Positions 1-64,000 of a DNA stretch of 64,000 bases are shown here, one piece after another. The stretch is from Chitinophagales bacterium (GTDB lineage Bacteria; Bacteroidota; Bacteroidia; Chitinophagales; LD1), in NCBI GenBank assembly GCA_046329535.1, contig JAXLUN010000006.1:72429-136428 (forward strand), given 5' to 3'. Numbering within the stretch: the first letter of the stretch is position 1; each line of letters opens with the position of its first letter. A model generated the notes under the pieces. The model worked only from the letters and a program-made list of their open reading frames with translations. It was not told where the DNA came from and did not search any database. The position numbers were made by a program, and so were the translations under genes.

Positions 1-3000
1 CTCTTCAAGTATTTGGTGATTAATTTTCTGATGTTTCGGGTTAACACCACTTCCTGTTGGTTTTCTACAAAATCTTCCGTTAACGGATTAACATCTTCAT
101 CTCTGATGAGTTGTCTTCCTTCCTGTAATTTGCCGAAAATGTAGTATAGCCCTGGAACCAGAATAACTCCGAAAACAGTGCCGAACAACATTCCTCCTAG
201 GGCAGATGCACCGATAGTATGGTTACCTACTGCTCCTGGCCCTGTAGCAATTACCAATGGAATAAGGCCAGCTATAAAGGCAAATGAAGTCATTAATATT
301 GGACGGAAACGAGCCTTAGAGCCCTCGATTGCGGCCTCAAGCACGGTTGCTCCCAGACGATGTTTTTGAACTGCAAATTCTACAATTAGTACCGCGTTTT
401 TACCGAGCAAACCGGTGAGCATAATCAGACCTACCTGTGCGTAAACATCGTTGGCAAGCCCCATAGCTTTTAGTAGCATGAAAGAACCGAATATACCAGG
501 TGGAACGGAAAGAAGTACGGCCAGCGGCAAGAGGAAACTTTCATACTGAGCTGCCAGAATTAGGTAAACGAAGAAGAGAACAACAATGAAAATGTAAAGT
601 GCTTCGTTCCCTCTTTTGGCCTCATCATACGAAAGACCTTCCCAGGCAATATCATATCCACGCGGTAAAGATTCTTTAGCCACTTCCTGTATGGCTTTAA
701 TGGCATCTCCGGATGAGTAACCGGGAGCAGGCGTTCCGTTAATCAAGGAAGAAATGTATAGGTTATATCGAGCGATTTCGTTTGGCCCCTGAGTCTTTTT
801 AATTTTCAAAAAGGAGGAGTAGGGAACCATTTCTCCTTGGTCGTTTTTGATAAACATGTTCAAAATATCCGATGGCTGCTTTCTGAATTCTGGCCCTGCT
901 TGGGTATATACCTTGTAGTAATTGTTAAAGCGAATAAACCCTTGCTCATAAGTACTACCAATCATGATGTTAAGGTTTTCCATGGCTGCTCCGATAGAAA
1001 CCCCCTTTTGCATGGCCAGAGCATTATCTATGAGCAATTCATATTGCGGGTATTTGGCAGAGTAGAACGCGAACAAACCACTCAATTCTTTCCTCTTCTT
1101 TAAAGCCTCCACAAACTCTTTGTTTACTCTATCAAACTCCTGATAATCTACATCGCTGCCTTTATCCAGTAAGCGCAGCGAAAAACCATCGGAGGTGCCA
1201 TAGCCGGGTACAGCAGGAGGTTCAAAATATTCAATATTGGCAGCAAGGTCTTTCGATTTTTCTTCCAGTTCAGCAATAATCTGTTTCACATTGTGTTTTC
1301 GTTCCGACCAATCTTTTAGATTTATCAAACAGGTTCCGGCATTGGAGCCTCTGCCTTCAGTGAGAATTTCGAAACCCGCTAAGGCCGTTACGGATTGAAC
1401 TCCCTCTACCTGTTTGGAAATAGCCTGAAGTTTTCTAGCTATTTCATTGGTTCTCTCGAGCGTGGTACCCGGAGGTGTTTGAATAATAGCGTAAATCTGT
1501 CCTTGGTCTTCATTAGGAATAAAACCGGCCGGTAGAATTTTATTAACTCCTACAATGCCAAAGGCAAAAGCGATCAGCATAGCATAGGTAACCACTCTTC
1601 GGTTTACAATCAACCTCAGTAGTCCGGTATATTTTCCAGTAACCTTCTCGAAACCTTTGTTAAACCAACCAAGGAAAATACTTATTGGGGTATTCTTCTT
1701 AGGGTGTCCGTGGGTGTTTTTCAAAAGTATGGCACATAATACAGGAGTAAGTGTTAGCGCCACAACACCCGATAAAATAATTGATGTTGCCATGGTAATG
1801 GAAAACTGACGATAAAGAACCCCTACCGGACCGCTCATAAATGCAACAGGAACAAACACAGCGGTCATGACCAAAGTGATGGCAATGATAGCTCCTCCAA
1901 TTTCACCAAGTGCTTTTAGTACGGCTTTGTAGGGCGATAAATTATCTTCCTCCATCTTTACATGCACTGCTTCTACAACTACTATGGCATTATCTACCAC
2001 AATACCAATAGCTAAAACTAAGGCAAACAGAGTTATCAGGTTAATACTTAACCCAAACATCTGCATGAATATAAATGTACCAATCAACGATACCGGTACC
2101 GCCAAAATAGGAATCAGCGTTGACCGCCAATCACCCAAGAAGATAAATACCACAATAGCTACCAGTATAAATGCTTCAATTAGGGTGTGAAGTACTTTCT
2201 CAATTGAAGCATTTACAAATTGTGACACATCGTAGTTGATCTCATAATCCATACCCGGAGGGAAATCCTTCTTCAACTCAACCAGCTTTGCCTTTACATC
2301 TTCAATTACTTTATTGGCATTACTACCCGGACTTTGTTTTAGTACAAGGGAGGCAGATGGATTACCATCTTTGTTTGAGTAGATGTCTACAAATTCGCTA
2401 CCTACCTCTACTTCGGCAACATCTTTTAATCTAAGTAATTCCCCATCCGGATTAGCGCGCACAATAATTTCTTTGTACTGTTCGGGTGTATTGTACCAAC
2501 CTTTATAAGTAAAGACATATTCCTGCGACTGGGCCGTTTTTCCTGAGCTTAACCCTACTCTGCCCGGTCTGGCTAAAACACTTTGCTCATCAATAGCTTT
2601 CAAAACATCTTCAGCTGAAATTTTGTAGGCCCGCATTCTCTCAGGGTTTAGCCAAACGCGTATGGCAAATGCACGGCTGCCTATTGCTTCGGCCATACCC
2701 ATTCCGCTTATCCGTTGAATTTCGGGTAGAATGTAGGTGTTGGCGTAATTGAATAAAAATTTCTCGTCCGTATTTTTGTTGGTGCTGTATAAGTTCAAAT
2801 ACATCAACATACTGGGCTGCAAGGGCTTAATGATTACACCTTCCCGTTGAACTAATGGAGGCAGGTTGGTCATAACCTGATCAACTCTTGATTTTACTCT
2901 GGCCGCTGCAAGTGTAGGGTCCGTACCAGGTTCAAATACAATATCAATACTAGCTTCACTTGCACTAGTGGCATCAGATAGGATGTACTGCATTCCCTGA

Positions 3001-3215
3001 ACACCATTGATGGCTCTTTCCAGAATAGTTAGGGTAGATTTTACTAATACATCTGCATTGGAACCAGGGAATTCAATGAAGATACTCACCCGTGGTGGAG
3101 CTATTTCCGGAAATTGAGCTACCGGTGTTGTTGTGATCGCTAATAATCCAAGGAAAACTATTCCAATGGATATGGCTAAGGCAAGAACCGGCCTTTGAAT
3201 AAATTTATTAAACAT
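1..3215 (-). CDS. efflux RND transporter permease subunit (AcrB/HAE1-like); C-terminal end runs off the left edge
   Basis: Absent from the ORF track because there is no stop inside the window. Manual reverse translation from CAT at 3213-3215 gives MFNKFIQRPVLALAISIGIVFLGLLAITTTPVAQFPEIAPPRVSI..., a canonical RND permease N-terminus. It lies 23 nt downstream of the adaptor gene. Confidence 0.9.
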   Translation of the reverse strand, partial: MFNKFIQRPVLALAISIGIVFLGLLAITTTPVAQFPEIAPPRVSIFIEFPGSNADVLVKSTLTILERAINGVQGMQYILSDATSASEASIDIVFEPGTDPTLAAARVKSRVDQVMTNLPPLVQREGVIIKPLQPSMLMYLNLYSTNKNTDEKFLFNYANTYILPEIQRISGMGMAEAIGSRAFAIRVWLNPERMRAYKISAEDVLKAIDEQSVLARPGRVGLSSGKTAQSQEYVFTYKGWYNTPEQYKEIIVRANPDGELLRLKDVAEVEVGSEFVDIYSNKDGNPSASLVLKQSPGSNANKVIEDVKAKLVELKKDFPPGMDYEINYDVSQFVNASIEKVLHTLIEAFILVAIVVFIFLGDWRSTLIPILAVPVSLIGTFIFMQMFGLSINLITLFALVLAIGIVVDNAIVVVEAVHVKMEEDNLSPYKAVLKALGEIGGAIIAITLVMTAVFVPVAFMSGPVGVLYRQFSITMATSIILSGVVALTLTPVLCAILLKNTHGHPKKNTPISIFLGWFNKGFEKVTGKYTGLLRLIVNRRVVTYAMLIAFAFGIVGVNKILPAGFIPNEDQGQIYAIIQTPPGTTLERTNEIARKLQAISKQVEGVQSVTALAGFEILTEGRGSNAGTCLINLKDWSERKHNVKQIIAELEEKSKDLAANIEYFEPPAVPGYGTSDGFSLRLLDKGSDVDYQEFDRVNKEFVEALKKRKELSGLFAFYSAKYPQYELLIDNALAMQKGVSIGAAMENLNIMIGSTYEQGFIRFNNYYKVYTQAGPEFRKQPSDILNMFIKNDQGEMVPYSSFLKIKKTQGPNEIARYNLYISSLINGTPAPGYSSGDAIKAIQEVAKESLPRGYDIAWEGLSYDEAKRGNEALYIFIVVLFFVYLILAAQYESFLLPLAVLLSVPPGIFGSFMLLKAMGLANDVYAQVGLIMLTGLLGKNAVLIVEFAVQKHRLGATVLEAAIEGSKARFRPILMTSFAFIAGLIPLVIATGPGAVGNHTIGASALGGMLFGTVFGVILVPGLYYIFGKLQEGRQLIRDEDVNPLTEDFVENQQEVVLTRNIRKLITKYLK

Positions 3216-3238
3216 GGCTATTAGTTTTTTGTTCCTGC

Positions 3239-4324
3239 CTATTCGGCATGTAAATTATTTAAGTCGGAGAATGCCTTTTCTGCAGGCACAAATTCACTTT
3301 CTATTTTCTCATTGTTTTTCACTTTACCTAAACCTTCCAAAAGAATTTTGTCGGTCGCACTTAATCCTGCGCTTACAACGTATATGTGAGGCATTTCCTG
3401 GGCCACAGTAATTTGTTTTGATGTCAACACGCCTTTATCATCTACTACATATACATACTTCTTGTCCAGAATATCAAAGGTTGATTTTTGAGGAATCAGA
3501 ATTGCATCTTTAAGGTAGGTAGGCATAAGAATGGTCCCGGTTTCACCATGTCTCAGTATTTGTTTCGGGTTAGGGAAGGTTGCCCGAAAGGCTATGTTAC
3601 CTGTTTCATTATTAAAATCGGCCTCGATAGTTTCTACCGTACCCTGATTTTCAAAAATCTCATTGTTAGCCATCTTCAGTTTGACTTTTTGCTGGCCTTC
3701 TTTTTTAGCTCGTGTTATGTAGTCCAGATATTCTGCCTCGGGGACATTAAAGTAAACCCACATTTTACTATTATCTGAAAGTGTACTGAGTAATGCCCCT
3801 TCATCTATCAGACTACCCAGACGCTCGTAAAAGCGATCCATAATGCCATTAAACGGGGCACGTATTTCGGTGAAGGATAAATGGGCTTGCGTTAGTGCCA
3901 GTTCTGCTTTTTCTTTATCCAGTGTGGCTTTTGCCAGAGCCAGCTCATTTTTAGAAACCACATTGCTATCTGCCAGGTTCTTGGTGTTTTGGTATTCAAT
4001 TTCTGCAAAATTTACATTGGCCTGGGCTTTCTGCATTTCTGCCTGATAAATAGTGGGCATTATCTGAAACATCAGCTGGCCTTTCTTTACAAACTGACCC
4101 TCATCCACGTATATGTTCTGCAGGTAGCCTTTCTCCTGCGATCTCAACTCAATGTGGTTATAGGCATGAATTTGACACACATAATCTTTATAAATCATGG
4201 TGTCTACTTGCATCGGATTGGTCACCAGAAACTTGGCTTCCTCCTCTTTTTCTTGTTTTTCATGATTACAGCCTGTAAACAACAATACGGTTGTAAAGCT
4301 CAGGAGAATTAGTATCCTCTTCAT
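3239..4324 (-). CDS. efflux RND transporter periplasmic adaptor (membrane fusion protein) lipoprotein
   Basis: 361-aa ORF with a lipoprotein signal (LLFTGC), coiled-coil hairpin region and an IRAPFNG motif typical of AcrA/HlyD-family adaptors. Co-directional with the RND permease. Confidence 0.9.
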   Translation of the reverse strand: MKRILILLSFTTVLLFTGCNHEKQEKEEEAKFLVTNPMQVDTMIYKDYVCQIHAYNHIELRSQEKGYLQNIYVDEGQFVKKGQLMFQIMPTIYQAEMQKAQANVNFAEIEYQNTKNLADSNVVSKNELALAKATLDKEKAELALTQAHLSFTEIRAPFNGIMDRFYERLGSLIDEGALLSTLSDNSKMWVYFNVPEAEYLDYITRAKKEGQQKVKLKMANNEIFENQGTVETIEADFNNETGNIAFRATFPNPKQILRHGETGTILMPTYLKDAILIPQKSTFDILDKKYVYVVDDKGVLTSKQITVAQEMPHIYVVSAGLSATDKILLEGLGKVKNNEKIESEFVPAEKAFSDLNNLHAE

Positions 4325-4442
4325 TTAAGATATTGATTTAGTGGTGAATAATTAATAGAGAGATGCATCGCTCAAACCGAACGAATGCAATGAGGGCAGC
4401 GCTTTGCCACAGAGGAGTAACAAAGTGCTAAAAAAACAGAAC

Positions 4443-4943
4443 TCAGGAGATAAAACTCTTCCAGGAATGGTAGAGAATAAAGAAAGGTATCCTCGGTCCG
4501 TTTTGTTCGGAGAAGGATGTTTGGTCAAATCTATTTCTAACAAAGGTAATTGTGAATAGCCGTTTTATGGAGATATTGGCCGCTAATGGATTCCAATCGT
4601 CATCCAGGTCGTCATCTAAATCCTCTTCTAATTCATTATCATCAGCACCTTTCTGTCCGGGTGTTGATGGCAAAGCATCAAAAGGTAAATGCAACTCAAA
4701 CTTATGGTCAGAAGTGGAAGAACTTAAAATCGGTAAGGAAATAAATCGGTAGGCTTGCTGGTCCGTTGGGTCGCAGTTAGCTGCAAATAATGATGGTTGT
4801 TGTTTGGTAAACAAAAACGCAAAAACAAGTGCCAGAGAGTATTTTAGCAATAATGTAACTACCGATTTCGGTTTCACAACAGCCGTAAAATAGTTTCTTG
4901 AGAAGAGCATTTGGATTTGCAACAATACGAAAGCAATCGGCAA
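4443..4943 (-). CDS. hypothetical protein with hydrophobic N-terminus and acidic tract (DDNELEEDLDDDLDDDW)
   Basis: ORF only, with no family recognised. An alternative start is at 4910 (MLFSRNYF). It sits 118 nt upstream of the RND adaptor gene. Confidence 0.3.
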   Translation of the reverse strand: MPIAFVLLQIQMLFSRNYFTAVVKPKSVVTLLLKYSLALVFAFLFTKQQPSLFAANCDPTDQQAYRFISLPILSSSTSDHKFELHLPFDALPSTPGQKGADDNELEEDLDDDLDDDWNPLAANISIKRLFTITFVRNRFDQTSFSEQNGPRIPFFILYHSWKSFIS

Positions 4944-5122
4944 TGTTTCAGCAGATAACTTTTTTTAATAAACATGGGAAGGGAGGGAATTGAATTTATA
5001 ATGGCAGTTGTATCAAATGTTTATTACCAAATCAATAAATTTGACAAAATTGTAACGATTTCCTTAATCCTGTAGCCAATCTATTATGCACTAAGGATAA
5101 TCCGTTTTATTCGTCTAACTGT

Positions 5123-5605
5123 ATGGAAATTCATTCTTTTCCTCCTATTGCTGATGCCAATAGTCGGATACTGATATTGGGCACCATGCCAGGGCAGGAT
5201 TCGCTCAGGCAGCAGCAATATTATGCTCACCCGCGCAACGCCTTTTGGCCAATCATATTTAAGCTTTTTGACCAGGTTTATACGGATAGCTATAGTGTTA
5301 AACAACAAGTTTTACTTAGCCGGCATATCGCTTTGTGGGATACGCTGCAATCTTGTGTTCGTTCTTCAAGTCTGGATTCAGATATTCAGCTAGAAAAGCC
5401 AAATCAACTAAATGATTTTCTTCGGGAGCATCATTTCATTTCGCATATCTTCTTTAACGGACAAAAGGCGGCTCAGTTTTTCAAAAAGTATGCTGTTGAT
5501 GTGCAACTGCCTCAAACCATATTGCCTTCTACAAGTCCTGCTCATGCCATTAGCTTTTCAGATAAACTTAATCGCTGGTCTATTATTAAAACTTATACTG
5601 ATTAG
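5123..5605 (+). CDS. DNA-deoxyinosine (hypoxanthine) glycosylase, uracil-DNA glycosylase family 6
   Basis: 160 aa. The N-terminal SRILILGTMPGQDSLRQQQYYAHPRNAFW matches the family-6 UDG signature (LILGS.PS..SL....YY.HP.N.FW). Confidence 0.75.
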   Translation: MEIHSFPPIADANSRILILGTMPGQDSLRQQQYYAHPRNAFWPIIFKLFDQVYTDSYSVKQQVLLSRHIALWDTLQSCVRSSSLDSDIQLEKPNQLNDFLREHHFISHIFFNGQKAAQFFKKYAVDVQLPQTILPSTSPAHAISFSDKLNRWSIIKTYTD

Positions 5606-5680
5606 TCGGATTCGATAGCCAACTTTTCCAGTTGATAAATGGAAATTTTTGAAATTAGCGGTTTTCAAAAATCTAATTGT

Positions 5681-6019
5681 ATGCGAACCATTGCTTTGCT
5701 GATTGCCAGTAATGTCTTTATGACTTTTGCGTGGTATGGCAATTTACGCTTTAAAGAACTTGCTTTGTGGAAAGCTATTCTCATAAGCTGGGGCGTTGCA
5801 TTTTTCGAATACTGCCTGATGGTCCCGGCAAATCGTGGAGGCTACTTTGACGGTACCTTTTCAGCAGCTCAATTAAAAATCATTCAGGAAGCCATAACGC
5901 TGGTTGTGTTTGCTCTGTTCTCTGTATTTTATTTAAAAGAAGGAATGAAATGGAATTACGCAGTTAGTTTCTTCTTTATTATGTGTGCGGTATTCTTCGC
6001 ATTTCGAAAATTTGATTGA
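5681..6019 (+). CDS. DMT-superfamily small membrane protein (DUF486-like)
   Basis: The ORF track starts at 5639. I prefer Met at 5681 (MRTIALLIASNVFMTFAWYGNLRF), which gives a ~112-aa four-TM protein typical of this family. Confidence 0.7.
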   Translation: MRTIALLIASNVFMTFAWYGNLRFKELALWKAILISWGVAFFEYCLMVPANRGGYFDGTFSAAQLKIIQEAITLVVFALFSVFYLKEGMKWNYAVSFFFIMCAVFFAFRKFD

Positions 6020-6101
6020 TGTTTTTTCAAAATAATTAGCATTCATCTTCGTCATCCCTTCTATATTTACACCATTAAACAATAAATAATAACCTTAACT
6101 A

Positions 6102-6902
6102 ATGAGAACAAATCACGAGATTGATTATCGTATTTTCGGAGAAGAAATGCAGTGTGTTGAAATTGAACTGGATCCTCAGGAAACTGTAGTAGCCGAGTCG
6201 GGTGCATTCATGTATAAAGATCAGGCTATTCAAATGCAAACCATTTTTGGTGATGGCAGCGGGAATGGAGGTGGAGGCCTGATGGGAAAACTGCTGGGAG
6301 CTGGTAAGCGATTATTGACAGGCGAAAGTCTCTTTATGACTGCTTTCTCGCATATGGGAAACGGCAAGGCCCGTGTTGCTTTTGCATCGCCTTATCCAGG
6401 TAAAATTATTCCTATGGATTTGCAGCAAATGGGTGGTAAAGTAATTTGTCAGAAAGATGCATTTTTATGTGCAGCCAAAGGAGTGAGCGTGGGAATAGAT
6501 TTTCAAAAGCGCTTAGGCACAGGGTTGTTTGGCGGAGAAGGATTCATTATGCAGAAACTGGAAGGTGATGGCCTCGCTTTTGTTCATGCAGGGGGACATA
6601 TTATTGAAAGAGAGCTGGCTCCCGGAGAAACATTACATATTGATACAGGTTGTGTGGTAGCTTATACCAAAGACATAGACTTTGACGTACAAATGGTAGG
6701 GGGAATCAAGAATACTCTCTTTGGAGGAGAAGGCTTTTTCTTTGCCGTACTTCGAGGCCCCGGAAAGGTGTGGTTACAAACTTTACCTATTTCACGCCTA
6801 GCTTCCCGTATTTACCAATATGCTCCTCAAACCGGTGGAAGAAAAGAGGAGGGTAGTCTTTTAGGTGGTTTGGGTAATCTGTTAGACGGAGACGGGTTTT
6901 AA
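6102..6902 (+). CDS. TIGR00266/AIM24 family protein
   Basis: 266 aa. The [20 protein letters not shown]...ESGAFMY start and glycine-rich C-terminal tail are typical of the AIM24/DUF124 family. Confidence 0.8.
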
Positions 6903-6919
6903 TAAAACTTAGGTACAAT

Positions 6920-6958
6920 AAAAAAAGGCGCAGAAATATCTTCCTGCGCCTTTTTTTT
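6920..6958. terminator. bidirectional rho-independent terminator between convergent genes
   Basis: GGCGCAG (6927-6933) pairs with CTGCGCC (6944-6950). It is flanked by an A-tract on the left and T8 on the right. Confidence 0.7.
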
Positions 6959-6969
6959 GGGTTGTAAGA

Positions 6970-7824
6970 TTATTCAATAATTATTTTTTCAGTACTTACC
7001 CGGGTTCCATTTCTTATATGCAAAAGATAGATACCCGAAGCCAACCCATTCAAATGGAAACTCCTATTAAATTTACTCTCGTTAGTTCCGCTAAACATAT
7101 TTTTTACCAACTGCCCATGTTGAGTAAATAAATTCACTTCCACAGTGTTACAATTAGTGGTTGAAAAGGACAGCGTAAGATAATTCTTAACCGGATTAGG
7201 GAATACGTTCAGGTTGCTTATTGGTTCGTTGGGGCCTAAGCTGTTAACAAGCGGATGAATAGTAACACTGCCTTTATATACTGTATCATTGGTTGATTCA
7301 TTATTACTATCGGCCGCAACAAACGAGTAATAGAAAGTAATATCACCAATCACATTATTAGGAGAGAGCCAGCTAAAAGTCCAGTTTTTAAAGGAAGATG
7401 CATCCTTATGTCCGATGTACGTAATTGGCGTTGAGAGCAATGAGGTATTGGTGGTATTGATTAGAGATAGAGAACCTGCATTCTGGTTAGAACTACTCAA
7501 CGCACTTAACTGAAATCCGAATCTTTTGCCAGTCACTTGTGGTGAAAAAGACAGAGTATAGTTTTTATTAAGGTCGTATTCAAAAGTATTAAGCAGTGAA
7601 TCTGGTGATGTTTCTCCGATTTTTATCTCAGCCAGCGCGTCACCGTTCATCAAAGCACTACCCGAATGGCATTGAGCGCATGTTTGTCCCGGTGGTATAG
7701 AAGTTGGATTTCCATTATTACCGGCTGGAGGTAAACTTACTTTGGATATAACAGGATTTAAAAAAAGTGAGCTGATAAAGATAACTAAGCTGGCTACGGA
7801 AAGCCATCTGTTCGTTCGTGACAT
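6970..7824 (-). CDS. secreted protein with N-terminal CxxCH motif and T9SS type-A C-terminal sorting domain
   Basis: 284 aa with a signal-like N-terminus and C49-A-Q-C52-H53. The beta-rich middle is possibly DOMON/reeler-like (not verified). C-terminal NVFPNPVKNYLTLSF...GIYLLHIRNG...KIIIE is a Por secretion tail. Confidence 0.8.
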   Translation of the reverse strand: MSRTNRWLSVASLVIFISSLFLNPVISKVSLPPAGNNGNPTSIPPGQTCAQCHSGSALMNGDALAEIKIGETSPDSLLNTFEYDLNKNYTLSFSPQVTGKRFGFQLSALSSSNQNAGSLSLINTTNTSLLSTPITYIGHKDASSFKNWTFSWLSPNNVIGDITFYYSFVAADSNNESTNDTVYKGSVTIHPLVNSLGPNEPISNLNVFPNPVKNYLTLSFSTTNCNTVEVNLFTQHGQLVKNMFSGTNESKFNRSFHLNGLASGIYLLHIRNGTRVSTEKIIIE

Positions 7825-7838
7825 GAAATGACTTTTAA

Positions 7839-9485
7839 TTATCGTTGCAAAATAACTTTACCAGTTGCTGTTACCTCTCCGTTGTTCTGTAATTTATAGA
7901 TATAGCAGCCATTAGGAAGGTTTTCCATTCGAACTTTCATAACACCACCACTAATGTCATAGCTACTCCCCGCTTTGTTTCCTAGTAAATCATACAACTG
8001 CAATGTAACATTTTGCAAATTAATGGTTTCCTTTAGCTCAATATAAGCTACATTATTAACCGGATTAGGATAAAATTTAAGGTAACTATCCGTATATGTA
8101 TCTTCGCTTACTCCCGATGGGAATTCTGATTTATAGTAAACAATAAACGTCACATACATCTCATCATTGGTTGTAAGTCCGAAACCAACCCAGCCGGGTC
8201 CATTGTTTCTGAAAGTTGCTTCATGAATCAGACCTTTACGCAAGTCAACCTGAAGAGGAGGTGAAAATTGCCGATATGGTGGGTTATCCCAAATGTAGAC
8301 ACCTTGGTTAAAAGTATATGATGCATCATAATGCCCATCGTATATCAAAGTATCTTTGGTTCCATTAGCGTTTCGCAGCCATACATTATACTCTTTTCCC
8401 AATTTATGAGTATGTGCTTGCATTGAAATAATGTTCCAATAGAATGCAGAATCGGGCTCAAATTGATTAATGGTAAAAGTAGTGTCATGTCCAAAATCAG
8501 GAATAATTAAATCTCCCACCTGATCACCTCCATAGCGAATTTGGGCGGTTTTTATAGGAATGACGCTAGCTTGATGGGGCTGATAGTAAATGTTCATGTA
8601 CGCTTCAGCAGCTATGATGGAATCGTTGTAGTTAATTAGGTGATAAGTAATACTAACTACCGAATTGCTGTCAAAAAGATATCCGGTTCCTGCTGGGTAA
8701 TGTAAATCAATATCGTTTGGCCACTGAGCAATAACATCGGCATGGTAAAAAAGAGCTGCTTCATCACCAATCCCGTTTACTTTGTGCATTCCACTTGTAA
8801 ATAGCGTATCGTGACCTTCATAAAATTTATAAACTGCAAAGTGATGAGACTCTTCGTTCTCCGTAACATTCATACGGGTTACATCGGCCGTAACCGGGTT
8901 TCTTACTTTGAATTTATTGCTGTATTCCACCTCTCTTCCGGAGGTTAGAAATAAAGGCCCCCAGTAGAGTTGAACTCCTTCATTGGCTGCCGGTGGAGCA
9001 AGTGTTTGAATTCGGGGCTGACCGCCTTGACCAACGTAAAAATCAATAATAGTCTGTTCGTTTACTAGGATCCCGGTATCTTTTGCTTCAAACAAAATCC
9101 ATTGGCGAATCATTTCCCGTTCGGTTTCGGTAAGTGAAGTAAGACCGTTAGGCATGGCAACTCCCTCATTGATATCTAGACTAAGATTGGCATCCAGACC
9201 ATGATTTACTTTTTTGAAGAGAAAGCTGTTTCTCGGATCGCCAGGGTCTACCAACTTAAGTCCTTTGGCTGCGGCCGCAGTATTGCTTGGTGTTACATTA
9301 TAAAGCGCATTATAAACGGCTTGTTCAGTTCCGGTTAAATCAAGGCTGCCCGAATAAACAGATGAAGTGTGACAAGCACCTGTACAATTCGCTTGCAGAA
9401 TTGTATAAACACGATTAAAAGTAGATTGTGTGAAAGCGTAAGTTGACAGAAAGGCTGTAAATATAACTGTGTAAAATATTTTCAT
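7839..9485 (-). CDS. PHM/DBH-like copper type II monooxygenase domain protein with T9SS type-A sorting domain
   Basis: I prefer Met at 9485 (MKIFYTVIFTAFLSTYAFTQ signal). The motifs ESHHFAVYKF, ITYHLINY, MQAHTHKLGK and TNDEMYVTFIVYY reproduce the CuH/CuM ligand motifs of peptidylglycine alpha-hydroxylating monooxygenase. The C-terminal FYPNPVNN...GKVILQR is a T9SS tail. Confidence 0.8.
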   Translation of the reverse strand: MKIFYTVIFTAFLSTYAFTQSTFNRVYTILQANCTGACHTSSVYSGSLDLTGTEQAVYNALYNVTPSNTAAAAKGLKLVDPGDPRNSFLFKKVNHGLDANLSLDINEGVAMPNGLTSLTETEREMIRQWILFEAKDTGILVNEQTIIDFYVGQGGQPRIQTLAPPAANEGVQLYWGPLFLTSGREVEYSNKFKVRNPVTADVTRMNVTENEESHHFAVYKFYEGHDTLFTSGMHKVNGIGDEAALFYHADVIAQWPNDIDLHYPAGTGYLFDSNSVVSITYHLINYNDSIIAAEAYMNIYYQPHQASVIPIKTAQIRYGGDQVGDLIIPDFGHDTTFTINQFEPDSAFYWNIISMQAHTHKLGKEYNVWLRNANGTKDTLIYDGHYDASYTFNQGVYIWDNPPYRQFSPPLQVDLRKGLIHEATFRNNGPGWVGFGLTTNDEMYVTFIVYYKSEFPSGVSEDTYTDSYLKFYPNPVNNVAYIELKETINLQNVTLQLYDLLGNKAGSSYDISGGVMKVRMENLPNGCYIYKLQNNGEVTATGKVILQR

Positions 9486-9530
9486 GCAATATGGTTTTAG
9501 ACTATATCTTGCGAACAAAATAATACTATT

Positions 9531-11335
9531 ATGCTAAATAATTACAAACAAAAACTTTTCACGGTTTTGCTTCTGACAATCAGCATAACGCAGTTTGCTC
9601 AAATTCCTAATGCCGGTTTTGAAAATTGGCATACGGCCGGCTTTCCAAGTTATAATGAACCAGATAATTGGGGAACTCTTAACTCTTCTACAGCCATCAT
9701 TTCTATTTTTACAGCGGAAAAGGCAAATCAGGCTAATTCACATAGTGGTACTTCTGCTATGAAGCTATCCACCCATTTTATTTCTTTCGCTAACCAAACG
9801 GCTCCTGGTATTATTGCAAGTTCCGGAGCGATTAATACAACTAATCAGAATGTTACAGGGGGCTTTCCTTTTTCATTTCGTTCCCCAGCGCTTAAGGGAT
9901 GGTATAAAGGAACTCCGGCTGTAAATGATAGTAGCCAGATAGAACTGACTATATGGAAATGGGATAACGTAAACCATGTGAGAATACAGTTGGCTGCAGA
10001 AAAGTTTACCACAAGTTCAACGGTTAATACTTATACTGAGTTTACTCTGCCAATCAATTATACTTTATCAGGTAATCCCGATAGTGCACTTATTCTTATA
10101 TCCTCCAGCAATACAGATAACCCGGTTGATGGAAGTGTATTTTATATTGATGATTTAGCTTTTGTGGACTGTAGTTCATTTACGGCTAGTACTTCATCAA
10201 CAAATTCGGTTTGTAACGCATCCAACGGTTCCGCCACGATTAATATAACAGGCGCAACTTCTTATAATTGGTCGAATAGCGGAACTAGTAGCACAATTGC
10301 AGGATTGGCGGCAGGAACATACACTGTAACCGCTACTGATGTCAATGGCTGTTCCGCTACTGCATCAGTGAACGTGGGAATAACCAATACAACAATCACA
10401 TCCACAGTTAGTACTACTACCTCTGCCTGCGGATCCGGTACGGGTACGGCAACTGTTACACCAACAAACGGAACATCTGTTTATTCATATTTGTGGAGTA
10501 ATGGAGGGAATGCAGCTAGCATTTCCAATGTTATTGCAGGAAGTTATCAGGTGACTATATCAGATGCTAATGGCTGTTCAAGAACAGCAGTAGCACAGTT
10601 ACTACACCTAACGGACCATCGGCAACTCAATTGACAAGTGATATTAGTTGTAATGGAAAAAAGAAAAGTAAAATCTGGGTATGAGTGTTCTGTTACTCTT
10701 ATCGGAGGAATTTGGCGCTATTACTTATCAGTGGAGTCCATCCCGTGCAACAAAGGATATTAGCGGGCTTTCTGCCGGTAATTATGCGTTGACAATTAGC
10801 GATGCTAATAATTGTTCCTTTAGTACAACCTGATTACCGAACCTGATTTGCTGACAGTTTCTTTATCAACTATTGATGCGACAACATCTACCGCATCGGA
10901 TGGTTCAGTAGTAGTTTAGCTATCAGGTGGGACAAGCGGGTATTCTTATTTATGGTCAAATTCCTCTTCGTCTTCTGAAATAAATGGAGTTGCGGCAGGT
11001 AACTATTGCCTAACCGTAACAGATAATAATCTTTGCACAGTCGGTGCATGTGCTGTGGTTAGTGCACCTTTAGTGCTCTGCAAACCTCCAACGATGTATT
11101 AAATGTTTATCCTAACCCGGCTGCCAATCAATTGCTAATTGACGCAATAAATTCGGGTGCTGGATGTGAGTTTTCTCTTTTCTCGATGGAAGGCAGACTA
11201 ATGAGTAACAAGAGTATTAGCGGAAAAAGAGTTCTTCTGGATATAAGTCAGTTACCCATAGGACTTTACACATATCAGTTTAGTAATCGTACTGTTGGTG
11301 CTGTTTATTATGGTAAGCTTGAAATCTTACGGTAA
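9531..11335 (+). pseudogene. SprB-repeat T9SS cargo gene, disrupted by stops and frameshifts between ~10590 and ~11131
   Basis: Intact for 367 aa (signal peptide, then SprB-type repeats such as CNASNGSATINITGATSYNWSN...TVTATDVNGCSA). Further SprB repeats are readable in shifting frames ([31 protein letters not shown]; LSGGTSGYSYLWSN...NYCLTVTDNNLC). An intact T9SS tail follows at 11132-11335 (VYPNPAANQLLI...GKLEILR). Confidence 0.75.
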
Positions 11336-11351
11336 AAGTAATTCAATTGCT

Positions 11352-11390
11352 AGGCAACGTCCGGTAATGTTACCGGACGTTGCCTTTTAT
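11352..11390 (+). terminator. rho-independent terminator
   Basis: Perfect 15-bp stem, AGGCAACGTCCGGTA (11352-11366) with TACCGGACGTTGCCT (11371-11385), followed by TTTTAT. Confidence 0.75.
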
Positions 11391-11561
11391 AGGTGTAACA
11401 GAAGACTGCTTTTGAGGAAGCCAATAGTTGTTTTTGATTTTTAAATCTCTGTGTGGTCATATTTTATAATTACCAGTTTGGAGTTACGCTTTGAACTTTC
11501 ATCTTTGAATCGCGGATAACGAATACTTATTTCATTATTCGAATTTTTGTAATCTCTGCTT

Positions 11562-13388
11562 ATGTGTGGTATTGCCGGATTTATTGACTTACAACTCTCT
11601 TCTGATTCCAAGCGGGATTTGAATTTCAAAATGCTGAATAAGATTCTGCACCGCGGGCCTGAGGCATCGAATGTGTTTGTTGATGGCCCTGTCTCATTAG
11701 GTCATAATCGGTTAAAGATTATTGACCTTTCCGATGAAGCCAATCAGCCTTTTGAATTCGATGATGTAGTCATTGTTTTTAACGGAGAAATCTATAACTA
11801 CCTGGAAATAAAAGCTGATTTAGAGTCTAAGGGTTTTCAGTTCAGAACCCATGGTGATACGGAGGTAATTTGTGCTGCATATAAGTGTTACGGGCAAAAT
11901 TGCGTAAATCTATTCATGGGTATGTGGGCTTTTGCCCTTTGGGATAAAACTAAACAAATGCTCTTTTGCTCAAGAGACCGTTTCGGTATTAAACCGTTCT
12001 ATTATATCACTCAAGGACAGAATTTTTATTTCGCATCTGAGTATAAGGCACTGAAACAATTACCTGTTTTTAGCAATCAGTTAAATCTACATCAACTGAA
12101 CCGAGGTTTGCAGATGGGATGGAGTGTGTTTGGTGATGAGACTTTATATGTAAGTGTATTGAGTTTAGAACCTGCATACAATCTCACTTGGCGGAGCGGC
12201 AAAATAGATATCGTACAATATTGGGACATTGATTTTACACGTCCACTCTCAAAGTTGTCGTGGGAAGAGAAGAAGGATAAATTTTATCAGTTGTTTAAAG
12301 ACTCCGTCAGGTTGCATTCACGGAGTGATGTGAATAATGGTACTTGTTTAAGTGGAGGTTTGGACTCTTCTTCTATTTCTTCTATGTATTCCACTTTATT
12401 GCCGGATACAAAGATTAAATCCTTCTCCGTGTTCTATGAAGATGATGTAGATGAACGCCCTTATGTGCGCGAGGTGATAAAGAAGTATCCGAATATTGAT
12501 CCGTATTATTTCTCCCCGTCTCAGCAGCAAATCACAGAAAGCTTTCATCAGGTTACTTATCATGCTGATGTACCCGTTTATGGCTCTGCTTATATTTCTC
12601 AGTATTTTTTAATGCAATTAGCCAAACGCGAAGGTGTTACCGTGGCTATTGATGGGCAGGGTGCTGATGAATATTTGGGCGGATATTTGCATTCCTTCTA
12701 TCGGGTAATCGGAGATATGTTTTCCTCAGCTAAGTTGCGAAAGGCTTTTAGTCTGCTCAATGCATTATCCGAGAGGGAAAAATTTACCGTTAAAAAGAAA
12801 AGAGATTTTTTACTAAAGAGTTTGGTTTCGGCTTTTAGTAATGAAAGCGTTATGTATAATTTAGAATACCGTCAACTTAATAGCTTACTCAACGAAAATA
12901 CAGATGAACTCTTTTTGCCATCAGCAACAAAAGATAAGTTCAATAATCTGTTGTATCACCTGTTGCTAAGTACTACTCTTCCTACGCTACTTCACTTCGA
13001 GGACCGAAACTCTATGGCTTTCTCTCTTGAATCAAGGGTGCCATTTCTCGATCATCGTTTAGTTGAGTTTGCTTTTACGTTGACCCGAGAAGACAGGATT
13101 AATGATAAAGCAGAAACAAAATACATTCTACGGGAAGCGTTAAAGCCCGTACTGCCAAAGGCGGTATATGAACGTAAAGACAAAAAAGGTTTTGTTACAC
13201 CCGGTGAGGTGAAGTGGCTTGGCGGCCCACTCAAGCATCTACTGGATATTGATTACAATCAATTTGATTGGATGAAACGTACTGAACTGAAAAGTATGGT
13301 GGCGCAATACAAGAAAGGAGATACCCGTAAAGCCGCTTTTGTTTGGCGTTTAGCGGCTACAGATTATTGGTTAAAGAACTTTAAGTAA
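11562..13388 (+). CDS. asnB: asparagine synthase (glutamine-hydrolysing)
   Basis: 608 aa with an MCGIAGF Ntn-amidotransferase start and an SGGLDSS pyrophosphatase loop. Confidence 0.9.
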   Translation: MCGIAGFIDLQLSSDSKRDLNFKMLNKILHRGPEASNVFVDGPVSLGHNRLKIIDLSDEANQPFEFDDVVIVFNGEIYNYLEIKADLESKGFQFRTHGDTEVICAAYKCYGQNCVNLFMGMWAFALWDKTKQMLFCSRDRFGIKPFYYITQGQNFYFASEYKALKQLPVFSNQLNLHQLNRGLQMGWSVFGDETLYVSVLSLEPAYNLTWRSGKIDIVQYWDIDFTRPLSKLSWEEKKDKFYQLFKDSVRLHSRSDVNNGTCLSGGLDSSSISSMYSTLLPDTKIKSFSVFYEDDVDERPYVREVIKKYPNIDPYYFSPSQQQITESFHQVTYHADVPVYGSAYISQYFLMQLAKREGVTVAIDGQGADEYLGGYLHSFYRVIGDMFSSAKLRKAFSLLNALSEREKFTVKKKRDFLLKSLVSAFSNESVMYNLEYRQLNSLLNENTDELFLPSATKDKFNNLLYHLLLSTTLPTLLHFEDRNSMAFSLESRVPFLDHRLVEFAFTLTREDRINDKAETKYILREALKPVLPKAVYERKDKKGFVTPGEVKWLGGPLKHLLDIDYNQFDWMKRTELKSMVAQYKKGDTRKAAFVWRLAATDYWLKNFK

Positions 13389-13397
13389 TTTGTGCCA

Positions 13398-13919
13398 ATG
13401 AATTTTGATGTTCTATCGTTACTCTTAATTAGTGCCAAGTCAATTGCCATTTATCTTTTTATTCTTTTGGCGCTTCGTTTGTTTGGTAAAAAAGAATTAG
13501 CACAACTAAGTGTGGTTGATTTGGTCTTTATTCTTCTAATCAGCAATTCGGTTCAAAACGCTATGGTAGGTTCTGACAACACATTGTTGGGGGGCATGGC
13601 AGCAGCTACCGGGTTATTTGTCATTAATTATATTTTCAAGTTATTGCTTAAAAAATTTCCCTCACTTAGCCATATTGTTCAGGGTGATGAGTTGATGCTT
13701 ATTTATAAGGGAAAAATTCTGAGATCACATCTGGATAAATCTATGATTACTCAAGAGGAATTACATGCTGCTGTTCGTGAACATGGCGTAGAATCAATTA
13801 AAGATGTTGACCTGGCTATTTTGGAAGTTGATGGAAACATAAGTGTACTTTCCAGAGACTTTCAGCATAAAAGTATGCGCAAACGAAAGGCTCATAAAGC
13901 GATACAAAAAAACAGCTAA
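13398..13919 (+). CDS. DUF421 (YetF-like) membrane protein
   Basis: The track start at 13392 is GTG, and ATG lies at 13398. It has N-terminal TM helices and a C-terminal ...ITQEELHAAVREHGVESIKDVDLAILEVDGNISVL typical of DUF421. Confidence 0.8.
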   Translation: MNFDVLSLLLISAKSIAIYLFILLALRLFGKKELAQLSVVDLVFILLISNSVQNAMVGSDNTLLGGMAAATGLFVINYIFKLLLKKFPSLSHIVQGDELMLIYKGKILRSHLDKSMITQEELHAAVREHGVESIKDVDLAILEVDGNISVLSRDFQHKSMRKRKAHKAIQKNS

Positions 13920-13928
13920 CTTAATTCA

Positions 13929-14447
13929 TCAAAGTTCTTCTGTAAACAGTTTCTTTAACTCTTTGCTATCATTCATTTTGAGACGATGTGCCAAAACAAG
14001 TCGAAGTTCTCTGCGAGCTAAAGCTGAATCAAACATTTTTATCTCAGCTTCTGTTTCCGGAACCAGCGAGATACTTTTTTTGGGTTTACCATTACTATCT
14101 AGAGCCACAAAAGTGTAATAAGCTTCATTGCACTTATAACGCGTTTGAGAGGGTAAGTTTTCAGCCCATACTTCAATATGGGTTTCCATAGAGGTATTGA
14201 ATACACGGGTTACTTTTGCGGTGATAGTTACCACATCTCCCAGTTTGATTGGGTTTTCGAATGATACATTATCTACGGATGCGGTAACAACCACTGCATT
14301 GGAATGCTTTCCGGCTGCAATAGCCGAGGCAATATCCATCCAGTGTAATATTTTACCTCCTCGTAAGTTTCCCAAAGCGTTCGTGTCATTGGGTAGCACT
14401 ATCTCGGTCATGATGATAGTGGATTCTTTTGGTGTTTTGCCTTGCAT
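13929..14447 (-). CDS. acyl-CoA thioesterase (hotdog fold, YciA/BFIT-like)
   Basis: 172 aa. It contains EIVLPNDTNALGNLRGGKILHWMD...VTASVDNVSFENPIKLGD. Confidence 0.85.
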   Translation of the reverse strand: MQGKTPKESTIIMTEIVLPNDTNALGNLRGGKILHWMDIASAIAAGKHSNAVVVTASVDNVSFENPIKLGDVVTITAKVTRVFNTSMETHIEVWAENLPSQTRYKCNEAYYTFVALDSNGKPKKSISLVPETEAEIKMFDSALARRELRLVLAHRLKMNDSKELKKLFTEEL

Positions 14448-16277
14448 TTATTCCTGTTTTGATGGTTTGGGTTTTCCGTAGTGAAATTCGTAAGCTGATG
14501 GAGCTTTTCTTAATTTATCAATAGTAATAGTACACTTTAAATTGTCAAGAGTCTGCTCATTGCTCTGTGAAGTAAACTTCATGCTGGTGCCAGAAAGGCG
14601 GTAATCTGCAATGCCATGTTCATAAAGAAATTTTACAATTCTCATGGCTCGCATCATCTCAGGCTTCAGATATCCTTTCTTTATCTTCTCTGGCATAGTT
14701 CTTCTGAAACCAGATAGGGAATCTAAAAAATGCATGACTGAATCATCTTTCACTTGGTTAAATTCAGATTCATCGGCATATCCGTTAACCTGTATGTTTA
14801 CGTCCTTGTTGATTTTTAAAAACTGTAAAAGGTTGTTCAACATGGTAAAGTTTTCATTTCCTTCCAGTTCTGTCACATTTTGCCTGTAGTAGAATTTGTA
14901 GTTTGCTACCTTTTCATCCACATCAGTAAAGAACGAGTCTACTTTAAGTGTTTCTCTATCGTCAGCACTGATTAGCAAGCCTGTTACATGTGGTGATTGA
15001 TTGAGATATTCAATCACAAAAGACCGCATTTGCCTTTCGGTAATGGTCATAAGCGTATCAGCAAGAAGAGGAAAGTAGGACTCATCTTTATAGGCCCAGT
15101 ATTTAATAATCCACTCTGCATAATCTTTCGACTTTTTCAAGTTTTCGTATTCGCGCTTGAATTGAAGTTTACCCGCATTCATCATGCTTTCATTTACCAG
15201 TGTTTTTTCCAAGCGTGCCATTTCTGTTGAAACTAACTCAATAGTTTGCTGCAAATACGCTTTGTCTGGCTGAACTATTACTCGCAACACTCCATTAAAG
15301 TTATTGCTTTCGTATTCAAAAGATAGTTTTTTACAACCCAACTTACTTGCTTTTACCTGGATAAAATTGTTTTTGTCATTCAGTATGGCACTCAACAGGT
15401 AGGCACAATAACTGGCTTGCTGGTTACTGCTGGTTCCCGGAAACTGCCAGTTTAATTGAAACTCCGGTTGTTCGTTCTCATCATTCATCACAAATTGTGA
15501 GGTATAAACCATGGGTCTCAGATCAATAATTTTTGTGATTGACTCCGGATCAAACTCGCTACGAATCAGATTGCTAAATCCCGCTTCGAACATTTGTTGG
15601 AAGGAAAAGTAAGACAAGGAACCGTATGCCGCCAATATTGCATTGTTAGGTACGTAATATTTGGCTTGATAAGCAGAGACTAGTTTGCTGTCTATGTTTT
15701 TAAACTCTTCGGCATTGCCCAGTGTGTTCAGTTTTTCAAAATCTTGTCGATATAGAATTCTTAATACCTTATTATGGAACTGCTTGTGTAAATTCATCGA
15801 GTCGGCCACAAATTCTTCACGAATTGATTGTTTAGCTCGGGTTATTTCACTTTCTGAAATATGACAGTTTAGGATAGAGTCGCACATCAACTTAAAACAG
15901 GCTGCAATATTATTAGTTGCAACATCGAATTTGTAAACAGCATGTTCTGTATTGGAGTAGGATGTAAATTTTGAATTATTGAAACTGATGTTAGAGCTTT
16001 TGCGCAAGTAAGAAGATACTTTCTCCGCAATTACATTTTGCAAAATGTTTGATATCCCACTCACCGAGTCAGGATCATACATGCTTCCTGTTTTGATATA
16101 CAGGCTCAGATCTGCGCGGGTTGTATTGCGTGAGTAAACCAGTAGTGCATTCATTCCGTTACCGGTTTTTACATAGGTTAAGTCGTTCTCTGTAATAGAT
16201 TCTGTTTGACTAAAAACAGGGCTTACAAACAGATGGGAAATAATGAGGGCACTGATTACTAAACGGATTTTACTCAT
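14448..16277 (-). CDS. secreted M16 (insulinase)-like protein lacking the zinc motif, with OmpA-like C-terminal region
   Basis: 609 aa with a signal peptide. GISNILQNVI occupies the position of the M16 HxxEH motif. The C-terminal NIQVNGYADESE...MRAMRIVKFLYEHGIADYRLSGTSMKF resembles an OmpA_C fold. The assignment is by eye only. Confidence 0.55.
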   Translation of the reverse strand: MSKIRLVISALIISHLFVSPVFSQTESITENDLTYVKTGNGMNALLVYSRNTTRADLSLYIKTGSMYDPDSVSGISNILQNVIAEKVSSYLRKSSNISFNNSKFTSYSNTEHAVYKFDVATNNIAACFKLMCDSILNCHISESEITRAKQSIREEFVADSMNLHKQFHNKVLRILYRQDFEKLNTLGNAEEFKNIDSKLVSAYQAKYYVPNNAILAAYGSLSYFSFQQMFEAGFSNLIRSEFDPESITKIIDLRPMVYTSQFVMNDENEQPEFQLNWQFPGTSSNQQASYCAYLLSAILNDKNNFIQVKASKLGCKKLSFEYESNNFNGVLRVIVQPDKAYLQQTIELVSTEMARLEKTLVNESMMNAGKLQFKREYENLKKSKDYAEWIIKYWAYKDESYFPLLADTLMTITERQMRSFVIEYLNQSPHVTGLLISADDRETLKVDSFFTDVDEKVANYKFYYRQNVTELEGNENFTMLNNLLQFLKINKDVNIQVNGYADESEFNQVKDDSVMHFLDSLSGFRRTMPEKIKKGYLKPEMMRAMRIVKFLYEHGIADYRLSGTSMKFTSQSNEQTLDNLKCTITIDKLRKAPSAYEFHYGKPKPSKQE

Positions 16278-16335
16278 GGTGCAAATTTTGGAAATACAAT
16301 TGTTTCTTTCAAATTTGTTTACAAAATATCAATCC

Positions 16336-16536
16336 ATGATCCGCATTATCTTTTTATCTGCTCTGTTTTTGTCGCTCGCAATCGGATTCTCTTCCTGCAA
16401 AAAATGCTATACCTGTGATTTTGGCAGTAATGATGTTCGTGAATTCTGTTCTAAGGACTTTCCTGACGGTACCGATGGACTAAAAATGACCGTAGAAGCA
16501 TACGAAGAGCAGGGGTATAAATGCACTGCAAAGTAG
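16336..16536 (+). CDS. small Cys-rich lipoprotein
   Basis: Internal Met of the track ORF 16243..16536. MIRIIFLSALFLSLAIGFSSC is a lipobox signal, followed by a 45-aa mature part with 5 further Cys. Confidence 0.5.
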   Translation: MIRIIFLSALFLSLAIGFSSCKKCYTCDFGSNDVREFCSKDFPDGTDGLKMTVEAYEEQGYKCTAK

Positions 16537-16590
16537 TTTATTATCATAGCCTGAACAGATAAAGTTATAGGGCTTAACAAATACTATGCT

Positions 16591-17313
16591 TTATTGGCTA
16601 TACAGATTTCTGATAACAACACTGGCACAGGTAATTCCAAATATGGCCGGCATATATGAAATAGTTCCGATGATTGATTTTTTAGTTGATCCTTCCGGGG
16701 CTAAAATCACTTTGCTTTTATCAGCCTGTTCTGTAGATGAAACAACCTGTATGCCTTCATAAATACCCAAACGGTGTAATCTTTTTCTTACGTAGTAGGC
16801 AAGATGGCAATTGTAGGTTTTTGATATGTCTGTTACTCTAACTCGCAAAGGGTCTACTTTTCCTCCGGCACCCATTGAGCTTACAATAGGTATTTTGTTG
16901 TCCAGACAGGCTTTGATAAAGAACACTTTAGGTGTAAGAGTATCAATGCAATCAACCGCGTAGTCAAATCTTGTTGACTCAACTATCCCTTCCACTTTAG
17001 GTCCTTTGAGGTATTCAGATATGATGGTTAAATCAATATCCGGGTTTACATCTCTGATACGTTCTCCCATAACCGTTGCTTTCAGTTTGCCCTCTGTTGA
17101 TCTTAAGGCTGGCACCTGACGGTTTCTATTACTGGCTTCAATATCATCTCCATCTACAATGGTCATTTTGCCTACACCCGCCCGAGCAATCATCTCGGCA
17201 CAGATACCTCCAACCCCACCCAACCCGACTACTAATACGTGAGCATCTCGTAGCTTGTCAATTTTTTCGGCACCCAGTAATAATTCTGTTCGCGACATCC
17301 AGTGTGGAATCAT
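16591..17313 (-). CDS. tcdA: tRNA threonylcarbamoyladenosine dehydratase (ThiF/E1-like)
   Basis: 240 aa. It contains VLVVGLGGVGGICAEMIARAGVGKMTIVDGDDIEASNRNRQ. Confidence 0.85.
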   Translation of the reverse strand: MIPHWMSRTELLLGAEKIDKLRDAHVLVVGLGGVGGICAEMIARAGVGKMTIVDGDDIEASNRNRQVPALRSTEGKLKATVMGERIRDVNPDIDLTIISEYLKGPKVEGIVESTRFDYAVDCIDTLTPKVFFIKACLDNKIPIVSSMGAGGKVDPLRVRVTDISKTYNCHLAYYVRKRLHRLGIYEGIQVVSSTEQADKSKVILAPEGSTKKSIIGTISYMPAIFGITCASVVIRNLYSQ

Positions 17314-17404
17314 AGAGATATTGTTTGGCGGAGATGTAATCAGCGTACGAATTTATAATAATTGAAACATGATTAAGCTCACCTGGAAGGACATGAGAAA
17401 AATC

Positions 17405-17423
17405 ATTTAGATTTAATCTAAAT
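17405..17423. promoter_or_regulatory. perfect 9+1+9 palindrome ATTTAGATTtAATCTAAAT (candidate operator 1)
   Basis: Read directly from the sequence. It lies 3 nt upstream of the -33 TTTG box. Confidence 0.4.
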
Positions 17424-17426
17424 AAG

Positions 17427-17457
17427 TTTGGATAATTGCCGTTGGCATATAGATTTG
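17427..17457 (+). promoter_or_regulatory. Bacteroidota sigma-A type promoter (TTTG-N19-TAGATTTG) for the DUF4856 operon
   Basis: TTTG at 17427-17430 and TAnnTTTG at 17450-17457, with a 19-nt spacer. ATG is at 17503. Confidence 0.45.
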
Positions 17458-17469
17458 CATAAAATTATT

Positions 17470-17488
17470 ATTTAGAAACAATCTAAAC
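17470..17488. promoter_or_regulatory. second copy of the palindrome, ATTTAGAaacaaTCTAAAC (candidate operator 2)
   Basis: Same ATTTAGA-N5-TCTAAA(T/C) architecture as site 1. It lies in the predicted 5' leader. Confidence 0.35.
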
Positions 17489-17502
17489 AAGCTCTATCTA
17501 CG

Positions 17503-18552
17503 ATGAAAAAACTGATTGCTATTACTTTTATCTTTTGCATTTTTCTAACTTTTCAGTCTTGTAAAAAAGATGCGAATAGTTATGATGTTCCAACAACTTA
17601 TAACTTCACTGATGTTGATTATAGCGGTCAAAAAATAAGGCTAGCTATGATTAACGAACTAGTGGCCGCAGTAAAAGCAGGAAGTACAGCTGGAACTATG
17701 CTGAATGCTCTGACTTTAAGAAATATGTATACCAACACAGGTAATCCATTTGTAAATGATACGCTGAACACTTCCGGTAAACAATTGAAGGATAAAACAT
17801 TTCCTGCAGATCAGACAACTATTGAGGCATGGATAGATAATGCCGCTTTAGCCAGTCAGGCAGGAGTTGCAGGTTCAAATGGTATTGCGGGTATTGTAAC
17901 CAGTGGAACCAAAGCATACTTGCTGGATGAAAACGGATTTGAGTATAAAGAAGGTGTGGAGAAGCATTTGCAGGGAGCATTGATATACTATCAAATGACA
18001 GCGGTTTATTTAAGCGAGGATAAAGTAGGTGCTCAGGTTGCTCTTGCAGACCGTCAACATTACTGGGATGAGGCTTTCGGTTATTATGGTGTACCTGTCG
18101 ACTATCCAACCAACCCGACTGGTCTGCAACATTTGGGTAAATATGGAAATGACAGAAATGCTTTATTGGGAAATGGAGCTGCGGTGATGAATGCATTTTT
18201 GAAAGGCAGAGCAGCTATTAATAACAACGACCATAGTACCGTAACAGAACAGGTGGCAATAATTAGGGATAATCTGGAAAGGGGAGTAGCCGGAACCGCG
18301 GTACATTACTTAAATGAAGCATTGGCTAATATTGGTGATGATGCTATTCGCAGCCATACTCTTTCCGAAGGATATTTTTTGATAAAGTCGTTGAAGTATA
18401 ATCCAACTAAGAAAATAAGTGATACACAGATTCAGTCTCTCATGAATTACTTGGGTACTAACTTTTACACTATCACTACTACTAATTTACAAGCTGCCAA
18501 AGATATGCTTAGTTCTATTTATGGTTTTGATTCAGTAAAAGACCAGTTATAA
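17503..18552 (+). CDS. DUF4856-like lipoprotein
   Basis: 349 aa with a lipobox (TFQSC). YDVPTTYNFTDVDYSGQKIRLAMINEL resembles DUF4856 proteins, which precede imelysin genes in Bacteroidota. Confidence 0.65.
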   Translation: MKKLIAITFIFCIFLTFQSCKKDANSYDVPTTYNFTDVDYSGQKIRLAMINELVAAVKAGSTAGTMLNALTLRNMYTNTGNPFVNDTLNTSGKQLKDKTFPADQTTIEAWIDNAALASQAGVAGSNGIAGIVTSGTKAYLLDENGFEYKEGVEKHLQGALIYYQMTAVYLSEDKVGAQVALADRQHYWDEAFGYYGVPVDYPTNPTGLQHLGKYGNDRNALLGNGAAVMNAFLKGRAAINNNDHSTVTEQVAIIRDNLERGVAGTAVHYLNEALANIGDDAIRSHTLSEGYFLIKSLKYNPTKKISDTQIQSLMNYLGTNFYTITTTNLQAAKDMLSSIYGFDSVKDQL

Positions 18553-18558
18553 TTGCAC

Positions 18559-19632
18559 ATGCACAAATACAACTGTCTGGCTTTGATAGCCTTTTTTATA
18601 TTAATTAGTAGCTGTAAACCCGGTAATGGCGGGGACAAATTTGATCGTTCAGGTATGCTTACCAATGTCGGTAACAGTGTAATCATTCCGGCACATGAAC
18701 AGTTTGAGGTGGCCATCAATCTGTTTAAGCAGCAGAAAGATTCTTTCGTTGCTAATCCTACTACTGCCTCATTAGACTCCTTGTTGGGCTCTTTTCTTTC
18801 AGCCTACGTAGCCTTTATGAAAGTTGAGACATATAGTTTTAGTCCTTCGGGTGAATTGCGAAATCTGAATGTTTTTGCAACAGATACCACTCAGATTAAT
18901 GCCAACATAGTGTCAGGTGTTTATGATTTAAACGCGGCTAATAATATTACTGCCAAAGGATTCCCGGCTATTGATTACTTATTATTCAGCCGTAACAGCA
19001 CAGAAACTGTCAGCTTGTTTACTACTGATGCTAATGCCAGTAAAAGGATTCAATATCTGGATAACTTAACCAGCGAAGTGGAAACAGTTGCGGTAAGTTC
19101 TGCCAATGCGTGGAGTAATTATTTGCCACAGTTTATCACTGCCTCAGGAACTGACGTAGGAAGTTCTGTAGGCATGTTAGTGAATGATATTTCTTTTCAG
19201 GTAGAGAGATGCAGAAGAGATAGAGTTGGAAATTCTCTAGGCTATATAGGTTTTGTTTCATCAGGAAATACAGACCCGCATTTGCTGGAAGGCTGTTATG
19301 TAAATTACTCTAAAGAGCTTTTACTGGCCAATCTGAGAGAGTTGAAAAACTTATATGAAGGAGGGGCTGGTAGTGGTTTTGATGACTACCTAGTATACCT
19401 GAACGCAGATTACAACGGTCAACCTCTTGCTCCGGCCATTTCTGCTCAGTTTGATTTAGTGATATTGAAGGCACAGAATGTCCCTGTAGATTTTTTAACT
19501 GCATTAAATACGCACAAACCAGAAATGGAATCACTCTTTCTGGAGTTAAAAAAGCTAACCGTTATGCTGAAAGTAGATATGAGCTCACAACTGGGAGTAA
19601 TTATCAATTATAGCGACAACGATGGTGACTAA
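18559..19632 (+). CDS. imelysin-family (peptidase M75-like / IrpA-like) lipoprotein
   Basis: ATG is 6 nt after the upstream stop. It has a lipobox (LISSC) and a four-helix-bundle-type sequence with GFPAIDYLLF. Confidence 0.7.
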   Translation: MHKYNCLALIAFFILISSCKPGNGGDKFDRSGMLTNVGNSVIIPAHEQFEVAINLFKQQKDSFVANPTTASLDSLLGSFLSAYVAFMKVETYSFSPSGELRNLNVFATDTTQINANIVSGVYDLNAANNITAKGFPAIDYLLFSRNSTETVSLFTTDANASKRIQYLDNLTSEVETVAVSSANAWSNYLPQFITASGTDVGSSVGMLVNDISFQVERCRRDRVGNSLGYIGFVSSGNTDPHLLEGCYVNYSKELLLANLRELKNLYEGGAGSGFDDYLVYLNADYNGQPLAPAISAQFDLVILKAQNVPVDFLTALNTHKPEMESLFLELKKLTVMLKVDMSSQLGVIINYSDNDGD

Positions 19633-20905
19633 CAGACTCAAGTCTTTTCTGTTTAAACAAGTTTCAGGGGCTCCGCTTATTGTCTTTCGGATTGCTTTCG
19701 GTATCATGATGTTTTTATCTCTTTTGCGATTTACGGCTAAGGGATGGGTTAGCATGCTTTACATTCAGCCCAAATTCTTTTTTACTTACTATGGTTTTGA
19801 GTGGGTAAAACCGCTGGATTCTACCGGTATATATATTGTATTCTCAGTTATGATGTTGGCTACATTGTTTATAGCAGCAGGGTTTCTTTATCGTATCAGT
19901 GCCCTTACCTTTTTTATACTTTTTACTTATGTAGAGTTGCTGGATAAAACCAATTATCTCAATCATTACTATTTTATTAGTATCATCAGTATGCTTCTTT
20001 GTTTTTTGCCGGCCACCAAGAGAATAGTACCAAGATGGGCTATTCTAACCATCCAATTACAAATGGCTGCGGTCTACTTTTTTGCGGGTATTGCTAAAAT
20101 AAATACAGACTGGCTGCTGCAGGCTATGCCACTGAAAGTATGGTTGCCAACCCGTACGAACATACCGTTTGGTTTTTTACTAGATGAAACTGTGGTGGCA
20201 TATATCTTCAGTTGGTGCGGAATGTTGTTTGATGTAAGTATTGCTTTTTTTCTTTTTAATCGGAAAACGGTATGGTATGCTTATGGGGTAGTGGTGGTTT
20301 TTCATGTGCTTACTGCTACACTTTTCCCAGGTATAGGTATGTTCCCGTTCATTATGATTGTATGCGCTACTGTTTTTCTTCCAGTCACTTTTCATCAAAA
20401 AGTACTTAGCTTGTTTAACCAATACACTGGTGAAATTTCTGTATACTCTTCTGTTCTAAAAAAGTCTACTAATCAATATTGGATAGTATTTATTTTATGT
20501 ATTCACTTCACCTTTCAGCTTATTCTACCATTTCGCTATGTTTTGTATCCGGATAACCTGTTTTATCATGAGCAGGGATTCCGTTTTAGCTGGCGAGTGA
20601 TGTTGATGGAAAAAGCTGGTTTGGTTTTTTTTCATGTGAAGGATAGTAAGGGAAAGTTACATGAGGTAAGAAACAGCGATTACCTTACCTGCCAGCAAGA
20701 AAAGCAAATGAGTACTCAGCCCGATATGATTTTACAGTTTGCACAGCACCTCAAAAACAGCCTTCATGTAAATGAGGTATATGCCGAAGCTTATGTGACG
20801 GTAAACGGCAGGGGCAGTCAGTTACTGCTTGACCCGAAGGTAAACCTCTTAACTGTTCAGGATGGGTTTGCCAATAAAAAATGGATATTGGCGCGGACAA
20901 ATTGA
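19622..20905 (+). CDS. HTTM domain protein (vitamin K-dependent gamma-carboxylase homologue)
   Basis: 427 aa and multi-TM. It contains LIVFRIAFGIMMF..., TNYLNHYYF and EQGFRFSWRVMLMEK...QPDMILQFAQHL. It overlaps the imelysin gene by 11 nt. Confidence 0.85.
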   Translation: MVTNRLKSFLFKQVSGAPLIVFRIAFGIMMFLSLLRFTAKGWVSMLYIQPKFFFTYYGFEWVKPLDSTGIYIVFSVMMLATLFIAAGFLYRISALTFFILFTYVELLDKTNYLNHYYFISIISMLLCFLPATKRIVPRWAILTIQLQMAAVYFFAGIAKINTDWLLQAMPLKVWLPTRTNIPFGFLLDETVVAYIFSWCGMLFDVSIAFFLFNRKTVWYAYGVVVVFHVLTATLFPGIGMFPFIMIVCATVFLPVTFHQKVLSLFNQYTGEISVYSSVLKKSTNQYWIVFILCIHFTFQLILPFRYVLYPDNLFYHEQGFRFSWRVMLMEKAGLVFFHVKDSKGKLHEVRNSDYLTCQQEKQMSTQPDMILQFAQHLKNSLHVNEVYAEAYVTVNGRGSQLLLDPKVNLLTVQDGFANKKWILARTN

Positions 20906-20907
20906 GC

Positions 20908-23349
20908 ATGAAAAAAGTTATTGTCAGTTTCTTATTGCTTTGGGTGGTAGGTGCTTTGCAAGCCAAGTATTACACTATCAGCGGAACGGTCAAAAACGAA
21001 ACTACCGGTCAGTCTGTTTCTGGAATTTCAGTCAGTTTAGATAAAAGTGGAGGTAAGACGCTGACAGATTCTATGGGCAATTTTTCCTTCCATAATCTGT
21101 ATTCAGGTATCTATCATCTTACATTCCGAAGTAGTTTTTACGAAAGAAAAAGCGTTGAGGTAAAAGTTGAAGGTGCCAGTGTAAGTATCCCTTCAGTATT
21201 ATTGAAACCGTTTGTACAGGAACTCTCCACTGTTACCGTTCAGGGCAATCAAAGTGGTTATGGAATAGCCCGGCTAAAAGCAGTAGAAGGCACTGCTATT
21301 TACGATGGCAAAAAGAATGAAGTAATAGTGATGAACGAGATGAACGTCTCACTTGCTACCAATTCATCACGACAAATATTTTCAAAAGTTCCCGGAATCA
21401 ATGTATGGGAAAGTGACGCAGCAGGCTTGCAATTAGGTGTGGCAGCCCGTGGTTTAGACCCTAACCGTACTTCTAATTTTAATACCCGCCAGAACGGATA
21501 TGATATGAGTGCCGATGCGCTCGGCTATCCGGAGAGTTATTATGTGCCTCCAGCCGAAGCTATTGACCGCATTGAAGTGGTGCGTGGTGCAGCATCACTG
21601 CAATACGGCCCTCAATTTGGTGGTATGCTTAACTATGTGTTGGCTCATGCCCCTATCGATAAAAAGATTGAGTGGAACTCGTTTACAACAGCCGGGGCCT
21701 ACAAGTTAGTGAGTACTTTCAACAGTCTGGGAGGCACAGTAAATGGTTTTAGCTATTATGGATTCTATAATTATAAACAAGGTGAAAGCTGGAGGCCCAA
21801 TGCCGGATTTAGATTGCACAATGCTTTTACCTCCGTAGGCTATAACTACAAAGACAAACTTCTATTCAGTGCGGAGTACACCTTATCCAGGTATCTTACG
21901 CAGCAATCGGGAGGATTGACAGATGCACAGTTTGCCGCCAGCGCTAAACAATCATTGCGACAACGTAACTGGTTTTTTACCAAATGGAATATTTTCTCTT
22001 TGAATATTAACTACAAACACAATGTGTTTCATCAGTTTAATCTTCGCTTATGGGGGTTTCTGGGGGCGCGTAATGCAGTCGGTTATCTAGGGCCCGCTAA
22101 CCGCATGGATGATGTTTCTAAAAACAGAGACTTAATAAAAGATAGCTATAGTAACCTGGGGGCAGAGGCCCGTTATGTTTGGAAGTATTACATACGTAAA
22201 AGTCTGTCCGCTTTGTTGATAGGTGGACGGTTTTATCTAGGGCAAACCCATAAGTCACAGGGTTTTGGCAACTCAGCAATTGCGGCTGATTTTAATTTTG
22301 TGAACGACAGTCTTACAAGTTCTGAGTACAATTTTCCGGGTATGAACATTGCATTGTTTGCCGAGAACTCTTTCAATATATCCAATAAAGTAAAAGTTAT
22401 CCCGGGAGTCCGCTTCGAGCACATCAGTACGCAGGCTCGCGGTAGTTATCGTCAAACAGTGAATGAAGTAGTTGACTCGGTATTACGAACTGAAGAGCGA
22501 TCTTTCAAAAGAAGTTTTGTTTTACTAGGGTTGGGACTTAGCTATCATGTTTGGAAAGGTACTGAGCTGTACTCGAATTTTTCTCAGAATTATAGGGGCA
22601 TTACTTTTACAGATATGCGCGTTGTGCGCATCAGCCAGTTGGTAGACCCCAATCTTCAAGATGAAACCGGATACAATTTTGATCTCGGCTATCGTGGTGA
22701 TGTAAATGGCTGGTTCAACTTTGATGTTAGTGGTTTCTGGTTGCAGTATAATAACCGTATCGGTCAAATTCAGGTGGTTGACAGTGCTTACAATATTTAT
22801 CGCTTAACCACCAACATAGGCACCACGCGCAGTATGGGTGCCGAGATATATGCTGAGGCAGATTTGTTTCAAGCTGCACATATATCTGATAAGGCAGGTA
22901 ATTTAGTTGTGTTCACATCATTGGGTTATACAAATGCGGTTTATATTAAATCTACGTTCAATAATGTAACCGGAAAATTTTTGGAGTTTGCTCCACCCGT
23001 AACCTTGCGTGGAGGCATTACTTACCGGTATAAGAAGTTTTCTACTACAATCAATGCCTCTTTTACTGACAGGCAGTTTACCGATGCCACTAATGCCTCT
23101 TTTACTCCAACAGCCGTCAACGGAGCTATACCGGCCTACTATGTCATGGACTGGAGTGCTAAGTATGCTATCAGGTGTTTGCAGTTTCAAGCAGGCATTA
23201 ATAATCTTACCAATAATATTTATTTCACCCGCAGAGCTGTTAGCTATCCGGGGCCGGGTATTATTCCAAGTGAACCTATTACTTTCTATTTCACACTTGG
23301 TATTAAACTCAACGAAAAACTGAGGGGAGATAATTTTGTCACTTTTTAG
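20908..23349 (+). CDS. TonB-dependent receptor with N-terminal CarboxypepD_reg domain
   Basis: Met at 20908 (MKKVIVSFLLLWVVGALQA) is 2 nt after the HTTM stop. It has plug motifs and a C-terminal beta-barrel. Confidence 0.9.
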   Translation: MKKVIVSFLLLWVVGALQAKYYTISGTVKNETTGQSVSGISVSLDKSGGKTLTDSMGNFSFHNLYSGIYHLTFRSSFYERKSVEVKVEGASVSIPSVLLKPFVQELSTVTVQGNQSGYGIARLKAVEGTAIYDGKKNEVIVMNEMNVSLATNSSRQIFSKVPGINVWESDAAGLQLGVAARGLDPNRTSNFNTRQNGYDMSADALGYPESYYVPPAEAIDRIEVVRGAASLQYGPQFGGMLNYVLAHAPIDKKIEWNSFTTAGAYKLVSTFNSLGGTVNGFSYYGFYNYKQGESWRPNAGFRLHNAFTSVGYNYKDKLLFSAEYTLSRYLTQQSGGLTDAQFAASAKQSLRQRNWFFTKWNIFSLNINYKHNVFHQFNLRLWGFLGARNAVGYLGPANRMDDVSKNRDLIKDSYSNLGAEARYVWKYYIRKSLSALLIGGRFYLGQTHKSQGFGNSAIAADFNFVNDSLTSSEYNFPGMNIALFAENSFNISNKVKVIPGVRFEHISTQARGSYRQTVNEVVDSVLRTEERSFKRSFVLLGLGLSYHVWKGTELYSNFSQNYRGITFTDMRVVRISQLVDPNLQDETGYNFDLGYRGDVNGWFNFDVSGFWLQYNNRIGQIQVVDSAYNIYRLTTNIGTTRSMGAEIYAEADLFQAAHISDKAGNLVVFTSLGYTNAVYIKSTFNNVTGKFLEFAPPVTLRGGITYRYKKFSTTINASFTDRQFTDATNASFTPTAVNGAIPAYYVMDWSAKYAIRCLQFQAGINNLTNNIYFTRRAVSYPGPGIIPSEPITFYFTLGIKLNEKLRGDNFVTF

Positions 23350-23430
23350 TAGTCATAAGTTCTGATTTCATATGCACCGACCTTAAAATATTTGTTGATA
23401 AGCCATTAAAAATTAGTTTCGAGCCCCTAA

Positions 23431-23461
23431 TTTTTTACATCATGCGTGAGCATGTAAAAAA
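23431..23461. other. AT-rich hairpin (10-bp stem TTTTTTACAT / ATGTAAAAAA, 11-nt loop)
   Basis: Read directly. It lies between the TonB receptor stop and the orphan gene start. It may be a weak terminator or a regulatory hairpin. Confidence 0.3.
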
Positions 23462-23473
23462 CAGACAGAGTTT

Positions 23474-24436
23474 ATGAGTAAAGCTAAATATACGGCTAGT
23501 AAAGTTGAACTGCATTATTTTTTTCCTGGCGATTCGCATAGTATGGATGCTCTGGTGCGTAACAAGTGTGAGAGTGAGTTGCTGGCCATGATGAAAGAAA
23601 TATCCAGTATTACCGGTGCACGGTTACGCGTAGAAACTGAGGCTTTTAATGTAGGAGGGCTGGTTGAGCGTTTCGTACTTCACGCCAAAAATGAATTTCT
23701 ACAGGGCTTTGTTGCCGAAGTCCTTACACAGATTTTACCTCAGGAGGTAGATCTGGAAACGGTTGTAACCGAGGTGGATAAGCAAAGCCGAAAGGAGAGA
23801 ACTGAACAATTAAAGAAAGAATTAAAGGAGTTTGAAAAAGGATTGGCTGATGAGATTGATATGGAAAACGCTTTGGGGCTTTTTCATGATAATCTAAAAC
23901 TGATTAAGTTGAAATCTAACTTTTACAAACATTTAAACGGTTACGATAAAGTGACTAAAATTTCTGCCCAAATATTGGATAGTAATAATAAATCGCTCAA
24001 GAGAGCCACGGTTGTCAGTCATACACAATTTGAAAAATACATACTGAAAACGGATGCTTTAAAGCCGGAAACAGATAAGGTAGCCATGATTGAAATTATA
24101 TCACCGGTATTAAAAAGCGGAAACTATAAGTGGAAGGGTATATATGCCAAAACAGGTAAGACTATCAACTTTGCCATGAAAGATATTGACTTTAAAAACG
24201 AAGTGATTAATGATGGTGTGTTATTTAAAAATGGTACCGGTATTGAGTGTACGTTGGAAATTGGCCGAAAGGTGAATGAATTTGGTGAGATAGTGACTAC
24301 TGGCTATACAGTAACACTGGTAGCCAAGAAACATGATGGCAATACTGCTACCGAGACCAATCATGGTAAAACTGTTCGCAAAAAGAAAGAGGCTGAAAAA
24401 CAACAGCTCGATTTATTTGGCAGTCTGTTTGGGTAG
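23474..24436 (+). CDS. hypothetical protein (orphan), C-terminal QLDLF motif
   Basis: 320-aa ORF with no recognisable family. It has a central charged coiled-coil-like segment and a beta-rich C-terminal half. QLDLF is encoded at 24404-24418. Confidence 0.65.
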   Translation: MSKAKYTASKVELHYFFPGDSHSMDALVRNKCESELLAMMKEISSITGARLRVETEAFNVGGLVERFVLHAKNEFLQGFVAEVLTQILPQEVDLETVVTEVDKQSRKERTEQLKKELKEFEKGLADEIDMENALGLFHDNLKLIKLKSNFYKHLNGYDKVTKISAQILDSNNKSLKRATVVSHTQFEKYILKTDALKPETDKVAMIEIISPVLKSGNYKWKGIYAKTGKTINFAMKDIDFKNEVINDGVLFKNGTGIECTLEIGRKVNEFGEIVTTGYTVTLVAKKHDGNTATETNHGKTVRKKKEAEKQQLDLFGSLFG

Positions 24437-24503
24437 TTTAACTCCGTTCAGATTAATGATTGTGACTGCATATTCGTTAATCCCATCTTTATAAGGTGAA
24501 AAT

Positions 24504-27323
24504 TCACTGCTTTTTGAAAAAACGCAGGTCATAGGTTAGCGTTAACAGCAGGTAACGTTTCAGCACCTGTGTTTTACTGTCTTCTACATAAGTCTCTGTT
24601 ACGATGCGTGTAACTCCGGTATTTTGATTTAAGATATCGTTGGCACTGAATTTTACTTCCAGGTTTTTATCTTTTAAAAACTTATATCCCAACGAGGCGT
24701 TGAGCAAAAAAAAGTTCTGGTTAAACCCTTGCGATACTCCTGCATACAAAGTATTTTGTAGGTTGGTGTTGAACACAAATCCTTTCCAAAACTGCCAGTT
24801 AAACTTGACCGAGGCGGTATGGTTAAAATAGTTGTTATCGCTGTTTTTCTGCAGGGTATTTTTTACTATATTGTAAGTGGCATTGTAGTTTACAGTAAAA
24901 TCAATCTTCTCGCTTATGTTGCTGCTCAATACAACTCCTGCGTTTATGCCGTGTGTATTAGATACATTAGTGGCATTATTGATTAAGCTTGGATTACGCA
25001 GATAGTTATAGCCCAGATTGAAATTGAGGTTGCATTTGATTTTGTTTAGAGGTAAGGCATAGGTGAAAAAACTATTCACATTTACATTACCATCTATATT
25101 TATCGGCTTCGATAGCTGAGAGCCGGCTCGTAATAGTACATTGCCGTTCAGCAGGGTATCTTTATCAGCTATAAAAATAGCGTTGGTAATACTGGCGGCC
25201 GTGTAGTTAACGGAAGCAAAAGCAAAAAATGATTGTGCCTTTTTATTATTAGTAAATCCGAACCGGGTCATAAAGAAGTGGCTGTAATTCTGCTTCAAAT
25301 CAGGGTTCCCTGCGCTCAGTAATAGCGGATTACTATTGTCTATTACACTTTGCAGTTGGGTGATAGAAGGAGGGTTGGTGGCAGTGCGGTAAAAAATGCG
25401 AATGTTGCTGCTATCTGAAAACTTAATATTCAGCATGCTTGTTGGCAGCAGGTTAAGAAAGCTCTTAGAAGTGACTGCGCCATAGGGAAAATACTGGTGA
25501 CCATTAAGTACCGCGTACTGCATGTTTCCTCCAACAGAAAAGTTAACTCCTTTCTCTCGAAAACGATAGCTGAATCCGGCTTTCTCAACATGGTAGCTGT
25601 AATCGTACTGATTACTCAAAATTGAATCGGTGAGATTGTAAGAATTATCTAGGGAATTAAAATTATTCGTTTGCTTGTCACTTTGATTCCAGTTGTAAGA
25701 AGGTTGGTAAGAAAAAGACATTAAACCCGTTCGACCTGCAGGTTCAGTATAGGTCAGGTTGCCACTGGCCGTATAGTTAAAACTGCGCGTGTCAGTTTGT
25801 TGGTCAATGGCTGCTGAATCGTTCTGCTCTGTATATCGGCTGAATGAGTTCTGCGCAGAGTTGCCTGTTTTATTATTAACAGATGAGGTTGCCTGTATGG
25901 AGATGGTGCGGCCTATCAGTTTAAAGCGGTGTTGATACAGTAAATCGGCCGATAAATTATATCCTTTACTCTTGGCTGTGTATTGGCTTGAGGTGCTGCT
26001 TAATAACTCATTGCCTGCCGTGTTGCTATTAGCTATGGTCCCGTTGTTTTGTTTATTTTGCTGCCAGCTGAATTTGGGGGTAAAGGTAAGCGAGTTGGCT
26101 GTGTCAATGGTATACTCTATGCGCAGGTTAGCGCGATGGTTCATGTTTTCTCCCGATGTAGTGTTTGTTTCCTGATAAAAGGTAGAACTATCGCCACTAT
26201 TGAAATACTGTCGGTTTAGTTCGGTGGTGTTTTTGTTGGTTACCATGTTAAAGAAATAACTACCCGATGTCTTTACTTTTTTTCTTTTTCCCCAAACATC
26301 CGAGTAATTGAACCCTGCTGAGTGTGTAACAGAAATGCCACCCTGTTGGCTTACCAGAAAGTTATCGGCAGGGCTGGTGGGCTGCCAGCCACCATTTCTT
26401 CCCCCTCCTCCCATACCTCTACCCATGCCCCCTCCACGTTGTGAACCACCGGTTACGCCTAGTAAGTCCTGCATAGAGAAATTCTGTTGATTTACATTAT
26501 TCGACATGCCAAGCAAGGACAAACGCCTATCGCCATTAAACCAGTTAATTATACCTCCGGCCGAGTATCTTGAATCTGTCAGATAACCGTAGCCGGCATA
26601 AACCTTTCCAAATACGCCATTGTTTTTCCCATTTTTAGTAACAATGTTCAGCCCTTTCTGAGAAGAGCCATCGTCAAAACCTGTAAAGCGCGCTTGATCA
26701 CTCATACGATCAAAAACTTGAACTCGGTCAACAATTTCTGACGGCAAATTTTTGAGCGCAAGCGATGCATCATCACCAAAAAAATCTTTACCGTCAACGG
26801 TTACTTTCTTTACAGCTTCTCCCTGCGCTTTGATGGTTCCGTTTTCAGAGGTGATTCCAGGCATTTTTGTAATCAAATCTTCGGCACTGGCATCGCGGCT
26901 GGTTTTATAGGCGGCTGCGTTGTACTCAGATGTATCTTCTTTTTGCTTGACCCTTACTTGCTCCTCGGTAATGGTTACATCCTTGAGTTGTGTTGCCGAA
27001 CGATTCATCGATATTGGCCCCAGGTTTTTATCTGCATCCTGTATCATAACAAACCGGCTGATTGGAGTATAGCCGATATAGGAAATGGTAAGGCGGTATT
27101 TTCCGGATGCCAAATCTGAAAACCTGAAATATCCATCCGCATCAGTAAGTGCACCACGCCACTGGGTGGTATCGGATAGTGAAATCAGCTTTACATTGGC
27201 GCTAATCACTCCGCTTCGGTCAGTCTCATCCAGTATTTGCCCATTCAACTGAAAGCTTTGTGCTAACAGGTTACTACTCACAGATATTAAAAACAAAATA
27301 AGGGCAGTGATGGGGAGCTGCAT
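24504..27323 (-). CDS. outer membrane beta-barrel protein, TonB-dependent-receptor-like (CarboxypepD_reg + plug-like + barrel)
   Basis: I prefer Met at 27323 (MQLPITALILFLISVSSNLLAQ). It contains NGQILDETDRSGVISANVKL...DADGYFRFSDLASGKYRL and a C-terminal aromatic-rich barrel. Confidence 0.8.
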   Translation of the reverse strand: MQLPITALILFLISVSSNLLAQSFQLNGQILDETDRSGVISANVKLISLSDTTQWRGALTDADGYFRFSDLASGKYRLTISYIGYTPISRFVMIQDADKNLGPISMNRSATQLKDVTITEEQVRVKQKEDTSEYNAAAYKTSRDASAEDLITKMPGITSENGTIKAQGEAVKKVTVDGKDFFGDDASLALKNLPSEIVDRVQVFDRMSDQARFTGFDDGSSQKGLNIVTKNGKNNGVFGKVYAGYGYLTDSRYSAGGIINWFNGDRRLSLLGMSNNVNQQNFSMQDLLGVTGGSQRGGGMGRGMGGGGRNGGWQPTSPADNFLVSQQGGISVTHSAGFNYSDVWGKRKKVKTSGSYFFNMVTNKNTTELNRQYFNSGDSSTFYQETNTTSGENMNHRANLRIEYTIDTANSLTFTPKFSWQQNKQNNGTIANSNTAGNELLSSTSSQYTAKSKGYNLSADLLYQHRFKLIGRTISIQATSSVNNKTGNSAQNSFSRYTEQNDSAAIDQQTDTRSFNYTASGNLTYTEPAGRTGLMSFSYQPSYNWNQSDKQTNNFNSLDNSYNLTDSILSNQYDYSYHVEKAGFSYRFREKGVNFSVGGNMQYAVLNGHQYFPYGAVTSKSFLNLLPTSMLNIKFSDSSNIRIFYRTATNPPSITQLQSVIDNSNPLLLSAGNPDLKQNYSHFFMTRFGFTNNKKAQSFFAFASVNYTAASITNAIFIADKDTLLNGNVLLRAGSQLSKPINIDGNVNVNSFFTYALPLNKIKCNLNFNLGYNYLRNPSLINNATNVSNTHGINAGVVLSSNISEKIDFTVNYNATYNIVKNTLQKNSDNNYFNHTASVKFNWQFWKGFVFNTNLQNTLYAGVSQGFNQNFFLLNASLGYKFLKDKNLEVKFSANDILNQNTGVTRIVTETYVEDSKTQVLKRYLLLTLTYDLRFFKKQ

Positions 27324-27466
27324 TGTACGATAAATACGGAAATAATTCACCACACGAAGTAATACAAACATTTTACATATCCCGGTTTAGTCAATAAGGT
27401 TTACAAATAATTAAGACACTTTTGCGTTTGAAATCAGTTGTTTTCTGAACCATCAAAAGCCATAGC

Positions 27467-29299
27467 ATGAAATTACCATCTGTAAGTTTATTGATTAATG
27501 CCCTGATAAAAACCTTCAGCCGATTTCCAATGGTGATTCTTTCGGCCTTAACCGGAACTATCTGTTCGCATCTGTTGATTGATGCACATCGTGCAGAGCC
27601 TACCGAGATAATACTTATCAAGCTACTCATGGTAAGCGCCTTAGGGCTTCCTTTATTTTTTGCTGCTCATGCTTTTCTTGAGAAAACGAAGGCTCAGCCC
27701 ATGTTCATCTTTATTTTATTAGCGGTAGCATCAGGACTTTTGGTTCAATATTATTTTACACTGGAAATAGATAAAGGGAATCAAAATGCCTACACTCTTT
27801 ACCGCTACTTCTTTTGGAGTTCTGGGCTTCACTTACTGGCGGCTTTCAGCTCATTTTTTGTATATGAAGAGATTAATGGATTCTGGCAGTTTAACAAAGC
27901 CTTATTTCTCCGGTTTCTAACTGCCGTATTGTATTCGGGTGTTTTGTATTTGGGGTTGGCCGGAGCTATACTGGCTGTAGATACCCTATTCAATTTACAT
28001 GTTGATACTGATATATATGGCGAGCTATGGGTGATAATATCCGGCTTGTTTAACACTATCTTTTTTTTAGGGGGCATACCTGAGCCTATTGAAAAGTTGA
28101 ACACCGAAACTGACTATCCGAATGGGTTGAAGATTTTTACTCAATATGTACTTCTCACTTTGGTCAGTATTTATCTGTTGATATTGTATGCCTATTCTGC
28201 TAAAATTCTGCTTGAATGGAGTTTGCCAAAGGGTTGGGTAGCGAATCTCATTTTTGGTTTCTCGATTGCCGGTATCTTCTCCCTGCTACTTGTTTACCCT
28301 ATCCGCAACCGGGAGGAGAACCGATGGATAAAAACCTTTTCACGTTTTTTCTATTTCAGTTTACTCCCCTTAATTGTCCTGTTGTTTGTAGCCATAGGAA
28401 CCCGTATCAGTGAGTATGGAGTTACCGTTGAGCGATACATCGTGGCTATGTTGGGAGTATGGTTGGCCGTGATTACCATTTACTTCATATTCTCTAAGCG
28501 GAAGAACATCATCCTTATACCGTTAACGCTTGTGCTGTTTCTGTTTGGCAGTTTGGTAGGCCCATGGGGAATGTTTCAGGTTTCGGAAAGAAGCCAGTTA
28601 AAAAGACTGCACCAGTTGCTGGAAAAAAACGGAGCCTTTGTAAATGGCAAGATAAAACCGTTGAGTGATGAGGAGGTGCAAAAAATAAAAATTAAGGATA
28701 TCCATCAGATTAATTCTATTCTGGAGTATCTGTACAACAATCACAGTTACCAAGGTATGGTTAATTGGTTTGAGGGTGACTGTGCCGCAAGGATTCGCCA
28801 AAGCAAAATCAATGGATACGATGATGTGATTCAGAATTGTATAGGGCTGGATGGTAGTACTGGGTTTTATCAGCCGCAGGAAAATGAGAATGAAATTGAT
28901 TTGTCATTCTATTGTCAGACCTATTACGATGGCAATGATTTAGATATAACCGGATACAATCATATCTATAGTTTTAATTTGAGTGATAACGGTTTTCAGG
29001 ATAGTGGCATGCATAAAAAACATCATGGAGTAACCACCCTCTCTGATAATCAGATAAAGTTATACCATGAAGGGACCTTAGCTTTTGAGGTTCCGCTCAA
29101 AGCCATAGCCAGCCAGCTTAATCAAAACCACGCGAATAAAAACAGTACTTACGAAGTAGAATCCCCGTACATGACTTTTGAAGTATTTAATTCAAAAAGC
29201 GAGCGTGTAAAGATGATGTTCAGCAATTTTAAATTCAAACAAACCGATACATCGATTACAGTGAAAGAAGCAGAAGGATATTTGTTGGTAAACGAATGA
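27467..29299 (+). CDS. polytopic membrane protein (DUF4153-like) with ~230-aa soluble C-terminal domain
   Basis: 610 aa with about 10-12 hydrophobic segments. The family call is from memory only. Confidence 0.55.
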   Translation: MKLPSVSLLINALIKTFSRFPMVILSALTGTICSHLLIDAHRAEPTEIILIKLLMVSALGLPLFFAAHAFLEKTKAQPMFIFILLAVASGLLVQYYFTLEIDKGNQNAYTLYRYFFWSSGLHLLAAFSSFFVYEEINGFWQFNKALFLRFLTAVLYSGVLYLGLAGAILAVDTLFNLHVDTDIYGELWVIISGLFNTIFFLGGIPEPIEKLNTETDYPNGLKIFTQYVLLTLVSIYLLILYAYSAKILLEWSLPKGWVANLIFGFSIAGIFSLLLVYPIRNREENRWIKTFSRFFYFSLLPLIVLLFVAIGTRISEYGVTVERYIVAMLGVWLAVITIYFIFSKRKNIILIPLTLVLFLFGSLVGPWGMFQVSERSQLKRLHQLLEKNGAFVNGKIKPLSDEEVQKIKIKDIHQINSILEYLYNNHSYQGMVNWFEGDCAARIRQSKINGYDDVIQNCIGLDGSTGFYQPQENENEIDLSFYCQTYYDGNDLDITGYNHIYSFNLSDNGFQDSGMHKKHHGVTTLSDNQIKLYHEGTLAFEVPLKAIASQLNQNHANKNSTYEVESPYMTFEVFNSKSERVKMMFSNFKFKQTDTSITVKEAEGYLLVNE

Positions 29300-29308
29300 A
29301 AACCGGAT

Positions 29309-30568
29309 TTAGTAACCGTATTTCTCTTTCCAGAGTTTTTTTAAATGAGCTCGCATTTCATTTTCACGGGCATTCTTACCCGGCTCGTAAAACTTATGAC
29401 CTTTCAGCTTATCGGGCATAAACTCAGTATCGGCAAAGTTGCCTTCATAATTATGTGCGTATTTATAATCCTTGCCGTAATTCAAATCTTTCATCAACTT
29501 AGTTGGGGCATTGCGAATGTGTAAGGGTACCGATAAATCGCCTGTATCACGTACCAACTGTTCTGCTTCCCTTATCGCCATATACGAAGCATTGCTTTTG
29601 GCAGAGGCGGCCAAATACACCACGGTTTGCGAAAGAATAATGTCACACTCCGGATAACCAATCATAGTTACCGCCTGAAAACAACTGGTAGCCAGTAGTA
29701 AGGCATTCGGATTGGCATTGCCAATATCTTCGCTGGATAATATCAGTAGTCTGCGTGCAATGAACTTCGGGTCTTCGCCTCCGGCAATCATGCGTGCCAG
29801 ATAATACAGCGCTGCATTAGGGTCGCTACCGCGAATAGATTTGATAAAGGCGGAAATGATATCGTAATGTTGCTCTCCGCTTTTATCGTAAATAGCCATC
29901 TTTTGTTGTATAACCTGCTCTACCAGGCTATTGGTTATATCCAAGGTATCACTAACCGAAGAATTGACTACCAGCTCTAATACATTCAGTAACTTACGAG
30001 CATCACCTCCACTATATTTTAACAGGGCTTCTGTTTCTTTTACAAGAATATTCTTCTGTATCAGCAGCGTATCTTTCTTTATAGCATGGTTTATCAGCTG
30101 CTCCAGATCTTCGCGTTCCAGATGCTTTAATACATATACCTGACATCTGGATAGCAAAGCCGATATAACTTCAAATGACGGATTTTCGGTGGTAGCTCCA
30201 AATAAAATGATTGTACCCTTTTCTACCGCTCCAAGCAGTGCATCCTGTTGGGCTTTATTAAAGCGGTGAATTTCATCAATGAATAAAATTGCTTTACCGT
30301 TAGTTGCAGCCTCATCTATTACTCTGCGCACTTCTTTCACGCCACTGTCAATAGCACTTAGTTGGTAAAATGGCAATTTTATCTGCTCGGCAATAAATCG
30401 GGCTAAGGATGTTTTTCCTACACCCGGTGGCCCCCAGAAAATAAGCGAAGGGATATGACCACTTTCAATCAGATTCCGGAGAACCTTGCCTTCACCAATT
30501 AGATGTTGCTGGCCAACAAATTCGGCAATGGTTTTGGGTCTAATACGTTCCGGAAGTGGTGCTAACAT
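29309..30568 (-). CDS. rarA: replication-associated recombination protein A (AAA+ ATPase)
   Basis: I prefer Met at 30568 (MLAPLPERIRPKTIAEFVGQQHL). It has Walker A GPPGVGKTS and FIDEIHRFNK. Confidence 0.9.
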   Translation of the reverse strand: MLAPLPERIRPKTIAEFVGQQHLIGEGKVLRNLIESGHIPSLIFWGPPGVGKTSLARFIAEQIKLPFYQLSAIDSGVKEVRRVIDEAATNGKAILFIDEIHRFNKAQQDALLGAVEKGTIILFGATTENPSFEVISALLSRCQVYVLKHLEREDLEQLINHAIKKDTLLIQKNILVKETEALLKYSGGDARKLLNVLELVVNSSVSDTLDITNSLVEQVIQQKMAIYDKSGEQHYDIISAFIKSIRGSDPNAALYYLARMIAGGEDPKFIARRLLILSSEDIGNANPNALLLATSCFQAVTMIGYPECDIILSQTVVYLAASAKSNASYMAIREAEQLVRDTGDLSVPLHIRNAPTKLMKDLNYGKDYKYAHNYEGNFADTEFMPDKLKGHKFYEPGKNARENEMRAHLKKLWKEKYGY

Positions 30569-30809
30569 AGATAGTTTGTGTTTACGGGCGAATTTCAAAT
30601 TAATTTCAAAAAGGAGAGGAGTAAAGTTTGTAAAATGATTTTTGCACGCTTCTTCCGGCACCCTGTCGGCACCAATCCGGGAACTACGATTACCTCCGGC
30701 ACTTTGTCATATAGCAAACAAATTAGGCGATGTTAGTAGGTAGTTGATATTGGACTTGTTGAATAAAACAACTCTGGCTCTGCTCAAAAAACTATTATGT
30801 TTGGTGTTT

Positions 30810-31256
30810 ATGATTACCAAAAAGTCAAAGTATGCTATTAAGGCACTTATTTTTCTGGCCAAGCAGGAAAAAAATAAGCCTATTTTAATTGAAGATATAT
30901 CCACATCCGAGCATATCCCCAAAAAATTTCTGGAGACAATTTTATTAGATCTTAGGAAAAGCGGTTACCTAGGCAGCAAAAAGGGAAAAGGTGGTGGATA
31001 TTACCTTCTAAAACCAGCTAGTTCTATCAATATGGCTGAAATAATGAGATTGTTTGACGGTGCCATTGCCTTAGTGCCGTGCGTGGCTCACAAATACTAC
31101 GAGCCCTGCGAAGAATGTTTAGATGAAATTACCTGTCCTATTCGAGAAGTTTTCAGAGTCATTAGAGAGCAAACGGTTGCTACTCTTAAAGACAATAGTT
31201 TTGCCGAACTGGTTGATAAAGAAAAAAAACTAAAAAAATATCGCACAAAAACCTGA
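30810..31256 (+). CDS. Rrf2-family transcriptional regulator
   Basis: Internal ATG of the track ORF (the 30744 start is TTG). MITKKSKYAIKALIFLAKQ is a typical Rrf2 N-terminus, and there is a Cys cluster (CVAHKYYEPCEECLDEITC). Confidence 0.85.
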   Translation: MITKKSKYAIKALIFLAKQEKNKPILIEDISTSEHIPKKFLETILLDLRKSGYLGSKKGKGGGYYLLKPASSINMAEIMRLFDGAIALVPCVAHKYYEPCEECLDEITCPIREVFRVIREQTVATLKDNSFAELVDKEKKLKKYRTKT

Positions 31257-31405
31257 TTTTAACGGGGGGTAAATGCAATACTAAATGATAGGAAAACTAT
31301 AAGTACTAGCTGCTACAAGCCTGAACAAATGAAGCGAAGAAGTGTTTTTACACGGGTTTCACTTTTGAAGTGAATGATTATATTTGCCAACTCAAAAAAT
31401 AAACA

Positions 31406-32722
31406 ATGTCAACAACCACCCAAACAAAATTGAAATACAAAGTAAAAGACATGTCCCTAGCAGAGTGGGGCCGTAAAGAGATTAGATTAGCTGAAGCAGA
31501 AATGCCGGGATTGATGGCCCTTCGTGCCAAATATGGTGCCGATAAACCTTTGAAAGGAGCTCGTATTGCTGGATGTCTACACATGACTATTCAAACAGCC
31601 GTTTTGATTGAAACCCTTGCGGAATTAGGAGCCGAAGTTACCTGGAGTTCTTGCAATATTTTTTCTACACAAGACCAGGCTGCTGCTGCTATAGCTGCTG
31701 CGGGTTTTCCGGTTTATGCATGGAAAGGGATGAATGAGGAAGAATTCAACTGGTGCATTGAGCAGACTCTTTTTGCTTTCGAAGGGGGCAAAGCATTGAA
31801 TATGATTTTGGATGATGGCGGTGATTTAACCAACATGGTTTTCGATAAATATCCCGAGTTAGTTCAGGGTATACGTGGTATTTCAGAAGAAACCACCACG
31901 GGAGTACATCGTCTGTATGAGAGAGAAAAGAATGGTTCGTTGTTGCTTCCTGCAATCAATATTAACGATTCAGTTACCAAATCGAAATTTGATAACAAGT
32001 ATGGCTGCCGTGAAAGTTTAGTGGATGCCATTCGCAGGGCAACAGATTTGATGATGGCTGGTAAAGTAGCAGTTGTTGCTGGTTTTGGTGACGTAGGTAA
32101 AGGTTCTGCCGATTCTTTGAGTAATGCCGGAGTTCGTGTTATTGTAACGGAGATTGATCCTATCTGTGCGTTGCAAGCAGCCATGGAAGGCTACGAAGTA
32201 AAGAAGATGAATACAGCCATTAAAGAAGCAGATATTATTGTAACCGCTACTGGTAACTGTGACATTATTCGTGAAGAGCATTTTAAAGCCATGAAGCACA
32301 ATGCTGTGGTTTGCAACATTGGTCACTTCGACAACGAAATTGACATGGCTTGGTTAAACTCCAACTACGGTAATACCAAAGATGTAATTAAACCTCAGGT
32401 AGATAAATACACGATAGACGGAAAAGATGTCATTGTACTAGCCGAGGGTCGTTTAGTGAATTTAGGTTGCGCTACCGGCCACCCATCTTTTGTCATGAGT
32501 AATTCATTTACCAACCAAACACTTGCGCAGTTGGAGTTATGGCAACATGCCGAGCGTTATGAAAATCGCGTATACACACTTCCTAAGCATTTAGATGAAA
32601 TGGTTGCTAAACTACACTTAGAGAAAATTGGTGTAGAGCTAGAAGAGTTGAATGACAAACAGGCAAATTATATCGGTGTTAAGAAAACCGGGCCATACAA
32701 GCCCGAGGCTTATCGCTACTAA
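31406..32722 (+). CDS. ahcY: adenosylhomocysteinase
   Basis: 438 aa. It contains [26 protein letters not shown] and the NAD-binding [10 protein letters not shown]. Confidence 0.95.
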
Positions 32723-32743
32723 AAGTACTATTGCTACATCAAA

Positions 32744-32773
32744 AAGGCTACTCAATAAAAGAGTAGCCTTTTT
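32744..32773 (+). terminator. rho-independent terminator of ahcY
   Basis: AAGGCTACTC (32744-32753) pairs with GAGTAGCCTT (32761-32770), followed by a T-tract. Confidence 0.75.
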
Positions 32774-32794
32774 GATGTTCTATTGGTAACTATT

Positions 32795-32826
32795 AAAAGA
32801 GCCGCTTCAGATGAAGCGGCTCTTTT
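32795..32826 (-). terminator. rho-independent terminator for the convergent 131-aa gene (symmetrical, could act both ways)
   Basis: AAAAGAGCCGCTTC (32795-32808), AGAT loop, then GAAGCGGCTCTTTT (32813-32826). Confidence 0.7.
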
Positions 32827-32847
32827 ATTGAGGAATGCGAGTACTTA

Positions 32848-33243
32848 CTACTTGGATATGGTTGTGCAATTCTTTTTGGTACCTACAACCAAAAGTGCTC
32901 CTCTGGATTTAAGATTTTCAGATGCTGTGGTAAAAATCCAGCAATCGTTGAGCTTAACAGTTGTTCCATCAACGGCCTTTACATCATATATATCTACTCG
33001 AAGTTCCCTGTTTTTTGAATTGGTAACAGTGGCACGAATTGGAGTATTGGCTGCAATAACAACAGTGCCATTTACTTTTACGTCTTCAGCTACCTTAAAG
33101 TTTGCTGCCTCGCCAGTTTTGTTTTTACCCTCAAATATCTGCTGCGTCAGTATCATAGATACTACTGTGCCTTCGGGTATAGAGGTCTGTGCCATGGAGC
33201 CTAAGCTGAAAAAAATGAAAACAGGAAGAAAAATACGTTTCAT
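32848..33243 (-). CDS. small secreted hypothetical protein
   Basis: 131 aa with a signal peptide (MKRIFLPVFIFFSLGSMAQ) and beta-rich mature part. Confidence 0.6.
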   Translation of the reverse strand: MKRIFLPVFIFFSLGSMAQTSIPEGTVVSMILTQQIFEGKNKTGEAANFKVAEDVKVNGTVVIAANTPIRATVTNSKNRELRVDIYDVKAVDGTTVKLNDCWIFTTASENLKSRGALLVVGTKKNCTTISK

Positions 33244-33363
33244 TAGTAGTGATTTAAAATGTTTGAAATGGTTATAGAATGAGAACCCAAATGTAATTTA
33301 TAACAACTATAAGGCCAAAAAGTTTACTTTTAAGCATAGATATAGTGCTAGTTTATTAATGCG

Positions 33364-33391
33364 AAAATCCCCCCGATTGGAGTCGGGAGGA
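33364..33391 (-). terminator. probable rho-independent terminator of rpoD
   Basis: 9-bp stem at 33368-33376 / 33383-33391. Its single mismatch becomes a G-U wobble only on the minus-strand RNA. It is followed by UUUU on that strand. Confidence 0.5.
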
Positions 33392-33451
33392 ATTTTCATT
33401 GGAACCGAGATTGAAGGACTCTTCTGCGAACGTTTCCGTTCCCTAATAATG

Positions 33452-34315
33452 TTAACCTACATAAGCCTGTAACAATGCCGGGCTTGTATTTTCCTTCAAC
33501 TGTCGGATACACTTTTCTTTAATTTGTCTTACCCGTTCACGGGTTAGGTTATATCGGGTACCTATTTCTTCCAAGGTCATAGGCGATTTTCCGTTCAGTC
33601 CAAAGTAGCAACTGATAATTTCAGACTCTCGCTCGGTTAACTGTGAAAGCACTTCATTTAAGTGGGTCTCTACATTCTGCTGCATCATAGAGTCTACTGC
33701 ACTAACCTCATCTGCGTCATATAAAGTGTCTTTCAGCGTATATCCTTCTTCTTCAAAGCCTACTTTAAACTCGGTTGATACGGTATGAGTATTTGACCTG
33801 AAATATTCATCAATTTCCTCTTTAGTCATACCGAGCATTTCCATCAACTCCTCTACATCCGGCTCTCGCTGATATTCCTGTTCAAAGCTTTGAAATGCTT
33901 TGGTTATTTTAGTGTACGCACCTACTTTGGCAACCGGGATTCGTATAATTCTGCTTTGCTCTACAATTGCCTGCATAATTGCTTGGCGAATCCACCAAAC
34001 TGCATATGATATAAACTTAAACCCTCGAGTTTCATCAAACTTATTGGCGGCTCTTATTAATCCTAAATTTCCCTCATTAATCAAGTCACCAAGAGTAAGC
34101 CCTTGGTTTTGATATTGTTTGGCCACACTTACCACAAATCTAAGATTCGCTTTAACCATGGTTTCTAGAGCGTCAGTGTCACCTTGTCTGATTTTGCGTG
34201 CCAAATCAGCCTCCTGCTCGGCAGTAAGTAAGTCAGTTTTAGCAATTTCATTCAGGTATTTGTCAACCTGGCTGTCTCGCTGCGCTATGTTGTTGGTAAT
34301 GGATAAGTGCCTCAT
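33452..34315 (-). CDS. rpoD: RNA polymerase primary sigma factor (Bacteroidota short RpoD/SigA)
   Basis: I prefer Met at 34315 (MRHLSITNNIAQRD...). It contains NLRFVVSVAKQYQNQGL, GNLGLIRAANKFD and region 4 TLEEIGTRYNLTRERVRQIKEK. Confidence 0.9.
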   Translation of the reverse strand: MRHLSITNNIAQRDSQVDKYLNEIAKTDLLTAEQEADLARKIRQGDTDALETMVKANLRFVVSVAKQYQNQGLTLGDLINEGNLGLIRAANKFDETRGFKFISYAVWWIRQAIMQAIVEQSRIIRIPVAKVGAYTKITKAFQSFEQEYQREPDVEELMEMLGMTKEEIDEYFRSNTHTVSTEFKVGFEEEGYTLKDTLYDADEVSAVDSMMQQNVETHLNEVLSQLTERESEIISCYFGLNGKSPMTLEEIGTRYNLTRERVRQIKEKCIRQLKENTSPALLQAYVG

Positions 34316-34429
34316 AGGCTTGGTTTTTCTCGGTTTCACGTTTGTTTACGCCTTTGGCTTTAAAAAGTTACATTACTGTTTGAATACTTTTTAACTCATC
34401 CATAATCAGGGTTTTAGGTATCTTGCAAC

Positions 34430-34653
34430 ATGCTAGCAGATGCTGAAATTTTAACCGAGTTAGTAAAAGCAAGAATGCCTTTTGGTAAATACAAAGATTC
34501 CCTAATCTGTAATTACCCGCTTATTATAGAGTGGTTTTCGAACAAGGGGGACCAAAAGGCAGATTGAGTATGTAGCTGACTAGTATGTTTGAGATGAAAA
34601 CAAATGGCTTAGACTATCTATATGGAGCCAATAAAAAAAGAACAACTTCGTAG
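34430..34653 (+). pseudogene. DUF3820-like small gene, frameshifted with an in-frame stop
   Basis: MLADAEILTELVKARMPFGKYKD... stops after 45 aa. The expected continuation (..PKGRLSM*LTSMFEMKTNGLDYL...) is readable in another frame and contains TAG. Confidence 0.5.
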
Positions 34654-35130
34654 ATGAAAGCAAGTACCGTCAATGAGTTAAAGGAAGAGTTACGTCATCG
34701 TTCAACCAAAGAACTGATTGAGTTATGCACCCGTCTGGCTCGATTTAAAAAAGAGAACAAGGAACTGCTTACGTTTCTGTTGTTTGAAGCGGGAGATGAG
34801 CCAGGCTATATAGCTCAGGTAAAACAGGAGATAGACTTTCAATTTGGTGAAATTGAAAAGAACAACAGTATGTATTTGGTGAAGAAAAGCGTACGGAAAA
34901 TTCTACGCATGGTCAACAAGTATATTCGCTATACCGGCTCTAAAGCAGCTGAGATAGAACTGGTGTTACATTATTGCAGGGCGCTTAAAATGTCGGGCAT
35001 TCGTATGGAAAACAGCGCGGCCCTAACTAAACTTTATCAGCAGCAGGTATTAAAAGCCGAGAAACTGCTATCTGCATTTCATGAAGATTTGCAGTATGAT
35101 TACAGGAAGCAACTGGAATCACTTCAATAA
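34654..35130 (+). CDS. hypothetical protein (helical, 158 aa)
   Basis: ORF only. Confidence 0.55.
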   Translation: MKASTVNELKEELRHRSTKELIELCTRLARFKKENKELLTFLLFEAGDEPGYIAQVKQEIDFQFGEIEKNNSMYLVKKSVRKILRMVNKYIRYTGSKAAEIELVLHYCRALKMSGIRMENSAALTKLYQQQVLKAEKLLSAFHEDLQYDYRKQLESLQ

Positions 35131-35198
35131 GAATTTATTTGCTGAACTCATTACTTGGTTTTAATCTGCGAAAAATGTAGGTTTGAGAAAAATAATAC

Positions 35199-35600
35199 AT
35201 GGCAGATACAACTAACTCAACCGGTAAAAGAAGCATTGGAAAAACAATTTTATGGGTAATAATTCTCATTTTTTTAGTTGTCGGAACAGTGCTCTATTTC
35301 GTATTCAACTTTACTTACAGTGAAGGTACTAGGGCAGGGGTTCTTTTTAAATTTAGCCAAAGAGGATATATCTTTAAAACATATGAGGGAGAGTTGAATA
35401 TAGGGGGGGTAGGAAACATTCCCAATACGGCACAAGGTAACTTAATCTGGAATTTTTCTGTCAAGGATAAGGCCTTTGCCGATACATTACACAACTATGA
35501 AGGCCGGAAAGTTTCTCTTCACTACCAAGAGAAAATAAAGAGTTTTTGGTGGCAAGGTGAAACCAACTATTTTGTAGATGGTGTTCAGGCGGTTGAATAG
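35199..35600 (+). CDS. hypothetical N-terminally membrane-anchored protein (133 aa)
   Basis: ORF with a single TM segment (ILWVIILIFLVVGTVLYFVF). Confidence 0.55.
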   Translation: MADTTNSTGKRSIGKTILWVIILIFLVVGTVLYFVFNFTYSEGTRAGVLFKFSQRGYIFKTYEGELNIGGVGNIPNTAQGNLIWNFSVKDKAFADTLHNYEGRKVSLHYQEKIKSFWWQGETNYFVDGVQAVE

Positions 35601-35634
35601 CCTCTTACCCTTTGTATTTATTTAAATCTTGTGG

Positions 35635-38052
35635 ATGAAAAAACTTCACTCCCTGCTATTATTTATCTATATACTTCCGGCTTTTGTAGTGTCTCAAAAC
35701 ATTACTCAAACCATACGGGGTCAGGTGTTAGATAAAGAATCTAATGCTTCATTGGATGGTGTGAACGTAGTGGTGCTGAAAGATTCAATCCTGCTAAACG
35801 GCACTGTGACAGACGAGAAGGGGTATTTTCGGATAGAAAAGATACCTGTAGGGCGTGTAGACGTTGCGTTTTCACTGGTGGGTTACAAGAAAGTTTTTAT
35901 CCCGAATTTACTGCTTAGTTCTGCGAAGGAGTCTGTTTTGACCATAGAGATGGAAAGTTCTGTTGAAACGATGAACGAAGTGGTGATAAGCGGTGCCCGC
36001 AAAGGAGAAACCATTAATGAGATGGCTGTATTAAGTGCCCGGGCGTTTTCTGTAGAAGAAACAGAGCGCTATGCCGGCAGCAGGGGAGATCCGGCCCGGA
36101 TGGCCTCTAATTTTGCCGGTGTTTCCGGTACGGATGATTCCAGAAATGACCTGGTTGTTCGTGGAAATTCACCTTTTGGTATCATGTATCGTTTGGAAAA
36201 TGTCATTATACCTAATCCGAATCACTTTGCTGTGGCAGGAGCTACAGGTGGTAGTGTTGCTATTTTAAATAACCGAATGTTGACTACTTCCGATTTTCTT
36301 ACAGGAGCATTTCCGGCTGAATATGGGAATGCCGTAGCGAAGAGAGGTCTTTGATATTCGCATGAAAAGCGGTAATAACGAGCACGAATACACCGCTCAG
36401 TTGGGCAATGTGAGGCAGTATTTGGCGAGTCCATTCAGTAAAAAGAATAAGTCATCCTACATTTTCAATGCGCTACGCTACTCTCGAGGGGCTGGTAAAG
36501 TTGGGTATTGACATAGGCACTAAGGGCTATCTAAATATGAGGATGTTCAATTGAAAGTGAATTTCTATGAAGAACGGAGACAATCTGTCGGTATTTGGTA
36601 TTGGGGGGTATTCTGCAATCAATTTTATTACCGATGCCCGAATTAAGCCGAAAACATATGATATATACGCATCTAAAGATCAGGATGAGTTTTCAGAGCA
36701 GGTCTTGGTTTGTTGGGTGTAACCTATACCCATCGAGTCAATGCCGCCAGATACTCTAAAATGCACGCATTCTACCCAATGCAACAAAAATCATTTGTTA
36801 GGGTTATACGTCACGTAGACTCCATAACGGGAAACTTTGTGGTAGATGATAAATACAGTAAGCTTGATTACTTTTTCGTTAATACCGATATACAGCCTCT
36901 TTTATGCTGTATGGCAAATCAGTTCAGAAGATTCGATGCGATATTGAATTGTTACCGATATCCTGCAGCCTGTTTTTGTAGATAATCATTACTGAGCCTG
37001 TTTTTGAGTCATCGGTTACAAATTACACATGGAAAAAAAGAATGGATACCCGCGATGGAGTCCGAAACTGTTCAGCCCTTCGCCCAATGGAAATATAGTA
37101 TTAGTAGAAATTATCACACCATTGTCTGGATTGCATGCGCAGTATCTCACCCTCAATCCCAGCTGGAGTATTGAGCCGAGATTTTCTATTAAATGGCAGT
37201 TTAAACAGAATCAGTCACTGGCTTTCGGAACTGGGCTCCATTCACAAATGTTACCGGTATATCAATACTTTTTACAGGATGATAACGGACAACTATATAC
37301 TAACCGCAAAGTTAGACTTTATACGAAGTTTTCATGCCGTCCTTGGGTATGATATTTTCTTCAAAAAGGATATTCGTATCAAAGCGGAAATTTATTTCCA
37401 GCAATTGTGAAATTATCAGTCGATACTTTCTCTTCTTCTTATAATATGCTCAACGAGGGCAGCGGATTTGACCGGTTCTTCCCAGGAAAACTAACCAACA
37501 AGGGATTAGGAAGAAACATGAGCAATGAGTTTACACTTGAAAAATTCTTTACTCATAACTGGTTTTTTATGTTCAGTGCATCGGTGTATGATTCTAAACT
37601 ACAGGCCAGTGAACAAAAGAGGTAATTTTGCTGATTTTAATGGTAATTACATTTTAAACGCTCTAGGTACCAAAGAGTTTAAGTGGGGTAAAAAACGACT
37701 CAATACCATTGGTATAGGTGGCAAGATAACTTTTGGAGGTGGGCAGCGTTACACTCCTTATGATACAACTCTCTCGCAATTGCACGAAGACCCGGTGGTA
37801 CAGAATGATATGCGAAACAAGTATCAGTTTAAACCTTATTTCCGGTTTGATATTAAACTCAACTACCGCTGTAATACCAAGCGATATACACACGAGGTGG
37901 GTATTGATCTGGTAAACGTTGCGCAGTACAAAAACACTTTGCGTATTCAGTATGTAAGTCCTCAGGAACCTGCCCGCGAAATTTATCAGCTTGGTTTCCT
38001 CCCTCTTTTCTATTATCGCCTCGATTTCTGGATTGGCAAGAAAAACTGGTAA
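35635..38052 (+). pseudogene. TonB-dependent receptor (CarboxypepD_reg type), multiply frameshifted between ~36354 and ~37660
   Basis: Receptor-like fragments occur in frames 1, 2, 3, 1, 3, 1 (track ORFs 35629, 36710, 37029, 37135, 37407, 37525). The N-terminal 240 aa and C-terminal 175 aa are clean. Confidence 0.8.
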
Positions 38053-38085
38053 GCTCTTTATTCGCTAAATTTTAATCCCCTTAAC

Positions 38086-39274
38086 ATGTCGAAATACGCA
38101 TCTGTTCTATTACACCGAAACAAAGCACAAGCAGTTAAGCGGTTTCATCCCTGGGTGTTTTCGGGTGCTGTAAAAAGCAAAGAAGGAAATCCTGACCAAG
38201 GCGATATTGTAGAAGTGTTTACCGAAGATGGCGAATATCTCGGTGCCGGACATTTTGGTACCGGCAGTGTAAGTGTCCGCATGTTCACGTTCGAGAAAAT
38301 AACCACACTGGAAGATTTGTGGAAGAAGAAATTTCAGCAGGCGTTTGCCATGCGCAAAAACATCGGCCTGACAGAAAGTAAAACTACCAATGCTTATCGT
38401 CTGATTAATGCCGAAGGCGATGGTATGCCCGGGCTGATTGTAGATTACTACAACGGTACGGCAGTGGTGCAGTGTCACAGCAAGGGAATGAATGCCGAGA
38501 AACATAAGTTTGTTGATATATTGAAAGAGGGCTATGGCACCCGGTTAACAGCCATCTATGATAAAAGCGCTGCTACCCTGCATCATAAACCCGAAGGTGA
38601 AGTGGCCAATCCTTTATATACTGATGGTTATTTGTATGGCAGTGGTAGTGACACCTCGGTGCTCGAAAATGAACATCGTTTCAAAGTTGATTGGGCATTG
38701 GGTCAAAAAACTGGTTTTTTTCTTGACCAGCGTGATAACCGTCAATTACTGTCAAAATATGCTGCAGGGAAAAAAATTCTTAACACCTTCTGTTATTCAG
38801 GAGGCTTCTCCGTGTATGCTTTAAAGGCAGGTGCATCTCTCGTTCATTCAGTAGATAGTTCCGCCAAAGCCGTTGACTGGACCATCAGAATGTGAAACTG
38901 AAATGGTATCAGGTTCCCATGAGGCTTATACGGCCGATGTATTTGACTTTATGGACCAGTGCCGAACACATGATGTAGTAATATTAGACCCTCAGCCTTC
39001 GCCAAAGGCCAATCGGCAAGACATGCAGCCATCAAAGCCTACACCCGTTTAAATGCCGCTACTTTCAAAAAATAAAGAAAGGAGGATTGGTGTTTACTTT
39101 CAGCTGCTCACAGTGGTCAACGAAATGTTTACCATTGCGGTTACCGCTGCCGCTATTGAAAGTGAAGGCAGAAATATTCAGGTGCTACATCTGACACAGC
39201 CATTGCGACCATCCGGTAAGTATATTCAACCCTGAGGGCTTTATCTGAAAGGGTTAGTGTTGTATGCAAATTGA
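38086..39274 (+). pseudogene. class I SAM-dependent rRNA methyltransferase (RlmI-like), disrupted after 38895
   Basis: The first 269 aa are intact (PUA-like N-terminus, GFFLDQRDNR). The remaining motifs (DVFDFM..., VILDP, GGLVFTFSCSQ, ...YLKGLVLYAN*) are readable only across frame changes and stops. Confidence 0.75.
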
Positions 39275-39280
39275 TTCAGC

Positions 39281-42236
39281 TTAGAAGTTAAACGAAACTA
39301 CAGCGAGTAGGTTCTGAAATTTTTCTGGCTTAACACCGCGTCTTCTCTTTCTGATACTGTCTTTCTTTCCCCACTACTGCATTTTAGTGAAGATACTCTT
39401 GGCAGCAATCAAATCACTGATAGTAAAGCGCACCACTCCTTTGCCCTTCCAGAACTTTTAGCTCAATTGAAAATCGAGCAAAGGTCTCGGTATTCATACC
39501 AGGCAGGGTTACCCACTTTACACTTGAGGCTGCATATAAGCGCTGACCTACCTGATTATACAACAAGCGGCTAACCCCGGTACTATAGTGGGATGCACAT
39601 ATAATTTAACCGGAGTTGATAAGTGTAAGGGCTTTGTCCACTGCATAGGCCGAAGTTGTTCATCGCTGCTGTTATTTTTCACATTACGTAAATCAACCCG
39701 GCTGTAGATATAGAGCCAGATTAGCCACAAACACCAGGTCTTCCAGTTTCTTCAAGCAAAAATCCGTCTTTCTCACTTCCAATTCGGCACCTACTAAAAA
39801 TGCTTTGTCGGCATTACTGTATACAAAAGTTTGTGTACTGCCGCTGCTGATAAAAGTTAACTCAATGGTATTGGTGAAGTTTTTATAAAACACGCACAGC
39901 ATTCACACTCTGGCCTTTCCCCAAAAAACATTCATAACGCAAATCGGCAATGTGAATGAAGGTTTACCAACAGGTTTGGAACGCAATCAGATTGACATCG
40001 CGAAGGAAGTCATAGTATAGAAAGTTAGAACTTTCGCGAAACTCCGGACGGCTCATGCTCTGGCTGTATGAAGCACGCAGGTTCATGGTTTCGTTCAGCT
40101 TGTAAATTAAATTGATAGAAGGCAGCAGCGGGAAAACCATCCACCTGACTGACCTGCGGCTGAATCTGATTTATAGGCTCAACTGCAAATAACTTTTTGC
40201 GAATAGGTAGTATCTACCACTTTAGTTACAATCAGAGGAGGCTCAGGGTCCTGAGGGATGATATCAAAGTCGATAGCACCGGGAGCGGTCAGGTTTTGTT
40301 TAAATGATTCAAAACGGAAACCCCACACGGCTTTAAACTTTTCACTGATGTTGTTTTCCATCATCACATAAGCAGCGTGGGTGGTAGACTTTGCTGAGTA
40401 AATGTCCGTGGGAAAAACAAACGGATTCATCGTTAACTTGTTATTGTCAAAGTTGGCCGTGTTAATGATGTGGTCAATGTTCTGATCCATACTCATAGAG
40501 TCGCCAAAACCGCCCGGGTAATCAATGAATAGATTGCGTGCCTCAAATGAGCGGTTGCGTTGCTGAAAAGAGTAGCCAACAGTTACTGCCTGCTTTTGCC
40601 CCTTTATTTTAAACGGAAAGCTCAGGTCAGTAGCAGCATTGTAAACCCGCTCTCGCAACTGGCTGTAGAAATAAGCACTCTGTTTCGGGTCAGAGCCTCC
40701 GTTAGAGAACTGGAAAAGCAAAGGGTCGGTACTTTCGTTCGGACCAAAGTTGGTAGAAGAGGAGTAGGGTTTTTCGTAAGAGTAACGGGTTGTGTGTGGC
40801 TGGTCGCGGTTAATCATCACCAGGCCGCCATTCCATTTCCAGCGAATTTCAGAAGGTCCGAAAACATGCTCCCCGGCCAGGTTGCTGCTGAAAACCTTGG
40901 CCGTGGTGTATTCCAGACTGGTGCGGTGCTGTTCGGTCGCATTGCCATAACTGATACCATCGCGCAACGTGATGTTGTTTTCCATGTTATTGGTAAAAAT
41001 GTTCTTCCAGGATATTTTGTGATTGTTCTTAATTACCAAGCTCAGGTTGCCTAACAGGGCCGAGGCAACCGAATTGCTGTATCGCTCATCCTGATAGTCA
41101 TTATCCAGTTCCGCTTCTGTACCCGACCCTTGGTATTTGGTGCGGCTTCCCTCGGTGTAGCGCAGATTGTTAGAATAAGTAAGTGCAAACACTCCACCCA
41201 CCTGAATCTCTTTCTTGCGAACCGCAAAACCGGCACTCATTTGTAAACTTTGTCCGGGATAGGCCATCTTCTTTTCGCGTACCTTCCAGCTGGTGTTGGT
41301 AATTTGCTTGCCTAAAGCACGTAACGAATCGGTAGAACCGGACAGCTTCAAATCATTGAGAGCGATAATACCGGGAAAATTGCCAGGCAGGGGACGAACC
41401 TTGTTATCGAAACCCAGAAAATCGGTTTTGCTGCCTTCGTATGTTTTATAGGGTTTAAAGGCGCTGCCTTCATTGAAACTGATACCGTACGATACGTTGA
41501 AGAAACTCTTCTCGGGAATATCGCGGGTGTTCAACTGAATTAATCCACCGGCCCATTCGCTGGGTAAATTGGGCTGACCGGTTTTCATAATGATGATGTT
41601 ATCCAGAATGTTGGATGGGAAAACATCAAAAGCAAATGCCTTACGGTCAGGCTCGGTACTGGGTAGCAGGGTGTTGTTCAGCATGGCCATGTTGTACCGG
41701 TCGGCCAAACCACGGATAATGGCAAACTTACCATCCTGAATGGTAGAGCCGCTCACTCTGCGTATCACATCGCTCGAGCTTTTATCTGGCGAACGTTTCA
41801 TTTCCTCCGATGAGATACCGCTTTGAATCACCGTGCTGTTTTTCTGCATCATCACAATCGCACTTTCATTATCTTTCTTTACTACTGTGGCAGTAATTAC
41901 TGCTTCTTTCAAGATAACGGCATCTTCTATCAGGGTCATATAGAGGTTGGTTACATCGTTTGCTTTTACATCCACTTCATCCTGTTTCTCCTGATAGCCG
42001 ATATATTTTACCCGCACTTTATGTTTCCCTGCCGGAACTTTCGGTATCGTGAAGTTGCCATCCAGATCGGTTTGTGTGGCTAGTTCGTTGTTTTCGTCCA
42101 CCACTACCGTAGAGCCCATCAGCGTTTCTCCACTTTTACCATCTACTACCTTTCCGGCCAGTACTCCGGTTTGTGCCCGGCTCAGCGAAACGGATAAAAA
42201 AGAAACGAAAAGAAGCGTGTATAATCTGTGTGTCAT
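39281..42236 (-). pseudogene. TonB-dependent receptor (CarboxypepD_reg type), C-terminal ~300 codons (39281-40178) fragmented
   Basis: The 685-aa N-terminal ORF 40179..42236 is intact. Barrel fragments appear in other frames (39548..39730, 39693..39902). The terminal ...FNF* is readable at 39281. Confidence 0.8.
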
Positions 42237-42401
42237 AGCTTTTGTATTTGCTGCTGCAAAGGTGCAGTGCCAACAATAAGCTATGTTGATGTTTATGTTA
42301 CGCTTGCGTTAAGAGGGTGGAAACGGAACGTTATATCCACAGGGTATCCTCATTTTTCGCGGTTGAGGCTCTTGTTAACATGCAATTAGTTCAATAGCGG
42401 T

Positions 42402-42842
42402 TCAGGCGGGTATTATCAGTTTACTCTGCCCGTAGTCTATAATCATTTTTTTGCTCAGCAGAATATCGGAACCCAGTATGCCGTGAATCTTCGGCTTTTT
42501 GAGCGAGGCGTACGTGGAGTTTACATGGTTGAGGTCGATAGCTGAAGCCATGAATTGCTTCATGAGCAAGGCGCCAATTTTCAGGTCTTTGATTTTGCCG
42601 TAGTGCGACTCGGTAGTAGAGCTGTGTAAACCGATGGTAGATTGTTTAATGGTTTTTAAACTACGCTTACCAAAATGCTTTTCGAAAAAAGCTTTGTCTA
42701 CCACACTGTGTGAGGCACCAGTATCTAACAGAAAGCGGCATCGCTTACCGTTTACCGATACATTTAAAAACAGATGATACCCGATAGCATCCAGCGCTTC
42801 AATAATCAGTTTTACTTCAATAGTTTTTTTTGTCCTGGCCAT
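42402..42842 (-). CDS. retropepsin-like (clan AA) aspartic protease, single domain
   Basis: 146 aa with an FLLDTGASHSVVD active-site motif and ILGSDIL flap/dimer region. Confidence 0.75.
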   Translation of the reverse strand: MARTKKTIEVKLIIEALDAIGYHLFLNVSVNGKRCRFLLDTGASHSVVDKAFFEKHFGKRSLKTIKQSTIGLHSSTTESHYGKIKDLKIGALLMKQFMASAIDLNHVNSTYASLKKPKIHGILGSDILLSKKMIIDYGQSKLIIPA

Positions 42843-42844
42843 GG

Positions 42845-42886
42845 GGCTAAAATAAAAATAGTCTTCTGCCGGCCGGCAGAAGACTA
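42845..42886 (-). terminator. rho-independent terminator of mdh
   Basis: 28-nt perfect palindrome TAGTCTTCTGCCGGCCGGCAGAAGACTA (42859-42886), followed on the minus strand by TTTTTATTTT. Confidence 0.8.
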
Positions 42887-42908
42887 TCGGTTTCAGAGAA
42901 TTTAATTT

Positions 42909-43844
42909 TTACAGCGTTAAGGTATCCAGCACACTGTTCATGCTTCTTACCGCATCGGCACTCTTGTTAAACTCCGCCTGCTCTTCGGCATTCAGCTTAT
43001 AGTCAATAATTTTCTCCCATCCGTTTTTGCCAATTACTACCGGCACACCCAGACAGATATCTTTCTGACCGTATTCGCCTTCGAGCGATACGCAGCAGGT
43101 AAATACTTTCTTCTCATCGCGCACAATACTTTCTACCAGTGCAGCACCTGCAGCACCCGGTGCATACCAAGCCGAGGTTCCAATCAGTTTGGTCAGAGTG
43201 GCTCCGCCTATCATGGTATCGGCTGCTACTTTCTTCAGTGTTTCAGCATCCAGCAGGTTACTAACCGGGTTACCGTTCAGCGTAGCCAAGCGCGTTAATG
43301 GAATCATGGTGGTATCGCCATGGCCGCCTACTACTACCGCGTGTAAATCGCTGGCCGAGCAGCCTAAAGCCTGAGTTAGATAATATTTAAAGCGAGAGCT
43401 ATCGAGAATACCGCCCATACCAATGATGCGGTTCTTTGGCAAACCGGTGCTCTTCAGCGCTAGGTATGTCATGGTATCCATCGGGTTGCTGATAACCACA
43501 ATGATTGCATTAGGTGAATGTTTCAGAATGTTATCGGTTACGCCTTTTACAATGCCTGCGTTGGTGCCAATCAGCTCCTCGCGGGTCATACCGGGTTTGC
43601 GGGGCAGGCCCGAAGTAATGACCACTACCTCACTGCCGGCAGTTTTAGAATAATCGTTGGTAGAACCCACAATCTTGGTATCGAAACCCAGCAGGGTGGC
43701 GGTTTGGTTCATGTCCATGGCTTTACCTTCGGCAAAACCTTCTTTAATATCGAGCAAAACCAGTTCGTGACAAAGTTCTCTGCGGGCAATGTTGTCGGCA
43801 ACGGTGGCACCTACGGCTCCGGCACCTACTACGGTAATTTTCAT
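42909..43844 (-). CDS. mdh: malate dehydrogenase
   Basis: I prefer Met at 43844 (MKITVVGAGAVGATVA...). It is an LDH-like MDH and contains IIGMGGILDSSRF. Confidence 0.95.
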   Translation of the reverse strand: MKITVVGAGAVGATVADNIARRELCHELVLLDIKEGFAEGKAMDMNQTATLLGFDTKIVGSTNDYSKTAGSEVVVITSGLPRKPGMTREELIGTNAGIVKGVTDNILKHSPNAIIVVISNPMDTMTYLALKSTGLPKNRIIGMGGILDSSRFKYYLTQALGCSASDLHAVVVGGHGDTTMIPLTRLATLNGNPVSNLLDAETLKKVAADTMIGGATLTKLIGTSAWYAPGAAGAALVESIVRDEKKVFTCCVSLEGEYGQKDICLGVPVVIGKNGWEKIIDYKLNAEEQAEFNKSADAVRSMNSVLDTLTL

Positions 43845-43879
43845 ATCAGTTGTTTTTAGTTGTTTTTTAAAAAGCGGTG

Positions 43880-43910
43880 CAAACATAGGCGAATTGACAA
43901 ATTGTGCAAA
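43880..43910 (-). promoter_or_regulatory. Bacteroidota-type promoter for mdh (TTTG-N19-TATGTTTG)
   Basis: On the minus strand, TTTG is at 43910-43907 and TATGTTTG at 43887-43880, with a 19-nt spacer. ATG lies 36 nt downstream of the -7 box. Confidence 0.45.
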
Positions 43911-43967
43911 TGAGTTTTGTTGGCTGATTAGGGAAGTGAAGAAGGCGGGAAATTGTAAGCTGCCGGT

Positions 43968-43994
43968 ATGGTGCAATCAAAAAAGCCCCTGCGT
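43968..43994 (-). terminator. rho-independent terminator (minus strand)
   Basis: 8-bp stem at 43975-43982 / 43987-43994. Its mismatch is a G-U wobble only on the minus-strand RNA. It is followed by UUUUUUG. Confidence 0.55.
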
Positions 43995-44145
43995 TAGCAA
44001 GGGCCTATGTAGCAGAGTGAATAAGCCTGAAAGATAACCATTCATGGCGCAGGATAGGGTAGGGGCGGGTGCGGCTTTAGCCACCCGGGTTATCCGGGCT
44101 AAAGCCCGTCCATCATATCTCCTCAGCTCTGCGCAGGCAGTAAAT

Positions 44146-44175
44146 TGCTATAATTACAATGCCCGCTTAACTAAG
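44146..44175 (-). terminator. strong hairpin just after the PorP-OmpA stop codon (no U-tract)
   Basis: 14-bp perfect stem, ACAATGCCCGCTTA / TAAGCGGGCATTGT. Confidence 0.4.
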
Positions 44176-44216
44176 CGGGCATTGTAACCTAAACCGGTAG
44201 CTAAACCTGCTGCGGC

Positions 44217-46127
44217 TTACTTAATAATTTCTACTTCTATTCTGAAGTTTTTGGCGCGGCCTTCTTCGGTGGTGTTATCGGCTATGGGTTTACGCGGGCC
44301 CATGCCTACGTACGTAAACTGGGCAAACGGTATACCTTTGGTTTCTAAATATTCTGCTACTCTTCTGGCGCGTTTGTATGAACGGAAACCGCTTTGCTCC
44401 TCTATATCAAACCCATCGCCATGACCAACAATGCGCACGCGGGTGTCTTTGTGCAGCTTCAGGTAATTAACCAGTTTATCGAGCTCGGCATAGGAACTTT
44501 CGTGCAGTTTGCTGCCATCTCTTTCTACGCTGATGTTGCCGAGCGAAAACCGCTCGCCCACTTGTGGAGCTGCTTTGGCTTCAGTTTGGGCAGGTAAGGC
44601 AGGTGCTTCAGCAATAATCTCGTATCCCTGTGCTGTTTTCTTTGTTTCTTCTTTAGCCACCGGAGCAGGTGTTTCGGTTTTGGTAACAGCAGTAGCTGCT
44701 TCTTGTTTTGCTTTGGCCTGCTGTTCGGCTTCGTATGCTACTTTAGCTGCCTGTGCTTTCTCTTTGGCCTGTTGCTCAGCTACGGCTGCGGCTTTAGCGG
44801 CTTCTGCTTTCTCTTTAGCCTCCTGTTCGGCTGCGGCTGCTTTTGCTGTTTCTTGTTTTGCTTTGGCCTGCTGTTCGGCCAATGCTGTTGCGGCAGCTTT
44901 CTCTTTGGCCTGTTGTTCAGCTGCTGCTTTAGCGGCATCTTCTCTGGCCTTTGCCTGTTTTTCAGCTTCGGTTTGCTGCTTTTGCTGCTCTTCTAATTTC
45001 TTGTTCAATGCATCCAGTTTTTCTACCTGCTCTTTTTTGCGGGCAGCTGTTTCAGATTGTTGCTGTACATCGGCTAAAGCCTGTTGCAGGGCATCTACTT
45101 TTACAGCTAAACTATCCACTGCTTTTCTGGTGGCGGCTAAAGAATCGGCTGTTGCGCGGCTCTGCAAACTATCGTAACTGCTGGTTTGCGGTGCTGCAGC
45201 GGTCTCTTTTACTTTATCAGCTTTCTTCATCCATTTATCAAAGTTAAGTCCTACGGTTAACTCATGGCTGCTGTAAATGCTGGGTGTAAACGGCACCCCT
45301 TGCAGCAATGGCACCTGATAGGTATAAGCCACGGTAAATATTTTAGAGATTCTGACCCCGGCTGTAACGGGCAAACCACCCAGCAAATCGTAGCCCACGC
45401 CTAAAAAGATAAAGCGCTTGTAATCGGCCATTAGCTGCAGGTTCAGGTTTACCTGCTTCAACTGGTCTATCTTCATGACAAAACCGGGCTCCAGATGAAA
45501 CTTATCTTTGGCAAGGCTTATTTCGTAGCTGCCGTTAATAAGGTAGTTGCGCTTAAAGTTGGTTATTCTAATCTGATTGCCGTAAGCGCGGGTGTTGGCA
45601 TCGAGCAGGTTGGGTATGGCAAAACCTATGGTTAGTTTTTTCCATTGGTAAGCCAGGCCTATGTTCATGTCAAAATATACCGTTCTAGGTTTGGTTGCGC
45701 TGGGGTCGTTGTTTATCATTTCCAGGTCGGCCGATGATATATTGGTGCCGTGCTGCAACACTCCACCGGCAACACCGATGGAAAGAAGATGGTTTTGCGC
45801 CAGTTTAATTTTTTGCGCATAATACAATTTGGCATCTATTATTTGTGTAATGCCCCCTGTATAGCTCATTACTTCTATACCGGTGCCTATGCGGTCGTTC
45901 CACAAGCTAATTTCGCCAATGCCGCCCGCCATGCGCGGGTGCGAAAGTGCGCCTGACCACTGGTCGCGGAAAAAGCCATACACATTGGTACTGCCGTTGT
46001 AAGCGGTAAGTGCGGGGTTAGCTGTTAGCCGTGCAAAGTAAACGCGGCTTTGCAAGTTTAACTGCTGCGCTTGCGCTGCCAGCATTATTACTGCGGTTGT
46101 TAGCAGGAGAAATATCTTTTTCATCAT
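44217..46127 (-). CDS. PorP/SprF-family T9SS membrane protein fused via a long Ala/Glu/Lys/Gln-rich spacer to an OmpA-family peptidoglycan-binding domain
   Basis: aa 1-297 match PorP/SprF (signal, ...FRDQWSG..., beta-barrel pattern). aa ~300-520 are low-complexity AEQQAKEKA-type repeats. aa ~525-636 contain VRIVGHGD...SYKRARRVAEYLETKGIP...GMGPRKPIADNTTEEGRAKNFRIEVEII (OmpA_C). Confidence 0.85.
   Translation of the reverse strand: MMKKIFLLLTTAVIMLAAQAQQLNLQSRVYFARLTANPALTAYNGSTNVYGFFRDQWSGALSHPRMAGGIGEISLWNDRIGTGIEVMSYTGGITQIIDAKLYYAQKIKLAQNHLLSIGVAGGVLQHGTNISSADLEMINNDPSATKPRTVYFDMNIGLAYQWKKLTIGFAIPNLLDANTRAYGNQIRITNFKRNYLINGSYEISLAKDKFHLEPGFVMKIDQLKQVNLNLQLMADYKRFIFLGVGYDLLGGLPVTAGVRISKIFTVAYTYQVPLLQGVPFTPSIYSSHELTVGLNFDKWMKKADKVKETAAAPQTSSYDSLQSRATADSLAATRKAVDSLAVKVDALQQALADVQQQSETAARKKEQVEKLDALNKKLEEQQKQQTEAEKQAKAREDAAKAAAEQQAKEKAAATALAEQQAKAKQETAKAAAAEQEAKEKAEAAKAAAVAEQQAKEKAQAAKVAYEAEQQAKAKQEAATAVTKTETPAPVAKEETKKTAQGYEIIAEAPALPAQTEAKAAPQVGERFSLGNISVERDGSKLHESSYAELDKLVNYLKLHKDTRVRIVGHGDGFDIEEQSGFRSYKRARRVAEYLETKGIPFAQFTYVGMGPRKPIADNTTEEGRAKNFRIEVEIIK
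44640..45000 (-). repeat. imperfect tandem coding repeats (about 150-bp period) encoding AEQQAK(E/A)K(A/Q)-type low complexity
   Basis: CTTGTTTTGCTTTGGCCTGCTGTTCGGC recurs at ~44701 and ~44851, and CTTTCTCTTTGGCCTGTTG recurs three times. Confidence 0.7.
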
Positions 46128-46172
46128 CTTTATTTTTTCGGTTGATTACTATTCGTCTTTCTTTTACAAAAA

Positions 46173-49100
46173 CTATCGGATAAGGGTAACTACCCGCTCG
46201 TACTGGTTTCTTTTCTCCCCGTTAAAGCGTTCTTCTTTACCATTTATATAAAGGGTTACCGCATATTCACCGGCAGGGCAATTTTCTCCACCATCAGTAT
46301 TACCATCCCAGTTAAGCGGACCGGTGCCTGTTTTTACTAACTGGTTGGTGCTGGTAGACCTTATCTTCCACAAGGCATTGGTCATATCGTGATAGGTGCC
46401 GGTGGCGGTTAATACATCGTTGGTACCATCGCCATTTGGCGAAAGCGAAGGGTTGATGGTGAGGTAAACATCTACTTTGTATTCGGTATTGGCTGTGCAC
46501 CCTAATTGTGAAACAGATAGTTTAACTATGTCGGCTACTGTATTATCCCCAAATCTGCAAGAAGTTTCTTCGGAGGTAGGGCTGCCAAGCACCACATATT
46601 CAGCAGACCATAGGTAACTAACCGGTGCTGTGCCACCGTAACCTGATACCTCAGCAGTTAAGGTAATAGACTCACTATACTGAAGTTGGGCGTGGCTCTC
46701 ATGACAACTTGAGGCAGAAGTGGCTCTTACAGTAAATTCGGGGTAATCGCATTTGGTATATTCATAAGCGCCCATTTCGGGGTTACCCCTTCGGGTGCTA
46801 TCGAGTATATCCTTTTCCGGTGCATTATCTTTTATACCTGTGTTTATACACGGGCTTTCTGCATTTAAGCGCAAGCCGTCATCGTCTGTGCGGTGTTTGT
46901 TATCGGGGCCATCAATATCGCTGGCATCTTCAAACTGCGGGTCTTGCGCAAAAATATTTCCGCTGGAGCCGGAGCCTAATAAACTGATAAGCCCCATCTG
47001 CCAACTAGTATATTTGTTGCTCGGCAACTGCAAGAGGTTGTTCTTAAAGGTGTTATTGGGACGAACATCACCAGTTCCCGGACTAAACTCAGTATAGTAA
47101 TCAGCAGAATAAGCATTAGCATCGTTTCCAGCCTTATTATTCCAGAATATATTGTTGTTGATGGTGTTGTCGCCACTCGTCTTAATTCCACCGCCATAAG
47201 TCTGAGCCGTATTTCCGGTGATGGTATTGTTGCTGATGGTGCCGACTCCGGAAATTCCACCGCCATAGTTAGCCGTATTTCCGGTGATGGTATTGTTGCT
47301 GATGGTGCCGACTCCGGAAATTCCACCGCCCTTTCCACCGGCTGTATTCCCACTTATGGTATTATTGATGATGGTGACTGTGCCATTGTCGGTATAGATT
47401 CCACCGCCATTAGCACTTGCAGTATTCCCATTGATGGTATTGTTGCTGATAGTGTTGGTGCCTCCACTGGTATAGATTCCACCGCCATTAGGAGCAAAAA
47501 AGTTGCTCGCAGTGTTGTTGCTGAAGGTATTATTGCTGATGGTGTTGGTGCCGCTCTCGGTATAAATTCCACCACCCTTCTTATTAACTGTATTCGCGCT
47601 GATAGTATTATTGCTGATGATGTTGGTGCCGGAATAGGTATAAATTCCACCGCCATATCCCTTATTAACACTTTGCCCGTTAATCGTTAAAGAAGCAGTT
47701 ACACCTCCATTACCATTACCACCGCTAATGGTAAACCCATCGAGGGTGTCTATATCGGCAGCATTAGCATTGGCTATGAGCACTACATGGTAGGTGTTGT
47801 CGGTATTGTTGTTGTCGGTTCCAATATCGCCACTCAGTATGGTAGGGTTGGCGGCAATATCGCGGGTGCCGGTTGTAGCATCGTAACCGCCATACACCGC
47901 CAGGTTACCGCGCAGGTGGAAGGTTTTATCGCGGTCAGTAGTGTTTGCCGTTATCTCTTCTCCGTTTTCAAATGGTTTGAAAGCAGGTTTGTAGGTGCCT
48001 TTGGCTACTAAAATTTGGGTAACGTTAGGGCACTCGTGGGCTTTTTTAAGGGCATCGCTTAACTCCTTAATAGCTGTAGCCCAGCTATCGCCATTGCCGG
48101 AGGTGGTTACGGTTTGGTCTACATATAAAACAGGCGCGTTGCATGGGTCGGTAAATTCATAAGCGCCTATATCGGTAGCGCCCACGCGAGCCTTGCCCAG
48201 TTTATCGGTAGCAGGTATGCCGCTACCGGTAATGCCTGCGTTAATAGCCGGGCTGCCGGCCTGCAGTTGTAAGCCCGCATCTACGTTAGGGTCGTTGGCG
48301 TTTACAAACTTAGGGTCAACAGCAAATAAATTACCTGTGGCACCGCTGCCTAAATCGTTTTCGTTTGCTCCGGTATATTCTGTTTGCTGCAACTGAAGCA
48401 GGTTGTTTGTAAAGGTGTTGGTGGTATTATTACCTCTGCCGTAATCTGCCTCGGCTATGGAACTTGAACCGGCCGCATTGTTATTCCAAAGTATATTATT
48501 GCTGATGGTGTTCTTACCCCCATTGGTATAGATTCCACCGCCATCAGTACCAGCCGTATTACGGCTGAGGGTATTATTGCTGAGGGTATTGTTGCCATAA
48601 TCGGTACAAATTCCACCGCCATGTTCAGCCTCATTACGGCTGAGGGTATTATTGCTGAGGGTATTGCTGCCATTAGTGGTTTCTATTCCACCGCCATCAA
48701 TAACAGCCAAATTCCCGCTAACTGTATTGTTGCTGATGGTACTGTTGCTATTAAAGCATTTGATTCCACCGCCATCAATACCAGCCAAATTCCCACTAAC
48801 TGTATTGTTGCTGATGGTGCTGTTGCTATTAAAGCATTTGATTCCACCGCCATCACCTCCATTAGCTGAATTCCCGCTGATGATATTGTTGCTTATGGTG
48901 TTGTCACCTATAAAGGTATAGATTCCACCGCCATCACTACCAGATGTATTGCCGGTGATGTTATTGTTGCTGATGGTGGTAATACCACTACAGGTATAGA
49001 TTCCACCGCCAGAGTGTTGGTCTACTGAAAAAGAACTTTGGTTAAAAACACTTACTTCAATTTTACCTCCACCATCCGCTTTTCCATCGGTAATGGTAAA

Positions 49101-52100
49101 ACCATCAATGGTCACCTGCTCGCTAAAGGTGCCATTGGTTATCAGCACTACGTGATAGGCATTACCATTATTTCCAATATCGCCACTCAGTGTGGTCAGG
49201 TTGGCGGCAATATCGCGTGTGCCGCCACCGGTAGGGTGGCCTCCATACACTGCCAAATTGGTGAGGATGTGGAAGGTGGCATCGCGCGGGTCGGGGGTGG
49301 TTATGGTATTGCCATTGCTCAGGTAAGGTTTATGCAAGGGTTTGTAAGTGCCTGCGGCTACATTGATGGTAGTAATATTAGGGCAGGCTGCTGCTTTTTG
49401 CAGGGCCTCGCTCAGCTCTTTATAGGCAGTAGCCCAGGTTTCTCCATTGCCCGAGGTGGTTACGCTTTGGTCTACATACAAGGTATTGCCCGCAGGGCAT
49501 GTACTTACCGGTTGGGTAATAAAAATGGTCTCAATGATAGAGCAACCACCGGCATCGGTAATAGTAACCGTGTAGCTGCCGGCAGTAAGGTCGGTGCGGT
49601 TTTGGGTAGTAGGCCCATCGCCCCATGCGTAGGTATAAGGGGCGGTGCCACCTTCAACCGTAAGGGTTATACTTCCATCGTTGCCACCGGCTGTAGTTAC
49701 GTTGGCAGGCACCACACTAGTGGTTACAACGCCCACCACAACTTGTTTTTCGGTTGTGCAGCCATTCGCATCTTTAACCATTACATTATAGGTGCCTGCA
49801 GTTAAGCCGCTAAAGGTATAAGGGTTGTTCTGGGCTGTAAAAGTTGCTCCATCGCTGGCATATTGATAGGGTGAAGTTCCACCTGTGGCATTTACTGTTA
49901 TGCTGCCTGTAGTGGCTCCGCATGCATTTACCTGCGTAGTGGTGAAATCAAGTAAAGGGGGCTCGTTAATAGTAACTGATGCTGTTGCTTCGCAATTACC
50001 ATCACTAACGGTTACGATATAGAAGCCCGAAGAAACAAGCTTATTATTACCCAAAAAAGTTTTGTTAAGACTACTACCATCATATCCGTTATTCCATACA
50101 TAGGTGTAATTTCCGGTTCCTCCGGTAGCTGTTACGGTGGCGTTTCCGTTAACTCCGCCATTGCAGGAGACATGCGTAACGGAGGTAATAGCAGCGGTTA
50201 AGTTGCAGTTGAAGGTATTTACCGGGTAGCTGCCGGTAGCCGAGCAGCCTTGTGCATCTGTAACGGTTACGTTGTAAACACCGGCAGTGAGGTTGGCAAT
50301 ATCCTGCGTGGTAGCGATGCCGGGGCTCCAGATGTAATTGTAAGCAGGTGTGCCATCGTTTACCGTAAGGTCAATAGCCCCATTGCTGCCGCCATTGGTG
50401 CTTACCAGGGTGGTGCTTGCCGTAACCGATAAAGTATTGGCAAACTGGGTAACAGTAGCGTTGGCCGTAGCGGTGCAGCCGCTGGCATCGGTAACGGTGA
50501 GGTTATAGGTGCCGGGGGTGTTTACCACCAGGGTGTTGGTATTGCTTAACGCGGTATTAAACTTCAATACCGTGGTTTTATCTCCATTTCCACCATCTTT
50601 ATAAGCCACATAAAGGGTACCGGTATTATCTATGGATAAGCTTTGATAATCGGAATAACCTGCCGAGAAGCCGGCATTACCTACATTGACCCAAGCGGTA
50701 CCATTAAACTTCATTACGGTGGTTTTAGCGCCATTTGCGGCATCTTTGTATACCACATAAGGGGTGCCTGTATTATCTATGGCCAGTTTTTGGTTGAAGG
50801 CTTGCCCTTGCGAAAAGCCCGCATTGCCAACATTCACCCAGGCAGTGCCGTCAAACTTTCTGACCGTGGTTTTGTTACTACTTGCCCAATCTTTATAAGC
50901 CACATAAGGGGTACCGGTATTATCTATGGCTAAGCTTTGGTTGTCGGCCCCCCCCAGCGAGACATCCACATTGCCTACATTGATCCAGGCAGTGCCGTCA
51001 AACTTCAGTACCGTAGTTTTGGACTGTAAACCATTCAAGTAAGTTACATAGGGTGTGCCGTTATAAATAGCGAGGCTTTGGTAGTCGGAATAAGGTGATG
51101 AGAAAGCCGCATTGCCCACATTGACCCAAGCCGTGCCATTAAACTTCATTACCGTGGTTTTGTAGTTAGCTGTCATATCCTGATAAGCCACGTAAGGGGT
51201 GCCGGTATTATCTATAGCTAAGCTTTGGTAGGATGCAGCACCTGCCGAGAAACCTGCATTGCCTACAGTGACCCAGGCGGTACCGTTAAATTTCATCACC
51301 GTGGTTTTGCTGTTGTTTCCATAATCTCTATACGCCACATAAGGGATGTTATTGTAAATTGTCAGGCTTTGGTAACTTGCTTCATCTGCCGAGAAACCCG
51401 CATTGCCCACAGTTACCCAGGCAGTGCCGTCAAACTTCATCACGGTGGTTTTGTCGTTATTGGCTGCATCCTTGTAAGCCACATAAGGGGTGCCGTTATT
51501 ATCTATGGCCAGGCTTTGGTGGGAAGCCTGATCTGCCGAGAAGCCCGGTGTGCCTACATTTACCCAGCCGGTTGGTATGGCCGGGTTTTGCCAGTTGTAG
51601 GTATACCCTGCCACCTGTGCCGTGCTAAGGGTGGTAGAGCTGCCCGCGCAAATGCCGGTGTTGCCTGTAATGGCAGCGCTTAGTGTGTTACTGGTTATTG
51701 TTTCAGATGCAGATGCCGTGCAGCCGTTACTGCTTGTAGCCGTAACAGTATAGGTGCCTGCTGCCGTGGCCGAGATAGTTGCCGTGGTTGCATTGGTGCT
51801 CCATACGTAGGTGCTTCCGCCATTGGCGGTTAGGTCAATACTGGTAGTGGTGCAGGTTAATGCAGTGGTGGTAGGGTTGTTGGTAATGGTAGGTGCAGGT
51901 ATAGTTGGCTGTGCATTGATGGTTACAGGGGCAGATGCCGGTGAGATGCAACCGTTTTGGTCCTGAACGGTGAAGGTGTAAGTGCCTGCCGCCAGCCCGC
52001 TGAAAGTGGCTATTGCTGTTGAACCAGTTAAGGTGGCACCGCCAGTGGCGGTTACTGTCCAGGCAGCAGCCGGTAAACCGCTCAACTCCACACTTCCCGT

Positions 52101-55100
52101 AGATAGAGCACAGGTAGGGTGAGTGATGTTGCCTATGGTGGGTGCTGAAGGTTGTGCCGGTGGTAGATTCACTACTGCATTAGCTGAAGAAGGTGATGTG
52201 CAACCCGATGTGGTTACGGTAAATGTATAGCTATAACCTCCAAATAAATTGGTGAAATCAGCGGTATTAGTATTTGAACCTGTAATAGTAGCGCCATACT
52301 GGTTTGTAACTGTCCATGAACCAGAAGCAGGTAAACCGTTTAACGTTACACTACCGGTTGGAACCGGACAGGTAGGTTGAGTAATAGTGCCGATGATTGG
52401 GGCTGTGGGGTTGGCGTTTACGGTAATTGAACTGCCGGCTGTAGCGGTACAACCGCTGCTTGTTACGGTAACTGTGTATGGAGTGGTAGTTCCAGGGTTT
52501 ACGGTAATAGCCGCAGTGGTAGCACTAGTGCTCCACAAATAGGTGCCGCCACCGGTGGCAGTTAAAGTTGCCGAAGCTCCGTTGCAAATGGTGCCGTCAT
52601 TATTAGCTGTTCCCGAAGTTTCGGTAACACCAATGCTTACAGAAGGATTAGCATTAACGGTAATTGAACTGCCGGCTGTAGCGGTACAACCGCTGCTTGT
52701 TACGGTAACTGTGTATGGAGTGGTAGTTCCCGGGTTTACGGTAATAGCCGCAGTGGTAGCACTAGTGCTCCACAAATAAGTGCCGCCACCGGAAGCAGTT
52801 AAAGTTGCTGAAGCTCCGTTGCAAATGGTGCCGTCATTATTAGTTGTTCCCGAAGTTTCGGTAACACCAATGCTTACAGAAGGATTAGCATTTACGGTAA
52901 TTGAACTGCTTGCTGTAGCGGTACAACCGCTGCTTGTTACGGTAACTGTGTAAGGGGTGGTAGTTCCCGGGTTTACGGTAATAGCCGCAGTGGTAGCACT
53001 AGTGCTCCACAAATAAGTGCCGCCACCGGAAGCAGTTAAAGTTGCCGAAGCTCCGTTGCAAATGGTGCCGTCATTATTAGCTGTTCCTGAAGTTTCGGTA
53101 ACACCAATGCTTGCTGTTGGGTTCGCATTTACAGTTACTGTAACACATGCAGGTGCAGAGGTGCAGCCCGCCAATGTTTGAGTAGCGCAGTAGCTGCCAC
53201 TCATGGCAGTTGTTGAATTGGGACGGGTTGGGTTTTGTGTGGTAGAGGTATATGTGTTAGGGCCTGTCCAGTTAAAGCTGGTTCCGGCTCCTGTTGCTGT
53301 AAGATTAATAGTGCTGCCTGCGCATACCGGTGAGTTGCTGCCCACTGTTGGTGCTGCCGGTGCCGATGGGTCACTGAGCACCACAGGTCCGCTGTATGCA
53401 GAAGAAGAACAACCGCCCAGTGTTACAATTATATTGGTGTAATTGCCCGCACCCAAACCGGTAATAGTAAGTTGTCCGCTGCCGTTGCTGGTAAAGTTAG
53501 CAGCAGATTGTGGTGTGCCGTTCTTAGAATAAGTAACTGAATAAGTGGTGCTGTTGCTTAAACCGGTGAGCACGATGGTGCCGTTGGTTGCTCCGCAGGT
53601 AGCAGGGTTGGTAGAAGTAGAGAAACTAAAGGTTGGGCCGTTAGTTACGGTTACCGTATAGCTGTTGCTGGCGATGCACCCGCTGGCATTAGAAACAGCT
53701 AATGAGTAAGTAGTATTAGACGAAGGTGAAAAACTGCTGCTCGTCTGGCTGCTGCCACCGCTGTTGCTCCAGGCATAAGTAGTGGCACCGGCAGGACCGG
53801 TAAGCGTTACACCCGCACCGTTGCAAATCACACCATCGTTGGCTGTTCCTGATGTTTCGTTGGCTGTAATAGTTGGTGTGGCAGGGTTGGCGTTTACGGT
53901 AATTGAACTGCCGGCTGTAGCGGTACAACCGCTGCTTGTTACGGTAACTGTGTATGGAGTGGTAGTTCCCGGGTTTACGGTAATAGCCGCAGTGGTAGCA
54001 CTAGTGCTCCACAAATAAGTGCCGCCACCGGAAGCAGTTAAAGTTGCTGAAGCTCCGTTGCAAATGGTGCCGTCATTATTAGTTGTTCCCGAAGTTTCGG
54101 TAACACCAATGCTTACAGAAGGATTAGCATTTACGGTAATTGAACTGCTTGCTGTAGCGGTACAACCGCTGCTTGTTACGGTAACTGTGTAAGGGGTGGT
54201 AGTTCCCGGGTTTACGGTAATAGCCGCAGTGGTAGCAGTGGTGCTCCACAAATAAGTGCCGCCACCGGTGGCAGTTAAAGTTGCCGAAGCTCCGTTGCAA
54301 ATGGTGCCGTCATTATTAGTTGTTCCCGAAGTTTCGGTAACACCAATGCTGGCTGTTGGGTTAGCGTTTACCGTCACCGAAGTACTTGCCGTTGCCGTGC
54401 AAGAGCTTGCATCGGTTACTGTTACATTATATGCTCCACTCATAGCAGTGGTAGAAGACGCACGCGTTGCCGGACTACCGGTGGCAGTCCATGCTCCTCC
54501 TGCGCTGCTTGCCCATGAGTAAGTGTATGTTGGAGTTCCGCCACTTGGGCTTGCACTTACACTTATAGTAGCACCTGAGCAGTATGCACCGGTATTGCTT
54601 GCTGTTGTGGTTAATGGAGCATAAGTACAAGTTACTCCTGATGGGGTTGAACCACCTGATAAAAAGTTAGAGGTGCTGCCCGTTAATGTAAAGCCCGACA
54701 AAGTTCCGGGGTAGGTGCTTTTAGAATCTGTCAAAGTGGTAATAGCCGTATTATTACCAGCATCGGTGCCCTGGTTAAACTGGTAGTAAGCCAGTAAATT
54801 ACTGCTGAGTGTGCCACCCAGTTGGCAATTGCGTTGGTTAATAATGTCGCCATCGCACAAAGCAGTATTCCAAATTCTTACTTCGTCAATGGTGCCATTA
54901 AAATTTTGAGGATTGTTTGGACTGTTCCCAATAGACAATGTGGTTGTACCAGAACTTGCATTATATGTAAATGCAGTTTGTGCTACTCCATCTATAAATA
55001 CTTTCGAGCCATTGGTAACACCATTTTGAAAAACAAAAGCTACATGATGCCAGTTGTTATCGTTATAGGTACCTGCTGAAGTAAAACTTGCACCTCCGCT

Positions 55101-57161
55101 CCAATTGTGTACGTAGATTTTGTTGTCTAACAGAAAAATGCCGTAGTAAAATTCTTTAACCACAATAGCGCGGAATGAACTGCCTGCATTACTGGTTTTA
55201 AACCATGCTTCGAGGGTACCCGAACTCATATTGAATGTGGTAGAGTTGCTGATGGTAACTACATCATCTACTCCATCAAAATTTAAGGCAGTAGCACCAG
55301 TAACTGCAGAAGTCGCCTGACTGTTGTTTGCTTGCGTAGCAGGCGTAAACCAGCAAGGGCCGTTGGTGTTTTGATACGCCACTACCCAATAGTAATAAGT
55401 AGTAGAAGCACTTAAACCGGTACTGCTAAATGGCACCGAACTTCCCAGTGTGGTGGTGGAGTTAACCACCGTATATGTTCCTCCCCATGTAACTGAATTT
55501 CCGGCAGTAGGCACGGCAGTTCCTGATGCCGGTGCGGTAGGTGCAGTGTTAGTCGTATTTCTCAACAACACATAACCGCTTGCTGCATTTCCTCCGTTGG
55601 TATAAGTAACATTTGTTGTAGTAGCCGATGAAGTAACCCCACTAAACGTACCAAAAGCTACAGTGCCGTTAGGTGCGGTGCAGGTAGCCACATTTGCGCC
55701 CAACTGCGCCACAAATACATCATCAAAATTAACCGTGTTATTGGTAAGGGTGTCCGTATCAAAGATAGATTTCAAACCATCAAAAGCACCAGCGAAGGAA
55801 ACTCTGCCGGTGGCATCCACTGTAATTGATTGTACTCTGTCGTTTTTGGTTCCCCCTGCTCCTTTAACCCATAAAATAGTACCCGCTGCATCGTATTTTA
55901 CAGTGGCATTATCAAAAGTTCCCGAGTTATCCATATTGTTTAATGTAGTAGCGCCCACAGTTAAAGAGGATCCGGTATAACTAGCCGCCATGTAAACATT
56001 GTTGCTAGGATCGGTAGCTACATCCAAACCATAGGTGTTGCCACTAAAAGTACCGGCACTTTTTGCCCACTGCGGAGTGCCCGAAGAATTAAGTTTGGCA
56101 ATAAACAAATCATAGTTTCCGGTTAGGTTTAAATTAGTAGTACCAAAAGCAAAGGTGCCTGAGGTAAAATCTCCGGTAACATAAATATTAGAATTACCAT
56201 CGGTGGTAATACCTATCCCTTTATCGGTGCCAGATCCCCCGTATCTGTTTGCCCAGATATTATTACCGGTTGCACCGTCATACTTTGCCACAAAAATATC
56301 ATCAATACCGGCTGTGGAAATGGAACTAAATCCACCGTCAAAACTAAGGTCAGTACTGTTGGAATAACCGGTTATAATCGCATTTCCAGCAGCATCGGTA
56401 GTCACTGATTTGCCATAATCATTACTAGTACCTCCGGCAGATTGCGCCCATTGAAAAGTACCATCAGCTGCATACTTAGCTATAAAAATATCCGGCTGAC
56501 CGAAATTGGGTAAAGTACTGTTTGCATTATATAAGGTTGCCTGTCCTTCAAAATCAAGTGTAGCTCCACGAAAAATTCCGGTAATAAAAACATTGCCGCT
56601 GGCATCAACGTCTACCGAATTGGATATTTCACTTCCTTTGTTTCCGGTAACACCGGTGGCCTGTTTTGCCCACAACGCATTACCATTACTAGGATCGAAT
56701 TTGGCTAAGAAAATATCACCGTAACCTCCTCCCGGATTGCTGTTGGTAAGGGTGGAGCTTCCAAAAGTGTGGGTAGCACTCGAAAAAGTACCGGTTACAA
56801 AAATATTGCCCGATGCATCTGTGACTACATCATAAGGTATGGTGCTAAAAGTGGAACCCATATTAATGGCCCATTGCACCACACCAGAAGAATTGTATTT
56901 GACCAAAAAGCCATCCGAAGAGTTGCTGGTTCTGGTTAAAGTAATAGTGCCAAATGTTATAGTAGTGTTGGCATAATAGCCGGTTACATACACATTACCG
57001 CTGGCATCGCTGGTAATACTGGCTGCATAGTCATTATCGGTGCCACCGGCACGGTTAGCCCAGTTAAAATTTGGGGCTTGAGCAAAAGAGATTTGACTAA
57101 AAAAAAGTATAGCCAGCAATAAAATGAAGATAGATTTGTTTAACTGATTTAACATGGGCAT
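46173..57161 (-). CDS. 3662-aa mosaic surface protein with T9SS type-B (gliding-motility-associated) C-terminal domain
   Basis: Uninterrupted 10.99-kb ORF. From N- to C-terminus it has a signal peptide, SBBP-type propeller repeats (~55.7-57.1 kb) and a LamG/Laminin_G_3 domain (54830-55295). Ig-like repeats follow (51.9-54.8 kb), then seven 47-48-aa repeats (50555-51575) and SprB repeats (49.5-50.5 kb). Two parallel beta-helix modules occupy 46.76-49.5 kb. The C-terminus reads SLSPNGDGTNDVL...WDGN...VTLIR. Confidence 0.9.
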   Translation of the reverse strand: MPMLNQLNKSIFILLLAILFFSQISFAQAPNFNWANRAGGTDNDYAASITSDASGNVYVTGYYANTTITFGTITLTRTSNSSDGFLVKYNSSGVVQWAINMGSTFSTIPYDVVTDASGNIFVTGTFSSATHTFGSSTLTNSNPGGGYGDIFLAKFDPSNGNALWAKQATGVTGNKGSEISNSVDVDASGNVFITGIFRGATLDFEGQATLYNANSTLPNFGQPDIFIAKYAADGTFQWAQSAGGTSNDYGKSVTTDAAGNAIITGYSNSTDLSFDGGFSSISTAGIDDIFVAKYDGATGNNIWANRYGGSGTDKGIGITTDGNSNIYVTGDFTSGTFAFGTTNLNLTGNYDLFIAKLNSSGTPQWAKSAGTFSGNTYGLDVATDPSNNVYMAASYTGSSLTVGATTLNNMDNSGTFDNATVKYDAAGTILWVKGAGGTKNDRVQSITVDATGRVSFAGAFDGLKSIFDTDTLTNNTVNFDDVFVAQLGANVATCTAPNGTVAFGTFSGVTSSATTTNVTYTNGGNAASGYVLLRNTTNTAPTAPASGTAVPTAGNSVTWGGTYTVVNSTTTLGSSVPFSSTGLSASTTYYYWVVAYQNTNGPCWFTPATQANNSQATSAVTGATALNFDGVDDVVTISNSTTFNMSSGTLEAWFKTSNAGSSFRAIVVKEFYYGIFLLDNKIYVHNWSGGASFTSAGTYNDNNWHHVAFVFQNGVTNGSKVFIDGVAQTAFTYNASSGTTTLSIGNSPNNPQNFNGTIDEVRIWNTALCDGDIINQRNCQLGGTLSSNLLAYYQFNQGTDAGNNTAITTLTDSKSTYPGTLSGFTLTGSTSNFLSGGSTPSGVTCTYAPLTTTASNTGAYCSGATISVSASPSGGTPTYTYSWASSAGGAWTATGSPATRASSTTAMSGAYNVTVTDASSCTATASTSVTVNANPTASIGVTETSGTTNNDGTICNGASATLTATGGGTYLWSTTATTAAITVNPGTTTPYTVTVTSSGCTATASSSITVNANPSVSIGVTETSGTTNNDGTICNGASATLTASGGGTYLWSTSATTAAITVNPGTTTPYTVTVTSSGCTATAGSSITVNANPATPTITANETSGTANDGVICNGAGVTLTGPAGATTYAWSNSGGSSQTSSSFSPSSNTTYSLAVSNASGCIASNSYTVTVTNGPTFSFSTSTNPATCGATNGTIVLTGLSNSTTYSVTYSKNGTPQSAANFTSNGSGQLTITGLGAGNYTNIIVTLGGCSSSAYSGPVVLSDPSAPAAPTVGSNSPVCAGSTINLTATGAGTSFNWTGPNTYTSTTQNPTRPNSTTAMSGSYCATQTLAGCTSAPACVTVTVNANPTASIGVTETSGTANNDGTICNGASATLTASGGGTYLWSTSATTAAITVNPGTTTPYTVTVTSSGCTATASSSITVNANPSVSIGVTETSGTTNNDGTICNGASATLTASGGGTYLWSTSATTAAITVNPGTTTPYTVTVTSSGCTATAGSSITVNANPSVSIGVTETSGTANNDGTICNGASATLTATGGGTYLWSTSATTAAITVNPGTTTPYTVTVTSSGCTATAGSSITVNANPTAPIIGTITQPTCPVPTGSVTLNGLPASGSWTVTNQYGATITGSNTNTADFTNLFGGYSYTFTVTTSGCTSPSSANAVVNLPPAQPSAPTIGNITHPTCALSTGSVELSGLPAAAWTVTATGGATLTGSTAIATFSGLAAGTYTFTVQDQNGCISPASAPVTINAQPTIPAPTITNNPTTTALTCTTTSIDLTANGGSTYVWSTNATTATISATAAGTYTVTATSSNGCTASASETITSNTLSAAITGNTGICAGSSTTLSTAQVAGYTYNWQNPAIPTGWVNVGTPGFSADQASHQSLAIDNNGTPYVAYKDAANNDKTTVMKFDGTAWVTVGNAGFSADEASYQSLTIYNNIPYVAYRDYGNNSKTTVMKFNGTAWVTVGNAGFSAGAASYQSLAIDNTGTPYVAYQDMTANYKTTVMKFNGTAWVNVGNAAFSSPYSDYQSLAIYNGTPYVTYLNGLQSKTTVLKFDGTAWINVGNVDVSLGGADNQSLAIDNTGTPYVAYKDWASSNKTTVRKFDGTAWVNVGNAGFSQGQAFNQKLAIDNTGTPYVVYKDAANGAKTTVMKFNGTAWVNVGNAGFSAGYSDYQSLSIDNTGTLYVAYKDGGNGDKTTVLKFNTALSNTNTLVVNTPGTYNLTVTDASGCTATANATVTQFANTLSVTASTTLVSTNGGSNGAIDLTVNDGTPAYNYIWSPGIATTQDIANLTAGVYNVTVTDAQGCSATGSYPVNTFNCNLTAAITSVTHVSCNGGVNGNATVTATGGTGNYTYVWNNGYDGSSLNKTFLGNNKLVSSGFYIVTVSDGNCEATASVTINEPPLLDFTTTQVNACGATTGSITVNATGGTSPYQYASDGATFTAQNNPYTFSGLTAGTYNVMVKDANGCTTEKQVVVGVVTTSVVPANVTTAGGNDGSITLTVEGGTAPYTYAWGDGPTTQNRTDLTAGSYTVTITDAGGCSIIETIFITQPVSTCPAGNTLYVDQSVTTSGNGETWATAYKELSEALQKAAACPNITTINVAAGTYKPLHKPYLSNGNTITTPDPRDATFHILTNLAVYGGHPTGGGTRDIAANLTTLSGDIGNNGNAYHVVLITNGTFSEQVTIDGFTITDGKADGGGKIEVSVFNQSSFSVDQHSGGGIYTCSGITTISNNNITGNTSGSDGGGIYTFIGDNTISNNIISGNSANGGDGGGIKCFNSNSTISNNTVSGNLAGIDGGGIKCFNSNSTISNNTVSGNLAVIDGGGIETTNGSNTLSNNTLSRNEAEHGGGICTDYGNNTLSNNTLSRNTAGTDGGGIYTNGGKNTISNNILWNNNAAGSSSIAEADYGRGNNTTNTFTNNLLQLQQTEYTGANENDLGSGATGNLFAVDPKFVNANDPNVDAGLQLQAGSPAINAGITGSGIPATDKLGKARVGATDIGAYEFTDPCNAPVLYVDQTVTTSGNGDSWATAIKELSDALKKAHECPNVTQILVAKGTYKPAFKPFENGEEITANTTDRDKTFHLRGNLAVYGGYDATTGTRDIAANPTILSGDIGTDNNNTDNTYHVVLIANANAADIDTLDGFTISGGNGNGGVTASLTINGQSVNKGYGGGIYTYSGTNIISNNTISANTVNKKGGGIYTESGTNTISNNTFSNNTASNFFAPNGGGIYTSGGTNTISNNTINGNTASANGGGIYTDNGTVTIINNTISGNTAGGKGGGISGVGTISNNTITGNTANYGGGISGVGTISNNTITGNTAQTYGGGIKTSGDNTINNNIFWNNKAGNDANAYSADYYTEFSPGTGDVRPNNTFKNNLLQLPSNKYTSWQMGLISLLGSGSSGNIFAQDPQFEDASDIDGPDNKHRTDDDGLRLNAESPCINTGIKDNAPEKDILDSTRRGNPEMGAYEYTKCDYPEFTVRATSASSCHESHAQLQYSESITLTAEVSGYGGTAPVSYLWSAEYVVLGSPTSEETSCRFGDNTVADIVKLSVSQLGCTANTEYKVDVYLTINPSLSPNGDGTNDVLTATGTYHDMTNALWKIRSTSTNQLVKTGTGPLNWDGNTDGGENCPAGEYAVTLYINGKEERFNGEKRNQYERVVTLIR
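47207..47338 (-). repeat. 2 x 66-bp tandem duplication inside beta-helix module 2
   Basis: The first 58 nt of each copy are identical (47207-47264 and 47273-47330). It encodes ISNNTITGNTA..GGGISGVGT twice. Confidence 0.9.
48688..48843 (-). repeat. 2 x 78-bp tandem duplication inside beta-helix module 1
   Basis: The copies at 48688-48765 and 48766-48843 differ at 3 positions. It encodes GGGIKCFNSNSTISNNTVSGNLA(G/V)ID twice. Confidence 0.9.
50555..51575 (-). repeat. seven tandem 47-48-aa coding repeats (W[VI]xVGNAGFS...YQSLAIDNTGTPYVAYKD...KTTVMKF[ND]GTA)
   Basis: Counted in the translation. The copies diverge at DNA level. Confidence 0.85.
52410..53130 (-). repeat. 3 x 237-bp near-identical tandem coding repeats (79-aa Ig-like unit), array A
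   Basis: CGGTAATTGA anchors lie at 52421, 52658 and 52895 (exact 237-bp period). By eye there are only a handful of substitutions per copy. Confidence 0.9.
53885..54365 (-). repeat. 2 x 237-bp copies of the same unit, array B
   Basis: Anchors lie at 53897 and 54134. The unit is near-identical to array A, which lies 760 bp away. Confidence 0.9.
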
Positions 57162-57689
57162 TAATTTTTTTGTTCTAAAAAACTAAAAGAAGATTTTTGA
57201 AACGGACCAGTCAAACGAGTTATACATAAGTATATATTCTCATCCTGCCATTTAGCGGCTGAATTTGTTATCCCCGAATGTTAATGCCAAAAATCGTTTT
57301 AGTCCTTGTGTCCTGTTTGCTAAAGTAAAAATCAATTTAACACTTGCAATAAATCTTGATCAAAAAAGTGGATTACTCTCAAATTAAAATGTGTTTTAGC
57401 TGTGTAGTTGTTATTGGAGCCACCGGCAAGGTTTGTCTAGCTAAATGGAAGTGGTTGAGCAAAAAGTGTTTACTAAAACATGCCAAGCATCAAGCAGAGA
57501 AACACAGCAATTTCATTTTAGAAATCTTCATTGAGGCAGAGTTTGAAAATGATAAAAGAGAAGGGCAGTAAATCATGTAATGAAGATAAATATTGAATGT
57601 TTTTTGACTGGTCGAATATCACTAAAAAGTTATTCGCTGGAAAAAAATGAAACCGTTTTCTCCCTCACTCCAGGTTGTTTAAGTTCAAA

Positions 57690-60600
57690 CTATCTTACTA
57701 AGGTAAATGAACCCTTCTTTTGAATTTCTTTGCCGTCCAGATAAGTAATACCGGCTACATAGGTATAAACGTTCGGGTTCTGCAACTGGCCTTTGTAGTG
57801 CCCATCCCAGCCGTTAAACTGATTACCGCTGTCAAAAATCAACTCACCCCACCGGTTGTAGATAGTGAGGCTAACGGTTTTAACAGCTGCTCCGTAAATT
57901 AAAAACACATCGTTGTTTCCATCGCCATTGGGGCTAAAGGCATTGGGTATAAATATTTCCGGATAGCCCGTTACATTCACCAGGGTGCTGGCGGTAGCTA
58001 TACAGTTGTTACCGTAAACCAGCGTCAGGGTATATTCGTTTTGGCTATAGCCGGTTACCATCGGGTTGGCACAATCGGTGCAGTTTAATCCTTCAAACGG
58101 GCCCCAGCTGTAACTTTTTATTTCGGCCTGCGTATAATTATTTATGGTAGCAAACAGTTGAGTAGTTCCGCCAATCTGGATAGATGAGTCACCGGGGGTA
58201 ATTTGAGCAATACCTTCAGCCGGCTCAGGCACCGTAACCGATTGTGTAGTGATACAACCACGGCTGTTAGCAATAGTAACGGTATGAGCGCCTGCTCCCA
58301 GCGTTAAAAAATCGCCATCATATTGCGGGTTACCTCCGTCAATAGAGTAAATATAAGGCTGGTTAAGTATGGAAACAGCCACTACATGTACCTGACCGTC
58401 TAAATAACTGCTTCCATAGCAGGAAGTAGAATCTGCACTAAAAATAAACTCGTCCGGTATAGGCTGTAACAGGTTAAGATTAGCCACTACGTTACATTGG
58501 TGGTCGTCAGTTACGCTGATGCGGTAATCACCGGCACCCAGATTACGGAAAGTTCCGGTTTGGTTAATGCCTACCGAACTGTTGTTATAAATCAATTCAA
58601 ACGTATACGGGCTGAAACCGTTGGTAGCACCGGCATCAATGGTTCCGTCATTAATACCAGGGCAGGAAGGTGCCATCGAGGCTGCAGTAACGCTGATAAG
58701 AGCCGGTTCAACAATGGCTGCACTTGAGCTGGTGCTGCAATTATTGGCATCGGTTACACTTACCTGATAGTTACCGGCAGGCAACCCGGTAATAGATGGT
58801 GTTGTTTGGGAGGTGTTCCAAACAAATGCATACGGGGCGGTTCCTCCGCTTACAGCCGCATCGCAAATACCATCTCCGGCACCATGGCAGCTGATATCTG
58901 TTGGTGTTACGTTCAACACAATCTGAGCCGGATCGGTTAAAGTAACAGTGGTATCAGCCTGGCAGGTATTGGCATCGGTAGCTGTTAGTATGTAAGGTGT
59001 ATTAGCCGAAAGGTTCGTGATAGAAGGCGTGGTCGCCCCGGTGTTCCACAAGTAATTGATGTTACCTACTCCGCCTGCGGCCGTGAGGGTGATGGTTCCA
59101 TCGGTGCCTCCGAAGCATTTAATAGCACCCACCACCGGCTGACTGAAATGGATTGGATTGGTAGAGAGTACGGTTGCGCTGCCGGTAGCTGAGCATCCGT
59201 TTACATCCAATACGGTAACGGTATAGGTTCCACCGCCAATACCGCTCAGATTGGCGGTGGTGGCATTGTTGCTCCAGATATACTGATAAGGCTGTGAGCC
59301 TGCCAGAATCGTAACATCGGCAGTGCCATTTAAGTAACCGTAGCAGGTTTCGTTGGTGGCCGAAGTGCTTATCTGCAAATTACCCAAAGTTACGTTTACG
59401 GTATCTCTTACCTCGCAGGCACCGCTCAATACCCGGATTACATACTGTGTGGGACCAGTTGGTGTGGCTATGGGGTTAGGAGCATTACCGTTGCTTAAGG
59501 TAGCCGCGGGGCTCCATTGATAAATAAATGGATTGCCGTTTACCGGATTTCCGGTTACTACGGCATTTAACTGAACCGAAGTGTTCTGGCAATCCAGAAT
59601 ATCAGGGCCTGCGTTAACACTGAGAGGGGCTGTTACCCCCACCACATTTAAACTAACCGATGCCGAGCAGCCGGAGTTATCGGTTACGCTCACCAGGTAA
59701 GTACCTCCGGCCAGTCCGGTGATGGATGAAGTAGTAGCCCCCGTACTCCAGATATACTGATAAGGGGTTGCTCCGGTGGTTACGGTTACCGATGCCGTAC
59801 CGTTGTGGTAACCATAGCAACTTTCGTTAGTGGTATTGACCGTTAGTTGTAAATTACCTACTGCAACAATCACTGTATCACGCGCTCTGCAGTTTCCACT
59901 GGTTACTTCTAAAACGTATGTGCTGGGTGAATTTGGGGGAGTAGCAACCGGGTTAAGTATAGTGGTGTTGCTGATTCCACCGCCCGGTGACCAAGCGTAA
60001 ACAAACGGATTGCCATTAAAAGTAGTTCCGTTTACAATGGCATTGAGCTGAACACTGCTGCCGCTACAACTGGCCAAATCCGGACCGGCATTAACCGAGA
60101 AAGGTGCCGGTACTACATTGACGGTTAACGAGTCAACTGAAACACATTGACCTATGCTGCTGCTGCATTTGTATACAGTAGTAACGGTTGGCGTAGCAAT
60201 AGGATTTGCAATGTTGCCTGCCGACAAGGTAGCAGCAGGAGACCAGGTGTATGAAGACGCTCCGGTAGCCGTTAATTGCACCTGATCACCGGCACAAATG
60301 TTAGATGTTAATGGAGAAACCTGAACATGGATATTATCCTGAATCAGAAGCGTAACACTGTCGTAAGGGGTGTTGTTGCAGGCGGTAAGCAAATAAATTT
60401 TTACGGTTTCGGTACCTTCGCTAAGCCCATCGGCAATAGTGGTAATATTCAAAACAGCTACTGTATCTCCGGCCGGAATGGTAATAGAGGTTGGAATTTG
60501 CTGATAATCTACACCATTGGTAGCGGTTCCTCCAATCTGGTATTGAACTGTAGTAGGAGCATTAACCGGGGTTTCTAAATCAAATCGAATTTTACCTCTT

Positions 60601-61445
60601 ACACATCCTTCGATGGCGTTGCTCACATTCGGCACATCGGTTTCTACCGAATCTAGACTGACAAAGTTTGAGGTCAAGCTGTTGGCCTCTAAAAATACTC
60701 CTGAATCCAATACCCCGTCACCGGCATCGGAAACGGCAAGTTTCAGGTGATAGGTTTGGCAAGGTTGTAAGCCTTTTTTCTTCGCTGTTAATACACGGGT
60801 AAATCCGTCATACTGAATGTAATAGTTTGACGTGCTCTGCGGGGTAGTGAAACCATCGCCATTATCTACATAATACTGCGGGTAGTTTACGTTGTTTACA
60901 TTATCAATAGAAACCGGAGTGGTTGTGCCGGGAACGAGGGCAATGTTTTGTGAGCCGGCAATACCCGGACCGCTGATGAAGAAACCAAATACATCGTTAT
61001 AACCTCCGTTTACATATTCCAGATATTCTTCAGAGCCGAAACTGTATTTAAATTCAACACTATCGCTTAACACCTGCATATCAAACTCGAGCACACAGGC
61101 ATCGAAGGTAGAACTGCTGGTCAGGTTATCTAAATCGGCATCTCCGCCACCGGAGTTATCTAAACCGGCTCCGCTGGTATTGTTGGGGCCGGGAGTCAGT
61201 GTTACATCGCCCGAAGTGAGAACTATACCTGAACCCATTCCCAAACTGGTGTTAGTTCCGGTGAATGTTCCGGCTGCTCCTGTAGGGCAGTTCATCACAA
61301 CGTTTGAGATAGTAACCCCGTTTCCGGCCAATGTTTGTGCTAATGAGTTTCCATTGCCACTGGCAGCTACAACTAACTGGGCAGAAAGGTTAACGGACAA
61401 AGCAAAAAAGCAGGTAACGATGAGAGCTGAATAAAATTTCTTCAT
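57690..61445 (-). CDS. 1251-aa surface protein: choice-of-anchor-L-like N-terminal domain, Calx-beta-like domain, Ig-like/SprB repeats, T9SS type-B C-terminal domain
   Basis: It has a signal peptide. It contains GIVLTSGD...DADLDNL...FKYSFGSEEYLEYVNGGYNDVFGFFISGP...DSGVFLEANSL and QYQIGGTATNGVDYQ...TVAVLNITTIADGLSEGTETVKIYL. Several C..G.NDG.I..TA.GG..PY.Y.W repeats follow. The C-terminus reads IPNAFSPNGDGNNDVF...YNRWGELIF...WDG...GSFTLVR. Confidence 0.9.
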   Translation of the reverse strand: MKKFYSALIVTCFFALSVNLSAQLVVAASGNGNSLAQTLAGNGVTISNVVMNCPTGAAGTFTGTNTSLGMGSGIVLTSGDVTLTPGPNNTSGAGLDNSGGGDADLDNLTSSSTFDACVLEFDMQVLSDSVEFKYSFGSEEYLEYVNGGYNDVFGFFISGPGIAGSQNIALVPGTTTPVSIDNVNNVNYPQYYVDNGDGFTTPQSTSNYYIQYDGFTRVLTAKKKGLQPCQTYHLKLAVSDAGDGVLDSGVFLEANSLTSNFVSLDSVETDVPNVSNAIEGCVRGKIRFDLETPVNAPTTVQYQIGGTATNGVDYQQIPTSITIPAGDTVAVLNITTIADGLSEGTETVKIYLLTACNNTPYDSVTLLIQDNIHVQVSPLTSNICAGDQVQLTATGASSYTWSPAATLSAGNIANPIATPTVTTVYKCSSSIGQCVSVDSLTVNVVPAPFSVNAGPDLASCSGSSVQLNAIVNGTTFNGNPFVYAWSPGGGISNTTILNPVATPPNSPSTYVLEVTSGNCRARDTVIVAVGNLQLTVNTTNESCYGYHNGTASVTVTTGATPYQYIWSTGATTSSITGLAGGTYLVSVTDNSGCSASVSLNVVGVTAPLSVNAGPDILDCQNTSVQLNAVVTGNPVNGNPFIYQWSPAATLSNGNAPNPIATPTGPTQYVIRVLSGACEVRDTVNVTLGNLQISTSATNETCYGYLNGTADVTILAGSQPYQYIWSNNATTANLSGIGGGTYTVTVLDVNGCSATGSATVLSTNPIHFSQPVVGAIKCFGGTDGTITLTAAGGVGNINYLWNTGATTPSITNLSANTPYILTATDANTCQADTTVTLTDPAQIVLNVTPTDISCHGAGDGICDAAVSGGTAPYAFVWNTSQTTPSITGLPAGNYQVSVTDANNCSTSSSAAIVEPALISVTAASMAPSCPGINDGTIDAGATNGFSPYTFELIYNNSSVGINQTGTFRNLGAGDYRISVTDDHQCNVVANLNLLQPIPDEFIFSADSTSCYGSSYLDGQVHVVAVSILNQPYIYSIDGGNPQYDGDFLTLGAGAHTVTIANSRGCITTQSVTVPEPAEGIAQITPGDSSIQIGGTTQLFATINNYTQAEIKSYSWGPFEGLNCTDCANPMVTGYSQNEYTLTLVYGNNCIATASTLVNVTGYPEIFIPNAFSPNGDGNNDVFLIYGAAVKTVSLTIYNRWGELIFDSGNQFNGWDGHYKGQLQNPNVYTYVAGITYLDGKEIQKKGSFTLVR

Positions 61446-61607
61446 CCTATTAATTAGGGTTAACGGTTATAATATAGTGTGTAAATGGAGTTGTGTCAAA
61501 TGTCGATAATAATTTGTTAATATCCAAACCATTTCGCGTATTGATATAGGTGGTTAAACTACCGGTATTGAATGGGTAAATAGATAGGGAAGTAGAGGAG
61601 CGTATTA

Positions 61608-62810
61608 CTAATGGACTTTTGTCAGTTGGTAATTACTTACTGCCAGCACATTAACGTAACGGTTTTCGAAAAAATCTGTTTGTCCGTCAGGCCGGCTGTT
61701 TTTGATTATATCAAATTTGTAGGCCGTTCCGTTGTAGTGTTGAGTGCTGATGTGGTTCAGAAAATCCTGACCATAATCACTGATATTGCTTAGTAAAAAC
61801 TTACTTACATCGTAGCCCAAGTAGGCAAAGCGGGTAGGTTCTGCACTAAAGTGGCCATAATAATGCTGCATAAACTCTCTGGTTTGGCTACGGCTGCTGT
61901 CTATGCAAAAAGCATCACTCAGGTGGGTATGGAAATCATTCACATAATCGAGCCTTAAAATATCTCCATTCAGCCAAGTGGGCATACCGTAAACGGTTAT
62001 GCTGTCGGTGACCAGGTTGTCGTGCAATAAACGAAGATTACCATTGATAAATGATTCATCGAATGAGGTGATGATGATGATGTTCTCAGCCTTTTTTGAA
62101 AGTTGTTCCTGCGCGGTAGTTTTCTTTCCGTTTAGTAACATATCTTTTGTATTAAGTAAGGCTACTTTAAAGTTGACGGTAGTTGTTTCGTTGTAATCTT
62201 TAAATAACGAATCAAAACGAGCGGCAATAGAAGTGCTCTTTTCTACGTTCGGGGTGTAGATAATTACATTAGCTCCGGGAAATGAGTCTGTCATGGAGTT
62301 AAACAAAGCATCTACATGCGCATCGATGGTGGGTGCCAGTTTAAGATGATAGGGGTTACCTGATGTGAGTGTTTTGGATGGAGAAAAGGGTTGTACGTTT
62401 ACAATTTTGTTTTGTTTACAAAAGTCGGCAACCAGTTTGGCAGAGGATGTTGAACTGCTTCCGATAATGAGATCGAGTTTCTTCAGCTCAGGCTTTTTCA
62501 GTATTTCGGCTGTTACCGAATCGCTATTCCAGTTATCAAACACCTCCAGCTCAATAGAAGGGCCTGTTTCATTCTCGAGAAGTGCCTGCAATACTCCCTG
62601 ATAAAAGTCGAGTGAGATGACTGCATCATCGTTCAATCGGATTCTTTGCGCTGTAAAAAGATCATGTGCATTGGTATATGCTTCCAGTTTTTCAGTAGTA
62701 GAAGCCGCCTGAAAAGGGAGGATTAGACCAATATGGTAAACAGAATCGGTTTGAGCCTGTGAAAGATTCAGTGAGGTGACAGTGAAAAATAAAATGAAGA
62801 GTTTCTTCAT
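61608..62810 (-). CDS. periplasmic-binding-protein type-1-like (LivK-fold) secreted protein
   Basis: I prefer Met at 62810 (MKKLFILFFTVTSLNLSQAQ), because the track start at 62918 would overlap guaA. YHIGLILPF... resembles Leu/Ile/Val-binding-fold proteins. The call is by eye only. Confidence 0.55.
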   Translation of the reverse strand: MKKLFILFFTVTSLNLSQAQTDSVYHIGLILPFQAASTTEKLEAYTNAHDLFTAQRIRLNDDAVISLDFYQGVLQALLENETGPSIELEVFDNWNSDSVTAEILKKPELKKLDLIIGSSSTSSAKLVADFCKQNKIVNVQPFSPSKTLTSGNPYHLKLAPTIDAHVDALFNSMTDSFPGANVIIYTPNVEKSTSIAARFDSLFKDYNETTTVNFKVALLNTKDMLLNGKKTTAQEQLSKKAENIIIITSFDESFINGNLRLLHDNLVTDSITVYGMPTWLNGDILRLDYVNDFHTHLSDAFCIDSSRSQTREFMQHYYGHFSAEPTRFAYLGYDVSKFLLSNISDYGQDFLNHISTQHYNGTAYKFDIIKNSRPDGQTDFFENRYVNVLAVSNYQLTKVH

Positions 62811-62856
62811 TGTTGTTTGAATGAATTTATGGATACAATAGGGGCTAATTTCGTGC

Positions 62857-64000
62857 CTATTCCCATTCAATAGTGGCTGGCGGTTTAGAACTGATATCAT
62901 AAACCACCCGGTTGACACCTTTTACATTATTGATAATCTCATTAGATGTTTTGGCCAAAAACTCATACGGCAAATGTGACCAGTCGGCAGTCATACCATC
63001 GGTAGAGTTCACCGCGCGAAGTGCCACTACATTTTCATAAGTTCTTTCATCGCCCATAACACCTACCGATTTGATGGGTAGAAGTATAGCTCCGGCCTGC
63101 CACACTTCGGTGTAGAGGTTATATTTCTTTAGGTTTTCTACATAAATGTGATCGGCTTCCTGCAGGATGCGTACTTTTTCTGCTGTAATATCTCCTAAAA
63201 TACGCACAGCCAGACCAGGACCGGGAAATGGATGGCGGAATAGGATTTCAGGTACCAGTCCAAGTTCCTTGCCTGCTTTTCGTACTTCATCTTTAAAAAG
63301 ATTGCGAAGAGGCTCTACAATTTTCAGTTTTAATAAATCAGGCAAGCCTCCAACATTGTGGTGACTTTTAATAGTGGCGGAGGGGCCTTTAACCGATACC
63401 GATTCAATTACGTCAGGGTAGATGGTGCCTTGTGCCAGCCATTTTACATCTTTATGTTTATGTGCCTCGTGTTCAAAAACTTCGATAAACACACGACCTA
63501 TTATCTTGCGTTTCTGTTCCGGATCGGTTACTCCGGCTAACTCTTTTAAGAAACGGTTTCCTGCGCGTACACCATGCACATTAAGCCCCATTTCTTCATA
63601 TTTTTTCATCACAGTTTCAAATTCATCTTTGCGTAGCAGCCCATTATCTACAAAAATACATAACAGATTGTCTCCAATTGCTTCTTCTAAAAGTAAAGCA
63701 GCTACCGATGAATCGACACCTCCACTTAATCCCAGAATTACTTTCTCCTCACCAATTTGTGCTTTCAGTTGCTTAACTGTTTCTACCACAAATGAAGCCG
63801 AAGTCCATTTGTGTGAGCATCCGCAAACATTAAACAGATAGTTGCTAAGAATAATATGCCCTTCGGTGGAGTGATATACTTCCGGATGAAACTGTAAGGC
63901 ATATACGGGATGAACGAACGCGTCTTTCTTAGAGCGGTAAGCTGCTATGTCAATACTATCTGAACCGGCTATGATTTCAAACTTATCTCCAATGCTTTTC
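62857..64000 (-). CDS. guaA: GMP synthase (glutamine-hydrolysing); N-terminal part runs off the right edge
   Basis: It contains [13 protein letters not shown] (ATP pyrophosphatase) and the C-terminal ...KPPATIEWE*. The frame stays open upstream of the track start to 64000 (..[32 protein letters not shown]). Confidence 0.95.

Follow-up and report, generated by a model that had tools for sequence, protein, structure and literature searches.

The locus described here raises the question of whether a bacterium exports a copper monooxygenase of the kind known from animals and, if so, how the enzyme would be supplied with electrons. The non-coupled two-copper monooxygenases (PHM, DBH and TBM) are known as neuroendocrine enzymes of animals and require ascorbate, and there is continuing debate on how electrons arrive at their CuH site and from there reach CuM. 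The window analysed is a 64,000-nucleotide stretch of a contig from a Chitinophagales bacterium (JAXLUN010000006.1). An earlier note on this DNA, made without database searches, had proposed that two adjacent genes encode a T9SS-exported PHM/DBH-like monooxygenase and a secreted CxxCH protein, which together would form a two-protein extracellular oxidation system.

Both ORFs were confirmed on the minus strand, as were all residues previously named in them. The 559-aa ORF (7839..9518, protein 1) contains C45-x3-C49-H50, H225-H226, H293, H369-x-H371 and M454, and in addition M122-P123; the 284-aa ORF (6970..7824, protein 2) contains C49-A-Q-C52-H53. The mechanical ORF of protein 1 extends to a TTG codon at 9518, and residue numbering follows this 559-aa version throughout. 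The real start is most likely the ATG at 9485 (M12), giving a gene at 7839..9485 and a product of 548 aa, the length indicated by both database entry P0001 and the N-termini of homologues. This gene would encode a signal peptide (residues 12-31, MKIFYTVIFTAFLSTYAFTQ, 9426..9485, minus strand, where the homologue N-termini align), a cytochrome-c-like domain, a PHM/DBH-type two-copper core and a T9SS tail. The protein 2 gene (6970..7824) encodes a predicted signal peptide, a CxxCH segment, a reeler-fold (choice-of-anchor V) domain and a T9SS tail.

The two genes are separated by a spacer of 14 nt without a terminator (7825..7838, minus strand), and we infer that they are co-transcribed. Beyond protein 2 lies a GC-rich hairpin (6920..6958; GGCGCAG, a 10-nt loop and CTGCGCC) with an A-run on one side and a T-run on the other, which is likely to act as a terminator in both directions, for the gene pair on one side and for the convergently oriented AIM24 gene on the other. 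A consensus terminator scan did not report this hairpin because its loop exceeds 8 nt. The other genes flanking the pair in the window (UDG, DMT_6, AIM24, asparagine synthase and others) were considered and found to be unrelated to it.

The T9SS tails noticed earlier were confirmed by profile searches. A type-A C-terminal sorting domain was detected in protein 1 (7842..8081, minus strand; PF18962, E 6.5e-11, 42.8 bits) and in protein 2 (6973..7218, minus strand; E 3.3e-14, 53.4 bits), in both cases above the PF18962 cut-off of 27, and TIGR04183 also passed its curated cut-off in both proteins. The tail of protein 1 additionally matched C-terminal domains in the PDB. Together with the signal peptides, which were read from the sequence, these results support the prediction that both proteins are T9SS type-A cargo. 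Longer variants in the family of protein 1 carry inserted Ig, PKD or SprB stalk domains.

The assignment of protein 1 to the PHM/DBH enzymes is based on its predicted structure, a profile match and its conserved candidate ligands. The AlphaFold model (pLDDT 87.2, pTM 0.76) was compared with the PDB by Foldseek, and the top 31 matches comprised 29 PHM chains and two of human DBH (E 2.6e-12 to 2.6e-8; highest TM on the target, 0.67). The alignments to the PHM chains spanned 301-337 columns and thus both catalytic domains, which can be superposed on those of PHM. The N-terminal catalytic beta-sandwich (CuH domain) covers approximately residues 170-318 (8565..9011, minus strand) and the C-terminal one (CuM domain) approximately residues 319-467 (8118..8564, minus strand). 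For the latter, the fold match is accompanied by a match to PF03712 (Cu2_monoox_C; residues 362-464, 25.8 bits, cut-off 23), which was also found in 42 of 48 homologues. PF01082 gave no match to protein 1 at E up to 1, nor to any of the 48 homologues at E up to 0.1, so that the N-terminal catalytic domain is recognised by the fold of the model and not by sequence. Among the Pfam families named in the earlier note for protein 1, PF03712 was therefore recovered, and PF01082, PSCyt1 and DOMON did not pass their thresholds.

A search of PDB sequences with the single sequence of protein 1 found nothing, and a profile of the whole protein returned mainly T9SS tails. A profile limited to the catalytic region reached PHM and DBH at only E ~1, with alignments that were usable for mapping the ligands.

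Conservation was assessed in 48 homologues of protein 1 sharing 34-74% identity. They have 28 invariant columns, nine of which are C45, C49, H50, H225, H226, H293, H369, H371 and M454. Six of the 15 histidines of protein 1 are invariant, namely the predicted haem histidine and the five predicted copper histidines, and M454 is the sole invariant residue among its 11 methionines; a ligand pattern of this kind, as read from the alignment, exceeds chance.

Placement of the ligands on PHM was based on local HMMER alignments. H225-H226 (8841..8846, minus strand) would correspond to the CuH ligands H107/H108 of PHM, the family esHHf being aligned to tvHHM. The predicted CuM ligands H369-T-H371 (8406..8414, minus strand) correspond to H242/H244 (qaHtHklGk aligned to rvHTHHLGK), and M454 in the D-E-M motif (8157..8159, minus strand) corresponds to M314 (tedEM aligned to SSDEM). 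H293 (8640..8642, minus strand) is the candidate third CuH ligand, matched to PHM H172 by its spacing of 67 residues, compared with 64 in PHM. The predicted HH...H and HxH...M set has the order and spacing claimed at the outset, and fold and ligands together support the view that protein 1 combines a PHM/DBH fold with a full complement of six predicted copper ligands. In 12 loci, members of the protein 1 family adjoin an HMA lipoprotein with the motif GMTCxxGC, a copper-related context.

The residues with which PHM binds its peptide substrate are different in protein 1. The equivalent of R240 is Q367 (Q in 33 of the 48 homologues, R in none), and that of N316 is V456, a position occupied by V, L or I across the family. 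PHM Y318 corresponds to F458, where Y is found in 36 and F in 11 of the 48. Since R240 and N316 are not kept, protein 1, judged by these aligned positions, is not a peptidylglycine hydroxylase (PHM proper, EC 1.14.17.3).

Upstream of the copper core, residues 32-165 (9024..9425, minus strand) form a cytochrome-c-like domain, which is all-alpha in the model and akin to PSCyt1 as well as to the dihaem cytochromes of TIGR03806. Its candidate covalent haem motif, C45-T-G-A-C49-H50 (CX3CH; 9369..9386, minus strand), is invariant in all 48 homologues; in the wider family both cysteines and the histidine are retained at differing distances, as CX2CH, CX3CH or CX4CH. A candidate distal haem ligand, M122 (9153..9155, minus strand; Met in 44 of 48), lies in an M-P motif about 72 residues downstream, and some members without the Met-Pro have a histidine one or two residues later.

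Profile matches of this domain were weak. They pointed to five families of c-type cytochromes (TIGR03806, PSCyt1, Cytochrome_CBB3, CTI and c6), all below the cut-offs. TIGR03806 matched 31 of 37 members (best E 1.6e-8; 24.3 bits against a curated cut-off of 313), PSCyt1 (PF07635) matched 11 (16.9 bits, cut-off 22) and Cytochrome_CBB3 likewise 11. A LIC11213 lipoprotein family also matched 14 of the 37, and there were three further matches of single members. No relative was found when a profile of the domain was searched against PDB sequences, and model confidence drops near the haem motif (pLDDT 70-80). Taken together, the motif and the profile matches support the assignment of this region as a PSCyt1-like cytochrome c domain with predicted haem binding. 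Of 99 family ORFs, 98 have the domain fused to the enzyme, as do all the best 150 representatives, so that the enzyme carries its own candidate electron module; an electron-entry module is most likely built into protein 1.

The description of protein 2 as a protein with a CxxCH motif, a beta-rich domain and its own T9SS tail was also correct, and the beta-rich domain could be assigned. NF041895 (choice-of-anchor V) matched with 64.1 bits (cut-off 42), and Foldseek aligned the model to the reeler domain of F-spondin (TM 0.65, rmsd 4.1 Å, 147 columns). The reeler family PF02014 itself was recorded on homologues of protein 2 and did not match protein 2. A search of the PDB with the single sequence yielded only chance matches to LecA. 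The candidate haem-c motif C49-A-Q-C52-H53 (7666..7680, minus strand), about 20 residues past the signal peptide, is invariant in 13 of 13 sequences, and Cx4CH replaces it in some other relatives; in the model, which contains no cofactor, this segment has low confidence. A DOMON domain was rejected for either protein, as neither matched DOMON and protein 2 has the reeler fold.

If protein 2 were a general partner of the enzyme, the two genes would be expected to occur together. The protein 1 family comprises ~385 clusters at 50% identity, and in 79 of its loci a protein 2 homologue was sought by tblastn, phmmer and six rounds of jackhmmer. Only five (L001-L005) were positive, that is, a homologue follows the enzyme in 5 of the 69 loci with room downstream. 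One sub-clade retains the pair without exception, on eight contigs and with gaps of 12-62 nt. Six of these contigs were compared and showed at least four different flanking contexts, and protein 2 diverges to 33-55% identity while the pair stays together. Co-occurrence was thus confirmed for one sub-clade and not for the rest of the ~385-cluster family. Six more distant relatives of protein 2 have unrelated neighbourhoods (an AhpC/Redoxin gene, DUF4271-HEM4 and others) and never lie beside the enzyme.

In the sub-clade a PCMD protein, transcribed divergently, joins the pair to make a trio, again on all eight contigs; of the enzyme's two neighbours it has the wider conservation, being present at 22 of 79 loci. 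Neighbours were clustered with their T9SS tails trimmed, because the shared tails would merge all of them. PCMD (PF13201) matched 18 of 21 members of the neighbour family (best E 3.7e-7), and PDB entry 3s30 was also matched. The copy in the window (9531..11335, plus strand; PCMD domain, SprB repeats and T9SS tail) is broken: its open frame ends at 10634, with a frameshift near 10595, further stops and the tail in another frame (11069-11332), and in this frameshifted copy no PCMD match reached even E 1. Paralogues were also observed in tandem arrays of 2-4. Genes for tRNA synthetases, MTHFR, LepA and riboflavin synthase that are conserved at other loci were set aside as housekeeping synteny and not partners.

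We consider it probable that protein 1 is a secreted redox enzyme of three modules, a c-type cytochrome domain, a PHM/DBH-type copper monooxygenase core and a T9SS tail, working in the way set out below. Weighing against this reading are the missing PF01082 match, the E ~1 of the profile searches for PHM and DBH in the PDB, cytochrome matches that all stay under their curated cut-offs, the lack of a solved relative of that domain by sequence, and the broken PCMD copy in the window. The original proposal, an obligate two-component system in which protein 2 would be dedicated to supplying the enzyme with electrons from its haem, analogous to DOMON/cytochrome b561, now appears rather doubtful. 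The short gap free of a terminator, the persistence of the pair in changing surroundings in spite of the divergence of protein 2, the invariant CxxCH and the predicted T9SS export of both proteins are all consistent with it. They are outweighed by the rarity of protein 2 beside the enzyme even by jackhmmer, by the distant relatives that never adjoin it, and by the cytochrome domain that the enzyme family itself carries nearly everywhere; what stands of the proposal is a pair kept in a single sub-clade, and what falls is a general two-protein system.

Two other readings concern protein 1 itself. Its N-terminal domain could be free of haem, the cysteine pair forming a disulphide or a metal site, with a small-molecule reductant acting directly on the enzyme as ascorbate does on eukaryotic PHM. 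The sub-threshold cytochrome matches, the absence of a PDB relative by sequence and the lower model confidence at the motif would fit such a domain, and domains of the PSCyt1 type are not known to have been studied biochemically. We nevertheless regard this as very unlikely, since an invariant C, C and H with a spacing of 2-4 corresponds to known variants of the haem-c motif, the Met-Pro (or the histidine where Met is absent) follows at a distance, the predicted fold is all-alpha, and the matches of most members are to c-type cytochromes, the LIC11213 lipoprotein apart. Alternatively, the copper core might be an oxidase or generator of reactive oxygen acting on cell-surface polymers, or a non-catalytic module for copper binding or adhesion. 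The loss of R240 and N316, the binding-type neighbours (PCMD, SprB and reeler) and the tandem arrays, which suggest diversified targets, agree with this possibility. It seems highly improbable in view of the full predicted PHM-type ligand set, kept with the invariant CuM methionine and its D-E-M and H-T-H contexts, which argues for PHM-like activation of O2.

According to the favoured three-module reading, protein 1 would be exported by Sec to the periplasm, where haem would be attached and copper loaded, and then by the T9SS to the cell surface or the medium. Haem would be bound to C45 and C49 with H50 and M122 as axial ligands, and the copper core would be non-coupled, with CuH held by H225, H226 and H293 and CuM by H369, H371 and M454. 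The haem would accept single electrons from an outside reductant and pass them to CuH, replacing the ascorbate of PHM and DBH; it speaks against the reading that no electron donor to haem proteins beyond the outer membrane is known. CuH would then reduce CuM, which would bind O2 and hydroxylate a C-H bond of an extracellular substrate other than peptidyl-glycine. In the sub-clade, the enzyme would be co-transcribed with protein 2, whose reeler fold and probable haem-c site may make it an accessory, either an electron relay or a binding protein, and the enzyme would act next to the carbohydrate-binding-like PCMD protein, also T9SS cargo by prediction.

The fusion of a copper-monooxygenase core to an apparent haem electron-supply domain looks like a design that is not described in the literature searched. 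This literature, including a 2025 review of PHM and DBM, gave nothing on bacterial members or haem fusions, in agreement with the earlier statement that bacterial members are essentially uncharacterised. If the proposed reading is true, the family would provide a single-chain system, found in nature, whose electron entry could be triggered and then followed by the haem spectrum. Two-copper monooxygenase chemistry would extend to extracellular bacterial metabolism, probably with a non-peptide substrate, and covalent-haem redox enzymes would join the known T9SS cargo. It would also offer a first clue to the function of the bacterial reeler (choice-of-anchor V) family, for which none is known to us, and of PSCyt1-like domains. 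A bolder extension, which we think unlikely as a whole, is that the trio (PCMD binding protein, haem-wired PHM-type monooxygenase and reeler-fold cytochrome) serves uncultured Bacteroidota as an extracellular oxidative system, displayed through the T9SS, that hydroxylates a polymeric or surface-bound substrate by way of a c-type haem relay. It would then be a counterpart of the fungal LPMO/cellobiose dehydrogenase pair built from a different copper fold, and its enzyme the first in the PHM/DBH class to be self-sufficient and independent of ascorbate.

Compared with PHM (PDB 1PHM, 1SDW and 3MLJ), protein 1 has the same two-domain beta-sandwich core (Foldseek E ~1e-12, TM 0.63-0.67 on the target), the same order and spacing of predicted ligands, and the local motifs HTHxLGK and DEM. 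In contrast, sequence identity is only 14-18%, PF01082 is not matched, the peptide-binding residues are replaced, and the mature protein has only two cysteines, whereas PHM has five disulphides; protein 1 is also bacterial, predicted to be extracellular, and fused to a cytochrome c domain and a T9SS tail. DBH (human DBH at Foldseek ranks 7 and 11), tyramine beta-monooxygenase and MOXD1 (PDB 4ZEL) share the catalytic fold and the predicted ligand set and, like protein 1, have an extra N-terminal module before the core. This module is a DOMON beta-sandwich in those enzymes and all-alpha and cytochrome-c-like in protein 1, in which, as in its 48 homologues, no DOMON match was found; protein 1 also lacks their dimerisation domain.

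With PSCyt1 and the TIGR03806 dihaem cytochromes c (SO2930/HNE_0200), the N-terminal domain has in common CXnCH, G-L-x-L, P-G-x-P-x-x-S-x-L and M-P, followed by L-x-x-x-E-x-x-x-I-R-x-W-I-x-x-G-A. Unlike them, it has a single haem motif, one residue longer (CX3CH), and is fused to a copper enzyme instead of to domains of the PSCyt2/PSD1 type. Protein 2 shares the fold of reeler domains (PF02014; F-spondin, PDB 2ZOT and 3COO) and adds the invariant N-terminal CxxCH and the T9SS tail to the choice-of-anchor V family (NF041895). Ferric-chelate reductase 1 of animals combines a reeler domain with DOMON and cytochrome b561. The LPMOs have a fold unrelated to that of protein 1 and one copper in a histidine brace, and the haem of cellobiose dehydrogenase is b-type and held in a beta-sandwich. 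The parallel lies in how the systems would work, since the LPMOs are also secreted copper oxygenases, with carbohydrate-binding-type modules, that obtain electrons from a haem domain, the cytochrome domain of cellobiose dehydrogenase.

The putative PHM/DBH-type copper monooxygenase (protein 1) is encoded by a minus-strand ORF at positions 7839..9518 (559 aa from a TTG codon), which is followed head to tail, after a spacer of 14 nt, by a second minus-strand ORF at 6970..7824 (protein 2, 284 aa). All motifs quoted for the two ORFs in the earlier note were located at the residues it named. The true start of protein 1 is most likely the ATG at 9485 (M12 in the 559-aa numbering used here), because the database copy of the protein (P0001) has 548 aa and the N-termini of the homologues begin at the position corresponding to M12. 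Each protein opens with a stretch resembling a signal peptide and ends in a proposed T9SS type-A tail; both tails matched PF18962 and TIGR04183 above the curated cut-offs. A scan of the window sequence found no terminator in the spacer between the two genes, and there is a strong hairpin 3' of the protein 2 gene. This GC-rich hairpin (6920..6958), with an A-run next to one arm and a T-run next to the other, separates the protein 2 gene from a convergent AIM24-family gene (6102..6902). It resembles a bidirectional terminator; the consensus terminator scan passed over it because of its 10 nt loop.

The AlphaFold2 model of protein 1, built on 48 homologues (pLDDT 87.2, pTM 0.76), was confident, and the top 31 Foldseek hits against the PDB were all PHM or human DBH (E 2.6e-12 to 2.6e-8). 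The PHM alignments extended over 301-337 columns, i.e. the whole PHM core, with TM up to 0.67 on the target, indicating that both catalytic domains of the PHM/DBH fold are present in the predicted structure. Of the two copper monooxygenase families named for the Pfam search, Cu2_monoox_C (PF03712) was detected at residues 362-464 (25.8 bits vs a gathering score of 23) and in 42 of the 48 aligned homologues, and PF01082, the family of the N-terminal catalytic domain, gave no match. No DOMON domain was found in protein 1 by the Pfam search.

By sequence, the match between the profile of the catalytic region and PHM was weak (E about 1). Three local alignments nevertheless paired the family segments esHHf, qaHtHklGk and tedEM with tvHHM, rvHTHHLGK and SSDEM of PHM, the aligned PHM residues being H107/H108, H242/H244 and M314 (chain positions counted with an offset of +44). 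Among the 48 homologues (34-74% identity) 28 columns were invariant, and nine of these are predicted ligands (C45, C49, H50, H225, H226, H293, H369, H371 and M454). Protein 1 contains 15 His, six of them invariant and every invariant one a predicted ligand; of its 11 Met, M454 is the single invariant one. The claim of six copper ligands is supported for H225/H226, H369/H371 and M454 by both PHM alignment and invariance; H293 stays a candidate equivalent of PHM H172, suggested by invariance and spacing only. In 12 loci, a small HMA-domain lipoprotein of the copper-chaperone type (GMTCxxGC) is encoded 140-1260 bp from family members (at 6358-6762 on the minus strand in locus L031, and in 11 other loci). 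This adjacency is an independent context for copper.

The N-terminal domain of protein 1 (residues 32-165) was all-helical in the prediction, and carries, in this order, C-x3-C-H, G-x-L-x-L, D-P-G-x-P-x-x-S-F-L, M-P and E-x-E-M-I-R-Q-W-I-L-F-G-A. When searched alone, it matched TIGR03806 in 31 of 37 members (best E 1.6e-8), the region matched being the second haem domain of the SO2930/HNE_0200 dihaem cytochrome c family. Further matches among the 37 members were to Cytochrome_CBB3 (11), haem protein CTI (6) and cytochrome c6 (6); most of the families matched were c-type cytochromes, but LIC11213 lipoprotein likewise matched 14. The PSCyt1 likeness suggested for this N-terminus was recovered in 11 of the 37. 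Every match to any of these families lay under its curated cut-off. Both Cys and the His were always retained, with the spacing CX2CH in 18, CX3CH in 60 and CX4CH in about 20 family ORFs, all of which are recognised forms of the haem-c motif. In the M-P motif, the Met was present in 44 of the 48 homologues. Some members without this Met have a His 1 or 2 residues later (alignment columns about 95-103; residues 118-124 of the window protein), which would fit the position of an alternative sixth haem ligand. Both the variation in Cys spacing and this Met/His pattern fit haem binding. A PDB profile search found no solved structure related by sequence to the domain. It is quite probable that the N-terminal domain of protein 1 binds haem.

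An exhaustive profile search, taken to E 1e-30, recovered representatives of 385 clusters (50% identity). Apart from fragments, the best 150 of the 385 all began to align within profile positions 1-20, and so include the cytochrome domain. In the 79 genome loci compared, 98 of 99 family ORFs had both modules (cytochrome and copper core), the exceptions being fragments. The hosts of all loci were uncultured Bacteroidota (Chitinophagales, Flavobacteriales, Saprospiraceae and Sphingobacteriales MAGs), and the source annotations of the family read only "T9SS type A sorting domain-containing protein" or "hypothetical". Longer variants (640-1222 aa) have Ig, PKD, SprB or SdrD-B stalk domains inserted ahead of the tail, which fits surface display. 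Tandem arrays of 2-4 paralogues were found in 16 loci (L062 2961-10566, L076 6986-12574 and the L031-L049 group, among others), and several MAGs carried the genes at three or four distinct loci, a pattern suggestive of diversified specificities. In locus L073, a 519-aa T9SS protein (2917-4476, plus strand) with an N-terminal CxxCH is encoded just upstream of a family member. Its C-terminal domain retains HxH and N-D-E-M (hhalign probability 98%), and it belongs to a more distant second subfamily.

Protein 2 matched the NCBIfam model choice-of-anchor V (NF041895; 64.1 bits vs a cut-off of 42), and Pfam Reeler (PF02014) was detected on its homologues. Among single-domain structures, its model matched the reeler domain of F-spondin best (TM 0.65, rmsd 4.1 Å, 147 columns). 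The CxxCH motif proposed for this protein is well conserved, C49, C52 and H53 being invariant in 13 relatives (25-57% identity); some relatives have Cx4CH instead. The motif lies about 20 residues past the point where the signal peptide is predicted to be cleaved, and the cofactor-free model does not place the segment that contains it (pLDDT below 50).

The earlier note suggested that the two proteins would form a two-protein system. A protein 2 homologue was found downstream of the enzyme in loci L001-L005 (enzyme identity 53-74%) and on the metagenome contigs L090 and L091, with gaps of 12-62 nt across these contigs. Protein 2 falls to 33-55% identity across the contigs carrying the pair, and the flanking genes of the six loci compared form at least four groups (window; L001/L002; L003/L004; L005), L090 and L091 lying outside this comparison with flanks taken from gene tables only. 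These findings, with the terminator-free spacer in the window, speak for linkage within one sub-clade. Against a general system, only 5 of the 69 family loci with room downstream have a protein 2 homologue. Six more distant choice-of-anchor V proteins are encoded after AhpC/Redoxin (3), before DUF4271-HEM4 (2) or elsewhere, none of them beside the enzyme. Because a cytochrome domain is already part of the enzyme, protein 2 is more readily understood as an accessory specific to this clade than as the protein that supplies the enzyme family with electrons. The choice-of-anchor V/reeler T9SS proteins directly after an AhpC/Redoxin gene (three genomes) or ahead of DUF4271 and HEM4, a uroporphyrinogen-III synthase (two genomes), in loci L084-L087, L080 and L088, have no copper enzyme near them.

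The more widely retained neighbour of the enzyme is a divergent T9SS protein directly upstream, with an N-terminal domain (I-P-N-x-G-F-E-x-W ... W-G-T-L-N ... G-W-Y-K-Y ... V-D-D-L) and SprB repeats after it. PCMD (PF13201) was detected in 18 of 21 members of this neighbour family, the profile of which matched PDB 3s30. The PCMD protein adjoins the enzyme in 22 of 79 loci; among the loci that have room to either side of the enzyme, the figure is 19 of 64. The trio of PCMD protein, enzyme and protein 2 was found on eight contigs. In the window, the PCMD-SprB-T9SS gene (9531..about 11335, plus strand) is broken after about residue 355: there is a frameshift near 10595, the open frame stops at 10634, additional stop codons interrupt the SprB repeats, and the T9SS tail is encoded in a different frame (11069-11332). 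Its orthologues have 668-820 aa, and the broken copy could be a decayed gene (pseudogene) or an artefact of repeat assembly. The enzyme and PCMD genes diverge from start codons only 45 bp apart (9485..9531), so that their promoters overlap each other or sit inside coding regions; a sigma-70 promoter scan is uninformative for Bacteroidota. Elsewhere in the window, G+C rises from about 0.39-0.41 to 0.46-0.50 at about 40000..54000 and 46173..61445 (minus strand). Very large ORFs in this region (3662 and 1251 aa), which clustered with SprB-repeat/T9SS proteins, probably encode giant surface adhesins.

In the full-text literature outside subscription journals, no publication was found on PHM/DBH-like enzymes from bacteria, on fusions of haem domains to this fold or on choice-of-anchor V, in line with the statement that bacterial members are essentially uncharacterised; a review from 2025 that treats PHM and DBM likewise names none from bacteria. 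Beyond the architecture, predicted fold, ligands, tails and gene order observed for protein 1, a sequence of events may be proposed from what is established on PHM/DBH chemistry, on the maturation of cytochrome c in the periplasm and on the export of folded cargo by the T9SS. Haem and copper would be inserted into the enzyme in the periplasm, and the T9SS would then display or release it. The haem would take single electrons and reduce CuH (H225/H226/H293), and O2 would be activated at CuM (H369/H371/M454), leading to hydroxylation of a C-H bond. The PCMD and reeler neighbours, stalk domains and paralogue arrays give only a lead, towards surface-bound or polymeric targets.

Protein 1 differs from PHM at residues that bind the substrate. 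R240 of PHM, which binds the carboxylate/backbone of peptidyl-glycine, corresponds to Q367 in protein 1 and was never Arg in the 48 sequences, and N316 of PHM corresponds to an aliphatic residue in the protein 1 family. An aromatic residue is kept at the position of Y318, the only one of the three binders so retained. Since R240 and N316 are not retained, protein 1 is not PHM itself, and its substrate is predicted to be other than peptidyl-glycine.

What the first reader, a model, noticed from the sequence alone, without database searches (positions are those of the whole stretch)
17503..23349. Tightly coupled DUF4856 - imelysin - HTTM (vitamin-K carboxylase homologue) - TonB receptor operon
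Four co-directional genes have junctions of 6 nt, an 11-nt overlap and 2 nt. This implies one transcript and translational coupling. Imelysin/IrpA-like proteins have been implicated in iron uptake, and TonB receptors import scarce substrates. The polytopic HTTM protein, however, belongs to the family of the eukaryotic vitamin K-dependent gamma-glutamyl carboxylase. It retains hallmark segments (FRIAFG, TNYLNHYYF, FRFSWRVMLMEK, QPDMILQFA). What an integral-membrane carboxylase/epoxidase-like enzyme does inside an outer-membrane uptake module is, to my knowledge, not established experimentally. Candidate roles are modification of one of the two lipoproteins or of the imported substrate.
Basis: partly seen in the sequence, partly recalled or inferred. 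Interest (0 to 1): 0.55.

Follow-up and report, generated by a model that had tools for sequence, protein, structure and literature searches.

The report
Iron operon with vitamin-K-carboxylase homologue
This is a real four-gene operon, widespread in Bacteroidota and probably switched on by iron shortage, in which a bacterial relative of the human vitamin-K-dependent carboxylase keeps its active site intact and is predicted to bind the neighbouring iron-uptake lipoprotein, giving a testable partner for an enzyme family whose role in bacteria is largely unknown.

Summary
Genes 17503-18552 (DUF4856 lipoprotein), 18559-19632 (imelysin lipoprotein), 19622-20905 (HTTM plus VKGC lumenal domain) and 20908-23349 (TonB-dependent receptor) have junctions of 6 nt, an 11-nt overlap and 2 nt.

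The same order and strand recur in about 70 of 80 related loci across Bacteroidota. No fifth gene is conserved.

Two 19-bp palindromes bracket the promoter and match the published Riemerella Fur box (17/19). Similar boxes precede sufB and an FTR1 permease in this genome, and precede the cassette in 62 of 71 relatives. In Riemerella the same four genes are induced by iron restriction.

The HTTM protein keeps the equivalents of human GGCX N159, H160, K218, W223, D263 and F299 in 80 of 80 orthologues. It lacks the C-terminal third of GGCX, where I recall the propeptide site to lie, and the genome has no VKOR.

The imelysin is IPPA-type and nearly always ends in DxDGD. A complex model supports HTTM-imelysin binding (0.77 against 0.00 for the best control), and the interface includes active-site residues and this tail.

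The enzyme's chemistry here is untested. My best guess is that it acts on the imelysin tail.

This scan has already found the same cassette on other DNA, in at least 23 genomes.

The parts
17405..17423 (.). Fur-box-like 19-bp perfect palindrome ATTTAGATTTAATCTAAAT, upstream of the -33 element
   Evidence: Read. It matches the Riemerella anatipestifer Fur box ATTTAGAATTATTCTAAAT at 17 of 19 positions (PMC5609570). In this genome there are 2 perfect matches to ATTTAGA-N5-TCTAAAT against 0.06 expected.
17427..17457 (+). Bacteroidota-type promoter candidate: TTTG (17427-17430), 19 nt, TAGATTTG (17450-17457)
   Evidence: Read. The -33/-7 promoter type of this phylum is mentioned in PMC5609570. It is a consensus match only and was not tested.
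17470..17488 (.). Second Fur-box-like site ATTTAGAAACAATCTAAAC, 65 bp from the first and 14 nt before the start codon
   Evidence: A similar pair of sites about 60-65 nt apart recurs upstream of the cassette in many relatives.
17503..18552 (+). DUF4856 lipoprotein (349 aa; lipobox ...FQSC, Cys20)
   Evidence: Pfam PF16148, E 2.8e-37. The AF2 model has pLDDT 94.7, is all-helical and has no clear solved relative. Residues +3 to +5 after the lipid Cys are acidic in orthologues.
18559..19632 (+). IPPA-type imelysin-like lipoprotein (357 aa from ATG 18559; Cys19) with a flexible acidic C-terminal tail ...YSDNDGD
   Evidence: Pfam PF09375, E 3e-19. The family profile hits PDB 3n8u, 4ecg, 3pf0 and 7xrx. 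It has GFPAID in place of GxHxxE, as IPPA does. The tail DxDGD is present in 77 of 81 orthologues. The tail has pLDDT about 52 when the protein is modelled alone.
19622..20905 (+). HTTM / vitamin-K-dependent-carboxylase-like polytopic membrane enzyme (427 aa)
   Evidence: Pfam PF05090 E 2.9e-63 and PF22777 E 1.3e-46. Human GGCX structures match at E 1e-26. Active-site equivalents are invariant in 80 of 80 orthologues. It is the only HTTM gene in this genome.
20908..23349 (+). TonB-dependent outer-membrane receptor (813 aa from ATG 20908; alternative ATG 20881)
   Evidence: Pfam CarboxypepD_reg, Plug and TonB_dep_Rec_b-barrel. The NCBIfam FecA and siderophore-receptor models match best, but below their cut-offs.

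Best explanation
This is a Fur-repressed iron-acquisition cassette that spans the cell envelope.

Shown or well supported:
- Two Fur boxes bracket a Bacteroidota promoter.
- The invariant, tightly joined core is IPPA-type imelysin, HTTM enzyme and TonB-dependent receptor.
- DUF4856 is a looser front-end lipoprotein. In some genomes it is missing and a canonical imelysin plus a di-haem oxidoreductase sit next to the core.

Supported by a model only: the imelysin lipoprotein docks on the periplasmic face of the HTTM enzyme. It covers the pocket that in human GGCX holds the substrate glutamate and CO2. Its disordered acidic tail (DxDGD-COOH) lies in that interface.

Inferred: the HTTM protein is an active enzyme that uses menaquinol and O2. 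Its target is the imelysin tail, most likely carboxylation of an aspartate. That would make a stronger chelating arm for iron brought in by the receptor, as GGCX makes Gla on secreted proteins in transit.

My odds:
- iron-regulated uptake cassette: 0.9
- physical partnership of HTTM and imelysin: 0.7
- catalysis retained: 0.75
- tail carboxylation specifically: about 0.3 to 0.35

The confidence figure given for this explanation is for the whole chain, including the last step.
For: Regulation:
- The window's palindromes match the Riemerella Fur box at 17/19 and 15/19 positions.
- In this genome, sites with at most 1 mismatch number 9 against 2.3 expected. One lies 40 nt upstream of sufB, and a two-mismatch palindromic site lies 18 nt upstream of a cytochrome c-FTR1 iron permease.
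- 62 of 71 related loci carry such a site within 350 nt upstream of the cassette, against about 0.05 expected.
- RAYM_09779 to 09794 (receptor, 'vitamin K-dependent gamma-carboxylase', imelysin, hypothetical) are induced by iron restriction and listed as Fur-regulated (PMC5609570).

Cassette:
- Synteny holds in about 70 of 80 loci and there is no fifth conserved gene.
- The imelysin-HTTM and HTTM-receptor junctions mostly overlap or are under 20 nt.
- Variants lack DUF4856 but have a canonical imelysin plus DHOR beside the core.

Enzyme:
- The equivalents of GGCX N159, H160, K218, W223, D263, F299 and W399 are kept in 80 of 80 orthologues. The equivalent of Y395 is Y in 63 and F in 17, and it is F320 here. 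Residue roles are taken from PMC12647623.

Partner:
- The complex score is 0.77 against 0.00 for the best of 3 controls. That mark was reached by 58 of 80 solved complexes and 2 of 110 mismatched pairs. The three runs share at least 69% of contacts and the partner pLDDT is at least 85. My own alignments were used, so these counts hold only roughly.
- The confident interface holds HTTM 113-115, 236-241 and 361-362 (equivalent to N159/H160, F299 and R435/436) and imelysin 346-357.
- The tail is disordered when the imelysin is modelled alone and in the IPPA crystal (PMC3143127).
- DxDGD ends 77 of 81 orthologues.

Precedent: the bacterial HTTM enzyme MloH carboxylates an aspartyl residue (Law 2018, as cited in bioRxiv 10.64898/2026.08.19.745780).
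Against: - No biochemical datum exists for any member of this cassette.
- The IPPA-type imelysin of Psychrobacter, which according to Xu 2011 sits in the classical di-haem-type operon (I did not search that genome for HTTM), also ends in TDGD. If so, the tail does not need HTTM to have a function.
- The protein ends at about the equivalent of human residue 502. It therefore lacks the C-terminal third of GGCX, where I recall the propeptide-binding region to lie.
- The window's own protein has F at the Y395 position, and the Y395A mutation impairs human GGCX.
- No VKOR was found in this genome, which is 95.7% complete. Only about 13 of 81 HTTM-positive genomes have one, against 62 of 320 negative genomes (my count). 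The classical vitamin K epoxide cycle is therefore not in place.
- From memory, the Leptospira orthologue had epoxidase but no carboxylase activity (Rishavy 2005; not checked here).
- The complex output does not say which imelysin residues touch the pocket residues.
Confidence: 0.35

Rival explanations
1. Redox partner. The HTTM protein is a menaquinol-linked oxidoreductase. It changes the redox state of iron held by the imelysin's acidic tail (Fe3+ reduction or Fe2+ oxidation), so that the iron can pass to an inner-membrane permease encoded elsewhere, such as the Fur-box-bearing cytochrome c-FTR1 fusion. This would parallel the peroxidase-imelysin pairs of EfeUOB and the PA4370-4373 type.
For: - Xu et al. 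[quoted passage not shown]
- This genome has one imelysin but no DHOR and no DyP match.
- DxDGD resembles the start of an EF-hand type hard-metal loop (my knowledge).
- The same tail occurs in IPPA, whose operon partner according to Xu 2011 is a di-haem enzyme.
- The predicted interface covers the quinol and active-site region.
Against: - No HTTM enzyme is known to do metal redox.
- The CO2-stacking Phe and the carboxylate-binding Asn/His are invariant, which simple electron transfer would not require.
- DHOR is not complementary to HTTM. About 31 of 81 HTTM-positive genomes also have DHOR, against 42 of 320 negative ones (my count). In several genomes DHOR lies in the same locus, so HTTM is an addition rather than a replacement.
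Confidence: 0.22
2. Substrate modification. The HTTM enzyme uses its strong-base chemistry on the imported small molecule, such as an iron chelate or siderophore-like carboxylate. The imelysin presents this molecule after passage through the receptor, and the reaction releases or traps the iron.
For: - The carboxylate and CO2 pocket is intact.
- MloH acts on a small-molecule intermediate.
- The receptor is closest to the FecA and siderophore receptor models.
- The imelysin caps the pocket in the model.
Against: - No biosynthetic or chelate-related gene is conserved near the cassette.
- The imelysin tail itself sits in the interface.
- Turnover for every iron atom would consume menaquinol as epoxide, and no VKOR is present.
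Confidence: 0.12
3. The target is another protein of the cassette (DUF4856 or the receptor), and the imelysin is only a helper subunit.
For: - DUF4856 has an invariant extended N-terminal motif (VPxTYNF) and invariant His/Asp/Glu positions.
- It is co-transcribed upstream.
Against: - DUF4856 is absent from functional-looking variants of the locus (L110 to L112).
- It is joined less tightly, with typical gaps of 50-100 nt.
- I did not run a complex model for it.
Confidence: 0.07
4. The HTTM protein is a catalytically silent inner-membrane anchor or scaffold for the imelysin, or the cassette serves a nutrient other than iron.
For: - The protein is a stripped-down form that lacks the C-terminal third of GGCX.
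- The receptor scores below every curated NCBIfam cut-off.
Against: - Seven active-site positions are invariant in 80 of 80 orthologues that are only about 50% identical overall.
- Fur boxes are conserved upstream, and the genes are induced by iron restriction in Riemerella.
Confidence: 0.06

Closest known systems
[quoted passage not shown]
   Same: Both have the HTTM domain plus the first lumenal domain. The alignment covers human residues 50-502 at E 1e-26. The catalytic base K218 with W223 and D263 is kept, as are the Glu/CO2 site residues N159, H160 and F299. Both face the extracytoplasmic side, where exported proteins pass.
   Different: The bacterial protein has 427 aa against 758. It lacks the C-terminal third of GGCX, where I recall the propeptide-binding region to lie. 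Y395 is F in this copy. No VKOR is present in the genome. The candidate partner is an iron-uptake lipoprotein with an Asp-rich tail, not a Gla-domain protein. Its activity is untested.
Riemerella anatipestifer RAYM_09779 to RAYM_09794 (Guo et al. 2017, PMC5609570)
   Same: By annotation it is the same four-gene cluster: TonB-dependent receptor, 'vitamin K-dependent gamma-carboxylase', imelysin lipoprotein and a hypothetical protein. It is induced by iron restriction and listed as Fur-regulated. Its Fur box is nearly identical to the window's palindromes.
   Different: It is known only as rows in an RNA-seq table. No function, partner or chemistry was studied. I could not fetch those sequences to confirm that the hypothetical protein is a DUF4856.
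Classical Fur- or iron-regulated imelysin modules (P. aeruginosa PA4370-PA4373, V. cholerae VC1264-1266, Leptospira LruB/di-haem oxidoreductase/imelysin next to a TonB receptor, EfeUOB)
   Same: These are iron-regulated and contain an IPPA-type imelysin without the His of GxHxxE and with the same C-terminal DGD. They are often next to a TonB-dependent receptor. Some Bacteroidota loci join a canonical imelysin plus DHOR directly to the imelysin-HTTM-receptor core.
   Different: None of the classical modules, as described in the papers I read, includes an HTTM protein or DUF4856. The window's genome has no DHOR and no DyP peroxidase.
MloH of malonomycin biosynthesis, and predicted HTTM + DUF5819 two-piece enzymes
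   Same: These are bacterial HTTM enzymes thought or shown to keep vitamin-K-type carboxylation chemistry. MloH acts on an aspartyl residue.
   Different: They have a different context (secondary metabolism, or small membrane partners), no imelysin and no link to iron uptake. I made no sequence comparison with them.

Membership tests
HTTM / VKGC superfamily (Pfam PF05090 + PF22777) | HMM matches above the curated cut-offs for both the membrane HTTM domain and the VKGC lumenal domain | tested here: met
   214.3 bits against a cut-off of 27.7, and 158.7 against 27.7. Human GGCX chains match at E 1e-26.
HTTM / VKGC superfamily | Quinol-deprotonation site: the catalytic Lys (human K218) with W223 and D263 | tested here: met
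   K159, W164 and D204 are invariant in 80 of 80 orthologues.
Vitamin-K-dependent protein gamma-glutamyl carboxylase in the strict sense (GGCX) | Glu and CO2 site: N159, H160, Y395 and F299 | tested here: inconclusive
   N114, H115 and F241 are invariant. The Y395 position is F320 in the window; across 80 orthologues it is Y in 63 and F in 17.
Vitamin-K-dependent protein gamma-glutamyl carboxylase in the strict sense (GGCX) | C-terminal lumenal region of GGCX beyond about residue 502, where I recall the propeptide/exosite-binding region to lie | tested here: not met
   The protein ends where the alignment reaches human residue 502 of 758.
Vitamin-K-dependent protein gamma-glutamyl carboxylase in the strict sense (GGCX) | VKOR in the same organism to recycle the epoxide (the vitamin K cycle) | tested here: not met
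   PF07884 was not found in the own genome, which is 95.7% complete. There is no association across 401 genomes of the phylum.
Vitamin-K-dependent protein gamma-glutamyl carboxylase in the strict sense (GGCX) | Measured carboxylase or epoxidase activity | not testable with these tools
   This needs an enzyme assay or mass spectrometry.
Imelysin-like superfamily (Peptidase_M75), IPPA/PA4372 subfamily | HMM match, relatives with solved structures, and an all-helical fold | tested here: met
   PF09375 scores 70 bits against a cut-off of 23.5. The profile hits 3n8u at 1e-33, 4ecg at 6e-22, 3pf0 at 5e-20 and 7xrx at 6e-13. The AF2 model is all-helical with pLDDT 91.
Imelysin-like superfamily (Peptidase_M75), IPPA/PA4372 subfamily | GxxxxE-type variant motif (His lost, Pro in its place) and a C-terminal DGD | tested here: met
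   The window has GFPAID and the family consensus is GFPALD, against GIPGLE in IPPA. The tail DNDGD compares with TDGD in IPPA.
Fur-regulated iron-uptake operon | A Fur operator at the promoter and induction by iron restriction | tested here: inconclusive
   The operator sequence is met. Induction is shown only for the Riemerella cluster. There is no expression or binding data for this organism.
Classical imelysin module (imelysin + EfeB/DHOR peroxidase) | A peroxidase or di-haem oxidoreductase partner gene | tested here: not met
   There is none in the cassette. PF06537 and PF04261 were not found in the own genome. Such a gene is present next to the core in some relatives.
TonB-dependent receptor | A Plug domain plus a 22-strand barrel domain | tested here: met
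   PF07715 and PF00593 score above their cut-offs. Ligand-specific NCBIfam models all score below their cut-offs.
DUF4856 (PF16148) | HMM match over the full length | tested here: met
   129 bits covering profile positions 12-356 of 358.
DUF4856 as a divergent imelysin | Profile or fold similarity to imelysin | tested here: inconclusive
   hhalign aligns only the signal peptides. Foldseek ranks 3n8u fifth at E 0.69. VIA-align gives only generic helical bundles with Z below 9.

The most novel reading that the evidence does not exclude
Bacteria carry out menaquinone-dependent protein carboxylation. On this reading the HTTM enzyme carboxylates aspartate(s) in the conserved DxDGD-COOH tail of the IPPA-type imelysin as the lipoprotein passes the inner membrane. 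This creates a malonate-type chelating arm that is needed for iron hand-off from the TonB-dependent receptor. It would be the first protein substrate of a bacterial GGCX relative and a new post-translational modification in iron uptake.
Probability: 0.3. Interest if true: 0.85.

Novelty: new variant of a known kind. Interest (0 to 1): 0.63.

Why it matters
Relatives of the vitamin-K-dependent carboxylase are common in bacteria, but as far as I know none has a known protein substrate. Imelysin-like proteins are widespread in iron uptake, including in pathogens such as Leptospira, Pseudomonas and Riemerella, and have no known biochemical function.

This cassette ties the two unknowns together in about a fifth of sampled Bacteroidota species. 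It names a concrete pair, HTTM and the imelysin tail, that can be tested by a knock-out, a point mutant and mass spectrometry.

If the enzyme modifies the tail, Gla-type chemistry would extend from animal secretory proteins to bacterial metal acquisition. If it acts as a quinol-linked redox partner, it would be a metal-free alternative to the haem enzymes of other imelysin systems.

Tried and rejected
- **DUF4856 as a hidden imelysin.** hhalign of the two family profiles aligned only the lipoprotein signal peptides. The protein comparison failed, as did my first two hhalign runs. Foldseek and VIA-align gave no clear relative for a confident model. A PDB profile search found nothing.
- **A vitamin K cycle.** VKOR was not found in this genome and is not associated with the cassette across the phylum.
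- **HTTM as a replacement for the di-haem oxidoreductase.** I rejected this. DHOR co-occurs with HTTM more often than not, and in some genomes it sits in the same locus.
- **A fifth conserved gene** (inner-membrane permease, TonB/ExbBD or a regulator). None was found. The 320-aa orphan at 23474-24436 and the ThiF gene at 16591-17313 are not conserved neighbours.
- **Paralogous HTTM genes of Bacteroidota** (27-38% identity). They lie between ribF and serS or in other contexts, without an imelysin, so they say nothing about this cassette.
- **Riemerella B739_0173-0176**, the Fur-bound promoter of PMC7976709. This is a different cluster.
- **Sigma-70 promoter and intrinsic terminator scans.** Both were at chance level.
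- **The imelysin tail as specific to HTTM partners.** I rejected this, because Psychrobacter IPPA ends the same way.
- **Association in other phyla.** I did not test whether HTTM and imelysin are neighbours outside Bacteroidota.


Full report
**Observation**

Reading the junctions gives:
- TAA at 18550-18552, then ATG at 18559: a 6-nt gap.
- The HTTM ATG at 19622 lies inside the last codons of the imelysin gene, whose stop is at 19630-19632: an 11-nt overlap.
- TGA at 20903-20905, then ATG at 20908: a 2-nt gap. An alternative ATG at 20881 is open but gives a poorer signal peptide.

Pfam confirms DUF4856, Peptidase_M75, HTTM plus VKGC_lumenal_dom, and a TonB-dependent receptor with a CarboxypepD_reg N-terminal domain. 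All score above their gathering scores. NCBIfam names none of the first three. It places the receptor nearest the FecA and siderophore receptor models, below their cut-offs. The quoted motifs are in the translation. Both lipoproteins have a lipobox Cys.

**Conservation**

A scan of one genome per prokaryote species found at least 575 relatives of the HTTM protein. The best 80 loci all come from Bacteroidota in the GTDB sense: Chitinophagales, Cytophagales, Flavobacteriales, Pedobacter, Saprospiraceae, Balneolaceae and Kapaibacteria.

tblastn finds DUF4856, imelysin, HTTM and receptor in that order on one strand in about 70 of the 80 loci. Clustering every ORF of these loci gives four families, present in 79, 77, 73 and 73 loci. 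The next family is present in only 9. This is therefore a self-contained four-gene cassette in variable surroundings. Neither the ThiF gene upstream nor the 320-aa orphan downstream belongs to it.

Across 69 loci the imelysin-HTTM and HTTM-receptor junctions are mostly overlaps or under 20 nt. DUF4856-imelysin is usually 50-100 nt (the starts were chosen by rule, so the values are approximate).

In a sample of 401 genomes of the phylum, 81 have a match. About 73 of these carry the cassette-type orthologue at 44% identity or more. Matches fall in 52 of 180 genera. The largest family of the sample has none in 87 genomes. The own genome has a single HTTM gene and a single imelysin gene.

**Regulation**

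Another note on this window pointed to two palindromes upstream. They are ATTTAGATTTAATCTAAAT (17405-17423) and ATTTAGAAACAATCTAAAC (17470-17488). They bracket a TTTG-N19-TAGATTTG promoter candidate.

The Fur box proposed for Riemerella anatipestifer is ATTTAGAATTATTCTAAAT. Purified Fur shifted promoter fragments carrying such boxes (PMC5609570). The window's sites match it at 17 and 15 of 19 positions.

[quoted passage not shown] They are listed among 17 Fur-regulated genes.

In this genome the pattern ATTTAGA-N5-TCTAAAT with at most one mismatch occurs 9 times against 2.3 expected, and perfectly twice against 0.06 expected. One such site lies 40 nt before sufB, and a two-mismatch palindromic variant lies 18 nt before a cytochrome c-FTR1 iron permease fusion.

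Upstream of the cassette, 62 of 71 related loci have at least one site with at most 3 mismatches within 350 nt, against about 0.05 expected. Often there are two sites about 60-65 nt apart.

I take iron and Fur control as well supported by sequence and by the Riemerella data. It has not been measured for this organism.

**The HTTM enzyme**

phmmer aligns residues 5-422 to human GGCX residues 50-502 at E 1e-26. I took residue roles from the 2025 structure paper PMC12647623 and mapped them as follows:

| Human GGCX | Window protein | Role in GGCX |
|---|---|---|
| K218, W223, D263 | K159, W164, D204 | base that deprotonates the quinol, and its supports |
| N159, H160 | N114, H115 | hold the substrate carboxylate |
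| F299 | F241 | stacks on CO2 |

These positions, and the W399 equivalent, are invariant in 80 of 80 orthologues that are only about 50% identical overall. The Y395 position is Y in 63 orthologues and F in 17. The window has F320.

The protein stops at about the equivalent of human residue 502. It therefore lacks the C-terminal third of GGCX, which from memory contains the propeptide-binding region.

VKOR was not found in this genome, which is 95.7% complete. Across the sample it is present in about 13 of 81 HTTM-positive genomes and 62 of 320 negative ones (my count). The animal-type vitamin K cycle is therefore not the design.

menB is intact. The menA region just outside the window carries stops in this assembly. 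Other notes report blocks of frameshifts in this assembly, so I draw no conclusion from this.

**The imelysin**

A profile of 36 orthologues hits the solved imelysin-like proteins: 3n8u (circularly permuted), 4ecg, 3pf0 and 7xrx. Its motif region is GFPALD (GFPAID here), with Pro in place of the His of GxHxxE. This is exactly the situation in IPPA (3pf0), which has GIPGLE, and Xu et al. describe it as the IPPA/PA4372 family.

77 of 81 orthologues end in DxDGD, and IPPA ends in TDGD. The last six residues of IPPA are disordered in the crystal. In an AF2 model of the window's protein, residues 345-357 have no secondary structure and the final block has pLDDT 52.

**The predicted complex**

- The score was 0.77 in the median run, against 0.00 for the best of three controls.
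- That mark was reached by 58 of 80 solved complexes and 2 of 110 mismatched pairs.
- The runs share at least 69% of contacts and the partner pLDDT is at least 85.
- My own alignments were used, so the counts hold only roughly. The score is the model's own confidence, not a measurement.
- My PDB searches with these three proteins returned only GGCX chains for HTTM and only imelysin chains for the imelysin, so I know of no solved complex of this kind and memory is unlikely to explain the pass.

The confident interface contains HTTM 113-115, 236-241 and 361-362. These are the equivalents of N159/H160, F299 and R435/R436, the residues that hold the substrate in GGCX. It also contains much of the lumenal domain (330-350, 391-400). 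On the imelysin side it contains the last helix (331-344), the tail (346, 349, 352, 355-357) and residues 27-30 just after the lipid anchor.

The output does not say which residue touches which. The claim that the tail enters the pocket is therefore an inference.

**DUF4856 and locus variants**

The DUF4856 model is confident (pLDDT 94.7) and helical, but it has no clear solved relative. Its profile does not align with imelysin beyond the signal peptide.

Residues +3 to +5 after its lipid Cys are acidic in 68%, 47% and 32% of orthologues. From memory, this resembles the Bacteroidota signal for surface export of lipoproteins. It may therefore be the surface partner of the receptor. This is inference.

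In some genomes DUF4856 is missing. A canonical imelysin (216 bits) plus a di-haem oxidoreductase (DHOR) then lie beside the imelysin-HTTM-receptor core, either divergently or downstream. One locus has both. DHOR is also more frequent in HTTM-positive genomes: about 31 of 81 against 42 of 320 (my count).

Two conclusions follow. The invariant core is IPPA-type imelysin, HTTM and receptor. HTTM is an addition to the classical imelysin/di-haem module, not a substitute for its haem enzyme. The window's genome has neither DHOR nor a DyP peroxidase.

**Mechanism**

What is shown is an intact, conserved, Fur-box-bearing cassette. What is modelled is an HTTM-imelysin complex.

My committed inference is that the enzyme is active with menaquinol and O2 and works on the imelysin's acidic tail, most likely by carboxylating an aspartate. 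The reasoning is:
- The whole carboxylation half-site, not only the quinol site, is invariant.
- A lipoprotein in transit through the inner membrane is the bacterial counterpart of a secretory protein passing GGCX.
- A bacterial HTTM enzyme that carboxylates an aspartyl residue is already known (MloH, as cited).
- A rare modification would not need VKOR.

I put this at about 0.3 to 0.35.

The main rival is a quinol-linked redox step on iron carried by the tail, at 0.22. It is favoured by the same tail occurring in IPPA, which according to Xu 2011 belongs to the classical di-haem-type operon. Weaker rivals are modification of the imported ligand, another protein target, and a silent scaffold.

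**Comparison and novelty**

The parts are all known families, and iron-regulated imelysin operons are known. The cassette itself appears in the literature I could search only as four rows of a Riemerella table. No paper holds 'imelysin' together with 'HTTM', and none holds 'DUF4856'.

It is not a GGCX in the strict sense: the C-terminal third of GGCX is missing and no VKOR is present. It is a new variant of the imelysin-type iron-uptake module, built around a GGCX-like enzyme.

This scan has already reported the same cassette on other DNA in at least 23 genomes, including the acidic tail and its predicted reach to the active site. My results on this window agree with those notes. They add the locus variants with DHOR and the negative VKOR and DHOR cross-tabulations.

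Noticed in passing
L110:2520-11087 (-), L111:1955-9695, L112:1630-9314, L109:1523-10632: In some Bacteroidota genomes a canonical imelysin (PF09375, about 190-225 bits) plus a di-haem oxidoreductase (PF06537) lie directly beside the imelysin-HTTM-receptor core. In three of the four loci I looked at, DUF4856 is then absent. L110 also has a CCP_MauG di-haem peroxidase downstream.
   Followed up: partly
L089:4946-8423, L091:5152-8580, L093:4950-8348 and similar loci: A second clade of HTTM proteins in Bacteroidota (30-35% identical to the window's) sits in a conserved ribF (FAD synthetase/riboflavin kinase) - HTTM - serS arrangement, with no imelysin. Its role is unknown.
   Followed up: partly
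own genome C10:263730-263832 (L086), outside the window: Four Fur-box-like sites lie in a row within about 100 bp, at starts 263730, 263772, 263793 and 263814, in the gap between a 192-aa ORF and an OsmC-like gene. I did not examine what they control.
   Followed up: no
own genome C11:157722-159683 (L084:59-1984), outside the window: A 641-aa fusion of a cytochrome c domain with an FTR1 iron permease starts 18 nt after a palindromic Fur-box-like site. It is a candidate inner-membrane route for iron in this organism.
   Followed up: partly
own genome C12:140666-141413 (L101, L102), about 4 kb beyond the window's end: The best menA (menaquinone prenyltransferase) match is interrupted by several stop codons, while menB elsewhere is intact. 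This resembles the blocks of dense frameshifts that other notes report in this window, and it may be an assembly fault.
   Followed up: no
window 16591-17313 (-): A ThiF-family gene is transcribed divergently from the cassette and starts 92 nt from the first Fur box, so it could share the operator. It is not a conserved neighbour of the cassette in relatives.
   Followed up: partly
window 23474-24436 (+): A 320-aa ORF with no Pfam match lies just downstream of the receptor gene. It is not conserved next to the cassette in the 80 related loci, so it is not part of the operon's conserved content.
   Followed up: partly
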